A stretch of DNA of 59,372 nt, filler included, from Sphacelaria rigidula (taxonomy: Eukaryota), in assembly GCA_964200075.2 (NCBI GenBank). It is 3 parts of 3 records of this genome, joined end to end, with 100 filler letters (N's around TTAATTAATTAA, not from the genome) between each part and the next. Parts side by side here need not be neighbours in the genome. Positions count along the whole stretch, not along the records: positions 39,651 to 59,372 come from CAXNAA020000624.1; 2 more parts are not named here. One strand, given 5' to 3'. This document shows positions 1 to 59,372 of the stretch, in pieces (within the stretch, counting starts at the first letter, position 1; each line of letters begins with the position of its first letter). A model generated the notes under the pieces. The model saw only the letters and a program-made list of their open reading frames with translations. It did not search any database and was not told the origin of the DNA. Both the position numbers and the translations under genes were made by a program.

Positions 1-488
1 ATGTATCACATGATCATGTTCCGTATCGTATGCCTCGAGTACCTACCGGTAGTCCGGGCAAGTTTGACGAGGCATGAGATAATGCTGCTACTTTGGCTAC
101 ATGTTGTCGCTACCGTGCGCTCGTGTACATACGTACATGCGTGTGAGCGTGGCCGGCGTCCGAGGCCATCAGGACAGAGCGGGCAAGTAGCAGAAGCAAA
201 TATGCAAACCCCGCGAAGGCCACCAGACTTTTCGATTCTTTCAGTGTTTTTGATGGATTTCTTGCAACAATTATCGTATTCAATTATTTTTCACGACAAA
301 AAAATCATGATAATTTCCGAAACAATGTTCTCCGGGAGGGGGGGGGGTCCGTGTCCCAAAATCTTCTCCGCACAGCCCCCTGGTGCATGTGCAAAATTTA
401 CATTTTTCGGTTTATGATCGCACCTCTACCGGGAATTGGTCTGTTAATAGCAGTACGCTGCATTTTATTACATGTATGTATGTACGGA

Positions 489-612
489 CCGGTAGCCCTG
501 GTTCTTCAGTTGGTAGCCTACTCCAAACCTTCTGACGGTCGGGACGTGTGTTCGAATCACGGTGAAGTCACGCGATCTGAGATTTTTTCTCACATCATGC
601 TTGACAGCAGTC
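489..612 (+). mobile_element. tRNA-derived SINE, 5' head fragment
   Basis: Contains cagttggtagcc...ccttctgacgg...gttcgaatc followed by cgatctgagattttttctcacatcatgc, matching the head of the copies at 1150, 28584 and 55687. Confidence 0.6.
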
Positions 613-1149
613 AGTGAGTGGAGGCGACGAAACATCTTGTTGTAGAATTTCCAATACTCCCTCTGATTTTCGAAATAAGTGCCAAAATGATTTTTCGAAA
701 TACAAGTGCAATATCTCTTGTATCCATGATTTCGTCATTGTTGGGGGTCGGATGTGGATGAAAACTCATTTGGGTTGATGAAAAAAAAACTCAAGGCTAG
801 GGAGGGGATGGTTGTTTAACGACCCCTGGTTAGATTTTCAAATGTGCAGAATATGGAGGGTTTCTACCGTATGGCGAGTGTTCCGGTGTGGCGATCGGAA
901 AATGCACTTCCGGCCGCTGTTTCCTAGCTGTGGGAACGCAACCCCTGCTTAATGCTGCGTGTTTCACGTCTGCCACAACCTCGCACTCGTCACTGGACAG
1001 CAGCCGAGCTCCGCTGCAGCCACCTTCTGCTTGTTTCAAAAAAGTATTCTGAAAAAAGAGCCAGATTTTCGTCACAGAAATCCAACGCCGAGTCTAGAAT
1101 GGCCTGAGACAACAACCAGTTTGAAAATTGGAATATCCTGATGCAGGTG

Positions 1150-1500
1150 CCGGTCGCCTCGGTGGCTGTTAGTAACCTGGAAACCTTTTTCTGATGGTTG
1201 GATCGTGGGTTCAAATGTCGGAGCGATCGAGGATTGTCTTCACACATTGCCCAACAGTGCAGAGCGACCATGTCATGGGTACACAAAATTCGACTTGATG
1301 GTTGATGACGGAAAGGGACTGGTGAACTCCTCTCGCGATAAGAGATAAAGGCAGGCACCGCAGAGGGAAGGTGGAAATATAGAACCCCCTCCCAACAAAG
1401 TCCTGTGTCGGCCTTTATCCTGTGTGACCCCGACTAGTGCGCCCACACACGAAAAGGTGCAGACCGGCGTCCACGATAAATATGAGACAAGACACACACG
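1150..1500 (+). mobile_element. tRNA-derived SINE, near full-length and diverged
   Basis: Degenerate A/B-box head, shared body (gggtacacaaaattcgact...ggcaggcaccgcagagggaagg...tgtgtgacccc) and an ACACAC tail. Confidence 0.75.
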
Positions 1501-2792
1501 CATCGATCCGCATCATGATGCACGGAAGGCGTCCGCATCAGATGCCTTTTCATGTGCATGACAGCAGCGAAGTCGGGGGAGATACAGGAGTGTTCCGAAT
1601 GGAGCACAAAGGTATTTCACCAACGTCAACTCCCACAGGAGAATCGGATAGTAGGCCAATGCTGTGATTCCCTCCCAACTAGCCACAGAAGCCACCAGGA
1701 CACGGTTCAGCCGTCTATTAGCAAATTATTCTTCAGTCGAAAAAGTGCCGCGAAAAAAGAATGTCATCTGACCCACATAGCACTTCCTCGATTGTTTCTT
1801 TTTGCCCCGAAAGACATGCCCCCAACTCGCACAGTATGGCGTGGGAAAGTGTGACTTGTGACAGAAACTGCCTTAGTCAACCCTGTAAGTACGAATACTC
1901 ATCATCGCTCTACTGTGGTGGTCTTCACCCTGATTTCTCACGCCCAGTTCACATGGAAGTATTGTTGTGGGCCGGAAAACATGAATCGAGCCGAATCTTG
2001 GGGAAGCTCCCCGCAATGTCTTTCTCCAAACAGAGACTGTCCCGCCAGTTGTTCCAGCATACAAGTGACGCATCGTACTCAACAGGTAAATTTTCCGTCC
2101 AAAGCAGCGCATATCCAAAAAGCACAGACTTCCTGGTTCACAAAATTCATTCATGTTCCCCGTCAGTAAAACCCCAAAAAGATAGGGCACGTTTAGGAGC
2201 GCAGTGAAAAGAACATGGCTCTGTCTTTCCAGCTACTTAAATTAGGTTCTGTCTATCCGTAGGCAAACCATTTCAACAACTCAATCCCCATCTCCGAACG
2301 GGCAAAAACACCGCGTCGTGCACATTTTCCAATACTCGAGAAAAATTGACGCGATGTTTCCACCTGCAGAATGCGGAGCAACCACATGTCGGATCGAACA
2401 CACGCGCAGCCACAATTCATTATGCGAATCTTTATTTCCGTCAAACAATGCTCATACACAAGAAACTCTAATCCGTGGGAAGTACAGAAAGAAGAAATCA
2501 AGAGGGGTGGTATGAACTGCATCTACGAAGTCGTCAAAGCGTCACCAACATACCAAATTTAGATCTTGATTCGAATCGGATCGACACTTCATGGAAAAAC
2601 AACGACTTTTCACCATGTCCATGCACAGCAATACAAGTCTCCAGACTCCTGCACCCCGCCATGCCACCCCTCGCTCGATAACTCCTCCTTCCCCCACTAT
2701 TTTCCCCTCTCTTCGGAGTACGAGATCGGTGGGACGATGGGAAAAAATAAATAGATGATACAGCAATATTTTGGTCATCTTCCATCAATCAT

Positions 2793-5700
2793 CTACGCGT
2801 GGAAAGGGACGCCGCCATGAAGAAGAATGGATTGGTGAACAAGGCCGCCAATGGCGGACATGGCCAGGCGCCCGTTCTTGATCTCCTGCAATTCATATTT
2901 TTCGCGGACCGCGTCGGGCTTTTCCGAGAGTTTCAGGGGGTCGAATCCGAAAGCTCCCGGCTTTGCCCCATCCTCGTGCATGTTTTCCATCGTCATTTTC
3001 CCCTGTTGATTTGGCGTTACGGGCGAGCAATATATAAGCGACGGGGATACACAAAAATTGTCAAGACACTCTCAGCTTTCTAAATGTAGGAAGTTATCGA
3101 AGGAGCCCAGCCTGAAAACGGATTCAAACTCCAAGAGCAATATTTCATCGACACAGACGACTTGGGCCGTGATCCGCATATCGTATTAATCGACTCCCAT
3201 CTGCTCAGAAGTTTGGGCCCATATTTTCTCGGTGATTGAACCCCATGTCTCTAGTATTTCACCACTCAAAGGGCTGACAGGTTGGGCGCACTTGTGTTGA
3301 CTCGCGCGTCTAATAGGCAAATGATGAAGCAAGTGTGAGGCTGGATCTAGAGAGACCTAGGTGACCGAAAGGGATCAGCACGGGTGCTGCGCTGGTTGGG
3401 CAAGTACCGCCGCAGTGTCCCCAAGTTACTCGTCATTTTCACGGCCACATATACAGGAATTCATGTACACGCTTATCCGGCCAAGCGCCCGGGGATTTGT
3501 CGACATTGCCAACCAGAGATCGGTTGCTCGCGTTGGGACGCAGAATTATGGCACGCGATTAGCAACGGGCATGTGACCAAGGTTTGGGCCCACCTTGTCG
3601 ACCAAGACACTGCAAATAACGTGTCAAAACACTAGGTGCTAACTCGAAAAAATGAGGCGCGTGGGACGATGTGTGCAAAATGTTCATGTGACGCTTTGGC
3701 TGCTTGCATCGATGGACTCTGACGATAAACCTGTGGTAACGCCTTGCGGCGCCAGGCGAGGGTACAGCCAAAGGGCCCCGATGTTTGGTTTGGTGTGCAA
3801 GCTCGCGCCGGGGGCACGACCAAGACCCGCCAATGCAACTTGCCCCAAGTCTAACCTAGGGTACACAGCGGAAAATCGCCAGGCACCAGTAACCCATGCC
3901 GTTGTTACACAACATGGACACTACATTGTCTTATCAAAAGTGTACAGTGTACAACAGGATCGACTATTGCAGTACACGTTTCAATAAGAATGACATCTGT
4001 TATTCAGAGGTACATCGTTGTCAGTGATTGGTGTAAGGCCGCGAAGGACGTTCACATAAAAAAACCGGGTGACACCTTGAATATCGAGTGTTCGATTGCA
4101 CCACGAAGTTGATGCGCGGTTCAGAAAATCGTTTCGTCCAGCGGTGCGAGGAGAAAAAAACACCAAGATATCTCAGCAAAGCAGCTTCACCAGTCGTCGA
4201 AAGAACGAGAAAAACGAACAGAATTGCACCCATGGCAAAGCAATAGAGGGCAGAAGTCATGTAGTCGCAGAATGTGAATAAAGCAAGGAGGAACGGGACG
4301 TGCTAAATGGGGAAATGCGGAACGTGAACGAAGGCAGCATGAAATCGTTTGGTGCATTAGACAGTAGGGAGAAGACGATGGCTATACTAGGAGATAGATG
4401 GTGGCCAGAGGCGGCGAAACAGAAAAGGGGTAAGGTATGGAGAGGCTTTGTGTAATTCATGTATGCAAGGAAACGTGGTGAGCTCCCAGATTTTGGAGGT
4501 GTCTTCATCAGGACTAGGAACGGTGCACTGTCTCGAGAGGGATGCACGTTCAATGGTCAAACGACTGAGGCACGCAACAAATAAGTAACCCCCCCCGCCC
4601 ACAAACAGGGAGTGACCTCCCCGTCCATGTTCTTCGAAGCTTTCAAGAGGACAAAGAAAATCTACTCAAGAACACTTTTCCTCATCAGACAGCAGAGTGA
4701 CATCCTCTTGCTTCAACTGACAACTGGGGCGCCGCGGCATGCTTGTCGGTAAATCAAGTTATCATATGGATCATGACCTACGCATCGCTAATTGCAGCGG
4801 GTGCAGCAGCGGCAATAGATGTATCGTGCTTAATTACCTATAGGGGATGTGTTTCATGTACTTCATCTTTCTACAAGTACACGGTAGGCAGGACTGCGCA
4901 GATGAATACTAGAACGCGCGGCCGATAGGGCGATGCTCGGAAGGTGACTTGCAATCCTGCACGAGCCAGACGTTAATTTTTGCGACATATTCCCTCATCA
5001 CTTGACTACATATATCGGGGATGGCACACAACCTCGCAAATTTCAGCAGCGACCAGAGCTCATGACACCAAAACTCAGTTTTCCGATCGAATTGTACCAC
5101 GATTTCGGAGGTTTAACCGCAGCACGGGGTGGCACGTTCTCAGTGCCGACATCCTTCTAGAGCATGACGGATAGGTACACGGACGAGCGTTGACATCAGT
5201 GTCATCCAAGAATGCGGGGTTTGTGATTGGTGAGTCACGATAGAGTTTTGCGATTCCGCCCGGCCTGTACCCTCACTTGAGACCTTCCGGACATGTTCCA
5301 CACGTTGGCCGAAAACACGTATCGACGCAGTGCGCAAACCTGTCAGCGGCTGCATCAGCTTCACGAGTGAGTACGTGAACTGACTCCAGTTCAAGAGCTC
5401 CGGCTGTGTCAATCAGCTCCAGTACTCAACTCTACACTATCTCTTTCCTACTACGGGAAAAAGAACGACAAAAAAGTGAGCGGCACCGAAATGTTACATT
5501 AGAGGCCTCTCTGGCAGGAGTAGGAACGGGGCTCCGTTTTGGGTATGAAATCCCCACTATAACAAATTATTCTCAAATGCCCCTGCTGCTGTAGAGCTGG
5601 TTGAAGAAACGTGCACATCGCTGAATCATGAGAAAATCAGAAAACTGATCTGTTTCAATCAACATAAAAAAAAAGTGTTTGTGCCGTTTCGAAGTCGAGA

Positions 5701-7728
5701 ATACACCATTACGTCGGGGTGTCATCCTCCGTTTCGAAGGGTGGTCCTTGTCTCTCATGACCAGTACACGTATCTTCGGTGTCGAATCTCTTGTTCTCTG
5801 TACTGGTTCGGGCGCCCCAGAAAGCACAAAAAATAGAGAAGAGCAGCAACTGCAATTTGTTGTTCTCCATCAAACAGCAGATGGTGTATATATGTAGATG
5901 TCCTTGAAAGGATTCGAGGCCATGATGCGGGCGCACCTTTGTACGTGGCGATAAGCGCGAGGTTGAAGGGGAGTTCTTGCTGGCCCGACTTGATTAATTA
6001 CACCAATACACCAAACGACGAAAATTTCACATGAGAACATGAAATTACGAGGGAAGGGACAACGGCTGTACAAAACACTGGTGTACACCAGCAGCATCGT
6101 TAGAGAAAAACGACGAACTCTCGGCATGTAACACTGACATAGCTGCAAACGGTACAGTGACAGAAGGACCTTGTGCTAACCGCCACTGTGAGAGTGGCAT
6201 TGGCCGTTGTCCCCGCCATTTTTCAGCATCTTGTCCGACACATGACAGTGCAGCACAACCAGGTATATTAGTACTCGAGGCTCTCATCCCATATGGCCGC
6301 CACACGATGGTCCAGCCGAGCCTCCGGGTGATCGGCAAAAGAGCCCGTTCGCGGGGTTCGTGTTGGGTGAGGTTTACTACTCCCTTTAAAGGAAAAAAAC
6401 AACAGCTACAATCTCGCGTTCCCCTTTTGAGGTGATTCGGTACACTACCGTGAGCGCATACATGGACGGTCCGTCTGTCATGTCAGGTAGGGGTCACGGG
6501 TTATCCGAACGCGATTTGTGCGAACAACCGGACGTGCGTAACAGTTTAAACTCGGAGGGCTACGACGCATGACATTCTCCCCTTCGCGGAAATTGGTGAA
6601 TAGTTAGCTTTTAGACATCCACACCGCCGAGTTGCTTTGGAACCAGTATACGTCTTCACAGGCAGAAAGGCAGACCGGGAACGACTGAGGCATGGCGTGC
6701 TGCATAAGGCTAGTTAGCAGACGAGTCGTGCACGGCCTTGCTCAAAGAGACTGCTTCTGCTGAGGTGGAGCAGTGCACTGCAGCACAGGTGCTGGACGCG
6801 AGCAATACACTATGATTTTTCCACTGCTTCCGTTGCATACGTACCATGCGAACGGCAACTGTCTTGGGATAACGTCAACAACACTGCAGTCCGTACATCA
6901 TAGTAAAAAGAACACAACGCACTGGGTGAACACAACACCCGTTGGCAGAAGCTGAAGAGCATGCCAGGCGGCTGTTCGTGCTGCTTCTCAACAACCGTTT
7001 CTAAGGTAGACCCAGATGCCCCCTCGCTCGGGGACTTCACGTACGGTAGACCAAGACGCACACGTCAGCTGGGCTACCACTTAATCATGCGCACTATACA
7101 TGCACATGTTTCAGCGACTCTGTATTCCTTGTGTAAATCCAAGACAAAACCGCTTGACTCATGCCAAGTAGTGCCCGTCTCACGGAGGACGCACTATTTC
7201 AACAGACAAACGACAGAAGTGACTGACCTTGTGGAAAGTCCACTCGAGGAAGCCGCAGAAGCAGAAGATCTGCAACATTGGGCTGGGTCCCACCGCGGCC
7301 ATCGCATCCACGGGGTTCTCCGACATGTATGCGGGACCAGGCAAGTGCACAACCTCCGAAACCAGCCACCCCACCACGGCGAGCATCGCGATACGGCCGT
7401 GCTTGATCTCAGATTCCCTCATAAACTTGACTGGGAATATCGTGGCGAGACCCAGAGGGTCAAAGCCAATGTCTCCCACCATGCCGTCCAAGTTCTTCGG
7501 CTTGGTCAAAAAGGGGATCGAGGCAGACATTTCCACCACAGGCGCCGCCGGGACGGGTTCCTCTTCCTCGACTTCGGCGGGTGCGGCTTCTTCTACCATG
7601 CGAAGCGGTGTTGAGGCCGCCCTGGCATGGTGCGTCCTGATCGCGTTGTGTGAAAACGATGGGGTTACGAACGCGGTCGCGCACGAGGCACATGCGGTCA
7701 TGGCACTTACGGTGGAAACGACCTTCAT
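2793..7728 (-). CDS. Fucoxanthin-chlorophyll a/c light-harvesting protein (LHC, Lhcr-like); exons 7728-7228 and 3002-2793, about 236 aa
   Basis: Exon 1 has a signal peptide and transit peptide (ATA-FVTP), then [12 protein letters not shown] and [18 protein letters not shown]. It ends EWTFHK|gtcagt. Exon 2 begins atcaacag|GKMTMENMH and contains PGAFGFDPL and [17 protein letters not shown]. The phase-0 GT-AG intron (3003-7227, 4225 bp) joins them in frame. Lhcr subfamily is judged from motif recollection only. Confidence 0.93.
4520..4600. repeat. Short (about 90 bp) interspersed repeat bordered by G/C runs; other copies at about 19900-19980 and 26480-26570
   Basis: Reverse complement of atttgttgc(g/t)tgcct(c/t)agtcgt(t/c)tgaccattga(a/c)c..gcatc(c/t)ct...gagac, seen three times. 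Confidence 0.65.
6270..6380. repeat. Interspersed repeat of about 110 bp; second copy at about 28150-28250
   Basis: ggtccagccgagcct(c/t)cgggt(g/a)atcgg...cgcgggg...ttgggt..ggttt is shared by both sites. Confidence 0.65.
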
Positions 7729-8347
7729 AGTTGCTGTCGCTAGATGCCGATGCTAGTGCTTCAGTGCTTGTGAGGCGCGTGCTGGTGTTTCTGCCGCGCT
7801 TTACTGTGTGGAACCCGTTTCGTGATGGAATGGGCCTGACAACACCTTTTCGTGGTTTGGGGTCAGAGGGGTGGTATATAAAACAAAATTGAGGTGTAGA
7901 CGGGAAAAACGAGGGGAAAATATATGACAAATAGAACAGTCGTCGTTGAAAGATTTACTTTCAACTCCTGAAAAACACGCCTCCTGAACTATTGTAAGAG
8001 GAACTGGTTCCACGGTTTCGCAAGTGAAACAGAAAAGTGCCGGTTCGTGATGAAAGAGGTCGGGTTCGGAGTTCGAAGTTCGAAGGACCTGGCAGTACTC
8101 TTGTACTGCATAGTAAAGTTGAGTGATCCAACGACAGGGGTGGGTGGGTGGGTCGATTATACGACACAGAAAGGTTAAAAGCTGAGTCTACACGACCTTG
8201 AATACCGTTATGCGTCGTCGTAGATTCGTGTGCTGTGCAGGATCTGTTATGGTGTGTTAGATATCGACCTAGTCATCACTTCGATACGATAGCAAACCTT
8301 TCAGCGTTCGACATTGTTGATAAATTGCGATACATTTCAGCGGAGTC

Positions 8348-8418
8348 TGTGTGACCCCGACTGGTACGCCCACATATACCGAATGGTGTAGACTGGCGTC
8401 CAGAATAGATGGGATGGC

Positions 8419-8475
<57 letters not shown>
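8348..8475 (+). mobile_element. SINE 3' fragment with expanded (CA)n tail
   Basis: tgtgtgaccccgactggtacgcccacatataccgaa..tgtagactggcgtccagaatagatggga is followed by about 27 CA units (8420-8474). Confidence 0.8.
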
Positions 8476-8477
<2 letters not shown>

Positions 8478-8577
8478 AGTGCGACGAGCGGGCAAGCTAG
8501 CCGAGTCCACTCGGTGTGCGAGCCCCAAACGCCCCCCCCCCCCCGACTGGCGGGGGGGGGCGTGAGAGGCGCCGCCG

Positions 8578-8785
8578 GATTGATTTTGGTCGATGATTGA
8601 TTTTGATTTTTGATTGATTGTCGCACTTTAACTGACCCTTCAGGTATCCAGCAATAATTGTCACACGATAGAGGTACCCGAGACGAAACGCAACTGAAAC
8701 ACTCGCTGAAGAAATAAAACGCGGAACATTTTTTTAATGTAGAACAGAACAACAACATACAGATAGCGACATATGTTGAGAAACT
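8578..8785 (-). mobile_element. LINE (RTE-like) 3' UTR fragment with degenerate (CAAT)n tail
   Basis: gattgattgtcgcactttaactgaccc... matches copies at 33940 and 39720; the 39720 copy is continuous with LINE ORF2 C-terminal remnants. Confidence 0.6.
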
Positions 8786-8984
8786 CTTTCTTGACTCGGC
8801 GTCTTATTTCCTCCCCGATTGTTGCAGAAATGCTTAAATCCAAATTATTTTTGTTCGAAGAGGTGCAAAACGCCAGGTGCTTAATTGTGAAGTTCTTCTG
8901 CGTAGTCGGGGGGGAGGGTCCAGGACCAGGGTGCCCGGTACAAAACTGACTGACGTGCCTGAGAGACGATCTCCACGCTTTCGG

Positions 8985-9695
8985 AGCCACAGACGGCTCT
9001 ATGGACGACACCCGCTAGACATTCGGAATCGACCGCGCCCTATAGACCTCAGCAGCAAATAAGGAGGGGGGGTTGCCGTGGCACGCGGGAGTGCTGCAGG
9101 AAGCGGAGAGGTTCATGACCTCATGGCACAGAAATGAAGAGGAAGCCCGCCAACTGCGTACGATTAGAAGGGAGACCAACGAAGCTCAAATAGCATAGCA
9201 ATGACGACGGTCCAGAGAAGGGGGGGCTAGGGGGTGAACCCACCGATGAGGGGTGTCGTTATGTCATGCAGTGCTTGTCTTGATACGCCTGGTATGCTTG
9301 TCCGTATGGTTGTCCCTCGAGAGGCCGAAAGATGGAAGCTTGTGATTCTTGGTTCTGTGGTTGTCGGTATTTGGGGCCTTGAGCCTCGCCCGTAGTCGGA
9401 CCCTGTGTTTATTTTGTTACTTGGCGTCGCGCGTCGAGTTGGAAAGCCGGGTGCCACCCCCTGAAGTCCGAATGACCACCTGCGGCACCGGATTTTCTGA
9501 GGTTAGCCACGTGTACTCTCTTTCTTCTTTATTATTTATCCCTGTTTTGCTTGTATCGCGTTTCGTGAGTTTTAATCTGGTTCATTTTTTTTTTTTTGCT
9601 GGCCTGTGACCACGGAAGGCGTCCGCATCAGATGCCCAGTACGAATGTACCGCGCAGATATCGGAACGGTTTTTAATGTGAAGACAACAACAGCA
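8985..9695 (+). mobile_element. LINE 3' fragment of a second family, with (CAA)n-like tail
   Basis: Ends ggcctgtgaccacggaaggcgtccgcatcagatgcc...aatgtgaagacaacaaca. The same terminal 26-mer recurs near 1521-1546. Family assignment is inferred. Confidence 0.45.
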
Positions 9696-10575
9696 CTAGA
9701 CCCCAATCCTACCGTCATTTTGTTCGTAATCATGTAAGTATTTTTGTTATAAACTCACGATACTAAAACTAGTATGAACATAGCCGGTAACGGCGAACTT
9801 CAAATAAACTGGATAAACTGCCGTCCTCATCACCAGTTCCAGTTGAACTCCAGTTCCAATTTAACTGCCAGTACAAACTGGTCTAGTTCACAGCCCTAGC
9901 TGTAGCACTGTACTACTGTAGCCAGAAGAGCCACTCAATCGACATGGTCTCTATTACGCACGTTGGGCGTTAATACTCCCCCCCTACTACTGACTGCCAT
10001 TTCTTTCCGGCCTGCTTCTGGATCTCCACGCTTGATACCAAGCCGTAGGTTTCAGTATAACCGCATACATGAATGGAGCAGTCGCAGGGGACAGGGGATA
10101 AGTTGACCTATGCTCACCCTCTTATGCCTCACGATTCCCTGTGAATTCGCGAGACTCAAACGCTGTATGAATCCAAGATATGCCGCGAAGAACACGCGTG
10201 ATGCCTCCTTTGCTCACACTTCGTCATACTCAGGCGGTTCTAACGGCTCACCCGACACCAGCGGCGCTGCCGCCGCTTGAGCCAATTCGTCTATGCTTCA
10301 AACACCTCACGGAGAGACTCTTGCCCGACTTGTGCGCCCTCCAGCTCACGAAGCGTTCCCCAGTGCTGTACGCTTCAAGTTGGTCTCCTTCTTTTTGCGG
10401 GCTAAAGTGGTTCTGAGCTGCTGCCCACTTCTCCTCGGCCAAACTCCTCTAACAGAGTGCCGGAAGAAATATCTAGATATAACAGCCTCTGCCAGACGAC
10501 GTGGGCAAGAGAACAATCCACGGGAGACTCCTCCAGTAGCACTGGCCTCGTGCTCGACAAGTCCTTTCTGCTCAC

Positions 10576-11300
10576 TTGTTAATATCACGGAGTGATCCTC
10601 AACAGGCCACATCAAGAGCCAGACAGCAAGAGGCCACACAGATGAGGGTCATCAATCCAGGATCCCCTACCTATATTCACCGATGCTTCGAAGATATGTA
10701 CAAGGACCGTCGGGCTATGACCCCCGACGAATTGCTAGATGCCGCGAAGCAGCATGCCGGGTACACCACAACCGGCGGCAAGCATGACACTGCGCGGGCT
10801 GCAGCAGACCTGCGTAGAGTACCTACTATGCCACTAAGCGGTGGAATTTCCGTGAAGGATCGTGCGACGATGGCCAATTCAGCTATGGAGAAGTTTCTCG
10901 CAGAAAACCTGACGGTGCAAGCCATGTACCGTGCGGAGGACAGAGGTTGGTTGCCAGGCCCGGCCGAGTCGGTTTCCATAGCTTTGGTGAACGGGATTTC
11001 GCCTCCGGAATTCAGGGCGTATGTTAGAAGTGTACTAACGTACGCTGACGGCTGGCAAAATAACCCGGCGGTGGTGTTCAAAAAACATTTTGAGACGGCC
11101 GACCAGTGGAAGTTCATTGAAGCACATAGCCGGCGCGATTCTGCAACAAGGGCAGGTGGTATGTGCCGCAAACAGCAACAGCAACAGTAACAGCAACTGT
11201 CTTCGCGAGCGTCGTCGACTCGCGCGTGTTGCAACTGCGGCGACACCGAACATATGATCAAGGATTGTCTGCACAGGGCAATGCGCCAGATTCATCAGGA
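10576..11300 (+). pseudogene. Gypsy gag remnant with CCHC zinc knuckle
   Basis: A 204-aa ORF is followed, after a stop and frameshift, by CNCGDTEHMIKDC (CX2CX4HX4C) at about 11230-11268. Confidence 0.75.
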
Positions 11301-11644
11301 TATCAGGGCGGTCATCACCGTGGATGGGGCCGTGCCAATCAGGGATGCGGGCGCGGCGGCCGCGGTAGCAAGCAGTCGGCGATGGATGGTGGTTCCTCCG
11401 CTGCTGTTTCTTCAACGACGTCATCAGATCATAACTCTGGATCTTATGGTTCGTCCGTAGCGGAGTGGACAGTGTACGTGGGAAATGCTAATACTTCGGT
11501 GGGGAGAGCTGGAGCGAATAGTTCGCAACCCCTCGGCCAGGGAGGATCCGTGTCCGGGGCATTTCCTACGGCTGCGACGGCTGTGACAGCGCGTCTGCAT
11601 ATTCGGCGACTTGGTCTGGTTCGACCGACAATCCGCAGCTATCG

Positions 11645-12355
11645 ATGCCAAGTGCTGAAGGGCAGCCCTGGTGTCAGGTGACTCTTAGTACAGAACAGGG
11701 TTCTTTGGCAGGCGTGGTACCTGTCGATCGCAAGACTGAATGCTTACGCGCAGATGTAACCTTGCCTGGTTCTGTAGGTTTGTTCATGGCCCGCATTATT
11801 CTGGATTCTGGGTCCGCGCTCACGTCGACCAGTGTGGGGTTGCTAGAGCAGATGTCTTCGCAGTTTGGCGGCGCTCAGCTTCAGATGCCGTTCGAAAACG
11901 GACCGCAAACGGCACAGACCGCCACGGGTGCTCCCGTGACGGTTATACACAAACCGGTGCCGATTACTGTTAGCGTGCGTACGCCGTGGGTGACTGGGGA
12001 TTTGCAGCCCATTCCTTTCGCTGTCATGCCCGGTAGGGACAACATGGTTCTGTTTGGGATGGCGACGATGAAGGAGCTCGGGATTGATCTGTACCCGCTG
12101 GCGTTGGAGAAGTTACGCCCGCGTGCTGTGCCGGTGCAAACCGGCTTGGAAAACCCCAGTTACCTTGCTGCAAGGCGTGTGATCGTACCTATACGGTCAT
12201 TCCAGAGCGCCGATGAGGAGGAGGCTCCTACGGATGAAGTGGTGAAGCGCTTGGTCGGTGGGACCCGGACATGTTTATGGACCCAGCGGAGGAGAGAGGT
12301 GAAAGAGGACGTGCGCTTGAGGATAGTCTGCGGCAGGCCGAGCAGAAGGGCCTGA
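11645..12355 (+). pseudogene. Gypsy aspartic protease region
   Basis: IILDSGSALT active-site motif and a downstream VLFGMATMKELGI motif. Confidence 0.8.
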
Positions 12356-12453
12356 GCACCGATGGCGCACATTGTCTGCGCGATATGTTCGCTCGTCGCG
12401 TAGATATATTTCGTCGTGCGCTGCGTGGTGATCCCCCAGCGCGCGTATAGTCA

Positions 12454-14384
12454 ATGAAGGAGGCTGTGAAGGCCAAGCCTCGCCACTGCGATCCGGGCAA
12501 GACCGTGTGGCTTGCTTCATGCATCGCAGTTTTGGTGGCGTTTGGTTTGTTGATTGGGAATATTCAGGCTGTGTGGACGAGTCCGGCGATGGCGGTGCCG
12601 AAAGGGGACACATTCCGCTTGGTCAGCGACTCTCAGACGGTGAACGTGCAAGTGGAACAGTCTCCGGGGGTGATGCCAAGCCAAGAGGACATGCGGGAGT
12701 TGCTGGGAGCCCAACAACAGTGTCGGTATGTCAGTGAACACATTCCTGGAAAGCGCATTTTTTGGGGAGGTTTGTTGTCTCGCTTGGTGAAGCTTCCTAC
12801 CGTGCCTGTTCGTTCTGTTGCCGTGTTCAGCCCGTGTGATGCCGATGATTCACTGCCCTCGTTAGGTGTCATTCCTACCACGCAGCGCAAAACAGTCGGC
12901 GACGGTGTTCATTTTTTTCCTAAGACTTTTGGTCAAGCTACTATGACTGACGATGGTTTGTTTCGCTTGCATATTGGCAGTCGTGATGTTTTGTGGATTC
13001 CATCGGATGATGAGGCTCTACAAACTCGCTTGATGGTGGGCGGTCACCTGCGGTCGGCTGGTGACCGTGGTGTGGCGCCGCCTCTGTTTCGTTTGAAATA
13101 ATACTGTGTGTGGCCTCACATGGATTGCCACATTCGCGAGTTCGTTCGCCAGTGTTTGCATTGTGTAGACACTCGTGCTGGTGAGATTGTACCTCGTCCG
13201 TACGGCGGTACTGTGCATGGTACTGCGCCAGGTGAAGTTGTTCACGTTGATTTTCTGTACGTCGGAAGTAGCAGACCTGAAGGTGCTGATGGTTTGCCAG
13301 AGGAGGGTGGTTTTCGGTACGTTCTGGTTATCATGGATGATTTGTCCAACTTCGTTTGCTTGGAGCCGACCGAGGCTTGCACCGCCGAGGTTACGGCTAA
13401 GCACTTGCTCCATTGGTGCAAGAGTTTGGGGGTGCCGCGTGTTTGGGTTAGTGATACCGCCACGCACTTCAAGAATCCAGTGATCGCGCAGCTGAGCGAT
13501 GCGCTCAAGGTGCAACACCATTATGTTGTTGCGTACACCCCTTGGTCGAGTGGTGCTTGTGAAGGCATGGTGAAAGAGGCTATTCGTGCGTTGCGGTCTA
13601 TTTTGTCAGAACAAAGACGGCCGGTGTCTGAACGGGTCGGTGTTTGGCCAGCCGAGCAGTGGGCGTTGAATACTTCTTTTCGTGAACGCTACCATAACAC
13701 TCCGTATTGTGTGATGCTTGGGCGTGCGCCGCGTACAGCGTTTTCCGCGCTGGCTTCTGTCACTGGCGGCGAGTGGAACGTCGATGTCATGGATACTGAT
13801 TCGTTGCGTGACAAGATTAGATTCGAGGCGTGGTTGACGAGCAAGTGGGGTTTTGTAACGAAGTGCAAGCTGCTGTCGCGGTGTCTGGCGAAACCAAACG
13901 CAAGCTTGCTCAGGGCCAGGCTGTGTTGCCTAATTTTGCAGTTGGCAATTTCGTATTGTATGCCCATGTTCGTCGGCAAGGCGTGGCGCCAAAGTTGATG
14001 TGCACGTGGACAGGTCCGCGGCGAGTGGTCGGAGCCGGTCACGCTCACGTGTATTCGGTGCAGAACATTGCTTCTGGCGCCGTGCACTCGGCCCGAGCCG
14101 CTCATTTACGTTTCTATGCCTACTCGCAATTGCACATCACTGCGGAACTAAAAGATAGATGTATTTCAGCATTCTCGTATGCTCAAGGTGAATGTCGTCT
14201 GAATGGTTTGGTGCACGTCGCTGAGGATGACAATGGCGGTGTCATTGTTTTGGTCGATTGGGAAGGGTTCGGTGCTGAAGAATGTACGTGGGAGTCTCTT
14301 CGCAAGATTCATTCTTCTGTGCCTGAATTTGTTCCGAAGAAACTGCGTAAAATGCGGTTGACTCGGGCGCTGATCAGTAAATGA
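12454..14384 (+). pseudogene. Gypsy pol remnant: RT N-terminus, large internal deletion, then integrase (HHCC, DDE, GPY/F, chromodomain), frameshifted
   Basis: WTSPAMAVPKGDTFRLVSD (RT start); HIPGKRIFWGGLLSR (RNase H end); CLHC; VHVDFLYV; IMDDLSNF; VSDTATHF; GACEGMVK; WTGP; LVDWEGFGAEECTWESL (chromodomain). Confidence 0.88.
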
Positions 14385-14780
14385 GCGTCGGAGTATGGTA
14401 TTTCTTTGTGATCTGGCGCATGCGATTTCGCCTTGGTTTTTGTTGGTTGTCAAGCTCGTTCGTTTGTCTTGAACTCGCTTTGGGGGTGCTGTAGCCGAAT
14501 GATACCAAGCCGTAGGTTTTGGCATAATCGCATGCATGATTGGAGCAGTCGCAGGGGACAGGGGATCCTGTATTGATGGCCCTCATCTGTGTGGTCCCTT
14601 GCTGTCTGGCTCATGATACTGTCTGGCTCATGATGCGGTCTATTTCTGGATCACTCCGCAATAATGACAAGTTAGAATGAATGACTTGTCGAGCACGAGG
14701 CCAGTGCTACTGGAGGAGTCCCTCGTGGATAGCTCTCTTGTCCAGATCGTCTGGTAGAGGTTATAGACCGTACCCCCCCT

Positions 14781-17281
14781 CTACTGCTTGTTAGTAGGCT
14801 CTAGTAAGACCTCCGAACCAATCGGCGCGCTTGCTTCTGTGCTGTATGCAGCCAACGGTAGCTTCATGCTACGCACGCCCTTATCTTCTTCAAGATTCAC
14901 CCGATAGTCGTATAATTCTTTGGTGCGCTCCTGACCCTTGCGATTGATCAGGCCACCAAACCACCCCATGCTCAATCTTATCAACACCCCACGTTTCAAT
15001 AAGGAACTATCGAGAGCAGGTGGTCTCGACTGTTGAAGGCGAAACCCGTCCGGGACCACCATCCCGACAGGTGCATCGTCCGCTAACATGTCGTCTTCAT
15101 CGTCCAGCAGAGTCAGATGGTCTTTCCCGTTATCAGAGACACCTAAATACCGTGCAGGGTAGAGCGTTGGCGCAAACGAACATGGAACGGGGACACATTC
15201 CTCGTGGTACAAGGGTCAAAATCTGGGGATGTTCACGACCAGAGAGCTATGCTGTAAGTTATACTGTAAGGCACGAGACTTCGTGCCAGGTCCGCACAAA
15301 ACGAAATACTTGTAGTGCTGAATCTACTGACCTACACAGTAAGCCACCCACAAGCGCTGAAGCAAAAGAGACTTGTAGAAACAACACAAACAAAATACCG
15401 TTTTCCGCTTCTTCGATCCCAGCTGTCTTCGTCTTCCTCCTCGCTGTCCTCGCCCTCGTCCTCGCTGTCCTCGTCTTCAATATCCTAGTCCTCGCTGTCC
15501 TCGTCCTCACTGTCCTTGTCCTCATTGTCCTTGTTCTCACTGTCCTCGTCCTTTTTTGTCCTCGTCCCGGCTACCCTCGCCCTTGTCCCGCTCTCCTTGC
15601 TTTTTCTCCACGCTCCCTGCTCCACTCGTTTCTTCTCTACTCCCATCACCAGCCCCTCCACCCTCCCCTTGAATATCTTGATTAGTTTTCCCATCTCCTC
15701 CTTGCCCGCGTTTCCTTTCGACGCTGCCCTCCCGGACCTCGTCCACCTCGTCGTCGCTCCCATTGTCCATGAACGCCAAAGGCTCCGTCAATCCCTCCGC
15801 TTTGATTTGATCGTCACTATTTCCGTCCGTCGTCATCAGGGCCCCTGACTTCTCGACCAGGCGGAGTCTGTAGCCGGGCCGGTTATCGACGATGTCCACA
15901 GCCCCCACAACCCACCCGGTCAGCACGATGCGTCGATCAGATGCAGTCAGCCAGACACTCTCCCACCGTTCCAGATTGAGACGTCCCCGTCTTCAAGCCA
16001 TAAGTTGAGTTGCTTCTCAACCTCGTGCTTGATGAGTGCACCAAAGCCTGCATCGATGGGCTGCAGTGCATCCGTGCACCCTCCGGGGTAAAATCACACC
16101 AGCGAGTTGCACCCCTTCTTCATATATGCCTTTAGCTTGTCCGTTGTCTGTCCCAACAAGTTATCGAGAGTCAGTAGCGATGCCTCCTCCGACACCCCAT
16201 CTTGCCATTGCATAAGGCTTTTGGGGAGGCACTTCTTCGCCCACGCCACGCAGACTTCCCTGTCGGCCCACACATTTTTCTGGATTAAAACGTCAACGCG
16301 AGGGTCATACGTCTTCTTTTCCACCTTCGAGATCCGCTTTCCGGTCCCTCGAAAAATGATTGCGCATCGCATAAGCTCCCCACCCGGCCCAACGGTAGGT
16401 TGGATCGTGCACTGCCTCTTTTCCAGCCCACTGAACGGCTGCGCGATAGCGATGCGCTTGTTTCCCTCCGGTGCCCACGTATCCGACCGGCTGTTCACGA
16501 AGGGCAAGGGCACCTGGTCGGAGTTGAACCGTTCATTCAGCTGAAACCGACCGTGCTCCGGATCTCGTCCCGAGGCAACGACATGCGCATCACCTCTAAG
16601 CTTGAGGTACCAAGAAGGTGGCCCTTGATGATATGCTCCTGGAGCAGCAAGAAATGTCGGTCAAGGATTCCGCCGTCCGATTTCAACTCCGCAAGAGCCG
16701 TCAGATCCCGCAAAGCGTCGGGGGATAGATTCATCGCGATGGAACCTACCTCACCACCGTGAATCAAAGGAGGCGATGTCATGTAGGTGTGCATGCCACG
16801 TTACCCCCTACTCCTATCCTCTGCCGAAAGGGACTGCAGGTACAGTACTCTACCGTGCGCCAGCAGTAAGCAGTACGTAAACCAGTCTTGTACCGAAAGA
16901 CAAAATCAAAATAGAAAACAAAACAGTACTGTACGAGTTTCGTGCAGATTTCATTATCGATGGGGTGTCCCAGCAAATTGTCATTGTCCTTGAGGTGCCC
17001 CAGTGGATATCAATGTTGTTTCACCGGTTTAAGGAAGGGGGCAGCTTGCTCGGGGGCCTGACGTCGCCATGGTGGTTGTGGAGGCAGTTTCTTATTATTC
17101 TGAGGTACAGTACATTTCTGCAGATTCTTACCTGCCGATCCTCTTGCAACTCCCTAGTTTCTAATTCTTAATCCCCCCCTTTGAGTTCAGCACAAATGCT
17201 TACCCGTAAAATTCTTATTCTTTAAAAAAAAACGAGGCTGAGATTCTTAACAACGAAATTCTCAACGTCTGACGCTATCTG
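14781..17281 (-). mobile_element. pogo/Tigger-type (DDE_1) DNA transposon, transposase pseudogene
   Basis: GRF..NERFNSDQVPLPF...EKRQCT...IIFRGTG...WAD...LTLDNL...PGGCTDALQPIDAGFG is readable across stops and frameshifts at about 15950-16600. An acidic tail follows. A possible terminus ending ctg|TA lies near 17281; the other end was not found. Confidence 0.82.
15420..15570 (-). repeat. Low-complexity (GAGGAC/AGC)n tandem repeat encoding an acidic E-D-S tract in the transposase C-terminus
   Basis: Repeated ctcgctgtcctcgtc / ctgtccttgtc units. Confidence 0.7.
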
Positions 17282-17329
17282 TAGTAGACCAAGACATAAA
17301 AAGAAACTACTCGTAGATAAAAGAAGATA

Positions 17330-18530
17330 AATTAAAAGGAATGGCCGGCCTATGCTGCATGGCTTCGGTGGGAACGGTCTTGCGCAGAACCACCCTCAAA
17401 CCCAGTCGCAGAAACAAAAACCGTGAAAAAGGAAATATTGCGGCTCATCTGCTACGACATCTCTATTTAGGGTATGACTGATGAGCCCTCTTACCCATGA
17501 ACGAACACCACGGAGCGAGGTACCACACTGCTCTGGTATACACCGGCAGGAATGAACAGATATATACTTCGATATATATATATAGAGAGAGAGAGATAAA
17601 TATTGGGAGACGGGAGAACAGGCGAGGAAACTAGAGAAGTGGTGAAGCCCAAATAATTCGGCAGCAGAGCAGATACACACACACCAGCGGGCACCGCAGA
17701 GCCACTGACCAAGGACACAATCAACGACCGATATGAGCATACAGGGTTCTTCGATTGGCCACCCTCGACGCAGCAGCCTCTCGTATGTGACGGAGGCCTG
17801 ATTCTCGTTTGTCTTCGCATCCCCACGTGTCCTCAAACTCTTCCGCTCTGTTCCTACTCCAATATGCCGTTTGTTTGCCCATGTTCTTCGCCACGGCGAC
17901 TCAATCGCATGAATCGTTGACTTCTACACCGTAGACGAATCCTTTCCTCCCTTGTGCGGAACACGCACGAGTGTACGTAGGTTCTCCTGGAGGTTTCCTC
18001 CCATCGCTTGGGAGGGCGGCCAGCCTCCTCGACCGTCGTGCGGTTAACCGTCCGTTCATGATGAGTTTAGGAAGGCGTGTTTTCTCCTGAGCCGACAAGG
18101 GCTCGCGCGAACCAGAGTTTGCTTTTGCGGAAAGACGTCTCGATACGTTCGCAGTTGGTCATCTTGAGCACCGCTCTGTACGAAAACGTCTTGCAGCCTT
18201 TTCGACATTTCCTGCGGAATCCAACCACTCGCAACTAGAGCCTGTGATGGGTAGTGCACAGGCTGTCGAAGTTATCACAAAACGTAACTTCCATGTTGCG
18301 CATCCGTACGACAGGGCTTTTACCACCTCTGCTTGAAGCAGCCGGACTTTCAAGGATAGCTGAGCGATGGATCGACCGTAGAGTTGGGAGCTATATTCTA
18401 GGATCCGTGCACACGCTGCGCTGATGCGGCGATTGATTTCGATGGACATTTCGCATCGAAGCTGACAGCACCACCAGGGTAGACGAACTTCCCCGTCTGC
18501 TTACACCGTTGACCGGCAGCTTTGATGTGT
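17330..18530 (-). mobile_element. RTE-like LINE, 5'-truncated and decayed (post-RT C-terminal ORF2 plus 3' UTR)
   Basis: KFVYPGGAVS...EINRRISAA...LKVRLLQAEVVKALSYGCATW...RLPKLIMNGRL are typical RTE ORF2 C-terminal motifs. The 3' part matches 39900-40260 and 34200-34350. Confidence 0.8.
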
Positions 18531-19726
18531 AGGGCGCAGCCAAGAGTGGGTAGTTTTCTCGCTCAGACGACGCACTACGTAATATTAGGAGTTGAACGCT
18601 AAAATGTTGACATGCAGAATATGCCGAGAGCAGCACAGAAAAAAAGAGAGAAAGTTTTGGGGATTCGAAATTTCAGCGAAAACAAGATGACGTCATATGT
18701 TCAGGGAAAAAACGAGAACCCGCAGCTGCTTCCGCAATGTATCATTTCCTTGGGTGCAGAAGGTCTTCGTGAAATTTCAGCTCAAGAGTCGTCGAATTGG
18801 GCCGTGCATGCAACGTTTTGCGTGACGCTGCTGCACCCGTGTAGTTCAAGTGATACAGGAGACTCCAATCGTGGAGGTGCTGGAATCGAATCCCGACATA
18901 TTCTCCTTTTTTTTCGTCCGTCGTTGAGGTGATATCTTATGTAGTTCATTTTTTTCATTTTTTTTTCCCTTCGTTCAGCGGCGGTGCCGTGTGTTACCAG
19001 GCTGGTCTGCACTTCGCAGTGATATGCTGACATCGGGTTCATCCAGGAAACTGGGAAAGCTGTTGTAGTGTGGACAACGTTTTCCCACTTTAAAGCTCGC
19101 CCAGCTCGAGGCCAAAGACAGATCAGAAAAAACAAGCATCACCAGTACTACTCGGCGCATTTGACCATTTTCAGCAGATGGAGTCAGGAGCATAAATCAC
19201 AGGATTTCACGAATGGCGGATGGATTTATTTTTGAGCGTAACCTACGTAGGGAACGTTGGTAAGAATCGGAATATTTTTGAAAAAATTGCACACGCACTC
19301 TCCGGCCGTGATGTATGGCCTCGTTCGTCCTCAAAAGAAATCCATCCGCAGTGTGTAAAATCCCGTGCTGACAGGAAATTCTGATAAATGGGAACAACCC
19401 TTTTGTACGGGATAAACGGAAGTCGAAACTAATCGGAATTGATGTGGGATTTGTTTTTTTCTCAAGTGAGCGAGACCACCTATCACGGCCGGAGAATTCA
19501 TTTTCATTTTTCCCGACACCATTTCGGTGCTTGCTTATTGCAACGGTCCCAAGGCTCATCCCAAAAATGACCTACCGGATCTATTAAAATCCCGTGTTGT
19601 GTAACAGGAGTAAACGAGCACATTGTACCACACGTCTTCCCTTGTGGGGGGGGGGGGGGGGGGGGCGGCCCTTTTTTTTTTTTCTTTTTTGTTTTTTTAT
19701 CTTAAACACCTCACCCCTCACCCAGC

Positions 19727-19826
19727 NNNNNNNNNNNNNNNNNNNNNNNNNNNNNNNNNNNNNNNNNNNNTTAATTAATTAANNNNNNNNNNNNNNNNNN
19801 NNNNNNNNNNNNNNNNNNNNNNNNNN
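19727..19826. other. Artificial contig-joining linker (N44-TTAATTAATTAA-N44)
   Basis: Exactly 100 bp, with stop codons in all six frames; identical to 39551-39650. Confidence 0.97.
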
Positions 19827-20170
19827 CCTGTTGTTCGGTGCTCTGTGCCCGCCTGTCTTTTTTTGTTTGTTGATGATGCGGCGGCCGCCGGGGTGGACGG
19901 GGGCGTTCTCATGTGTTGCTTGCCTTAGTCGTCTGACCATTGACCACGCATCTCTTTCTAGACGAAGCACTGGGGGGGGGAGGGGGGGGGGGGGTTATGT
20001 GGATACCATCTCTGAAATGGAAAAATACCCAGAAGTGCCTGTGGGGACAATCGCCTCCTTACATCAAGGAAAATGAACAGGCGATCACAGAAAAAAGCCA
20101 ACACACGCAATACAACAAGTCGCGGTTACCAAGATAAAATAGTGTCGTTCGATCGATAGAGGCAGCATAC

Positions 20171-23100
20171 CTAGGCAGGGGTTCATTGTCCCAATCTGTG
20201 GTGAGCATACTGTTGTCCGCCATCGCGTCCGTGACCTTGCGATGAAGAGCCTTTTCTAGTTGCTCGTGTTGGCGCGACCCTTGTCCCTTGTTACAATTGT
20301 CGAATGCTCGTTGCAAGTATCGCCGGAGTGATGCTGGCCAGGTGCCTTCCTCTGCCTCTTCCTTTGGAGGTTCTTTCGATCGTCGCATGTGGTCCTCGTC
20401 ATGCCTCGACACGTTTTGTGCCTGTACAGTGTTGTTCCCGTTTGCTTGTGGCACCTGGAGAGCGTTAGCAGGCCACAAAACGTGGAGTTGAGAACTTGCT
20501 GTCGGTTTAATTAACCAGTGACATATGATTCGCGTAACTAGATATCTGCGCCAGCGCTCCTAGGTCAGACCAGGCACTCACCCCCGACTCTTTGCCATGC
20601 TGCGGAGTATTCTTTGTGCATGTTGGCACAGTGTTCAGCCTTATCTTTTGTCCCGGTTTTTATCAACCCAAGAAAAGACAGTACATGCACATTTATCAAT
20701 CATACCCGCTCGAAACTCAACAACCGCGTAGCCACCAACCCAAAACTCCGACTACATTCTACACACCACAGCACACAAATCGGCGATGCATATTTCCGAC
20801 GAGCTACTCAACTTCACGGTCGACGAGGGAAAGGGACTGCTGAACCCCTTTCGCGATAAAAATAAAAAGGCAAGCACCGTAGAAGGAAGGTGAAGTACCA
20901 AAAAAAACTCATGTGTGACCCTGGCTGGTGCGCCCACATATACCGAAAGGTGTAGACCAGCGTCCAGAATAGATGGGACTACGACACACACACACACACA
21001 TACACACACAGAGTACAGGGTGAGCCGCCCAAGACGCGGACAGGGATGTGGACACGCGATTTAGCAGCTCAATTTTTGGTCGTTTTCTATGAATTTTTGA
21101 CACACTGTTCACGACGTATGTACGAAGACTCCATTTTCGGACCCCTATATTTTCTCTTTTTTTCTAGAGTTTTTCACGATTTTGTTCCGAAATAAACTGT
21201 TCTGAAATGTTTGGTCGCCCATAACCCACGGAGAAAAACAAAAGGATGTACGGGGCAAATCATGTCAACACTTCATCGAACACGACCTGATTTCAAGCTG
21301 CTAAATCGCGTGTTCGTGTTCAAGACTGGTTCCTATGTGGAGACGGACCAGCCATGAAAAAATGAAACGCGGTTATGCTGCTCAATTTCAAGTATTTTTT
21401 CAAGAAATTCCGACACGATGCGCATGACGTATGTTGTGCAGTCCCTACACAGGCTAGGTCAGCCTACAAGCGGATTTGCACTTTGCAGGCGAATTCGCAA
21501 TTTTTTTCTTGGAGTTGGAAAGTGAAATTTGGTATGGACAATCAACAGGGCATGAAGAAGGGTTGTCCGTGAGGTCCCAACGTTTTTTTTCATGAGTTAA
21601 GGGTAATAATCAGCTTTGAGGTTTTAGTAAAATGCCCTCAACTCATGAAAAAAAAAACGTTGGGACCTCACAGACAGCCCTTCTTAGGTTTTAGTAAAAT
21701 GCCCTCAACTCACGAAAAAAAGACGTTGGGACCTCACAGATAGCCCTTTTTCATGCCCTGTTGATTGTTCACACCGAATTTCACTTTCCAACTCCAAGAA
21801 AAAAATTGCGAATTTACGTTTGAAAAAACCGGGCCGGCGTGAATTCGGAACATTAGTTTGCAGGTCGTTTACAGGCCCACGTTTGGTGTGTGTGGGTTGC
21901 AACTTTGTGCGGAACCTCGCTAGGTCATGACGGACCAAGAAAAATGGGTGACGTTGGTTTTTATTTTTATTTTTCATTGATTGAAGGCGTTTTAATATGG
22001 TAACGACCATTTTTTTACGAGAAAGCCCGAACCTCTCATAAAAAAATGAAGGCCTTTTTTTTTAGATCATACCTTGGTGATCCTCCAAGTTGAGTTTGAA
22101 ATCACAGTTCTAAAAATTGAGCTGAAAAATTGAGATAAGGGCCAAGAGCAATGTTCATTTCTCCTCAAAATCTCCCTGAAAACCCGAAAAAAAATGAAAA
22201 CCCCCACAAGAGCTGTGTTTTTAATTTCATTATGCACTAGCGGTTCTCCAAACCAAATTTCAAAGCACAACTCTCAAAAACTCAGACGCGATATCCAGAT
22301 TTAGGTCATCTAGTGCCTCTGCTCGTGATATACTGATTTTAGTATAACACCGTATGTGCGCCATATCTCGAGATGGATAACGAATTAGGTGAAAGTGAGG
22401 GTATCTATCGTCTCCCCGTGCTCCACACCAAAAATCGTATGGCGCAGATACGGTTTCATACTAAAATTGTCCCAGATTTTTTCACGACGAGTTAGGTGAA
22501 ACCGTATGTGCTACAGGGAAGGTCCACACCAAAAATCGTCATCATCCGCTTGATCGGTCGTTCAGGGTTTCATATAGATTTTAGTATGAACGCTATCTCC
22601 GCTAGGTATAGGAATTATTATACATGGGGTTTACTCGACGAAAAAAAATTGGCCCAGATTTTTGAGCAGATGGGCAACTTCCCCTTGATTAGACGATCAA
22701 TACGATATGCGGATCACGGCCCAACTCGTCTTTATCGTTGAGATATCGCTTTGAGAGCTTAAATCCGTTTTGGGCTGGCCCAGCTCGTATTGCCCCCCCT
22801 TGACATTTCCTTTCTTTTCGATGAGATGTCGATGCTTTTGTGCCAGAAAAAAAAATGTTCCGAAATTTAGATCACCAATAACAATAAACACGAGGGGAAA
22901 ACAAAATATAAGAGGGGGAAACGGTAAGGGCTTCACGTATACCAAATATCGGGTCAAATTTTCATGGAAAACGACCTGAAATTGAGAAGTGAAATCGCGT
23001 TTTTCTTTCGAGAACCGGTTCACTCGCTTTTGGAGTACAACAACCTCAGCCGGAACTTTGACGTTTTCTACAAGCCCGACGCCTTGGGGCGCTGGAGGTC

Positions 23101-26100
23101 TCGTCTGCGTGCCACCTCAGACACTGCGCGCGTACAGTACATGAATTGATGCACACCACAACTAGTGCAGCACCATCACTTTGCGGCCGCGGCACAACCA
23201 ACTGCAACCGTAACTGCCATTTCATCCGTTTCTTCCCCTAATTCCGCCGCACAAGCCACCCTCACTCTCTCCACTTCGCAGCTGACTACAGTTCGGTATT
23301 TCGTTCGATGGGAACTTGTCAGATCGCAGTGCTACGTGAAGTGAAAGACGCGCGTTGATTTACAGATCACCACGATGTGTCATGGTAGGCACAACTCGCG
23401 ATGGATCGTCCGTTAGACCCGGCTGAGGGAAAGTTCGCTTCTTAGGCGGCCCAGCCTGTACTTCAGCAAATGCATCCATCATGGTAACACGGTGGTGTTT
23501 TTCCATTTTGGAATTTGAAATGTGATCGCACGGGACTCACCCTGTATCAGCTGGTGTACACTTCCACTACACACGACAGAACATGCTAGCAGCCATCGTT
23601 CAAGGCCAAGCTTGTGCTTGTATCTTCGTGCAGTAGTAGTGTCAATTCGTCTTTACTCACGCATTTCACCGAGGCAACGGTGTGCCACTTTGGGACTTGG
23701 TGGATACTACTGGTAGGCATGAGTTCAAGGTATTCGTAGGGAGTGGATCTCTCTCAGTGGGTGCTTGGTGGATGGAGATATTATCAGGGCTGTGAACTAG
23801 CAGCTTTGGCCAGTGAAGTATCGATGTTTTTCCAGTTAATCGGCTTCGCTCATCAACTGGATCAACATCGGCGGCGACTGGCGAAGCCGCAAGCCCCAAC
23901 GACCCCCACCGGCTGGTGAGGGGGCCTCGCGGGAGAGCCGCCGGGGGCAAAACAAATTGCGGTATTTGGCTTGTTTTTCCTTTAAAAATGTGGATAGTTG
24001 TAATAAACGTGACCGCATTGAGGAGCCAAAAGGCTTAGGTAACATTAAAATTCGAAGCGGTGAACGATTCGAAATGATTCATCTGTAGCATGCAGCAGCA
24101 GAGACTCTGCGTCATGATGGGAACAAGGAAGCCAAGGCTGGCAGCACATCTTCGCGAACGATTTCCGTCGACGTATTCGAAGCATCCTCCGTCTCACTTG
24201 ATTCCTCATATTCCTCACCAACTGTAAGTGCAGGCCTGAATCGTACAGTCAAATTATATATGACGGTGTAAGCGTCTCTGATAAACTCAGTATACAAAAA
24301 TTGGTATAAGAAAAGTCGGTAACTGCAAACCTCGAATAAACTGGACTACTGGCGCGCTCGCCGCAGGTTGCAGTTCAAATCCATTTCCAGTTTGATCGAC
24401 AATATAAACTGGTCCAATTAATTCACAGCTCTAAATATTGTTGACTGTCGGGTGTTTCAGCATTGAAAGTGCCGTCGAAACCATGACCAAAAAGCGACAT
24501 CGACATAATGAGCACGGCGGTTTCGCCGCATAATTTGTCATATCATATCATATCACTTTGGCTGTTGCTGGCAAAACCACGCTCTCTGAGCGTTGTATGG
24601 TTCATGTAACACAATTTTTCATCAAACTTCCAGATCCATTTACGGAGTTGTTCCGAACCCGGTACTTATTTCTATGAGACGTGAAAAATATATGTCCATT
24701 GAAAGCTGTGTTTCAGGCAGATCAATCCATCGGTTCGCTTTTTCATGTTTGTCTCGTGTTTCAGGTGAATAGTGGTCAAGATTTTGAAGCTAGATAAAGA
24801 GGCATTTTTTCCTTCTCTCTCCTGATCCCGGATCCGAAGGCATCTCGTTGAGAGGCACCTTTGTGGCGAAGAATCACAACGTTTTAGCCATCATGGAGTG
24901 AGAGAAGCAAAATAGACATTTTTCTCCCGCTTTAGCTGTGGAGATTCGTGCTCGATATTGGATCAAGGAATGTCGAAAAACTCCTCGAATTCGGACAAAT
25001 TGAAACTGCACGCAGGACCGTTCTTGATTTGTGGCCCGAGAAAAATGCGTGTGAATAATCCGGACCCCCCACCAATGCTTTTTCAACCGAAACATGTTGA
25101 ATTTGGTATAATCGTGGATTGGGTCAGCGCTCCGGCACCGCGTCAGTACTCGTCAAATATAATTTTGTTACTACTCATGTCTCCGTGTTACAACGAACGA
25201 CAGATCTCGGATGTTACTCAGTGAAAGACTCGTGATTGCCGTGATTTTGACCATCAATCTCCCGCCCCAACAGGTTTCAGTTCTACTAGGTGGACCGCGA
25301 AGCCTTAGTCAAACACGTTCAACAGGAATGATCAAAATCTGACTTGGAGCGTCTCTCGCGACGCTTTGCAACTCAACACTAGCGTGCAGATTGCAGGAGG
25401 CATACTCTGCGTTCTTACGTATATAAATGCATACCTGGGTTGGTGACAATGTATGCGGCGTCGAGGTCTCTTCTTCACTCTCCGGCATGACCATAGGCTT
25501 TTCATCTCTGACACCTGCAGGGGGGGGGGGCGGAGGGGGCGGAGGGGGGAGCGGCGGCGCCGGCGGCGGTGCTACCTCGGCCGGTAATGGTGGCTGTGCT
25601 TCGGACGCGGGCAAGGGAGTTGCCGGAGTCTCAGGCGGTGGATATTGTGGGTAGACGTGTGCCTGCTGCGGTTGTGCAACATATGCCTGCTGAGCGTGTA
25701 CTTCAGGTGGCTGGGGCTGTGAGCCATATATTGGTGGTGCAGTAGAGTATCCTGCCCACTGTGCATACTGAGGATCCTGATAGCCGTTGTATCCCTGATG
25801 GCCGTAGCTGTGGTACTGCTGGCTGCCGTAGTCCTGGTATCCACCGTAGTAGCTCGCCCACTGAAGGAATATAGCGATGGAGACAGGCAAGCATAGTAAT
25901 TGCTGATAGCAGTGGGCAGATGAAGGCCTCGGAAACCAGCGCGGAGATGTACTGGCAATATTTAGGGGGGGGGGGGGGGGGGTACTTATGATCTTGCATG
26001 CCGTAGCCATATGACTACTGACCTCGCATTTTTACAAAGCCTGGAATAAGCACGCTTGGCTTTCGCCGGACCAGGCTCGCAATCAATCACCAAGCACGAA

Positions 26101-29100
26101 GCGCCGTGAGATGTTCGGCAAGTCGCATGAAGGGTGAGCTGCATCCTGCCAAGATTGTTCGCGCGAAGCGTACCGATTGTCTTTGTTGCGAATGACAGCA
26201 TCGAATGGGTTGCTTCAATTTCTGGTATCGCCACTTCCAGAGACAGCCACGGGTAACACTGCTTCACGGTGTCTCACCATTTAAACACTGAGTAGTACGA
26301 CTACCCCCTTCTCGCGGAGTCGAGGTTCTCCACCCCACACAAAATGATGTAACTCGACCATCATGGTTACCGCAGAAAGAACATAGTTGAGAAAAACGGT
26401 AATTTGGTTACATAGCTTACGCAGTGAACGGCGTGTTTTACAGCATCGTTGTCAACCGACGTCAGCACTTACGGGGGGCGCGGGCGGGGGGTGTACTCAT
26501 TTGTTGCTTACCTTCGTCGTTTGACCATTGACCACGTATCCCTTTTGAGACGGAGTAACGCTGGGGGGGCAAGGAGATGTCATCCATATTCGATCTTATC
26601 TTCCCATGTTCCCTCGACGACTCGAGGGGAAATGGCTACTTTGACAAGATTTAAAACCATCACATGCAAGCTGGAGGGGGACTTCATGCGAAGCTTCCCA
26701 ATACAGACGGCACGCAATGGGCACTGACTCGTGACGGTAAGCTCCGACGCCAAGACACTGTGAACAGCCGGAGCATTTCATACACTACTTTGAGGGAGTT
26801 TTCTACTCTCTGCTAGAAGCTACTTCGCGGGAACACGAGTCAGGCCCGGCGGTTTACAAGAGTAGGTTTAAGCGGACACACGGCAGCAAGCAAGTCTTGA
26901 ATTACGTGCAGAGTGCTTCTGCATAAAAAATGTTCAGCTTCGCTTGTCGCGAATCAAGAATTAAATTGAGTTGAGTATCAGCCTGCAGTTTGTCGTTTCA
27001 AACCTGGAAGCTAGCAGTTGTTTTCATGGTCTGAAGGAGGGCCGGGCCGGGCCGTAAGAGATGGGTGATTCCTTGTGGTCTTTTTTTTTTACACCAGATT
27101 TACTCAGCAAACAACAGCGCACACGAATTAGCAGTCGAGATGTACGCAATGAGCTTCGCCGAACAGTAAAAAACTACAGTAAATCACGGCGGTTTCTGTG
27201 CAGTCTTCGGTCTTGCGCTCCCTCTGAGCACCATACACTGCAGTCAGCACAACAGTACACTGCAGTACAGACGGCACCGTGCCGGTATGTAGTCAGTCAA
27301 TTTTATGCCACCCCGATTGTATACAGAAGATACACTGGATACACGGAGTATATATGCACGCGCATCATGTTCATGATTCATTTGAATTGAAAAATCAAAG
27401 GGGTGATACAAAGGTAGCCCTTCGAAGGTGCTTCCAGGTTTTTGACCGTGGGTGCCGCTGTCTCACACATCAGCCTGGGTGGTATCTCCAGTTGGAACTA
27501 CTGCCTACCCGATTGTGTGGGTGGATAGCAAGTGTTCGATGCAAGAAAGACGAAGTGAAATATCGTGCTTCCCGTCTTCGTCAGTCTTGCGCCAAAAGAA
27601 AAAAAAAATCAAAACATACTCTCACTCTGTTCACCCCGGTGCGCACTGCTGCAACGCTCAACTCAGATTCAACGATATAGGGTTGTTGGCTGTGGTTCAC
27701 ATGACATGTGCTCGGAGTTTCCGCGCCTTGCAGGGCCTACAACACGCGTACGGCCGTGTCTCTCGAACTGAGCACCTCCACAGGCGGTACACCGACGAGT
27801 TTTGTACAGATTGTCATTATCCAGAGGGTGTCCCCGTACAGATCTGTGAATCATTGCCAGCGCAGCAGCCGCCTAGTTGATGCGGACGTTAGTGCACCAG
27901 CGTGTGCGCATATGCATGCACTCACGGTGCCCCAAGTCTGGGCTGCGGGAAAGCTGTTTTGAGGGCGGTTCTGCCCAAAATCGCTGATCGCTGTATTCTC
28001 GTTTGCGCGCGGCCCGAACGTGCCCCCGATTGTTGCTCATGATCCATCCCTAGGGCCGAAGCTCCCACGAGCATGGCGGCGCATGTACTGCGCCTAGTTG
28101 ATAGGGGGTTTTAGTGGGAGCATCCTCCGCACTCCCTTGAACAACCGCTCGAGGCACCTTCCCCACACGACTGCCGCGAGGTGGTCCAGCCGAGCCTTCG
28201 GGTAATCGGTACACGAACTCGCTTGCGGGGTACGGGTTGGGTAGGGTTTCCTTCTTCCGCCAAGGAAAAAAAAATGGTGTCTGTGTTGTGTCCGACTAGT
28301 GTGCCAAGCTTTACGGCGGGTGATTCAGTTGCGGTGGATAAATCCATGATTTAAGTTCTGCTCAAAAGTGCGATGATCGTATGCGGGTCAATACGAGCGT
28401 TCACATTTATAGCACGGGCGTCGGCGTACATTTGAGTTTTTTTTTGGCGCAAGACTGGGTGTTCTGTTCTCGCGTGCGATACAGTATGAATATGGCTTTT
28501 TGGTGACGCCCGGGAGCTGACCATGGAAAACGTTATTGAACTTATACTGTCAGTGCACCCGCACGCTAGGCCTCAGGACTTCATGTGTGTGTGTTGTCGT
28601 CCCATTTATTCTGGGCACCAGTCTACACCTTTCAATATAGGTTGGCGCAGCAGCCGGGGTCACACGGGAGGAAGGTCAACAAAGGAGCTTTTCTTCTTTA
28701 TTTGATTTTAATACCCTACCTTCCTTCTGCGGTGCTTGCCTTTATTTTTTATCGCGAGAGGGGTTCAGCCGTCCCTTTCCCTCGTCGACCGTTAAGTCGA
28801 ATTTTGTGTACCCACGAGATAGTCGCTCTCCACTGTCTGTTGAGCATGGTGCGAGAAAAGATTCCAGATCGCTTCAGGAATCGAATCCCACAACTCAACC
28901 ATCAGAAGGTTTCGAGGTTACCAACTGAGCCAGCGACCTCATGTGTGCAACTGTGTAATACGGCACAGTGAAGATATGTTATCCGTACTGGTGAGTTTCA
29001 GAAACGCGCGGACGAACCAGAATCCAGAGAGCTCCTCCGAAACCTTGCTGGACGATTTCAGAGAAGCTGTCAGGTAATGTCGCCTCTTGCGCAATGTCGA

Positions 29101-30094
29101 CTTCACCCGGTGGCCAGGGTGCCTAGGCCACTCATCATGGGCATGGATTTTTTCTCTTAAAAATCTACCTACGTCGGCGATTCAGCGCCGATTTTCATCG
29201 GAATACGGGGCTGGGCGGGTTGTCCCACCTAGGAAATACTTTCTGTACTTGGCCGATCTTTCGTTCGCCCAGTTGATTTTTGGTCGCAAAACCAAATTCT
29301 CATAGAAAGCACATACAAATTTCCGAGAAACACGATACTATGGGGAGTTGTGGGGACATCGTTAGTGGGGCCAAACGCAACACTGGGTGCAAGAAAGGTC
29401 GGGGAAGTGCGCCGGAATCCTCTCGGAGAGAGCGTCGGATCTTTTCCAAGGTGACACCATGCGCCAAGTTTTCCGGCGGAAGACAACGTTGAGTCGGCAA
29501 AGTAGGCATCTTTATTGTTTTCAAGTACAAGAAGTGGCCTGTCTCGCAGAACCGGGAAAAGTTTCGAGTGACAGCCGACAGTGCAGCAATTATACAGTGC
29601 AGCTGTACTGCAGCATTACAACACATGGATGGGAATGGAGACACCGTTCACTAAGCAACGACACGGACATCACACCATCATGCTGTTCTGCCTGTCCTGT
29701 ACTCTGTGCTCTACCGCACTACTAATAATATAGAACCCCTGCCAGTGTGTTGTACTGTAGTCGTACATTGTGTTCAAAAGATGGCGAAGTGCATACGAAC
29801 ACACACAAACACTAGAATAAACAATTGTACCTGAGGGTCCGGGTATTGAGAACCGTACTGAGAGAAGGAGCTGTAGGGAGCCTGGTAGTACTGCTCAGCC
29901 GAAGATGGCGCCACAGCGGCACTTCCCTCAACTGTCTGACCTGCCATGGGCACCGTTATCGGCACAGCTGCAGCTGGAGGCGCTGCTGCCGGAGGTGGCG
30001 GAGGTGGCGGCGGGGGAGGTGGCGGGTATTGAATCTGAGCCGCTACACTTGCATCCACCTGCATACTCACCTCAGTGATCCAAGCCTCAGCCAT
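20171..30094 (-). CDS. SAC3A/LENG8/THP3-like mRNA processing/export factor, 5' partial; exons 30094-29831, 25860-25435, 20454-20171
   Basis: Pro/Gln/Tyr-rich N-terminal exons are joined in phase 0 (YPDPQ|gt..cag|WASYY and SPTQ|gt..ctaacgctctccag|VPQ). Exon 3 has WPASLRRYLQRAF...LEKALHRKV...MLTTDWDNEPLP, matching the motif that precedes the SAC3/GANP domain in SAC3A/LENG8. The gene runs off the contig end. Confidence 0.78.
20808..21010 (+). mobile_element. SINE 3' half with (CA)n tail
   Basis: cggtcgacgagggaaagggactgctgaacccc...tgtgtgaccctggctggtgcgcccacatataccgaaaggtgtagac...gatgggactacgacacacacaca. Confidence 0.8.
21016..23458. mobile_element. Non-autonomous Tc1/mariner-type TIR element (about 2.44 kb) with TA target-site duplication, in an intron of the SAC3-like gene
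   Basis: TA|cagggtgagccgcccaaga ... tcttaggcggcccagcctg|TA gives an 18/21 inverted match including the TA. No transposase ORF lies inside. Confidence 0.7.
21490..21820. repeat. Long inverted repeat (arms about 110 bp) with an internal tandem duplication of about 65 bp
   Basis: aattcgcaatttttttcttggagttggaaagtgaaattt...catgagtt pairs with aactca(t/c)gaaaaa...aatttcactttccaactccaagaaaaaaattgcgaatt. Confidence 0.85.
28584..28938 (-). mobile_element. tRNA-derived SINE, full-length
   Basis: Reverse strand reads ggctcagttggtaacc (A box), gggattcgattcc (B box), body and an ACACAC tail. Confidence 0.82.
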
Positions 30095-30392
30095 AACTCA
30101 GTGCAATTCAACTTATCAGATATTCGCAGCTGGACAAGTCCTGCGCTGATCCTCTTGAACACTCCTTCCGTGCGAACCTGAGCTCAGTAATGACTACTGT
30201 AATAAAAGTTAAGGGATTCGTGATAAGATCACGGGTACTGACATGTAAAACTCCGTGGGTTGGTGACTCTCTCTTACGTGGCAGGTGAACTGTAACGTAA
30301 GAGCGCACACGGCGCGAGCCTTCCCTCTTCATTCCCCCAGCACACTTGAACAACTCCTGACTCCACCGACAGTTCCAAAGCTTCTGATCAGT
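30095..30392. promoter_or_regulatory. Putative bidirectional promoter and 5' UTR region
   Basis: Only 298 bp separate the divergent ATGs at 30094 (-) and 30393 (+). Confidence 0.5.
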
Positions 30393-33300
30393 ATGAAGAC
30401 ACATTGTGTTTTGCTGTGCGCTGTTTTGTCGGCATCGAGTGTACAGGCGTACCTCGCGCCTGGGTTGGGGCGTTCCTCGGCGATACTCCGACCAAACCGT
30501 GGCAGCCGAAGTAGTCTGCGAATGGAGTACATCCCAGACGGCTTGAGCAAGAAGCAATGGGAAGACATCAAGAAGAAGGACAAGGCCGCCGCCGGGAATC
30601 TTGGACGAGTTGGAGTAGTTCGGTTCAAGAGCCGCAGCTTTCAGGCATGGCAGGAATCAGGAGCTAGTCACCTGTTTCCTGTTGACCCCAAGAAGGCGAG
30701 TTGGCTTCACAGCTCACGACCGAACTCGCGAGCCCGACCCAGACTCATGTTTTCGTATTTTGCACACGTCAGCCCCGTTTTCGCCGCCAATAGATAACTT
30801 TACACTTTTGTTTTCTTCCGTGTAGGCCCGTTACATGCATCTACACATACTATCTGAGCCCTCCGCGCTGTGTGGAGAATTCTGCTGATACATCCAGCAT
30901 ATACCAAATGTGCCCTACCCAAATCAGTATCATGACGTCCCCGCATGATGTATCTTTCTCTTTTTCCACTGTTGTAATGTCACGTGAAGTTGATTTCTTC
31001 TCGGTATGACGAATAGGCGAAGTGTTGCTCAAGCTCTGTTTTCCCTGAACAAAGGACGAGTAGGAACGTCTGTAGTGGAATACGTGCCCACCTGACGATT
31101 TATCTTCACGCGTTGGAACGGTCACTCCTGGAACTGGGTCAGTTACGTGCAAAGGGGAGCTTCATATTGAGTTGGTGACGGTTTTCGGCCCAGACATTCG
31201 TAGCTTCGAAATCCCTGGAGCGGCATGAACAAGGCTGTGGTGGATGTGTCCTCCGTTTCAAAAAGCGAAACATGTTTTCTCTTCAGGTCCCCAATACTTG
31301 TAACGAAACAGTCAACAGTCCCAGGAGTTGAAAGAGGTATCGTTGTGTGTACAGCTAGCTGGCGCCGTGGGGACATGTAACCTCCCCTTGCTTGATTATA
31401 GTCGTGGATGTCGAGTCGTTTGTGCGCGGCATGCTTCTCGCGTCCCTGACGGATGAAGAATTGTCCTACTACTATATACCGCACAAAATCAACTTGTGAA
31501 AATCTGAGAGTCAACCTATGCAACGTGAAACTCCCATCGTGATGGATCTACCGCGCTCTCCTGTGCTATATCGTACCACCTGGTGCTGTACTGCAATGCG
31601 TTGCCGTCTTGATTCACATTTGAAATGATGGAATTGCCCGCTAAGGATTCATGTTGACGACGTCAACAATCAAACAGCCGCAACACGAAATGATGTACCG
31701 ACATAAATCATACTGGTACGTCAGAATGGATACGTCAATCACGTCGTGTGGCGGCGGAATAAAAGGTCCACGTATGATGACGATGCACACGGGACAGACG
31801 CTGCGTACAGTCCGATGTATGGGACCTACACACGCGATAACCAACACCTGTCCGTGAAGGCGCACGCGCCGTCTCACATGCCGCCATCAAGAGGGGCAAC
31901 TTCCTCGAACCGATCTGGGGCGAATCCACCGGTGAAGCTTGCCGTAGTTCGGCGGGAATGAGCCATGACTGATGCGTGCGTGAATTTCGTCGAACAAAAC
32001 CGCTCCCGGTTACCGCCGATCACTCTGACACAAACATCAATCCAAGGCAGAGCAAAAGTCTTGAAACATGCGAGGCGCGCGACATGTCGCGGGAGGACGC
32101 AAGGGGCAGTCGGTATACAGTAGGGCAGCCTGAGCCAGAGGTATCCCCATACCTGGTCTTGACCGTACGTGTGAATCTCACTTGTGCTTTCCCCACGTGC
32201 CACCACTGCACACCCTTGGACAGAGTGCGGCTCAAAGTTTGCATTTGACCTTTATCCCACTTGGTACACCACTTGTTTGTTGAAAATATATACCATTTGT
32301 CATAGGTGTGCACAGTCGCGATGGCCTCACCTAAGTGCGGATCGACTCCGGCTCCCGTCGGTCACACCGCCCTAACGTAAAATCGAGGGCCCAGCTCTCG
32401 CGGGTCTGGCGTTATCTTCCGCTGTTTTTTCTCCACGCGATCCGGTAGTGTCACCTCACTGCAGTATTGTAAGTTGCAGAGGGTCCTGCTCTCGCAGGCC
32501 TGGAGTTGTCTCCGCTGATGTTTCCCACGTGATCGAGAGGGCTGCGCAAAAATGATTTCCGGACACGAACGTTCCAAGATGGAATAGTCGAGTCTTTGAT
32601 GGGAGGGGGGGGGGGGGCACAACCATCCTACTGTTTCCTGGTTTATTGCGGGAGCGTTGGCGGATCGGTCGGCTGCCATGTACCGAGATCCTTGGCATGT
32701 AGACCGCTGAGATGACCGACACGCCGCCCTCCGTAAGCTCATCACCTTCTATGACCAAGTTCATGGGATCATACTCCGTGTCGTCTGCCTGGATTACTTG
32801 CCAGTAGTCCGGGTAAGTTTGGCGAGGCGTGAGACAGAGTTGCTACTTTGACTGCAGGCCGTCGCTACCGTGCGCTCGTGCACACACATTCTGAGTGAGA
32901 AAGCATGGCTGGCACTGGGGTCAGTGGGACAGAGCGGACAGAAGAGAGAAACAGACAAATATACAAACTCCCGCGAAGCCCACGGGACTTTCCGCCCTTC
33001 GTCAGTGTCCGGTGATCAGTTTATTCCAAGAAATCATGGGAAAACAGAGAATTGTGACATTTCACAGGCACCGTGGGTGAGGTACAGTACCGAGCGTACC
33101 CCCGGTATTTACTGGGGTATCCCATACCGTGGTATGCGTAGGTATCGTAGGTATGGGTTTTGAAAATGCCGGATTTAGCAGGTACGGTTGGTATCGAAAT
33201 CTCGAAATACCCTGGTATCGCAAGTATAACACCTGAAACTACCGGATTGGGCGGGTACGGTAGGTACTGGAATGTCGAAATACACTGGTATCGTAGGCAT

Positions 33301-36300
33301 CGTAGGTATGACATTTGAAAATACCGGATTGGACCGGTATCGGTAAGTGATGAGATGCCCCAAATACCCGTACCGGGTACCTGCCTCACCCGCCATAACA
33401 AATTCAAAACTGTCGTCCTGCAGTGCGAAGTGTATCAGTGCAGTAGTACGCAAGAGTATGGTTTTCCCCTCTCTGTGTAGTTGTGTTTTTTCATTCAGAG
33501 CACCTGGCAATTGCGTAGTATCTACGATGTATAAATATGGGAGGTTCACTGGTATTCCGGCACATTGTTGTGTGATCCTGCGACCCCTCGTTTTTTGTCC
33601 CCCTAATTTTCGTTCTTATTCTGCTCGTTTGCCTGCCCGTGGAATGTTATTGCGTATAATGCTCATCTTCGACATGGAACAACGTACACCTCGAAACGAT
33701 GATGTTTGATACCCACACACCAGAACATCAGAGGACACGAGAATGATTAATTCGATTTGATCCAAACACGCAATATGAGGTGAATCTGGGTATTGATTAC
33801 TTGTGAAAACAAGACGCGCCTGCTTCGACAGCTCATGGCCTCAGCGTGAGTTGGCATCGAGGTATCCCATACCGTGGTATGCGTATGTATTGTAGGTATG
33901 AGTTTTGAAAATACCGTATTGGGCGGGTACGGTAGGCATTGATTTTTTATTGGTTGTCGCACTTGAACTGACCCCCCAGGGGTCCAGCCGTGGTCTAGTG
34001 ACTAACGTACCCAAGGAAAACGAAATCAAACAAGCTCTAAGGAAAGAAAGAAGAGGAGCAGAAGAAAATAAAATCAGAAAAGAAGAGGGGTCGAACAGGA
34101 CGACACAGCAGATTGAGTCGTGACAGGGAGAAGTGATGAAAATTTCACACAAGCAAAGCACAGAAAGAAACGGCCGACCTAAAGCAAGAAAAAGAATACA
34201 GGGAAATGATGGGAGTATAAAAAAAGGAACAAGAAGGAAAGGGACAGAAGAAGGAGAAAAGAGGCATGGGGGATTCATTGCAGCAGAGTAGATACACACA
34301 CACACCAGTGGGCACCGCGGAGCCACCGACTAAGGACATGATCAACAACCGAACTAAAATCTCGAAATACCGTAGTATCGCACGTATCGTGGGGTTGACG
34401 TTTGAAAATACCGGATTGGACCCTTATTGGTGGGGTATGACATGTCCCAAATACCGGTACTGGGTACCTACCTTATCTACGGTCCCTGAAACATTTTCGA
34501 AAAATGCCCTCGAAAAGCAGAGGGGGAAGGCTCCGTGTCCGAAGATCTTCTTCGTGTAGCTCCCCGCGCGATCGAACAACATCAGTCGGCTTCTCCCTGA
34601 AGTTTTGTTCCCCAGTGGTATTTCCCCACGCGATCTGATGTCTTGAGTTGGCTTTTCCCTGAAGTTTTGGACCCGGTTGTTTCCTCACGTGACACGATAG
34701 TTTCACCTCATTTTAGTTGGCCTTTCCCTGGAGTTTTCTTACGCTGGTTTTGTCCCACACGATCCGATAGTGTCACTGAACTGGAGTGTCCGTAAGTTGA
34801 CAACGTATCTTTGGAGTAAAGAAGTGACACTATTGGATCGCTTGGAGTAAAAACAGCGGAAGATAACTCCAAGCCTTCAAAAGCTGAGCCCTCCCCTGTT
34901 CACGCCATGACAGTTTGACCAACGGGACCTGGAATCGATCCACAGGGAGGTGAGGCCATCTCGATTGTGCACGCCTCTGACAACATGGTCAACAGTTGCA
35001 ACAGACTCCTGGTGTACCGCGTAGGGTACAGGTTTACTACAACTACTGGCAACCTCTTGTCTAGGGTGTGTAGTAGTGGCGCGTGACGGAAGCATAAGCG
35101 GGATTCACACCCCGAGATTCGTACCAAAGCGGAAACCACTCGATTTTGAACTACAAGCACGGAAGAACTTGTTTTCGGGCAACTAGCGCTCAAATTACCT
35201 GGTATGCGAGAACCAAAAACTTGATCGAGTATGGCACTTTATGAGTCGAAAACGTGAGTAATCAGACAATTGTTCAATGCCACGGAACAAAGTGCAAAAC
35301 CGCATGGCCGTCACTCACGAACAACTCCGACTCCAGTTGTGTTACATTGAGGAGATCGTGCCCTGTCGTGAACCTGGTGCTGTTTGATTGAGCTCGTGAT
35401 AATGTTGGTCCTCTCGATATCCCCCTTCCGTCTCGACGACTCCTGCATATGTTCCTCAGGTCAAGTCCGGAGAAATCCCCATGGACAAAGTGCCATACAT
35501 GCAACGGGGAGGTGCGTGGGACAACTCTGACCTCGCGGCGAAGAACAAGAAGAAAATGCCGAAACCCACCACGACGGTCGTGAAGAACGACAAGGTCTCC
35601 AAGAAGATCGTACCAAAGAAGTGGTCCAGCACCGACAAGCAATACGCAAATGTGAGACGGTATGCCGTGGCTTCGCAACGCGTACATTCATGTAGTGTGT
35701 GCTGTGCAGTTTTAAGAATCTGCAAGTATCAGTTGATGATTGAAAATCCTGTTCTCATATTTGCATCGGCAACAGACGGCCCATGCCAGTCAAACCACGC
35801 GTGTTCATTCCTAGTCGCTCTCTTTCACCCGCTTCGTCTGTACCTGTGACGCCCCCATCCGCGACAGGATCAAGAATGTGTAAAGTTCACTGTGGTTTGC
35901 TGATATCGATAAGGCTGCGGATGCTGTTGTGCGTCGAAGTGAGACCAACCTTGTCGACGTACCTCCTCTGTTCCATAAGTCTGTTCGTACATGGGCTCTT
36001 GATCGTTTGCGCATTCAAACCCTTCCGATCATTCCATATTTGGGGTCGTGAGAAAGACAAGGCGCTAGCGAAGTTGATGCAAAGATGATGAAGAAAAGAA
36101 GTTGGTGGTCCATACTAAAATGACGTCAAAATACACAGATTTCGGCCCCATTTGATCCACTATAACCACAATATATTGACCAATTTTGGACGTTTTATGT
36201 GGAACGCTAGCGATTACATGCTGAAATTATGTTTTATAAAGCATGCCCAAGATAACGTAACGGCGGTATCCAAAATCAATGGTCCTTTTCCGATTTCACG

Positions 36301-36983
36301 TTTTTTTCACGGTTTTTCTTACCATGTCATCTCGGATCCCCCATGCTTACGGGGGAAGAAAAGTGAAAACTGCCGTTTTTTGGCCGACCTACTTTTTCCC
36401 GACCGCCAGATTGCACGCGTCGAGCACCCACGCTGTAAAAAGGAGTGTTGTGATTAGCTTAAAAAACGCCAACGAATGCAATGAAAGAATCGAAAATCAA
36501 ATCGGATAACGTTGAGGGCCCGTATGAACATAACCGACCAGACTTGGGGAACAGAGGAAGTTAATCTGTTGCAGCATCGAAGTTGTCGTGGGTCGATATC
36601 TGCTGTTTGGGTCGTGGATGTTTTGGCATGCCGTTTTCGTTCCTCTCGTATTTTTGTCCAGCTCACGACTCTAGTGAACACGTGTGTGGATATCGCCCTC
36701 GCTCCGTTCGCAGGGCGGCTACGTCAAGGAGCAAAGCGTGTCAATCTTTGGAGGCACCCCGCTCCCATGGACCACTAACAAACCTGTGGGCGTTGAGTGG
36801 GATAACAGACGAAAGCTCGAGCTACAGAAGACTTTGAAGCGTCCCGGAACGGACAAGCCTATGTCGGCGGCTGTAAAGCGTCAGGTAGAAAGGGAAGCCG
36901 CCGAGGAACGAAGGAAGAAAGCCAAACTTGCCGCTGACCTCAAAAACGAGGGCAAAAAGAAGGGGTTTTTGGGCTTGTGGTAG
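30393..36983 (+). CDS. Plastid-targeted Lys-rich protein of unknown function; exons 30393-30695, 35460-35651, 36714-36983, about 254 aa
   Basis: Signal peptide with ASAFAP-like VQA-YLAP and an R/S-rich transit peptide ending LRM. Mature motifs are YIPDGLSKKQW, FKSRSFQAWQ, HLFPVDPKK|VKSGEIP, VPYMQRGGAWDNSDL, YAN|GGYVKEQSVSIFG and C-terminal KKKGFLGLW*. All junctions are phase 0; the first donor is GC (AAG|gcgagt). Confidence 0.85.
31925..32470 (+). repeat. Interspersed repeat; related inverted copy at about 34815-35100
   Basis: gtgcacagtcgcgatggcctcacctaagtgcggatcgactccggctcccgtcggtca...atcttccgctgttttt matches the reverse complement of 34840-34990. Confidence 0.65.
33075..33392. mobile_element. 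MITE-like element with internal GGTATCGTA/ATACC repeats
   Basis: Termini gggtgaggtacagtacc ... ggtacctgcctcaccc are inverted; a second copy lies at about 33850-34478. Confidence 0.6.
33850..34478. mobile_element. Second copy of the same MITE, interrupted by a LINE 3' UTR fragment (about 33940-34350, minus strand)
   Basis: MITE sequence stops at ...gggtacggtaggcatt and resumes at aaatctcgaaatacc.... The insert begins gtcgcacttgaactgacccccc and matches 39740-40090. Confidence 0.65.
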
Positions 36984-38477
36984 GGTGGTGGTGCTCAGCC
37001 CGATTTTGCTCCCACGATGCTTGTGACAGTATACAGTGAGAGCCGAACTTTGTGCACAGCGCGAGAGTACGAAGATCGTGTGTGACGAGATATGCCGCAA
37101 CGAGTCTTTTTTTTTCTGGCAGCGGCCGTTTTGCGAATTGCTGGCCGCCCGCGCACTGTAGTGACGGATTATTTCTGGGGGAACCTAGCGAAACCATGAA
37201 CAGATTTTACCAGATATCTTCGCGTATCATACTTGCCATTTTCTACTGTATAACCCAATTTTGGAATTCGGAAGACGCCCCGATAAAGCAAATAGGAGAC
37301 ATGCGAGGTTAGCCTAGCCAGAGGCGATGGAGTGGCTCATGATGGTTTTTCAATTGAAGAGCTGACCTCGTCTCGAGATTGTTTCAACATTTCCCACCTT
37401 GGTACTCGAAGTTAGTATCACTGACAACAGGTTTGTTGATCTTCGGAGTGAAGAACTCGAACTGAACGGCAGTACATCACTTGACATGTACGGTACAGCG
37501 ACAGAGCAGTTCGAAAACGTGTAAAGATTGGGGAGGGAGTTGAAGATTGTGGTGTAATTTCTTCGTGGGTTGATGTCTAGAGAGAAGACGAATACGAACG
37601 CTCACTCTGCGTGTTATTCTATGACTTGACCGAAAAAGAACGGAGCGGATTCTGTAACGAATGTTGATGACATTCGCCCACGTCCGGGCGTCTTTTTTTT
37701 GATGTGTTATGTCGAGCGGGCTTGTGAATAGGGGGGCGTGGTTGAGCATTTCGTGATGCTGTTGTGATTCTGTAAGCCCTTGATATTTTGGGCGTGAGTC
37801 GAGGAGAGGTACGGATGTATATCGGGTCGTCTCCCACCCATATATGTGCAAAGCACATGCTGCTGCTTGCACCTTACGGCGCGGTCCTGTGCGATTTTCA
37901 ACCCTCTCCTCGCGATTTCTGTTGTTTCGGTCGCCGAGGGAGGATTTTGAATGATGTGGTTGTTGGCAAGCTGTCGACCTCCATCGGGTCTTCAACTGAT
38001 TCCATCTTGTACTGGTGGTCTGATGATGTAACAACTTGGTGTTGGATTGATGTAACGTTTTGTTGCAGATTGGTACACGCGTTGCACGGAAAGTCCGCAC
38101 ACATTCTCTTGTTCTTGTTGGCAGTACGAGGAATGTTCGAGCCGGGATGACGTGGGATGACGCAACAGCGGTTACTCGAGCACAAAATGTGTCTTTGTCG
38201 AGCCCCAAACGTGAGTTTGACGCTGTGACAACGTTTTCGCGAAACTGGGAGTGGAGAGCCGATTGAGGGCAGAGAGTTGATTGAGGGTGGCTCTGATGAC
38301 TCGCTTGTACTCGAAACGAAATACACAATTCTCTGTGTGCTCTTCTTGTACCCATCACTGGCGTGCGCTTGGAGCTACACGCGGATGAGCTCCTCGGACA
38401 CATGCGCAATAAATACCTGGAGAGGACTACAGTGTGTGGTTGGTTTACCTCACTCGACGTGAAGGTCGGTAGTGAAC

Positions 38478-38775
38478 AGTGTTTTCGTGAGATTGGGAGT
38501 AGATGATACGACTGAGAGTGAAAAGCGGTCAATCAGTGAATGAATCGTTNNNNNNNNNNCGAAATGCACTTCCACGAGGCCCAACATGCTTCCTGCAATA
38601 GCTGGCCACTGGGGCTTTTGATATCCCTGGGTAGGATATCGACTTGTAGCTGTAACCACACCGAAGTGATGGAGGTGAAGGAAAACACACGTGGAATAAA
38701 AAATGACTCACTTGAAGGGAGTGATGAAAGCCTCTCTTAATCGTATCATCTACTCTCAATCTCACGAAAACACTT
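38478..38775. repeat. Inverted repeat or small MITE spanning a 10-N gap
   Basis: gtgttttcgtgagattgggagtagatgatacga pairs with tcgtatcatctactctcaatctcacgaaaacac. Confidence 0.7.
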
Positions 38776-39550
38776 TTGGTGGTCGAAGACCATTTATACC
38801 CGCAACCTTCCTCTGCGGCACATCAGTAGTCAAGGGTTCCATTTGTTTATATTGAACCGATAACTACTCACATGCAAGGTTGCTGATGGCAACGACTGAG
38901 AGAACTTCCGACAAACCTATACTAGATGGGGTTCCAACACGGTATCTTCCTTATTGGGAGAGGAAAGACTGGTTAACGGGGAGAAGAACATTGAGGGTTT
39001 TTTTTTCGATTTCGATCGAAGCCTTGCACACGTCGGGCACACCGGCTCCCTATACCCTGAGCAACCTCGTTTTGGACGTGGCTCCTCAGTCATGTATGAG
39101 AACCACATGAGCTACGCATGTCTTTCCTGGTGTGAGCAATGATTACTGTATTAGCCACGTGTGTTGACCGTACGTGAGCTACCAAACTATCGCTCATCGA
39201 CCCAGATTTGTCGTGGACGAGTTGCGAGAGCTGCATTTTGTTGCGTTCGACGGTTCGGTAGAAAGTAAAAATGCAAGGGACGGTAGATTTTGGTGCTATG
39301 AAAATACCATCCTTCGTACACAGTGCATAAGTCAGTGCCAGTTGGTGTAATCGGACGAAACGCGTGACAACGCCGTTTATCTGAAGGGCGTAAGTCGCTA
39401 AATGCCATGAAATAATTCTTGAGGCCGCTTCTTATAATAGACAAAGATAAAAACCCGGAAAAATGTGTTTTTGGAGCTTTTACGTCGTTTTACGCCCCAA
39501 AAGAGAGCTAGGCGGATTGTTACACCTTGGAATGTCTTCCTCTACTTCTA

Positions 39551-39650
39551 NNNNNNNNNNNNNNNNNNNNNNNNNNNNNNNNNNNNNNNNNNNNTTAATT
39601 AATTAANNNNNNNNNNNNNNNNNNNNNNNNNNNNNNNNNNNNNNNNNNNN
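39551..39650. other. Artificial contig-joining linker (N44-TTAATTAATTAA-N44)
   Basis: Same 100-bp structure as 19727-19826. Confidence 0.97.
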
Positions 39651-39717
39651 CGTGCAAGAGAGAAATGCCACTTCAACCCCATATTTTGTATGAACCCCAA
39701 AATTTAAAATCGGCTGT

Positions 39718-40300
39718 TATTTGATTGATCGATTGATTGATTGATTGTCGCACTTTAACTGACCCCCCAGGGGTTCAGCCGCCATGGTCTCAAGATAGAT
39801 GTATACCCAGGAGAAATGAAACTGAAAAACGCGCTGAAGAAAAGAAGGAACAGAGAGAAGAAAAAAAGTCGAACAAAACGACACAGCAGACTAAGTCGTA
39901 ACAAAAACAAGTTATGAAAAAGTCAACACAAGTAAAGCACAGAAATGGTTGACCTAAAAAGAAGTATAAAGAGGAAATTCAAGAGCAAATAAAATAAAAT
40001 AAAACGATGAAAAAAAGCAAAAGGCCCAAGGAATTTAGGGCAGCAGAGTAGATACAGAAACACACCGCAGTAGGCACCAACAACCGATATGAGCAGACAG
40101 GATTCTCCGAGTGGCAGCCTTCGACGCGTGTCCTCAGACTCTTCCGCTCCCTTTTCGACTCCAATATACCATTTGCCCATGTTCTTCGCCGCAGCGACCC
40201 AATCGTATGCATCGTTTACCTCTACAGCGTAGACGAACCACTTTCGTAGAGCTCCTTTTTATGCAAGCTTGCGTCACCGGGAAACGTCACTCCGAGTTCT
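39718..40300 (-). mobile_element. RTE-like LINE 3' end with (CAAT)n tail
   Basis: MGKWYIGVEKGAEE remnant and 3' UTR are homologous to 17600-17950; gattgattgattgattg tail at the left edge. Confidence 0.72.
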
Positions 40301-42584
40301 AACCGTAGTATAAGTCGCAGCCGTCGCCTGGGGTCCACAAGTTCCGGCAAGGATGTCACATGACTGACCAACATTGACCGCTCTTAACGTCCTCCAGTTG
40401 CAATCGGTGTCACATTCCTAAAAAATAACCATCAGGTCCAGTTATCCATTCGGGGGCTCTCAGAAGGGTTGGGGGTTCGGTGAGCCAGAAGCGCAAGCAG
40501 TTTTTTAACGAAAATACAGCTTGCTAGTTGTGCTGCATGCGATATGTATGGACACTCCCGATCGACTGCCTAAAGTGAACTTGATGAGGTGCTGGAGGTG
40601 CTAGAGGTATGTGTGAGTGTGTGTCCGTATGTAGGGAGAGACATTCGTCCCTGGAGGCTTCGAGAGTTATTTCATATCTTCCGAAAATCAAAGGCGAGGC
40701 ACAGGCGCGTTGACCCTTCATACGACGGTTTCGTCCAACCTACGGTACTGCTTCCGTATTTTCTTTCTTCAGGAGATGAAAAGGAGAATTATCGTCATCA
40801 AATGTCCCTCATCATTTTCGAAAAGCAAGGCGAAGAAAAGCTACGGTAGGTACGGCAGAGGAGACCTCGATATTCGATTCGTCCCTTCACCCCCGGCGGA
40901 ACAAAGGGAAGGAGGGCGAGTGGTACACCATCCAAATTCGTTTTAAGCTGCATCGTTATTTCCGCGAGAAGGTATTGGCCGAACATGCACAAACAGACCG
41001 TATTACAGTAGTTGTAGTAGTTACTCGATATTGTTTCTTCTCACAAACATTTGCGCACAACGTCTCATCATCTCAGTCATGCGCGCACCTCGTTCATCTA
41101 CATACTAAAAGCAGATGAGCCTTTACCCGAGCAATCTAGTCTCGACACATTTACTTCAATGAAAATCTGCGTCACTGAAGGAAAGAGGAATCGCAACTTC
41201 TCCTCCCCCCCCCCCCCCCCCCCCCCCCACACGTCGTACACGCACAAAACAGAACGGAAGACCACACACCACAACACAACACNNNNNNNNNNTCTACAGT
41301 GTGGACGTGGGGAAAAGGAAAGATAAAACGTCCCCCCCCCCCCCCCCCCCCCCATCAGGGGCAGGTGTGTGCTGCACAAAGCGTGGACCGCGAGGACAAC
41401 GATAAAGAAGCTGCCACGCAACGCATCGATCAATCCGGTTCAAGTGTTCCAATTCTTATGAGAAGAAATCATATAAGCTAGACTCCATTAATTTACGGAA
41501 GCTAAAAGTTAGACCAACCCCACCACACTCATCACCCAAGTACTCAGCACGCCAAAGCGGGGGTCTAGGCCAGCGAATGTTCACTGACACGAGTGAAAAT
41601 ACCATGTACCTCAAGCGCAACAACGTAACAGCGGGATTCACACCGCTTCCAGGAATCAAAACACTCCCTCTCCCCCCCTCCCCCACACACCATACAAGTC
41701 GTACAAGCACAAAGCAGAAAACACATGGTGGAAACAGAAACAGCTTATTCCAAGGGCAGCTCGGGTAGGGTATATACCCGATGTTTTGATATATTAAAAA
41801 AGTTGCCAATCACCTGCTCAAGCCAGTCACAACGTTATCGGGTACACCCCACCCGACCTGTACTTGAAGCTTGCGTGTACAGCACAAAAAAATAAACAAA
41901 ACAAGGTATTCGTGCATGCAGACGGCATACTGAACGGACGGACGGACGGATGGGAGCTACTAGGGGAAAACAAAATCCGGCCGATTTTCGCGGGGCAAAC
42001 GTCACTCGACACGGCGTCGACCAACACCGAAATGTTCGCCCTTCGTCATATTTACTCTCACCCAGTCCACTCCCTTCCAGAAACAAAAGCAAGGCAAAAA
42101 CCAGGCTTGAGCCCATAGGTTCATTACATGCGCAAAACACACGTACATGTGTGCGTTTGCTTCGATATAGGTCAAGGCCTTCCTGTCGCCGACACTGAGT
42201 GCCAAGGGAATCGACACACGCTTGCTTTTTTACAGGAACACTTTAGAATTGTCAGCGTTCTACTTTAGTAGCAATTCACGATCTCGTCGTCGAGTCGATG
42301 CGTAGATATGCGGTGAAGCTATTTTCGTGGTTGAATGAAGACAACAACGAAAACACAATAAACAGCAACACCGAATGACACAAAGAAACAAAACAAATAA
42401 ACAGGACAACTAAGCAGCAACATACACGGCAAGGAACGTTCACAGACACGAAAAAAACACTTGGCCAGTCATCTTTTACCCCAAGTCGACGGAAAACCAT
42501 GAGTTCAAACCACGGCATTCCCTTCTTTTTGAGGGAAATCCCAAAAGAATGAAACAAAAACACAGTGTCTTTCAGGAAATTTCA

Positions 42585-45500
42585 TCATTCCAAAGCGGAG
42601 GAAGCGAAGGCGATCTTCAAGTCACCATCGTCGTGACGGATCGAAAAGTCGCTGGAGAATGGCCCGGACACGCGGTAGTCCTCTTCGGTGCCGCGAACAG
42701 CCGACATACCCCGCATGATCGGCTTTCCAGTAGAGACATCAACCGTAGGATGTAATGTCTCGCCCAGAACGCCCTGCGGGTACATCCCGAGGAAGGCGCG
42801 CTCGATGCCCATATTCATCTGGAATGTACGGTGGTCCGGCAGATCAAACTGGTCGGTAGGGTCCCTCATTGCCAGCTGTGGGTAGGGACGGGACAAGAAC
42901 GCGACGCGTAGGGCAATGGACGGGACAGGACGGTTTTCGACTCGAAGAGCTTGAGACGATCAGCCTACCTGGTTCCGGTTTCGTGTAATAAGTGGATTGA
43001 TGGAGTCATCACGCATGACTTTTTCCGTTACAAATCCAAGCATTGTCACAAGATAAATTTCCCCGCGCCTACTCGAAGTAAAAAGCAGCTGTTAAGGGTG
43101 AGCACATTCATGCATGAGGCATGCCACGCTCTGAACCGTATATCTGGCTCAACTTTCTCCGCCCAACCACTCACGCTCGAAATCCTCGTTCGTTCACATT
43201 CTTCCTCAACTACACGCGGTCTTCGCGCTGGCGTATAGCAATGTTCTGTGATTATCGAACCCGGACCAGCCATCACCAAGGAAATTTCAGTGGATAGAAG
43301 AACTTCGGCCACCGGTACGACCTCTGCACCACCAGATCAGAAAGAGTGTCGACAGGATCACCCACACACACCTACACAAAAATATGTCGAGTTCGTACAG
43401 TACAGTACAGTACAGTACCTGGTGCAGCTTCCCATGGTTGAGACGTATCGTGAGATTTGGCGTGACAATCTGGAACGACGTGTGCTCAGACTGGTAGTGG
43501 AACAGGGAGTTCTGCGCCACATGCTTCGCCACGAACGACTTGCACTCCTGCATGTTGGTCGCCTTCGAGTCCCCCAGGATCCACTCGTCCATCGGAACGC
43601 TGTACCGGATGAAGTCATCTAAACGACGCCCGCCAGCAGCCCCCGGGGCCGACGCTTCGGCCTGCCTGACCTTCTCGGCCCAGTAATTCTCGAACCCGAA
43701 CGGCCTGCACTCTCCGGGGATGTTCACCGCACCCACGGAGAACCCGGATCCTATCTCGACTTGTGCGGGGGAAATCATGGGCTTCTCGTCGAGCAGCACC
43801 TCGATCGCACCATCCGCCAGGCACGGAGTGTTGGTGGGGCAGTAGGTCGGGGTGTAAAAGTCCTCCGGGTGCTTCACCCTGACCTGGACCGTGTGCATGA
43901 CGCCGTCCGCATCCGCCGCCTGGAGCGCGAAGCCAACGATGTACGTCACGACCTGAAGGGTGGGCACGGGCGCGTGCAGGAGCATGGTGACTACCGTGGA
44001 GGGCTCGTCCTCGGTGAGGAGGGCGTAGTAGCCGCCGTCCTGGCCGGTGAAGTCGAACTTCTGCCCGCGGAAGCCCACCAAGTGGGGGTCGCCCTCGGCC
44101 TCCACTTCAGCTGGAGTGTTTTCGGAGGGAGGCGGACGTGTAATTGGGATTCATACCGGCAGGAGGGAAAGAGGGAGAAGTGCATGAAAAATTGCAACGA
44201 AACAGCTTTGAGTGCAGCCAAACCGACGAACAGCAGAGGTGCTTCGTTGCAAAAGGAGGGAGAGGGGGGGGGGGGGTCAGGCGGTTCAGAAAGGCAATTA
44301 CGGAGACCGAGAAACGGGCGTGTGTCGTATCCCCGTCCATGGTTGCAAGCCGTCATGTCGCGATGTGCGCGGAGAAGATTTCCGTCTTCATTCTTGCTCG
44401 TTCAGCGTTCATGCTGAGGACCAAAATAACGTTTTTTATTTGTTTTCACCTTTTCTCCATGTGCATCTTCAAAGCATGTCACTAGGTACCAGTTCGGAGA
44501 AATCCCAAACATTGGCTTCACACGGCGTTGTCACCGAATGAATCCTCCGGGCACACAGCATACGGACAATCTGACTGTCGTTTTTTCCAACTGAGCATTG
44601 CGTCGTTTCCACAGCTGGACGGTCAAGAATATAACGCAAACGACAACATTTTCAGCTGCTGTACCTAGTACGTTGTTCACGCATCATTACATCCCAGCAG
44701 TCATCACAGTGCACAAAATGAGTAAAACTATTTCGACGACAGTGAACGTACATTCCGTGCATTGGCTGGGAGATTCGCCACCCAGCGGCGACTCCTTGCA
44801 GATCAGGCCTTCACAGCACTCATCGTCCGTTCTACACTCGACCTCGACCGGCAAACAGCCCGGAGATGTAAGCACTGCAAAAAATGGGCGAAACCAAGAG
44901 ACGAGATGCGAGGAGAAGTCGAAGGAAAGTGAGAACGGATCACGTGGAAAAAGACTAGAGTAGCAGAGAGTGTGCGGCACGAGTGAGTGTCGCGTCTTAC
45001 TTGTACAGCGGGGAAGCGGGGATAGCTACGCATCTCGAGCATTGGCGACGAGGGGGAGGGGGGCACGACCACGTACTTCACACCGTTATCAATAGTTTAG
45101 AGTGCAACAAGTTTGAAGCTTTACAACTGAACGCATTTCGTATTTCAATTTGTTGTTACCGTAATGAGTCGCGGCTTCTGCTTTATCCGACACAATGTTC
45201 AAAACAATTCTATTTTCTACCATTTTCCATCGAGACACGGGATCATCGATCGTTGAGGGTCTTACGAATATGCAGCCTACGCCTCATCGCGTTGGAGGGG
45301 GGAGGGGGGGGGGGACCGATTCACCTGTTTCACTTCATGTTGAGATGACGCACTATTTTGCGTGTCGCGTGATGACAGAAAACTCCGAGCGATGAGAACA
45401 AACACATCCCACGCATCATGAACCGGGCGGAACAAAAGTACAGCACTACTTTTACATATGCGGACAACTGTGCCTAATGGCAAGGTAAAAAGCATACACT

Positions 45501-48500
45501 CATTTTGGCGATGACGAACGTGCCCGAAAGCAATTCAACATAATATACGTTCTGCATACATACATGATGGCGGAGTGTATATCTCGACATCAACCACTTG
45601 ACAGCAAAGTTTTGACAGCAAACGGTATATATATATATACTTGTCAAGATTTCTACACCAACTCCAATTCCATTATGAAAAGGAGCACCGTTCAGCACCA
45701 TGAAGGGGATAGCACCAACTATGTGGTTTGTCTGCGTGTGCATCGGGTAAAGGCGTTTCAATATTCCTAGTATAAAACCCCAACATAGATCCTCAAAAGG
45801 TGGAGAACACATCTGGAATGAAGGTAAAGTTGCATGGAATTGAGAGTCAACCTCAACGACGAAACGAAATTATGTAAAAACGAAAGAAGTATTCCACTCT
45901 AGCCAAAAATAAGGCCCATTAATTTTGGAGCTGTTTTGTTTTGAGATCGGGCTTGCAAGGTAATAGATGACTCTCCAGTGTTCGCGAGCGCCAAGGCGTA
46001 CACACGAGCCTCGACTTTCATTTCTCAGGGCGAAGGAAGCCGGCGGCCCCTGTGAGAGTCTCGTCACCACACCTGGCGGCCGCCGAAGGACCTCCAGTGG
46101 TGGTGTCGATTCGGCCGGATGCCGATGTCTCCCCCCGTACTCTACTGTACCATCAGTATACCTTCGCAAATGGTCTCGTCGCCATCTTGGGGAGTCCGGC
46201 ACGCTAAATTACTCTCGCAGTCAGTGTCATTGTCGCAGGGATCGCCGGGCTGTCTGGGGGCTGCACGCGAAAGTACGAAAAAAAACAAAAAACACACAAC
46301 AGACAAAATAAACAAAAAGGTTACACAGTACGGTTAGAAAGGAGAGAGTGATATGCTATTCTAGAAGTCAATGGTACAGCGCGATGAGAAAAACTGCAAA
46401 AAATGGTGAAATGATGAGCCAGACCCTTCCTTGATTATCGTCAACCTCGGCCGGGCGTTCTTTTTTTTTGCTCAAATCGTCCACATTTTTTTTCCCTGTA
46501 TATTCGTGAAGTTTGTGACCTACAACATTGTCTCAGTATCTTACGTGACAGACCATCGCAGGAGAAACGAGGTATGCGCCACACTTTGTGCGTGCGTCCA
46601 CGAAATGTCGCAAACGGTCCCGAGGGAGTGGGGAAGGAAGGGGTGTACTCATTATCATGCATGCCATAGTCATGAGTACACCCCACCTCGATAACTATTC
46701 AGCCCGGGACCCCTACATATTCTGCAACGGTCCCTTCAGGCTCAATTTTCCTATCGCGATGGTATCGCGATAAAAAGAACCCAAATTTCTCCATCGCAAT
46801 AGAGAAATTTGGCTCGGATAGCATCGCGATAGAGAGAAAGCGCGTTTTCTTCATCGCGATACCATCACGATACACCTAATTTACTTGCTCAATCTGGCGA
46901 AAAGAGGTCTGAACGGCTGTTTGAAGCAGCCTGAACGGCTTTTATACACATGATGCAAAATGTCGACACCCATGATGAAATTTTAACCATGACTGGGGTA
47001 ACGGGTCCCTTCACGCGAGGACCTTGGGGGTACGGACCCCTTCCCGCGACAATTGTCACAGGATCACACAATTTCTTGCAACGACCACTGGCAACACTTG
47101 GGCGACATTAAACATTTTCACGAGGAAATATGTAAGACCAGACACATCACCTTGATTTGATTTTCTCTGGTCGTGAACGATGGCATCGCGATAGCATCGC
47201 GAGAGAGAAATTTGTCTTTCTATCATGATGCTATCGCGATACCACTTTTAGGGTCAAATAGGCCTAAATGGACAGTTCCAGAATATGTGGTATATTGTTC
47301 AGCCCCGGGGCTGAATACGAAATATGAGGCGGGTGGGGCGCACTCGAATGCACTGCAGGACACCAGACATTGCGCAGTGCAAGGCGAAGGTTACCACCCA
47401 TCTCCTGGGGGACAACAAAACGAAAAACGTGAAATGATCCCTGTCACGTTGCCGCAAGCACCTTGAAGGAGGGCAAAATAGAGCGCGTAGCACAAACACT
47501 CAACATTTGCCTACAGGCCGAATGATGCACAACATCATGCTAATCAAAAGGGCGGGCGACTCACTTCTGCATTCAGGAGTTCGCATGCCCATGGCAAAAG
47601 ACTTGCAGTATAGGTTTCCGCAGCAGTCCTCGTCCATGGTGCAGCGCCCCGTTGACTGTTGGCATTCTTTCCGCGAACACGCTGTGAATGTCGTGGCACG
47701 AGAGGAAGGCGGGGAATGTTCAAGGTACGGGCGGGGTGGTGGATGCGGTGGAAGGAGACGGTGAACTTCAACATCATCTTGTAGGGTGTATCGATTATCA
47801 TCCATGGAAGCGATTGCTCAAATGCTTCTCGACATCTCCATCCAAGGAGCCGAACCGGGGTAGATCTATGGCACCCGACGCCCAAGCCGGGGGGGAACAG
47901 GTTCCAACGACGACGATAATAAATATACCTGTGACGCAGTGAAGTGATTCTACTCACTCTTTTCGTACGCTGCCGAGAAGTCATAGCCAAAGGTTGACAC
48001 ATTACTTTTTCCTGTTCCTCTCCATGGAGGATGAACTCCGACACAGTCCGAACCCCCCGACAAATCACAATTTGTAGGGCATGTACGAGTAGCAGTAGGT
48101 GAAGGAATGAAACCATACTCCGAAGATTTGGTTTGGATACGAAGATCTCAACCCTCCGAGTTCTCATCCTCAAGGAAAAGCTCCATCCTCAATTTCGATG
48201 ATCGACTGTTTTTTCCAAGAAAAGCCGCAAGGCTTGTTATGGACACGAGGACGTGAGGGTCCAGAGTCCTCTTGACCAGAGTCGACGCGGTGCGCGAGTG
48301 CTGTTTCAGCCCGAGATCACCGAAGGAAAAGGCATGTACCGGGGGGGAGATACGGGTTTTCGATTCCTGTGAGAACACGGACTCGTCCCGAGGAAGAATT
48401 GGGGGGTCGAGACAATGACCAAAATACCAATACACGTCATTTCAACCTGGTCGAAACCTATGACTGACATGACTGTACTCACGACCTTCGTTGGTTTCTC

Positions 48501-51500
48501 GTCGCATCCCAGCCGTGAAAGGATTTGACTGGCGTGCACGCAACTGATTTCAAAAGCGGTCGGGAAAATGTTGATATCGGACACTCACCTTGGCAATCAC
48601 TGCGTAAAGCGGTCGTCCCCTCGGTACACCCGGGGGGTGTACTCGTGCAGCAAAGGACGGGGGGGAGGTGTTGCATGCATACTACAGAATAAACGAGATA
48701 CCGTTTCACCCACCTCCACTGTCGCAGGCGAGGTCACGACAGCACTCAGAGTCCCCACTGCAGACGCCGTATTCGGAGACGCACCCAGGTGGCGGCGATG
48801 AAGTTTCTGCACGGATCAAAAGAAATAAGGGACGGTGGGGGGGGAGGGGCGAAAAGAGCCCCAGGAACACAAATCACACAAGAGGGTTCAGTGAAAAACG
48901 CATGTAAACTTTCTCGAAGACTTGGGACAAAAACAAAATCCTCTTGCACTCGCTGCCGGCTCGATGTGAGTAGTTCAGTCAGTGCACGAGTAAGTTTGAC
49001 TGAAAGACGTTCACCAGCCGCATAATATATGTAGGTCTTGGAATTGAAATTCAAAGCATTTTAGACCGTGTTGTTCATACGACCTGGCGGGATTTCCAGC
49101 TCGACGGGCGATCAGATCGGACGGCAGACGGATCATGATGTGAAAACCTTGATCAAGTGTCGAAACTGTTCGCTTCCTCAACAAAAGATGTGGTACGTGG
49201 TCCGATCCTGGCATGACCGTTTGTGGAAGGAACGAGTTTGATCTGTGAAGAAAGTGAGCGGTCACTGGTTCGGGTAAACTGTTCTCTTCCTGAACAGCGC
49301 CTGGTTTAAAGGTGGGGTCATCTCGAAGCTCGTCTCGTACTTTAGGGCCTCGAATATTAAACGACACTTCTGAAACGCACCGTGGCAGTAGTTGTCCCCG
49401 CCGCACTCCAGCCCGTCGCAGCAGTCTGAATCAGTATCGCAGTACTCGTCCTGATACTTGCACGGCTCTGATTTGCAGCGAAAACAGCGAAAACAGCAAG
49501 AGAAATTAGCATAAAATAACACGCAAAGAAATACAAAACATATGAAGATGGAAAATAAGTTAGCATCCAAAACATTCTTCATATTGAACGTGTACGGCAA
49601 GCGCACAATAAGCCCCATCAGTGATGAAAATTACCAGACTTGACCTGACCACGACCGTTCAAAAATGGTGAAGTTGAGACGACATTTGTTCCGCCATAAA
49701 AACGACAGAAATGGAACAAAAAAAATCTAGACGCGTCGCACGACTTTCAAAAGCTGGAAAGTTTCACGAACGGCAATGAGCAGTTCGCGACATTTTTTCA
49801 AGCAGTACCCCTTAGCCCTGACGTCCGGTGGGACTGAGCTCTGCTCAGCTGCGCTTCGAAAAGGACCTGGTGATAGCGCTCCCCATAGACCGTCCCAGTG
49901 CTGCACAACACCGACAGCCTCCTGAAAACGGAAGGTGACTGCACTGATGGCATTGACATCGGAGTACCTCCGTGTCAGGAGGCTATGTCTCTCGGCTCCG
50001 ACAGCGGGCGAACTGAACTACGCTCAGCAACGTATGCTTAAAAAAAAACTTGTGATCCAGTGGTGCTGCTGAAGGGATCGCGCTGGTGCTGTGTATCACA
50101 GGGGGCTAGTGACAACGGCAGACACGATTTTACTGCTGGACATTAGCAGTAGATTACCTTGGCAGAAGTTTTCGTCGCAGATCAGGCCGTCGCAGCACGT
50201 GGAGTTGTCGTCGCACCACGCGTTCTGGTCCATGCAAGGCTCTGGATAGAGACCAAAACAATGAGAGATATGAAAGCATGGAGAAACCAACGAGACCCAA
50301 CGGCGATCAAGCGCCTGTATATACATGTGTACGCAGTGAAAACATCACGAAAAATAGTACTGCTACTGTTTATTGTTTGTTAGTGACGTAATGCAATGGG
50401 GAGAGTTCCGAAAAACACGGGTTCCTCTCGGTAGCGGATACGTCTAACAATTATAACACTATTTCGAAGAAAACTCGAGATGTTTCTTCCAGCTGTTTTT
50501 TTCGACCTTCGCCTGTCTCAACTTCATGAGATATGTACCAAACCGTACGCTGACACGACAAGGGCTGACAAAAGGAACATGCGTTTCCCGAACCAGTAGA
50601 AGTTGGACGCAGCACATGGAAAAAAAAAACAATGCGCACGTACCATCACAGACGTTGCTTGCAAAGTCGCACACGAGGTCGTCGCAGCAGCTCGTCGCCC
50701 CATCGCAATGGTCGAACTGAGCCGCGCAGGTCGGGGGGGGATCTGGTGATCATCCATCCGCGCACACGAACCCATCGCCCAAACAAAACGCAAAATAAGG
50801 AAGGAAAAACAAAGAGAAACGAACGGATTCCGAGCTCAGGAAAATTATTCCTGATCTCCTCTCGCTACCGTCTACAGTAATGCATCAAACGATATCACGC
50901 AACCTTTGTTCACGTCCCGCATTTCCCCCTCTATCACGTCCCGTTCCTCCTAATATAGTTCACATTTTGTACCTGTATGACTTCTGCTCTCTATTCCATT
51001 GCCACAGGGGCAGGTCTGTGCATTTACTTCCTCCTCCACACGACTACTGGTCATTTGTACTACTGTCGGGGGAGCGGGGGTAGGTGCGCGCGAGGGTAGC
51101 AACCAACAAACGGGCGCTGACGAAGCTTGTATGGATCACCATTTGGGTGTCGTTTTTATGTCATAAATACTCACCAATGCAGCGACTTCCGTCGAAAACC
51201 AGACCATCGCAGCACTGCCACCGGTAACTACACCGCTCGTTTCGCTCGTAGCATTGCTCTAGTGTTGGCGTACACGGAAATGACAAAAAGGCACATACAC
51301 ACGGGCGAGCACAGGGAAGCGTCGGTCCGTGGTGCACTGTAGCATCAGCGCAAGCCGGGGAGACTTGACGCGTGGGGCAGGATTTATATGGAAAGAGAGC
51401 TGCCAAGTGGTTCAGAGGCGGCATGTACAAGTAATAGCAGTGAGACGAAAAAAAAAGTGGATCGCTGTGGAGCTAGACCCAACGGCACTGAAGAAGAAAA

Positions 51501-53178
51501 TAGGGTAGATGTGGGTCCTCTTCGGCCGTCACGTACTTTGGATGCCGTATTGGCTTGACAGATGACATGGTGATTTCATTCGATTTAAAACATCCAATAC
51601 AAACTGACGGCGAAACGCAGGCAACAAAACAGTGAAGAAGCTCAAGAATTACCAAGGCCCAAAAAACGAGCACGAGGTGAGAGAGGACGAGAGGAAGCAT
51701 GACAAGCGCACATACTCTTTGGTACATGCTGTGGCACACCTTTGCACGTCCCGCCCTGGCATTCCAAGGAGCTGCAGCAGTCGTCGTGGCTGGCGCATGA
51801 CTCATCGGCCATGCTGCATTTGTCTGCAGTTGTTCGAGGAGCGGAGAGCAGGGGGAGGAGCTGATCATATCGGGAAGACTTGAGACGTACTTTCGATCCC
51901 GACGATACGAGACGACCACCAACATGTGCAAACGATTCGTCGATGATCCTGCCGCATTTTCATCACTTCGAGGGCAGAAGCTCTCGTCGGTAGAACGTCA
52001 ACGAGGGGCCTGAAACACCGATACACGAAGGAATAGCTGAACTTCTCTTCGCTTGCGATCCACGATGCCTACTCCTCGATGACAACAAGCATGCAGTGCG
52101 GGCCGTGAAATTCGTAGTTCCCAACCCTTGAAACGCGTAAATGCTGTCGAGCTGAGGCAGCAGAATTTGGCATATTTCATGTGATGATTCGAAGGTGGAT
52201 ATATATCATATATATCTCACCTAGGGGATTATTTCACGACGATCTGAGACTCCAACGAGTCGCACAACCGCCGTACGGCAAACGAGGAACGAGGAGGCGG
52301 TCACAACATCTCCGGGGAGAAGGAACGCCACTTGCCTTCCCTGAATCGTGAGGCTTTGTATTGTCGAATGAAGAAAATTAAGCAGTACTCTGCGCACATG
52401 TTTGCGGTTGTCCATCACTCATCTCACCCCAAAAATCGCCCTCATCGAAGAAGACCCGCTACCTCACACCCCAAACGGTCCCCGGTGTGGATTTGTGAAC
52501 TCTAATGTGCCGATTCGTACCTTGGCAATAGCCCCAGCTGCACTGCATGCCGGTGCAGCAGTCGTCATCATGAGAGCAGGTGTAGCCGGCGCGTTGACAT
52601 CGTTCCCCTTCGAAATTTTGCAAATATTAAACGGGGGTGTGTGGACACGACGCGACAGCAGCATGCGTTTTCGATTCAATAGAGAAACATGCCATCATAG
52701 ATTTCTAGCGATTATAACACGAAACCGCGCACCACGTCGGCTAATTGATAGTAACATCTTACCAACTCGCGTACTGCCATGTATATTATAATCCGACACT
52801 ACTGGCCCGCACTCCATCCGGCCATATCGAGATCTCGGAACCATGACGGTATCTCACAGGCTAGGAATGTGACGATGATACTTGATGCTGTGGATCGTCC
52901 ATCGATGTATTACGATATCATATACCAGATCAAGCCAATTTTAGAGGACGATGCGCATCCCTATCTTTTGTGCCCTCGTGTCGAAGAAACAAAAATGTGC
53001 TAGTACTCGATACTAAGCTGTTCTTCCTCAAGTTGCCTTCAGTTCACGCCACCCTTGCCCTTTTATTGAACTCACAATCTCCATCGTCGTCCTTTCGCCG
53101 TCCTCCTCTTGTCCAGAAGGTTGCCGAAGCTGGCAAAACAAGCAGCAACGCCGCCGCCGCAGTGCTAAGCCCCCTCAT
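42585..53178 (-). CDS. Secreted multi-cystine-knot (knottin/ICK-like) repeat protein with C-terminal GDPH vWD/root-cap-like domain; 13 exons, about 682 aa
   Basis: Exons: 53178-53076 (MRGLSTAAAALLLVLPASA signal peptide), 51823-51740, 51258-51175, 50742-50644, 50241-50158, 49467-49381, 48806-48714, 48681-48589, 47681-47565, 46260-46162, 44874-44752, 44110-43419, 42875-42585. All introns are GT-AG. The lengths sum to 2049 nt with no internal stop. Confidence 0.82.
43419..44110 (-). CDS. Exon 12: vWD/root-cap-like domain starting EAEGDPHLVGFRGQKFDFTGQDGGYYALL
   Basis: GC-rich coding ORF (43287-44105 in the track), acceptor ctccag| and donor CAG|gtactg. It continues in frame into exon 42875-42585 (LAMRDP...GVLGETL...RGTEEDYRV). 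Confidence 0.9.
46672..47347. mobile_element. Nested MITE-like elements in an intron
   Basis: Outer inverted ends gagtacaccccacc..tattcagcccggg / cccgggggctgaata..ggtggggcgcactc. The inner element is gacccta...tagggtc with repeated ATCGCGAT palindromes. Confidence 0.45.
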
Positions 53179-55154
53179 CTGCTCGGCTCATTCATCACGC
53201 GACCGAGATATAGGCACGCGCGGACGAAGGAACGTGCGCGACAGTGCATTCACGAGAACGAGCACAAGATGAGGACGCGAGGATACAGATGGATACAAGT
53301 GTGACAGGATCGCCACAAGCGGTTGGCGTTGGGGTTGAAGGAGACGGAGGGGGAGCGAGGGGGGGTGTATTCATGATCTTGCATGCCCTGGTCCCAACAC
53401 CACAGATCTCGCATCCCTACAAACACCCAAGACAAAGCCCACTAGGGTTTAGCCAAACCAGTCTCTCAACCACCAAGCGTGAAGCGCCGTGATCTCGCCG
53501 GCGAGACATATGATGAGCGGTGACCTGTTTCCTGTGAAGCCTGTTCGGCCCGAAGCGTACTGATTGCAGTAGTTTCCAGCAAAATCAGGGGGTCTTTGTA
53601 GCTCTTTTATTGGCGATTTTTGGTAGTTCTTTCGCATATCACCGCTCGTCCCAGCGAACGGTTGATCCCAAATTGAAAGATCTGGGGATACTGAGCATCC
53701 GCTCTGAATTCCGAAAAAAAAATCATCCCAGCAACATTGAACAACTCACGGGATGACCGGTCCAGGTTTTGACCTTCGAGTATTTCTGCTCGATTGAAGC
53801 GATCCCAATCGCTCTCGTGAACTATGTAAATTGATTATTTGTATAATTTTCACCTATTATTCGAGCTGGAGCCAACAAACTGTATTTTGGACCAGTGACG
53901 ATCGTCAACGCCCGCTGACATACGAGGTCCTTGCTCCGTGTCACCTACCACATCGACTTGAGGATCGTGTACCGAGCACCACCTACTTGTTCCCCGGTTT
54001 AGATCAGCGCTAGGACTTTCGAGAGCTGAACGATACGTACTATTCGAGAAAATCCAGAAAAATATCAAACTACGAAAATCACACACACGAGCCTTGTATA
54101 GCACGAAGGGAGACGAATCCATCCCGATCGCTCTCGTGAATATTTTTTCATACCCTTATTTCGAGGTTCAAGTATTCATTGCGCAAGAGCCGAAGTAAAA
54201 TGTATATAGGAAAAAACTTCCGATCGGATCGCCGAAATTCCCCGAAATTGGATTTTCCCGTAGGACCTCAACATTTCGGTTNNNNNNNNNNAAGATTTTA
54301 ATCCTCCGGGTTCTTTTCCTCAATGAAAAGCACCATCCTCAACATAGATGATCGGCTGTTATACCCAAAATTTATTCCCCGGCTGATGACGAACGCAAAA
54401 CCCAGCCAATATGCCGAAATGTGTTACTATAATGACCGCAATGAACAGACAAACATTGTGGCATGGCCATAGTTCGTTCAGGGCAATAGCGGTGGCGCTA
54501 TGGACCGAAGTATGTCTCGAGCAATCAGCGCCCTCCACATTGTTCCGAGATCGAAAACACGAATTAGAAGTCCAATTACAACCAAATCTGCACATGGTTC
54601 AACTCGTAGTAGCCATCATCAGCCTGGAAATCTAACGGGAGAAACAGAGTTGAAAACGATGCCAACGGGGTCGAATTACGCTCAAAACCGGTAATGTTTC
54701 GGTGATGTGGAGCTTCGGCGTCGTCCAACTTCCTCCCATGATATGTACGAAAGATCCACGGAGTGTCGTGACCATTTCCCCTTCATCTGTTGCAGAAAAG
54801 CTCACATCATCCTCAAACTTGGCAGTTTTGTAGGAATTGATGCTTCAAATGGAAAAATTTCATTCTCGGCAAAATTCCAGAGTTTCTCTGTTCTCTACCG
54901 GCTTCCGCGGGTCCCAGCATGAAGACCCACAGAAACCGGTACAGAATGCCTCAACCCCCAAAATTATTTCGACACCTTGAGGTTAGTGGTATCCCAAGGA
55001 ATATTTGTGCGAATTTTCATGACCCAACTCGAAAATCTAGACTAGAACAGCGCGTGCAAGCCAAAAATAACCGGTAAAGTCGTCCCTTTATTCTTCAATC
55101 AAGTAATTAGGGGGACACGCAGACTTTTTCATACTTCAGCGCACGTTTCGCGAT

Positions 55155-55435
55155 TTCCTCACGCCGGTTTTTCCAGTTGGACCACGAAAATTTGTACACA
55201 TATTTCTTGAGGGCACTATCCAAAACTCGAAAACCGTTTTTTTATTCCAATTTTTTTGTTTTTGACTTTTCATCCAAGGTCGCGGTTGACCTACTTGACC
55301 GGGGGATGGGTCAAATCCCGACCATCTCGACATCAATTTCTTTTTCAAACCCCGGTCTTCGAGTTTTAGATAGTGCCCTCAAGAACATGTGTGCAAATTT
55401 TTGTGTTCTGATAATATGAAAAATCGGCGTGAGTA
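55155..55435. repeat. Foldback / long inverted repeat, probably a non-autonomous DNA element
   Basis: ctcacgccggttttt...aaaatttgtacacatatttcttgagggcactatccaaaactcgaa pairs with ttcgagttttagatagtgccctcaagaacatgtgtgcaaattttt...aaaaatcggcgtgag. Confidence 0.75.
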
Positions 55436-55686
55436 ATTCCCGGGGAATGAATTTTGGGCGTTCAATTTGAACCAGCTCGTAAAACACTCGAGTACTCAAA
55501 AGTACATACTCTACTCGACCTGCCCTCCTTGGAGATTTGGAACAAGTTCCAAGAACGCTCCATGATCAGTAATGAACCAAATGCGACCCCCGTCGCGATA
55601 ATGGACGAAGAGGTAACATATTTGCGGGGACAGCCAACGGCAGAGAATTGCACATACACAAGAGTGCCGTAGCCAAGACCATATAC

Positions 55687-56046
55687 AGTGTGTGTGTTGT
55701 CGTCCCATCTATTTTGGACGCCAGTCTACACCTTTCAGGATATGTGGGCGCATCAGCCGGGGTCACACAAGAGGAAGCTCAACACAGGAGATTTTTCCTT
55801 TCCATTTGTTTTTATTGCAATACCCCACCTTCCTTCTGCGGTGCTTGCCTTTATTTTTTTATCGTGGTTCAGCAGTCCCTTTCCCTCGTCGACCGTTCAG
55901 TCGATTTTCGTGTACCCACGACATAGTCGCTCTCCACTGCTGGGCACGGTGTAAGAAAAAAATCCCAGATCGCTTCGGGAATCGAACCCCACTATCATCC
56001 GTCAGAAGGTCACGAGGTTACCAACTGAGCCACCGGAGCGAACCGC
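55687..56046 (-). mobile_element. tRNA-derived SINE, full-length and best-preserved copy
   Basis: Reverse strand reads ccggTGGCTCAGTTGGtaacctcgtgaccttctgacggatgatagtggGGTTCGATTCCcg (Pol III A and B boxes), then a body of about 280 bp and an ACACAC tail. Confidence 0.85.
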
Positions 56047-59000
56047 TACACAGTACAGTGCAGTATTCCACGTGGAACACTACCTTCGTCTGGAATGCGA
56101 CGCTGAATTGTTGCAAGCTTGGCGCCTAGAGGTATGGGCATAATAATGTGTTGACACCACACGACGCCGCAACGGCGTTGGCTGGCCACGTGTTCAAGGG
56201 GCTTGAACGCCAGTCCCTCAAACACGCGTGATTTAACACTTGCTTGGCGACTCCTTGTCAGATGTTCCAGGCCACACCCTCATCGATACCATACAGATAA
56301 TCTTGGAGCCATATAAAAAAACTCTCGAATATCTGCCGATTTTCGGCAACGTTCGATTGAATAAAACGGAGAGACCAACGGTGAGATCACCTTCCGCGAA
56401 GCTTGCATCCAGGCAAGACGAAGGAACATCGTGTCCTACATTCACCGCTTGTGGCGGACAAACCAAACACACCTCTGACTGAGGGTATCACGCCCCCACA
56501 GACGCGGCGCACTCGTGTATCCGATGTACAGTGAGTGATCACGTCGTCGCCGTAAATAGCGAGCGAACTAATTTCTCCGAACAGCAGGATGCCCACGCTC
56601 GAACTTCATCACACCAATCCCTGGTGTGGGTATTGGGCTCAAATCGGGTGAACTTTGGGCGGGAAAAAATTGGGCGCGTACTTGAGACTTGTGGATCTGT
56701 GACTGGGGTTGTACGCGGTCATGATCGAAACCGGAGCAACAGGCTGTGGAGATAATCTTGAGATAATATATGCTAACGTGAGCCGCAGATCCTCTAGGGC
56801 ATCAGTCGCAGCACATTAATTGAATTCATACTGTGATATGCACGAAACGGGTTTTTGCTCTTCTCGTGAATACCATGCCGATTCAACGCATGGCCCACCA
56901 TGGTGATCAAAGGGACAAACGATGAGCTACTCAAGCACGTGAGAGGCCGTAGGTGAAATGTGGTACCAACAGTGTATCAAAACCGAACCATAGAAAGTGC
57001 GGCGGAATCAAGCAGATTTTTCGTAGAGGGTTGAATTAACGGACTTTGAAGTTTTGCCCAGAAGGACGCAGCCCACGCGTTGACAGTGGGGATTTCAACA
57101 CAATGACACGATACAATCGGTGTGAAACGACACAACGTGAAGCTCTCCGAGCGGGCCATACAGCCACCTTTCAAGTGTTGGTAATACTGATTCAAGGCCT
57201 CACCCACCCTTGCGGTCATCAACGGATCCTACTTATTACACGCATCAACACCAGCAAGCGGATTTGTAATAATGTTTTTGGGGCGTAACGGGATGAACGG
57301 ATATCCCATTATTTGACATGGAATATCAACGGTCGCGAATTGTATGCGGCTTACTACCGAAACTTGGAACCCCTACGAACTATGAGCAATATCGGAACAT
57401 GCGCGCAGTAGCTCCGTGACCTTTTGTCTGGCTTTGTTCGAATCTCGATGGCTACGGAGGTCGGGGGGAGCGGGGGGATCGTCGACTCTTGACGTTCAGC
57501 TTGCCACGTACACCGCAGACGCCTCGTAATACGGTACTGTGCCAAACAGACACGGACTGGTTTGAACGTACAGTACTCCATGCAACAGAAGTGGCCAGTG
57601 CCCAAAATGTACTCTCAAGATCTGTTGTGCCGCACGGTATACAGTTGCACAAAAGTGTTGCAATTTGTCCGGTACCGCTGTTCATCATTGCTGTTGTCAA
57701 GCAAGCCGTAGACGTGTACAGTCAAGACCCAACCAGGCTGTGAGGTGTCAAACCAGATGGTGTACGCAAGGGCAGAGCACGATGTTGATATCCTGAGGGG
57801 GCAGCTGGTTACGCCAGTGCTCGATGTTACACTCCAGCCCTTTTTCCTGACATGAGTGCCAGTTCGGACCTGGTGTCGAAGTAGTGTGTCTTCTCAGGGA
57901 CAACGCACTTGACATTCCAGCACGGCGCGCGACACAGCCCGACAGAAGGTGTGCAAAATACGCCGGGTGTACACCCCTTCAGTCCAATCTTCCGTGTATG
58001 ACCACATTTCATCGTTGTATCCTGTGCGAGAAAGTAACCAAATGTCCTCTCGCTGCCCTCAGGGTACAATGCGCTCGCTGCCCTCAGGGTACAGTTCGCG
58101 CACTGCCGCCGCTATTTATGAACAAAAAGATCCTCTGGGCGCGTGCAGGTTTCCATTGGATACGAGAAGATGCAACACATACCTCAACTTTGAACACTAA
58201 ACTCACGTATGCGCACTGCCATGCGCTCTATAATTACCTTGATATAGCCCCTGTGATAGCACTCTCCGCCTCGCAGCCTCCCACTTCAGTCACACCACCG
58301 AAACGTATGGTACCGTGACTACAGCACGCGGGTGGTCTGTACAGCTTGCCGTGTGAGAGAAGGGGGAGCTGCCTGTGCGTGATGTGCCTGTGAGGTGGGT
58401 GCTGTTCTAATAAATTTCATTTCGAAAAGATCCAAAAGTTTCTCACGAGTATCCCATCGTGAAAATGACGCTATGTCATTCACCGATGTTCTCTCCTACT
58501 GTACGTGCTTGCACTTCTTATGCCCCATTCTGCTGTCTTCCTCTTATGACTCGCTGCCACTGGTAGTATTGCTGTCCTTGTCTCTTCAGCCTGCGAAAAG
58601 AAACACTCCGCGCTATCGAGCGCATGCGTGTCTCGCGTTGCATGCGACATGAGCAACATGATCGACATGCATTGTCGGACGGAATTTTGCACCGCGACAT
58701 TACACATACTGTACTAGATTACTGTAGTACGATCAAAATTTACTTCCCAGTGATTCCTCACGCCGGTTATTCGTTGATTATTTATGCCGCGCTTTTAAAG
58801 GCCGACAAACATAAACGTCTGGAAAACTGCCTTTTTGGAGCTTCTGCGTCGCTTTGCGCCCTAAAGGAGAGCTGGACGGATCTTGACAAGTTGGATTGCT
58901 TTGTTCGTTGAGACGGTTTCAGCACAAATGTGCGTTTATCCGTTGGCAGCAGTATTTTCCTTGCTCATACTAGTATTTTTCCAGGTTTGTTTTTGTCCGG

Positions 59001-59372
59001 ACTTGACCGATCTCGGACGAAAATGAGCGGTCTCCGAGAAAAACACAAGTGGGTGCTGGGTCATAGAGTGTCGTTTTCCGGGTTGAAATTCTTGCGTTTC
59101 TGACTCTGGGCGGTATTTCCAGCGGCAGACATCCTGAAACCGATTGGCGAGGAGGCTTGCTCTTGCATGCCGCCAGCGTCGAGATGCTGCTCTGGCAGTG
59201 AGATACTGATTTCACCCTACGTGGTGGCGATGTGAGAGAATAACCAAGTGGTGGGGCAGGGGTCTGTCGAGAGAATTTTTCGGGCACGCAGTCCCCCCCC
59301 CCCCCCCCCCCCCCCCACGCGCGCCACTTCCGAAAAAACACAACACGTTTTGTGTTTTGTTTTTGGTTTGTT

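Follow-up and report, generated by a model that had tools for sequence, protein, structure and literature searches.

A run of small Cys-rich exons between a possible signal-peptide exon and a GDPH motif raises the question of whether these pieces belong to a single gene of Sphacelaria rigidula and, if so, what kind of protein it encodes. The initial annotation of this 59,372-nt stretch of DNA (hereafter the window) proposed a secreted polyprotein in which ten toxin- or knottin-like modules are fused to a GDPH domain resembling vWD. A minus-strand gene with 13 coding exons joined across 12 introns is present in contigs of runs X1 through X3, which come from one study and whose RNA label is only a guess. 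Runs X1 and X2 yield one transcript contig of ~3.3 kb each and X3 yields two, and the contigs carrying the 12 joints have depths of 254-441. On the minus strand, each of the 12 introns begins with GT and ends with AG. In contrast, DNA run X5 carries none of the 12 exon joints, and its contigs continue through the introns.

Joining the exons by their coordinates produces a single open frame of 680 codons (CDS of 2,040 nt, without an internal stop across the 12 splice junctions). This frame runs from the ATG at 53178-53176 to a stop codon at 42585-42587 on the minus strand, and therefore the bounds originally assigned to the feature, 42585-53178, are exactly those of the CDS. Each of exons 2 through 11 has a length divisible by 3, and every junction is in phase 1. 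Loose RNA-contig ends of 20-31 nt beyond 53180 map uniquely to 58240-58259, and a GT donor is located at 58237-58236, directly after this untranslated 5' exon. At the opposite end, RNA contigs are unbroken from 42875 to 41334-41359. The gene has 14 exons including the untranslated 5' exon, is transcribed, and is of brown-algal type. Its features are given below in order of transcription.

58238..58270, minus strand: untranslated 5' exon, 3' end (last ~31-33 nt seen)
53179..58237, minus strand: intron 0, 5,059 nt, GT..AG, within the 5' UTR and immediately preceding the ATG
53076..53178, minus strand: exon 1, with ATG, signal-peptide-like N-terminus and a short charged stretch, ending in phase 1 (RNA joint 52606/53075, cut +1)
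52521..52607, minus strand: module 1, six Cys (framework search and RNA joints)
51740..51823, minus strand: module 2, six Cys (framework search and RNA joints)
51175..51258, minus strand: module 3, five Cys, the fifth Cys of the framework being replaced to leave an odd count (RNA joints)
50644..50742, minus strand: module 4, six Cys (framework search and RNA joints)
50158..50241, minus strand: module 5, six Cys, with an N-x-S/T sequon (framework search and RNA joints)
49381..49467, minus strand: module 6, six Cys (framework search and RNA joints)
48714..48806, minus strand: module 7, five Cys in its own exon (RNA joints)
47565..47681, minus strand: module 8, six Cys, with a long last loop (framework search and RNA joints)
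46162..46260, minus strand: module 9, degenerate, four Cys, with an N-x-S/T sequon (RNA joints)
44752..44874, minus strand: module 10, six Cys, adjoining the GDPH domain (framework search and RNA joints)
43419..44110, minus strand: exon 12, with the GDPH motif at residue 360 and the larger part of the GDPH domain
42585..42875, minus strand: exon 13, coding part, completing the GDPH domain (its final 96 residues) and holding the stop
41334..42584, minus strand: 3' UTR, at least 1.25 kb (RNA contigs)

Small residues at positions -3/-1 are the rule for signal-peptide cleavage. The N-terminus encoded by exon 1 carries a basic residue, an Ala/Leu-rich core of ~17 residues and small residues at -3/-1, and by inspection only it looks like the signal peptide that had been proposed for this exon.

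The array consists of ten tandem mini-domains of ~28-41 amino acids, each occupying one phase-1/phase-1 exon (~84-123 nt). Eight modules have six Cys, and the framework C-x6-C-x5-CC-x4-C-x(4-14)-C is found in eight of the ten. When the 59,372-nt window was searched in six frames with a regular expression for this framework, eight matches were obtained, all on the minus strand at 44.7-52.6 kb, corresponding to seven modules and one intronic ORF of low complexity; nothing matched on the plus strand or elsewhere in the window. Nine of the ten Cys-rich exons listed in the initial annotation are correct. The other, read as CCTSTPPGC...DC, corresponds to an ORF at 48479-48733 in intron 8 (47682-48713) and is absent from the mRNA, and the module at 52521-52607 had been missed. 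A 'VC' continuation had been assigned to module 7, but its sixth Cys is encoded by the first complete codon of the following exon. The ORF of module 6 is also represented as P0186, which comes from a near-identical genome.

Linkers between modules are only 0-6 residues long, and the final Cys of each module lies 2-9 residues from the opening Cys of its successor. The array contains a single dibasic pair, and no repeated processing or cleavage motif was found within it. On these features the designation 'polyprotein' is not supported. The array is also strongly acidic (pI 4.05; 75 Asp+Glu versus 24 Lys+Arg) and nothing links it to a target; the terms 'toxin' and 'defence' are not supported either. 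Pairwise identity to the first module is 21-37%, with divergent loops on a fixed scaffold.

The C-C-CC-C-C pattern had been equated with the inhibitor-cystine-knot (ICK) framework, and both profile and model comparisons agree with this assignment. Among 177,635 PDB sequences, a profile of the modules has 60 matches at E<=10 (best E 1.4e-4); every molecule name listed is a toxin or an ICK peptide, and the six Cys align. Pfam Toxin_12 (PF07740) matches seven of the ten modules at E<=1, one of them above the gathering score. Module 10 reaches 24.0 bits (cut-off 21) over profile positions 1-23 of 30 only, and 19.8 bits when scored within a longer ORF. Judged from sequence, the Toxin_12 match is Cys-driven and says nothing on ion-channel activity. 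For module 1, the Pfam matches are to Dickkopf_N (24 bits) and Conotoxin_I2, both below threshold.

The ICK fold is recognized by six Cys in a C-C-CC-C-C framework spanning ~25-40 residues, by a core of a small antiparallel beta-hairpin or sheet, and by disulfides I-IV, II-V and III-VI, the last of which threads through the ring. Folding was applied to a single module, module 10, and its AF2 model (pLDDT 83.5) contains a beta-hairpin with strands 24-26 and 37-39. Foldseek places this model closest to psalmotoxin, SGTx1, and ICKs of sea anemones and spiders, with TM values of 0.6-0.7 and rmsd of 1.0-1.6 A over 34-36 columns, at E-values that are non-significant (0.35 and up) for a model of 40 amino acids. 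From sequence and model alike, the modules look knottin-like. They have the six-Cys framework and spacing in common with Toxin_12, spider, cone-snail, sea-anemone and squash knottin peptides, and the likeness is established for the Cys framework only. Unlike ICK peptides, the array presents ten copies per chain fused to a large domain, is algal and acidic, and is without a propeptide or processing sites.

The array is followed by a C-terminal GDPH domain of ~320 amino acids that is matched by no Pfam model. Its relatives in the named protein database number 41 longer and 107 similar-length proteins, and 184 family representatives are recovered at E<=1e-3. These relatives align end to end with the domain at 45-64% identity (E down to 1e-87), cover 96-100% of exon 12 and continue in alignment across the exon 12/13 junction. 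All named relatives are from Phaeophyceae except one from a metagenome bin labelled Hyphomicrobiales, which bears out the brown-algal affinity first suggested; they carry only 'unnamed protein product' or gene-model identifiers. Of 89 complete relatives, 88 carry the domain at the C-terminus, and 116 of the 123 relatives that bear the motif retain G-DPH. The passenger domains checked among the relatives are Peptidase_S8, Reprolysin, CAP, Beta_helix, LPMO_10, LRR and Ank. These findings establish that the C-terminal ~320 amino acids belong to a large brown-alga-centred GDPH family with varied secreted passengers. Literature searches returned no description of this GDPH domain in brown algae. 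In the ESM Atlas, the GDPH exon lies beside a cluster automatically named 'Imm upregulated 3 family protein' (0.95, with 201 of 256 features shared), and by this automatic label alone the family is possibly the 'Imm upregulated 3' of Ectocarpus and Saccharina.

The initial annotation had taken the architecture as not known to be described, and this holds for only part of it. A six-Cys C-C-CC-C-C module stands just before GDPH in 53 of the 84 relatives with enough upstream sequence, so a single module preceding a C-terminal GDPH domain is common in the family, and the ten-fold array alone is unusual. Each relative has 0-3 such Cys patterns, compared with eight complete and two degenerate modules here, and the last Cys, adjacent to GDPH in the brown-algal relatives, is 9 residues away from it in this protein. 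The module profile of this gene matched none of the other 332 fetched proteins, and an orthologue with the same array was not found. An HMM of the juxta-GDPH module scores the modules in the window no higher than Cys-fixed shuffles, except for module 8, which marginally exceeds them (14.2 bits, where the shuffles reach at most 10.4). These HMM scores do not show that the array descends from the juxta-GDPH module of the family.

The proposed relationship of this domain to vWD is retained at the motif and weakly in fold, but not in Pfam: VWD (PF00094) matches none of the exons in the window and none of 29 family members at E<=1. Among PDB sequences, a family profile finds only FCGBP, at the GDPH..FDF.G strands (E 3.5e-8, ~26 residues). 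For the relative P0042, an AF2 model (pLDDT 77, most of the domain above 90) has its best PDB matches in the D assemblies of MUC2, VWF, MUC5B, MUC5AC and FCGBP (prob 1.0), where Foldseek E ~1e-3, TM 0.28-0.33 and rmsd 7-9 A describe the model of this relative and not of the protein encoded in the window. The GDPH domain would thus appear to resemble vWD only remotely. The algal domain has in common with the D assemblies of FCGBP, MUC2, MUC5AC and VWF a GDPH..F.G..FDF.G motif, here at the start of a predicted beta-sandwich, whereas no counterpart of their Cys-rich C8/TIL/E modules follows the algal domain. An ITI_HC_C cluster at 0.89 in the ESM Atlas offers a lead only. In ITIH proteins, the GDPH sandwich is the C-terminal piece that is removed.

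Asp-Pro autocleavage at GDPH requires the Asp and the His (PMC10880436) and leaves a reactive Asp anhydride, with which ITIH3 esterifies chondroitin sulfate (PMC8267560). The ITIH arrangement, as outlined in PMC10880436, is that of a passenger followed by a vWD-like GDPH beta-sandwich that is not annotated as vWD, similar to the arrangement predicted here. The ITIH Asp left by cleavage becomes esterified to a sulfated polysaccharide (PMC8267560), whereas any algal coupling is pure inference. For FCGBP, PMC8267560 describes an anhydride that is simply hydrolysed, with no cross-link found, and therefore cleavage need not mean coupling; in PMC10880436, FCGBP cleavage is described as mainly stabilizing the domain. 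The FCGBP fragments stay disulfide-linked (PMC8267560), whereas the algal domain has four Cys and is predicted to form no inter-fragment disulfide. Among stramenopiles, the secreted trail proteins of the diatom Amphora are described as adhesive and contain a domain named from the same motif that co-occurs with vWD (PMC7335047; 10.1101/2023.03.06.531300). This domain is called diatom-specific in those sources, and was compared with the algal domain by description only. The ESM Atlas also gives, at 0.90, a diatom cluster in which 12% of the members have VWD.

We consider it somewhat probable that the gene encodes a secreted, acidic, Cys-rich matrix or wall protein of 680 amino acids, in which a knottin array is joined to a self-cleaving GDPH domain that may couple or release the array. 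Its secretion and folding are predictions, as are its disulfide pattern and its cleavage. The modules would fold into rigid disulfide knots to give a protease-resistant beaded rod of about 37 kDa. Repeated exon duplication is the probable origin of this rod. The GDPH domain, being vWD-like, may undergo self-cleavage between Asp361 and Pro362 in the manner of vWD and ITIH domains. The six Cys before the cut would all be used inside module 10 and the C-terminal domain would have its own four, and therefore no disulfide is expected between the fragments. The array might be released, or might use its reactive C-terminal Asp to become coupled to a polysaccharide or protein of the wall, and the unpaired Cys of module 3 could supply an intermolecular disulfide. 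A more specific proposal, which we regard as improbable, is that the brown-algal cassette of a six-Cys module and a GDPH domain is a self-cleaving device, in which the Asp-Pro cut would yield a reactive C-terminal Asp that esterifies the N-terminal passenger to alginate or sulfated fucan. Such coupling would be the algal counterpart of the attachment of ITIH to chondroitin sulfate. With a rod of ten knottins as the passenger in this gene, the outcome would be a protease-proof protein, structural or cross-linking in role, that is grafted covalently to the wall.

Other readings of the same features were weighed against this wall-protein model. The beads could instead form a multivalent binder of carbohydrate, metal or protein that recognizes wall polymers, epiphytes or pathogens, with the GDPH domain serving oligomerization or stability and no coupling. 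The LRR, CAP and LPMO passengers of the relatives point to extracellular recognition or wall work, and the adhesive diatom trail proteins (10.1101/2023.03.06.531300; PMC7335047) and the mainly domain-stabilizing cleavage of FCGBP (PMC10880436), as these sources present them, are consistent with such a role. However, Pfam gave no carbohydrate-binding family for any module, and an acidic surface would presumably repel alginate and fucans unless Ca2+ bridges them; we hold this reading to be unlikely, if deserving of some weight. Tandem knottin precursors occur in plants. This precedent, the match of the modules to ICK toxin and inhibitor folds, and divergent loops on a fixed scaffold (21-37% identity) as in venom and defence peptide families would all suit a polyprotein precursor, cut into ten free knottins of ~3 kDa with toxin, antimicrobial or protease-inhibitor activity and with GDPH as a pro-domain. 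We nevertheless find it distinctly improbable given the short linkers and Cys-to-Cys gaps, the lone dibasic pair and the lack of a repeated cleavage motif, a pI unlike that of cationic antimicrobial peptides, and a loss of Cys in two modules that fits a structural rod better than ten active peptides.

Sub-threshold Dickkopf_N matches in four of the ten modules (best E 2.6e-5) and the occurrence of draxin and Dkk structures among the Foldseek matches of module 10 would accord with a secreted signalling ligand or antagonist of the Dickkopf, colipase or draxin kind, with a developmental role. The adjoining 'Imm upregulated 3' cluster (0.95) points the same way, since PMC4421812 and PMC6909449 connect that family with expression in the life cycle and the meristem. 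Yet Dickkopf_N stays below its cut-off (24 versus 25 at best), the spacing is that of a six-Cys ICK and not of the ten-Cys Dkk domain, there is no receptor candidate, and the IUP3 link is an automatic cluster name only, all of which make a signalling function very improbable. Least credible of all is a transcribed but non-functional locus, for example a decaying duplicate that makes no stable protein. The loss of Cys from two modules and the failure to find an orthologue with the same array might be taken as signs of decay, but the 2,040-nt frame is open over 12 canonical splice junctions, the contigs are deep in three runs, and the full-length GDPH domain keeps the conserved residues of its family at 45-64% identity.

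Brown-algal walls contain alginate and sulfated fucans, and little is known of how proteins become fixed there. This gene draws attention to a large family, centred on brown algae and without a Pfam model, in which many secreted enzymes and receptor-like proteins end in a knottin-like module and a GDPH domain. The decameric array is also unusual in using ICK-like modules as tandem building blocks, rare outside animals, plants and fungi. Its exons of ~84-123 nt could easily escape automatic annotation, and the number of similar arrays may therefore be underestimated. If the GDPH domain autocleaves, it offers a testable route to covalent attachment of proteins to the wall. Should the cassette also couple its passengers as proposed above, it would provide a general route by which proteases, LRR proteins, LPMOs and structural proteins are fixed into brown-algal walls.

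The minus-strand interval 42585-53178, which the initial annotation had assigned to a hidden secreted polyprotein, coincides exactly with the coding sequence (CDS) of a spliced gene. A search of sequencing runs identified eight runs from two studies that contain window sequence, none of them recorded as RNA, with sampled words present at 16-20% in runs X1 through X4 and at 91-94% in runs X5 through X7. X5 is a DNA run; the RNA label of X1 through X4 is a guess, and the transcript nature of X1 through X3 was inferred from their spliced contigs. Over positions 41300-54280, X1 and X2 each yield one contig of ~3.3 kb (depth 254 and 369, respectively), and X3 yields contigs of 1.2 and 2.1 kb, the latter (depth 441.5) carrying the joints. 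The same 12 stretches are skipped by one contig per run in X1, X2 and X3. Read on the plus strand, each of them has the ends CT..AC, which makes them GT..AG introns of a minus-strand gene. None of these 12 joints is present in the X5 contigs, which read through the introns in this interval. This pattern indicates that the joints derive from spliced RNA. X1 through X3 belong to a single study, and their contigs give neither expression level nor transcript ends. The gene model, which we regard as almost certainly correct, comprises the following features.

Untranslated 5' exon ending at 58238, minus strand, from RNA contigs
53179-58237, minus strand: intron 0, GT..AG
53076-53178, minus strand: exon 1, with the ATG at 53178
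52521-52607, minus strand: exon 2, module 1
51740-51823, minus strand: exon 3, module 2
51175-51258, minus strand: exon 4, module 3
50644-50742, minus strand: exon 5, module 4
50158-50241, minus strand: exon 6, module 5
49381-49467, minus strand: exon 7, module 6
48714-48806, minus strand: exon 8, module 7
47565-47681, minus strand: exon 9, module 8
46162-46260, minus strand: exon 10, module 9
44752-44874, minus strand: exon 11, module 10
43419-44110, minus strand: exon 12, GDPH domain
42875 to at least 41334, minus strand: exon 13, end of the domain, stop codon (42585-42587) and 3' UTR

Joining of the exons yields a CDS of 2,040 nt (680 codons) with no internal stops. Every one of exons 2 through 11 has a length divisible by 3 and is flanked by phase 1 introns, which is the arrangement expected of duplicated or shuffled module exons. 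Nine of the ten Cys-rich exons initially listed are correct. The remaining one, the 'CCTSTPPGC' exon (ORF 48479-48733), falls within intron 8, module 1 (52521-52607) had been omitted, and module 7, contrary to that list, takes its sixth Cys from exon 9, whose first whole codon encodes it. A six-frame scan of the full 59,372-nt window with the pattern C-x3-9-C-x3-8-CC-x2-7-C-x2-16-C gave eight matches, all on the minus strand at 44.7-52.6 kb, of which seven are modules and one is an intronic low-complexity ORF; the pattern is absent from the plus strand and from the remainder of the window. A tblastn search with five relatives as queries detected no other GDPH gene in the window.

Several additional features of the window were recorded. 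Summed X5 contig depth is ~25-30 except in bins 46496-46928, 47795-48227, 50826-51258, 52991-53423 and 53857-54280, where values of 3,600-113,000 indicate very high-copy repeats. These bins are mostly intronic, with 50826-51258 overlapping exon 4 and 52991-53423 overlapping exon 1. A pair of 38-nt direct repeats is located at 46852 and 47184. An rve integrase core (Pfam, E 6e-9) in the plus-strand ORF 13102-13995, amid long ORFs at 10.5-16 kb, probably marks a retrotransposon remnant. A 351-aa ORF at 37480-38532 matches no Pfam family and appears non-coding. Seven N runs, 206 nt in total, stand as assembly gaps (19727-19826, 38550-38559, 39551-39650, 41283-41292, 54282-54291), one of them immediately beyond the gene's 3' end and another within intron 0.

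The encoded protein begins with what looks, by inspection of the sequence, like a signal peptide. Of its 61 Cys residues, 57 precede the GDPH motif at residue 360, with six in each of eight modules, five in module 3 and four in module 9. The count for the N-terminal part is odd because of the five Cys of module 3, and the unpaired thiol may be free or engaged in an intermolecular bond. The stretch that starts at residue 22 and ends with the Gly-Asp of GDPH comprises 340 aa (37 kDa, pI 4.05, 75 acidic versus 24 basic residues), and the remainder, from Pro-His onward, comprises 319 aa, including four Cys. Three N-x-S/T sequons are present in the protein. We do not retain the term 'polyprotein', as only 0-6 spare residues separate the modules, the array holds a single dibasic pair, and a search within it for a recurring linker found none.

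Conservation across the ten modules is confined to the Cys columns, an acidic run that precedes CC and a Leu at the second position after CC; the modules are 21-37% identical to the first. At the DNA level, repetition among the module exons is limited to a weak 31-nt core (71% in four exons) and the introns between them are unrelated, which suggests that any duplications are old. A module profile searched against 177,635 distinct PDB sequences gave 60 matches at E<=10 (best E 1.4e-4). Every listed match is a toxin or inhibitor cystine knot (ICK) peptide by molecule name, from sources that include spiders, cone snails, sea anemones and a sponge, with all six Cys aligned. In Pfam, Toxin_12 matches seven of the ten modules at E<=1, with module 10 reaching 24.0 bits (cut-off 21) over profile positions 1-23 of 30, and Dickkopf_N matches four modules below its cut-off.

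An AlphaFold2 (AF2) model of module 10, built from the ten-module alignment, forms a beta-hairpin (pLDDT 83.5). Its top Foldseek matches are psalmotoxin-1, sea-anemone Ms11a peptides, Tst2, funnel-web Hc3a, Pn3a and SGTx1 (TM 0.6-0.7, rmsd 1.0-1.6 A), at E values of 0.35 and up that are non-significant for so short a query; draxin, Dkk and squash trypsin inhibitors rank lower. As leads only, the ESM Atlas places module 10 (best 0.83) near theraphotoxin, omega-atracotoxin and myxobacterial Dickkopf_N/DUF7107 arrays. A knottin-like predicted fold class is thus well supported, and this assignment is likely to hold. Homology of the modules to any toxin family is not supported, however, and the 'toxin' label should be dropped.

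Exon 12 (230 aa) matches no Pfam family at E<=1, and its relatives number 41 in the longer length class and 107 in the similar length class of the protein databases, the best sharing 63-64% identity. In a 1.84-billion library, 184 representatives were found at E<=1e-3 and 93 at <=1e-10. With one exception, organism-named relatives are brown algae (Ectocarpus, Scytosiphon, Undaria, Choristocarpus, Sphacelaria, Laminaria, Hapterophycus, Cladosiphon and Nemacystus), and none is an identical copy of the window protein. The exception, P0245 (304 aa, 48% identity), is labelled as coming from a Hyphomicrobiales metagenome bin and probably represents algal DNA that was grouped with bacterial sequence in binning. 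A metagenome scan with exon 12 gave 71 pattern matches, none of which was confirmed. Bee protein P0079 (13 stretches, E 1e-18) was rejected as a relative because its similarity is weak and summed over repeats (25% identity, best BLASTP E 8e-4). Pfam detects no VWD in nine distant matches; one distant match, the Dyadobacter T9SS protein P0146, carries Laminin_G_2 and Por_Secre_tail without VWD.

The core motif occurs in 123 of 333 fetched proteins, and G-DPH in 116 of these 123. It is followed by 250-360 residues in 88 of the 123, which places the GDPH domain at the C-terminus of those 88; 34 others are truncated and one is longer. P0028 (858 aa) is the sole relative with a near-N-terminal GDPH domain, with ~500 residues beyond it, and may be a fused gene model. 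The N-terminal parts of the members checked are diverse: Peptidase_S8, Reprolysin-type metallopeptidase, CAP, right-handed beta-helix, LPMO_10, LRR and ankyrin. Among 84 relatives with at least 45 upstream residues, 53 carry one six-Cys C-C-CC-C-C module whose end lies no more than 12 residues from GDPH, and in 70 of the 123 motif-bearing proteins the residue immediately before the Gly of GDPH is a Cys. A knottin-like module joined to a C-terminal GDPH domain is therefore a family hallmark. Among relatives P0008, P0010, P0012, P0017, P0019, P0026, P0029 and P0045, the Reprolysin-type members checked (P0012, and most of the rest as typed by precomputed Pfam) contain a second, internal six-Cys motif, C-x6-C-x5-CC-x3-C-x5-C, at a large distance N-terminal to the juxta-GDPH module. 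Knottin-like patterns thus recur in the family. That the window protein belongs to this brown-alga-centred family is, in our judgement, close to certain.

The initial description of the GDPH domain as vWD-like holds as a remote likeness with an intact GDPH site, and does not extend to a Pfam VWD match, none being found among the family members tested. A 29-sequence family profile matches only FCGBP in the PDB (whole-sequence E 3.5e-8, individual stretches weak), and the matches fall on its repeated GDPH..FDF.G strands. An AF2 model of relative P0042, built from the same alignment, has a pLDDT of 77, with most domain blocks >90. Its best PDB matches by Foldseek are the D assemblies of MUC2, VWF, MUC5B, MUC5AC and FCGBP (probability 1.0, E ~1e-3, TM 0.28-0.33, rmsd 7-9 A). 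Near exon 12 the ESM Atlas offers, as leads only, a cluster auto-named 'Imm upregulated 3 family protein' (0.95), plant clusters partly with Root_cap (0.94), a diatom cluster partly with VWD (0.90) and an ITI_HC_C cluster (0.89). We conclude that the GDPH domain is best described as a predicted sandwich, remotely vWD-like, that retains a conserved GDPH site and stands outside Pfam VWD. The ITIH domain is itself described as an unannotated vWD-like sandwich (PMC10880436).

Searched against a 5.8-billion protein database (longer class), the module profile returned a single match, P0186, which is a stop-to-stop ORF from the same locus of a near-identical genome. Because only 441 candidates were scored, this is weak evidence that array relatives are absent. 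Among 311 fetched proteins, the module HMM was significant in P0186 only. Eight complete and two degenerate modules are present here, compared with at most three pattern matches in any relative, a contrast that may be overstated because ~90-nt exons can be missed by automatic annotation. Growth of the array from the family's juxta-GDPH module is a hypothesis only: the juxta-GDPH module HMM scored the window modules no higher than Cys-fixed shuffles, module 8 being a marginal exception.

The term 'GDPH domain' has been used for diatom adhesive trail proteins, where the domain is called diatom-specific (10.1101/2023.03.06.531300, 10.1101/2020.03.16.987719, PMC7335047). The literature searched yielded no brown-algal GDPH protein and, among the titles listed, nothing relevant on brown-algal knottins; the supplements of the Phaeoexplorer preprint and of the Saccharina papers may list the family. 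The words 'Willebrand' and 'knot' are absent from the Phaeoexplorer preprint, and its sole 'cysteine-rich' passage concerns EsV-1-7. In the consulted parts of three papers, 'Imm upregulated 3' is characterized solely as an expanded, developmentally regulated family that is specific to brown algae (PMC4421812, PMC6909449, PMC3652789).

The GDPH of vWD domains self-cleaves between Asp and Pro, with Asp and His required (PMC10880436). The product is a reactive Asp anhydride, which in ITIH3 is esterified to chondroitin sulfate, whereas in FCGBP it is merely hydrolysed (PMC8267560). By analogy, the chances that the present protein undergoes GDPH autocleavage seem about evenly balanced. With the domain at the C-terminus of family members, the passenger would end in Gly-Asp. 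Six Cys would be used within the last module and four within the domain, leaving none for an inter-fragment bridge, so that cleavage would either release the passenger or make its Asp available for reaction with wall polymers. Covalent coupling to such polymers is unlikely.

In this gene the passenger would be a rod that is acidic, locked by disulfides and left with one spare thiol, properties more in keeping with a matrix protein of structural or cross-linking function than with a set of free peptides. The spliced transcript, the ORF with a signal-like start, the knottin-like array, the C-terminal family domain and the intact GDPH are the basis at hand, and we lean slightly toward reading the whole as a spliced gene whose product, a knottin-like array with a GDPH-family tail, serves as a matrix protein. 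The initial observation is real and was well read. Its GDPH tail is not a one-off: it belongs to a large family that is centred on brown algae and has been poorly described. What is new is the ten-fold knottin-like array and, on a wider view, the recognition of a 'six-Cys module + GDPH domain' cassette.

Follow-up and report, generated by a model that had tools for sequence, protein, structure and literature searches.

A Sphacelaria rigidula gene encoding ten Cys-rich, predicted knottin modules and a C-terminal GDPH domain of predicted VWD fold

Gene structure and transcripts

The window (the whole stretch of DNA analysed, 59,372 nucleotides of three joined parts from Sphacelaria rigidula assembly GCA_964200075.2, with positions 39,651 to 59,372 from CAXNAA020000624.1) contains a locus for which one constitutively spliced minus-strand gene is, on balance, the best explanation as a whole. 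The gene product is a brown-algal protein of 679 aa with a signal peptide-like N-terminus, ten acidic Cys-rich modules, a GDPH motif and a domain of predicted VWD fold (Table 1). The comparison with reads covered four of the eight runs listed, and the exon structure was read from spliced contigs of three runs of one study (X1, X2 and X3), which were taken as RNA, though recorded as such for no run, because 12 canonical introns were found spliced, at 12 consecutive GT-AG joints. One unbranched contig with all exons was obtained from each run (X1, 3327 nt at depth 254; X2, 3304 nt at depth 369; X3, 2094 nt at depth 442), and a single major transcript was found in all three. No alternative splice form with another module set was found among the best 15 of the 36 joints, in contigs, which lose rare variants. 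The putative signal peptide was called from sequence and hydropathy (peak 1.67 in the first coding exon), and a dibasic site follows at residues 27-29.

Table 1. Features of the gene in transcript order, with positions along the window
Feature	Positions	Strand	Length (nt)	Cys	Evidence and remarks
First coding exon	53076..53178	-			ATG at 53178, signal-peptide-like N-terminus, phase-1 donor; RNA joint and piece 53075-53180, translation
Module 1 exon	52521..52607	-	87	6	RNA joints, translation
Module 2 exon	51740..51823	-	84	6	RNA joints, translation
Module 3 exon	51175..51258	-	84	5	Fifth Cys replaced by Phe, one Cys left without partner
Module 4 exon	50644..50742	-	99	6	Module used for the structure model
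Module 5 exon	50158..50241	-	84	6	RNA joints, translation
Module 6 exon	49381..49467	-	87	6	RNA joints, translation
Module 7 exon	48714..48806	-	93	5	Stops short of sixth Cys
Start of intron after module 7	48589..48713	-			No exon in RNA; in-frame stop at sixth-Cys position
Module 8 exon	47565..47681	-	117	7	First Cys is the sixth of module 7, at the normal C-x4-C distance
Module 9 exon	46162..46260	-	99	4	First and fourth Cys both gone
Module 10 exon	44752..44874	-	123	6	RNA joints, translation
692-nt exon	43419..44110	-	692		Phase 1 in, phase 0 out; GDPH (residues 360-363) with the greater part of the predicted VWD-fold domain
Last coding stretch	42588..42875	-			End of the predicted VWD-fold domain and stop codon; RNA joints, translation
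3' untranslated region	41500..42587	-	>1 kb		Continues beyond 41500; pieces 41500-42875 in X1 and X2

The length of each of the ten Cys-rich exons is divisible by 3, and each of the 11 introns flanking them is in phase 1. The preliminary description had given ten phase 1-1 Cys-rich exons in 44752..51823; this geometry is real in the RNA contigs and nine of its ten lengths match, but it included one false exon and missed the module 1 exon, which lies outside that range. As it gave no coordinates for single exons, its second 93-nt exon was taken as 48589-48681, the sole 93-nt phase 1-1 candidate at that rank in the order, and here the RNA joint goes from 47681 to 48714 instead. As an exon, this stretch would leave an upstream intron of only 32 nt, and the depth in the bin 48589-49005 (56.6, 82.3 and 98.5 in the three RNA runs) corresponds to 93 nt covered, not 186. 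It resembles a decayed exon and is weakly like module 1 (3 in 300 shuffles, for the best among 10 comparisons). The profile search for spare copies did not detect it.

Fold and history of the Cys-rich modules

The spacing C-x6-C-x5-CC-x4-C is strictly retained in all ten modules, and the framework C-C-CC-C-C is complete after splicing in eight of them, module 3 being short by one Cys and module 9 by two. Pfam knottin/toxin profiles matched 8 of the 10 modules, one above the cut-off; Toxin_12 (knottin) reached 24 bits on module 10 (cut-off 21) and Dickkopf_N 24.9 bits on module 1 (E 2.6e-5, just below the cut-off of 25). With the structure model of module 4 (pLDDT 87.1) as the query, knottin peptides came top (best rmsd 0.6 Å over 25 residues, Z 3.4; 0.6-2.3 Å in the top rows), with Z-scores of only 2.0-3.4, low values being expected for 32 residues; most of the matches were to peptides from venoms and some to enzyme inhibitors. 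A knottin fold is predicted for the modules on this basis. The disulfides of knottins are paired I-IV, II-V and III-VI, and the joint loss of Cys I and Cys IV in module 9 fits this pairing. The array has a net charge of -47, highly variable loop residues, linkers between modules down to 3 residues and a single internal dibasic site (residue 244).

If the phases were independent, a run of eleven phase-1 introns would be expected with a probability of 2e-7 to 4e-5 at an assumed, not genome-specific, phase-1 share of 0.25 to 0.4. They are not independent, because copying one symmetric exon also copies its phase, and a series of introns all in phase 1 is what old tandem duplication of an exon should leave behind. 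The copies are old: over the 45 module pairs, identity outside the Cys averages 17% for amino acids (maximum 40%) and 37% for nucleotides (maximum 53%). Self-BLAST of the gene returned no exon or intron duplicate and one palindromic element only, and no intron sequence common to the modules was found. No spare, inactivated or inverted module exon was found in the introns, nhmmer and hmmsearch of the window returning exactly the ten exons (at least 30 bits each by nhmmer; next match 7.9 bits). No recent module duplicate was found within the gene or against 36 modules from other loci, with nucleotide identity reaching 62% at best, and in pairwise comparison, without a tree, the best partners were scattered at identities too low to show any exchange of modules between genes. 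As a history of the gene, old copying with a module order now fixed is highly probable: a single phase 1-1 knottin exon would have been copied in tandem long ago between the signal-peptide exon and the GDPH-VWD exon, after which the knottin exons would have diverged and their order become fixed. The earlier suggestion of exon shuffling stands to the extent that the array arose by duplication of a symmetric exon.

The S. rigidula genome has a small family of tandem knottin arrays, with 46 modules on five contigs. In other genes the module adjoins three WSC domains or occurs with Pro/Thr linkers, and one paralogous array (G000:C165) carries a recent block duplication with 75-90% nucleotide identity, one block including an intron. 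With the paralogue array as the query, scores in the Atlas were only 0.79, and a paralogue exon gave one weak match only (P0186, E 9.8e-4). No description of tandem knottin arrays or of a brown-algal GDPH-VWD domain was found in the literature searched, which left most subscription papers outside its scope; supplementary table 2 of Zambounis (a genome screen for runs of same-length exons) and the Phaeoexplorer supplements may list such genes.

The C-terminal GDPH domain and its homologues

Pfam gave no family for either C-terminal exon and no VWD match, and the domain matched FCGBP weakly by sequence (E 2.8e-7). The VWD fold is predicted from a model built on a homologue, P0042, which is 53% identical to this protein, and not on the protein itself. 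The P0042 domain matched 21 chains at Z of at least 8; among the entries listed, 19 had Z 9.6-12.6 and the next dropped to 4.0. The matches included MUC5B (Z 12.6, rmsd 3.0, 160 aligned), VWF (Z 12.4) and FCGBP D10 (Z 11.5, rmsd 2.7, 147 aligned). The Pro of GDPH (residue 67 of P0042) was aligned to FCGBP residue 4081, the one directly after Asp4080, which was shown to be required for cleavage, and to RGMB residue 169. GDPH is invariant in all 12 rows of alignment A2. The domain has four Cys, all invariant, with no odd Cys for tethering cleaved halves. By analogy with these proteins, it is reasonably likely that the domain undergoes self-cleavage at the Asp-Pro bond of GDPH.

Among brown-algal homologues the GDPH-VWD domain sits behind many unrelated cargos, always after the cargo, and behind one six-Cys module in 42 of 63; every homologue with an organism name (25 of 41) is from a brown alga. 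A cargo of ten knottins was absent among 185 homologues. No orthologue was found among 3265 candidates of 404-2000 aa, in which the best match of the C-terminal exon was 56% identical, nor with module 10 as the query; these, like the search with the paralogue exon, are weak negatives.

Possible functions and comparison with known systems

The protein would be secreted, the VWD domain would cut itself within GDPH, and the acidic ten-knottin chain would form a stable scaffold with many binding arms in the cell wall or mucilage, where the cleavage probably releases or anchors the cargo. A matrix or adhesion role is given a little less than an even chance; the WSC neighbours and Pro/Thr linkers of the sister genes were counted for the explanation as a whole, together with the GDPH proteins reported from diatom adhesive trails. 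The preliminary description had proposed secreted ligand-binding or toxin modules. Secreted units of knottin fold are supported, and a toxin is unlikely, given the charge and the absence of regular processing sites. It is rather improbable that the protein is cut into single modules that act as defensive knottin peptides, whether toxins, antimicrobials or enzyme inhibitors: the Pfam profiles, the venom-peptide and inhibitor matches and the dibasic site behind the signal peptide speak for such a precursor, whereas a common knottin fold does not prove function, the linkers are short, only one dibasic site lies inside the array, and the acidic charge and the WSC domains and Pro/Thr linkers of the sister arrays point elsewhere.

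Immune-like diversification by combinatorial skipping or shuffling of module exons, of the kind known from ROCO LRR and NB-ARC-TPR genes, is quite improbable. The symmetry of all ten exons, the variable loops, the decayed-exon-like stretch and G000:C165, by which the mechanism is active in the module family, are in its favour. It had been suggested that any subset of exons could be skipped without a frameshift, which holds for the reading frame but fails for the fold: nine modules are confined to one exon, but module 7 spans exons 7 and 8, its sixth Cys being encoded in exon 8. These two are therefore not free cassettes, and loss of either alone breaks a module. Further points against diversification of this kind are the single unbranched transcript per run, the presence of ten copies only, their unequal lengths, where ROCO exons are uniformly 72 nt, and the lack of recent copies within the gene and of spare or inverted ones in the window. 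Two other readings concern GDPH. Cleavage could leave a reactive Asp through which the array would become covalently attached to wall polysaccharide, by analogy with ITIH3 and chondroitin sulfate; the constant position of the domain after the cargo and the lack of an odd Cys agree with this, but in FCGBP the Asp was reportedly hydrolysed after cleavage and a cross-link was not found, and the bonding is unlikely. Alternatively, GDPH could be structural only, the protein staying whole and the array being a spacer that holds the VWD domain. Cleavage is absent from some VWD domains or serves no known purpose, and two modules have lost Cys; against this, GDPH is invariant at the cleaved position of the FCGBP and RGMB chains and the Cys spacing is intact throughout the array, and an uncleaved spacer is very improbable.

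The exon-phase finding alone is ordinary, symmetric phase-1 exons being the usual legacy of tandem duplication in secreted modular genes. The protein itself is more worth keeping, and the GDPH-VWD domain is the better lead. The second Atlas match carries the automatic name 'Imm upregulated 3' (score 0.95; recognition 1851, under the 2300 mark), and an Atlas row with VWD and diatoms scored 0.90. Tentatively, and with considerable doubt, the 'Imm upregulated 3' family may be a GDPH-VWD carrier that cleaves itself and is akin to the diatom adhesive GDPH domain. Through phase-1 introns the carrier would have acquired proteases, LRRs, CAP, polysaccharide-active domains and knottin arrays, which it would free into the algal wall or bond to it, and the gene described here would be the ten-knottin version. 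Should the carrier cleave itself, a gene family described with life-cycle and sex-biased expression would gain a mechanism, and brown-algal wall proteins would be linked to mucin-type and diatom adhesive chemistry.

The likeness to the 'Imm upregulated 3' family consists of one automatic Atlas label and the brown-algal origin of the homologues with organism names. With FCGBP, MUC2, MUC5AC and RGMB (ITIH3 having a related fold) the protein shares the predicted VWD fold (Z 9.6-12.6) and GDPH at the equivalent position; it differs in identity (11-17%), in having one C-terminal copy, with no C8/TIL assembly seen, and in no evident tethering of cleaved halves by Cys. Knottin (ICK) peptides share the framework and the predicted fold, but are processed to single peptides, whereas here ten acidic copies stand in tandem within the same chain. 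Diatom GDPH-domain proteins found in adhesive trails (Ac629; 87 in Seminavis) are likewise secreted stramenopile proteins with a GDPH domain, likened here by description, whereas their domain is described as diatom-specific. The LRR-ROCO and NB-ARC-TPR arrays of Ectocarpus, also a brown alga, likewise have one repeat per symmetric exon, but there the exons are of fixed length (72 nt, as in ROCO, or 42 aa) and in phase 2 (PMC3341825, PMC11378527); here the phase is 1, the lengths are 84-123 nt, and no intronic or inverted spare exons, signalling domain or, among the best 15 of 36 joints, splice variants were seen. Comparable in intron phase are the sponge aggregation factor genes, animal genes with Calx-beta, VWA, VWD and Wreath modules, which are also secreted and modular and in which 154 of 155 introns are in phase 1, read as a sign of past exon shuffling (PMC5400394).

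Transcript and exon geometry of the window gene

The window gene was located on the minus strand (53178 to 42588), and all 13 exons were joined through 12 GT-AG introns in one contig each of X1, X2 and X3, three runs from one study treated as RNA on account of this splicing (the mapping covered four of the eight listed runs); the contig pieces listed showed zero letters differing from the gene. The deduced protein, 679 residues long, opens with a signal-peptide-like N-terminus, which is followed by ten Cys-rich modules, the GDPH motif (360-363) and a C-terminal domain of 320 residues; hydropathy showed no second hydrophobic stretch in it. At the 5' end (53178-53181, minus strand), one X2 contig carried 31 extra letters unplaced past 53180, with CAG directly before the ATG, and a further exon may lie upstream. 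At 42519-42556, an X3 transcript contig ended just past the stop codon with greater depth downstream, and a 3' variant is possible there.

The module exons are 87, 84, 84, 99, 84, 87, 93, 117, 99 and 123 nt long in transcript order, and phase 1 was found in 11 of the 11 introns flanking them. The preliminary description had listed ten Cys-rich exons, all symmetric (1-1): the RNA contigs bore out number and phase, but one listed exon was false and the first (52521-52607) had been missed, and the count of ten was correct by coincidence. The stretch 48589-48681, matched to a listed 93-nt exon, was rejected as an exon because RNA skips it. The unbroken phase-1 run far exceeds independent chance under assumed phase shares; it is not independent, however, since copies of a single symmetric exon inherit its phase.

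Knottin modules and the GDPH domain

All ten modules keep the pattern C-x6-C-x5-CC-x4-C, with Cys losses in module 9 (I and IV together) and module 3 (V). Knottin-type Pfam profiles matched 8 of the 10, one above cut-off, and the structure model of module 4 (pLDDT 87.1) was superposed on knottin peptides with a best rmsd of 0.6 A over 25 residues (Z 3.4). The array has a net charge of -47 and one internal dibasic site, which fits one acidic chain better than a series of toxins released by processing.

The C-terminal domain gave no Pfam match. The model of its 53% identical homologue P0042 (pTM 0.76) matched the VWD domains of mucin, VWF, FCGBP and RGMB with Z of 9.6-12.6 (next fold, Z 4.0), and its GDPH Pro was aligned with FCGBP residue 4081; cleavage of FCGBP D10 is reported to require Asp4080 and His4082 (PMC10880436). 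All 25 homologues with an organism name (25 of 41) were from brown algae. GDPH was present in 76 of 185 homologues, and among the 63 GDPH homologues with at least 40 upstream residues, a six-Cys CC module ended 10 residues or fewer from GDPH in 42. The cargo upstream in 41 long homologues included PF13582/PF13688 (8), which we take to be reprolysin-like, LRR families (3), PF00082 (2; presumably subtilase), PF00188 (2; presumably CAP), PF13229/PF22842 (2; presumably beta-helix), ankyrin (1) and PF03067 (1; presumably LPMO). In the window gene, a phase-1 intron lies directly before the GDPH domain. One near Atlas cluster bears the label 'Imm upregulated 3 family', and the listing also contained rows for Root_cap, VWD and ITI_HC_C, all weak evidence by the recognition score of the Atlas itself; the Imm upregulated 3 family has been reported to be brown-algal, upregulated in gametophytes and female-biased in Fucus (PMC4421812). 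Diatom GDPH-domain proteins were reported from adhesive trails and termed diatom-specific there (10.1101/2023.03.06.531300, 10.1101/2020.03.16.987719). Elsewhere in the genome, the domain has at least four distant relatives; L003, L004 and L006 (G000:C3340, C7668, C7307) are such relatives, mutually very alike, with DDPH replacing GDPH.

In the most likely mechanism, the protein would be secreted with its ten knots folded, self-cleavage would take place at the Asp-Pro of GDPH, and wall or mucilage would receive a many-armed acidic binder, either displayed or released. Cys residues of the C-terminal domain number four, which is even, so there is no evident tether between the cleaved halves. A reactive Asp can result from cleavage; in ITIH3 it forms the bond to chondroitin sulfate, but in FCGBP it was simply hydrolysed (PMC8267560); covalent anchoring by analogy with ITIH3 would therefore be a bold option and not the default.

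Related arrays and other features

At least 36 more knottin modules were found on four other contigs of the genome. The contigs C165, C20620 and C15650 may be parts of one gene, and for length variation their array is a more promising candidate than the window gene; the recent block copies on C165 indicate that exon duplication continues in the family, though in the paralogue and not in the window gene. On C5445 the modules stand beside WSC domains; WSC proteins are among the brown-algal wall proteins listed in PMC8307928.

Features of the window and related loci of the S. rigidula genome (G000)
Feature	Location	Remarks
Mucin-like knottin array (L036-L040)	G000:C165:13400-25437, C20620, C15650	Pro/Thr linkers; multi-module exons (one to seven modules each on C165); recent block duplications (C165: identity 75-90%, cores up to 100%)
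WSC-knottin frame (L041)	G000:C5445:9298-10614	Three WSC domains, then four knottin modules (three nearly identical), one open frame
Palindromic high-copy element	46630-47300	Lies in the module 8-9 intron and contains inverted repeats; summed contig depth >13,000
Intronic high-copy repeats	50880-51050; 48093-48218 with 54292-54368	77-nt intronic repeat with a copy upstream of the window gene at 81%
Inverted repeats	55149-55461 and 58729-58772	33 nt, 94%; these point to a small transposon
Light-harvesting (fucoxanthin-chlorophyll) protein-like frame, presumed	7180-7752 (-)	
LTR retrotransposon-like broken frames, presumed	10540-14384 (+)	Protease, integrase, chromodomain-like
DDE transposase-like fragment, presumed	16094-16660 (-)	
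LENG8/SAC3-family-like exons, presumed	20059-26031 (-)	Pro/Gln/Tyr-rich protein

Shuffling, splicing and comparison with known systems

Exon 7 encodes five Cys and exon 8 seven; in the spliced product, module 7 takes its sixth Cys from exon 8, whose first Cys stands at the C-x4-C distance also seen in modules 1, 2 and 5. The earlier claim that any subset of exons could be skipped without a frameshift held for the frame, but exon 7 or 8 skipped alone would leave an unpaired Cys. In-frame read-through past exon 7 into the intron gave Gly-Gly-stop-Asn and then GT, the stop occupying the position expected for the sixth Cys, which suggests that the border between these exons slid. Alternatively, the arrangement may have been inherited: in the C165 and C20620 arrays, a phase-1 acceptor (predicted, and picked by us from candidate lists) lies one codon before Cys in 15 of 16 module-bearing frames. 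Should these acceptors be correct, phase 1 would be a trait of the whole family, yet exon and module borders would often mismatch.

The suggestion that the module exons of the window gene serve immune-style shuffling or combinatorial splicing was not supported on present data. Profiles built from the ten modules recovered exactly those ten and no further copy on either strand of the window; identity outside Cys averaged 17% at the residue level and 37% at the base level (45 module pairs), and no intron sequence common to the module copies was found. Each run gave a single unbranched path, and no skip among module exons was seen in the best 15 of 36 joints, although contigs, here from one study, lose rare forms. 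In favour of shuffling, the intronic stretch 48589-48681 (minus strand) has a good donor and weakly resembles module 1 (3 of 300 shuffles, best of ten tests); with zero RNA cover in X1-X3 and zero profile match, it is possibly a decayed exon.

The Ectocarpus LRR-ROCO case was built on equal-length exons, intronic spare or inverted exons, recent recombination and positive selection (PMC3341825), with splice variants also described for this type (PMC11378527); the module exons of the window gene, in contrast, are unequal (84-123 nt). Domain reorganisation in brown algae is tied to intron gain in the Phaeoexplorer preprint (10.1101/2024.02.19.579948), so past shuffling is an expected background. 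A strong phase-1 bias is shared by the window gene with the sponge aggregation factor genes, in which phase 1 in 154 of 155 introns was interpreted as a mark left by earlier shuffling (PMC5400394).
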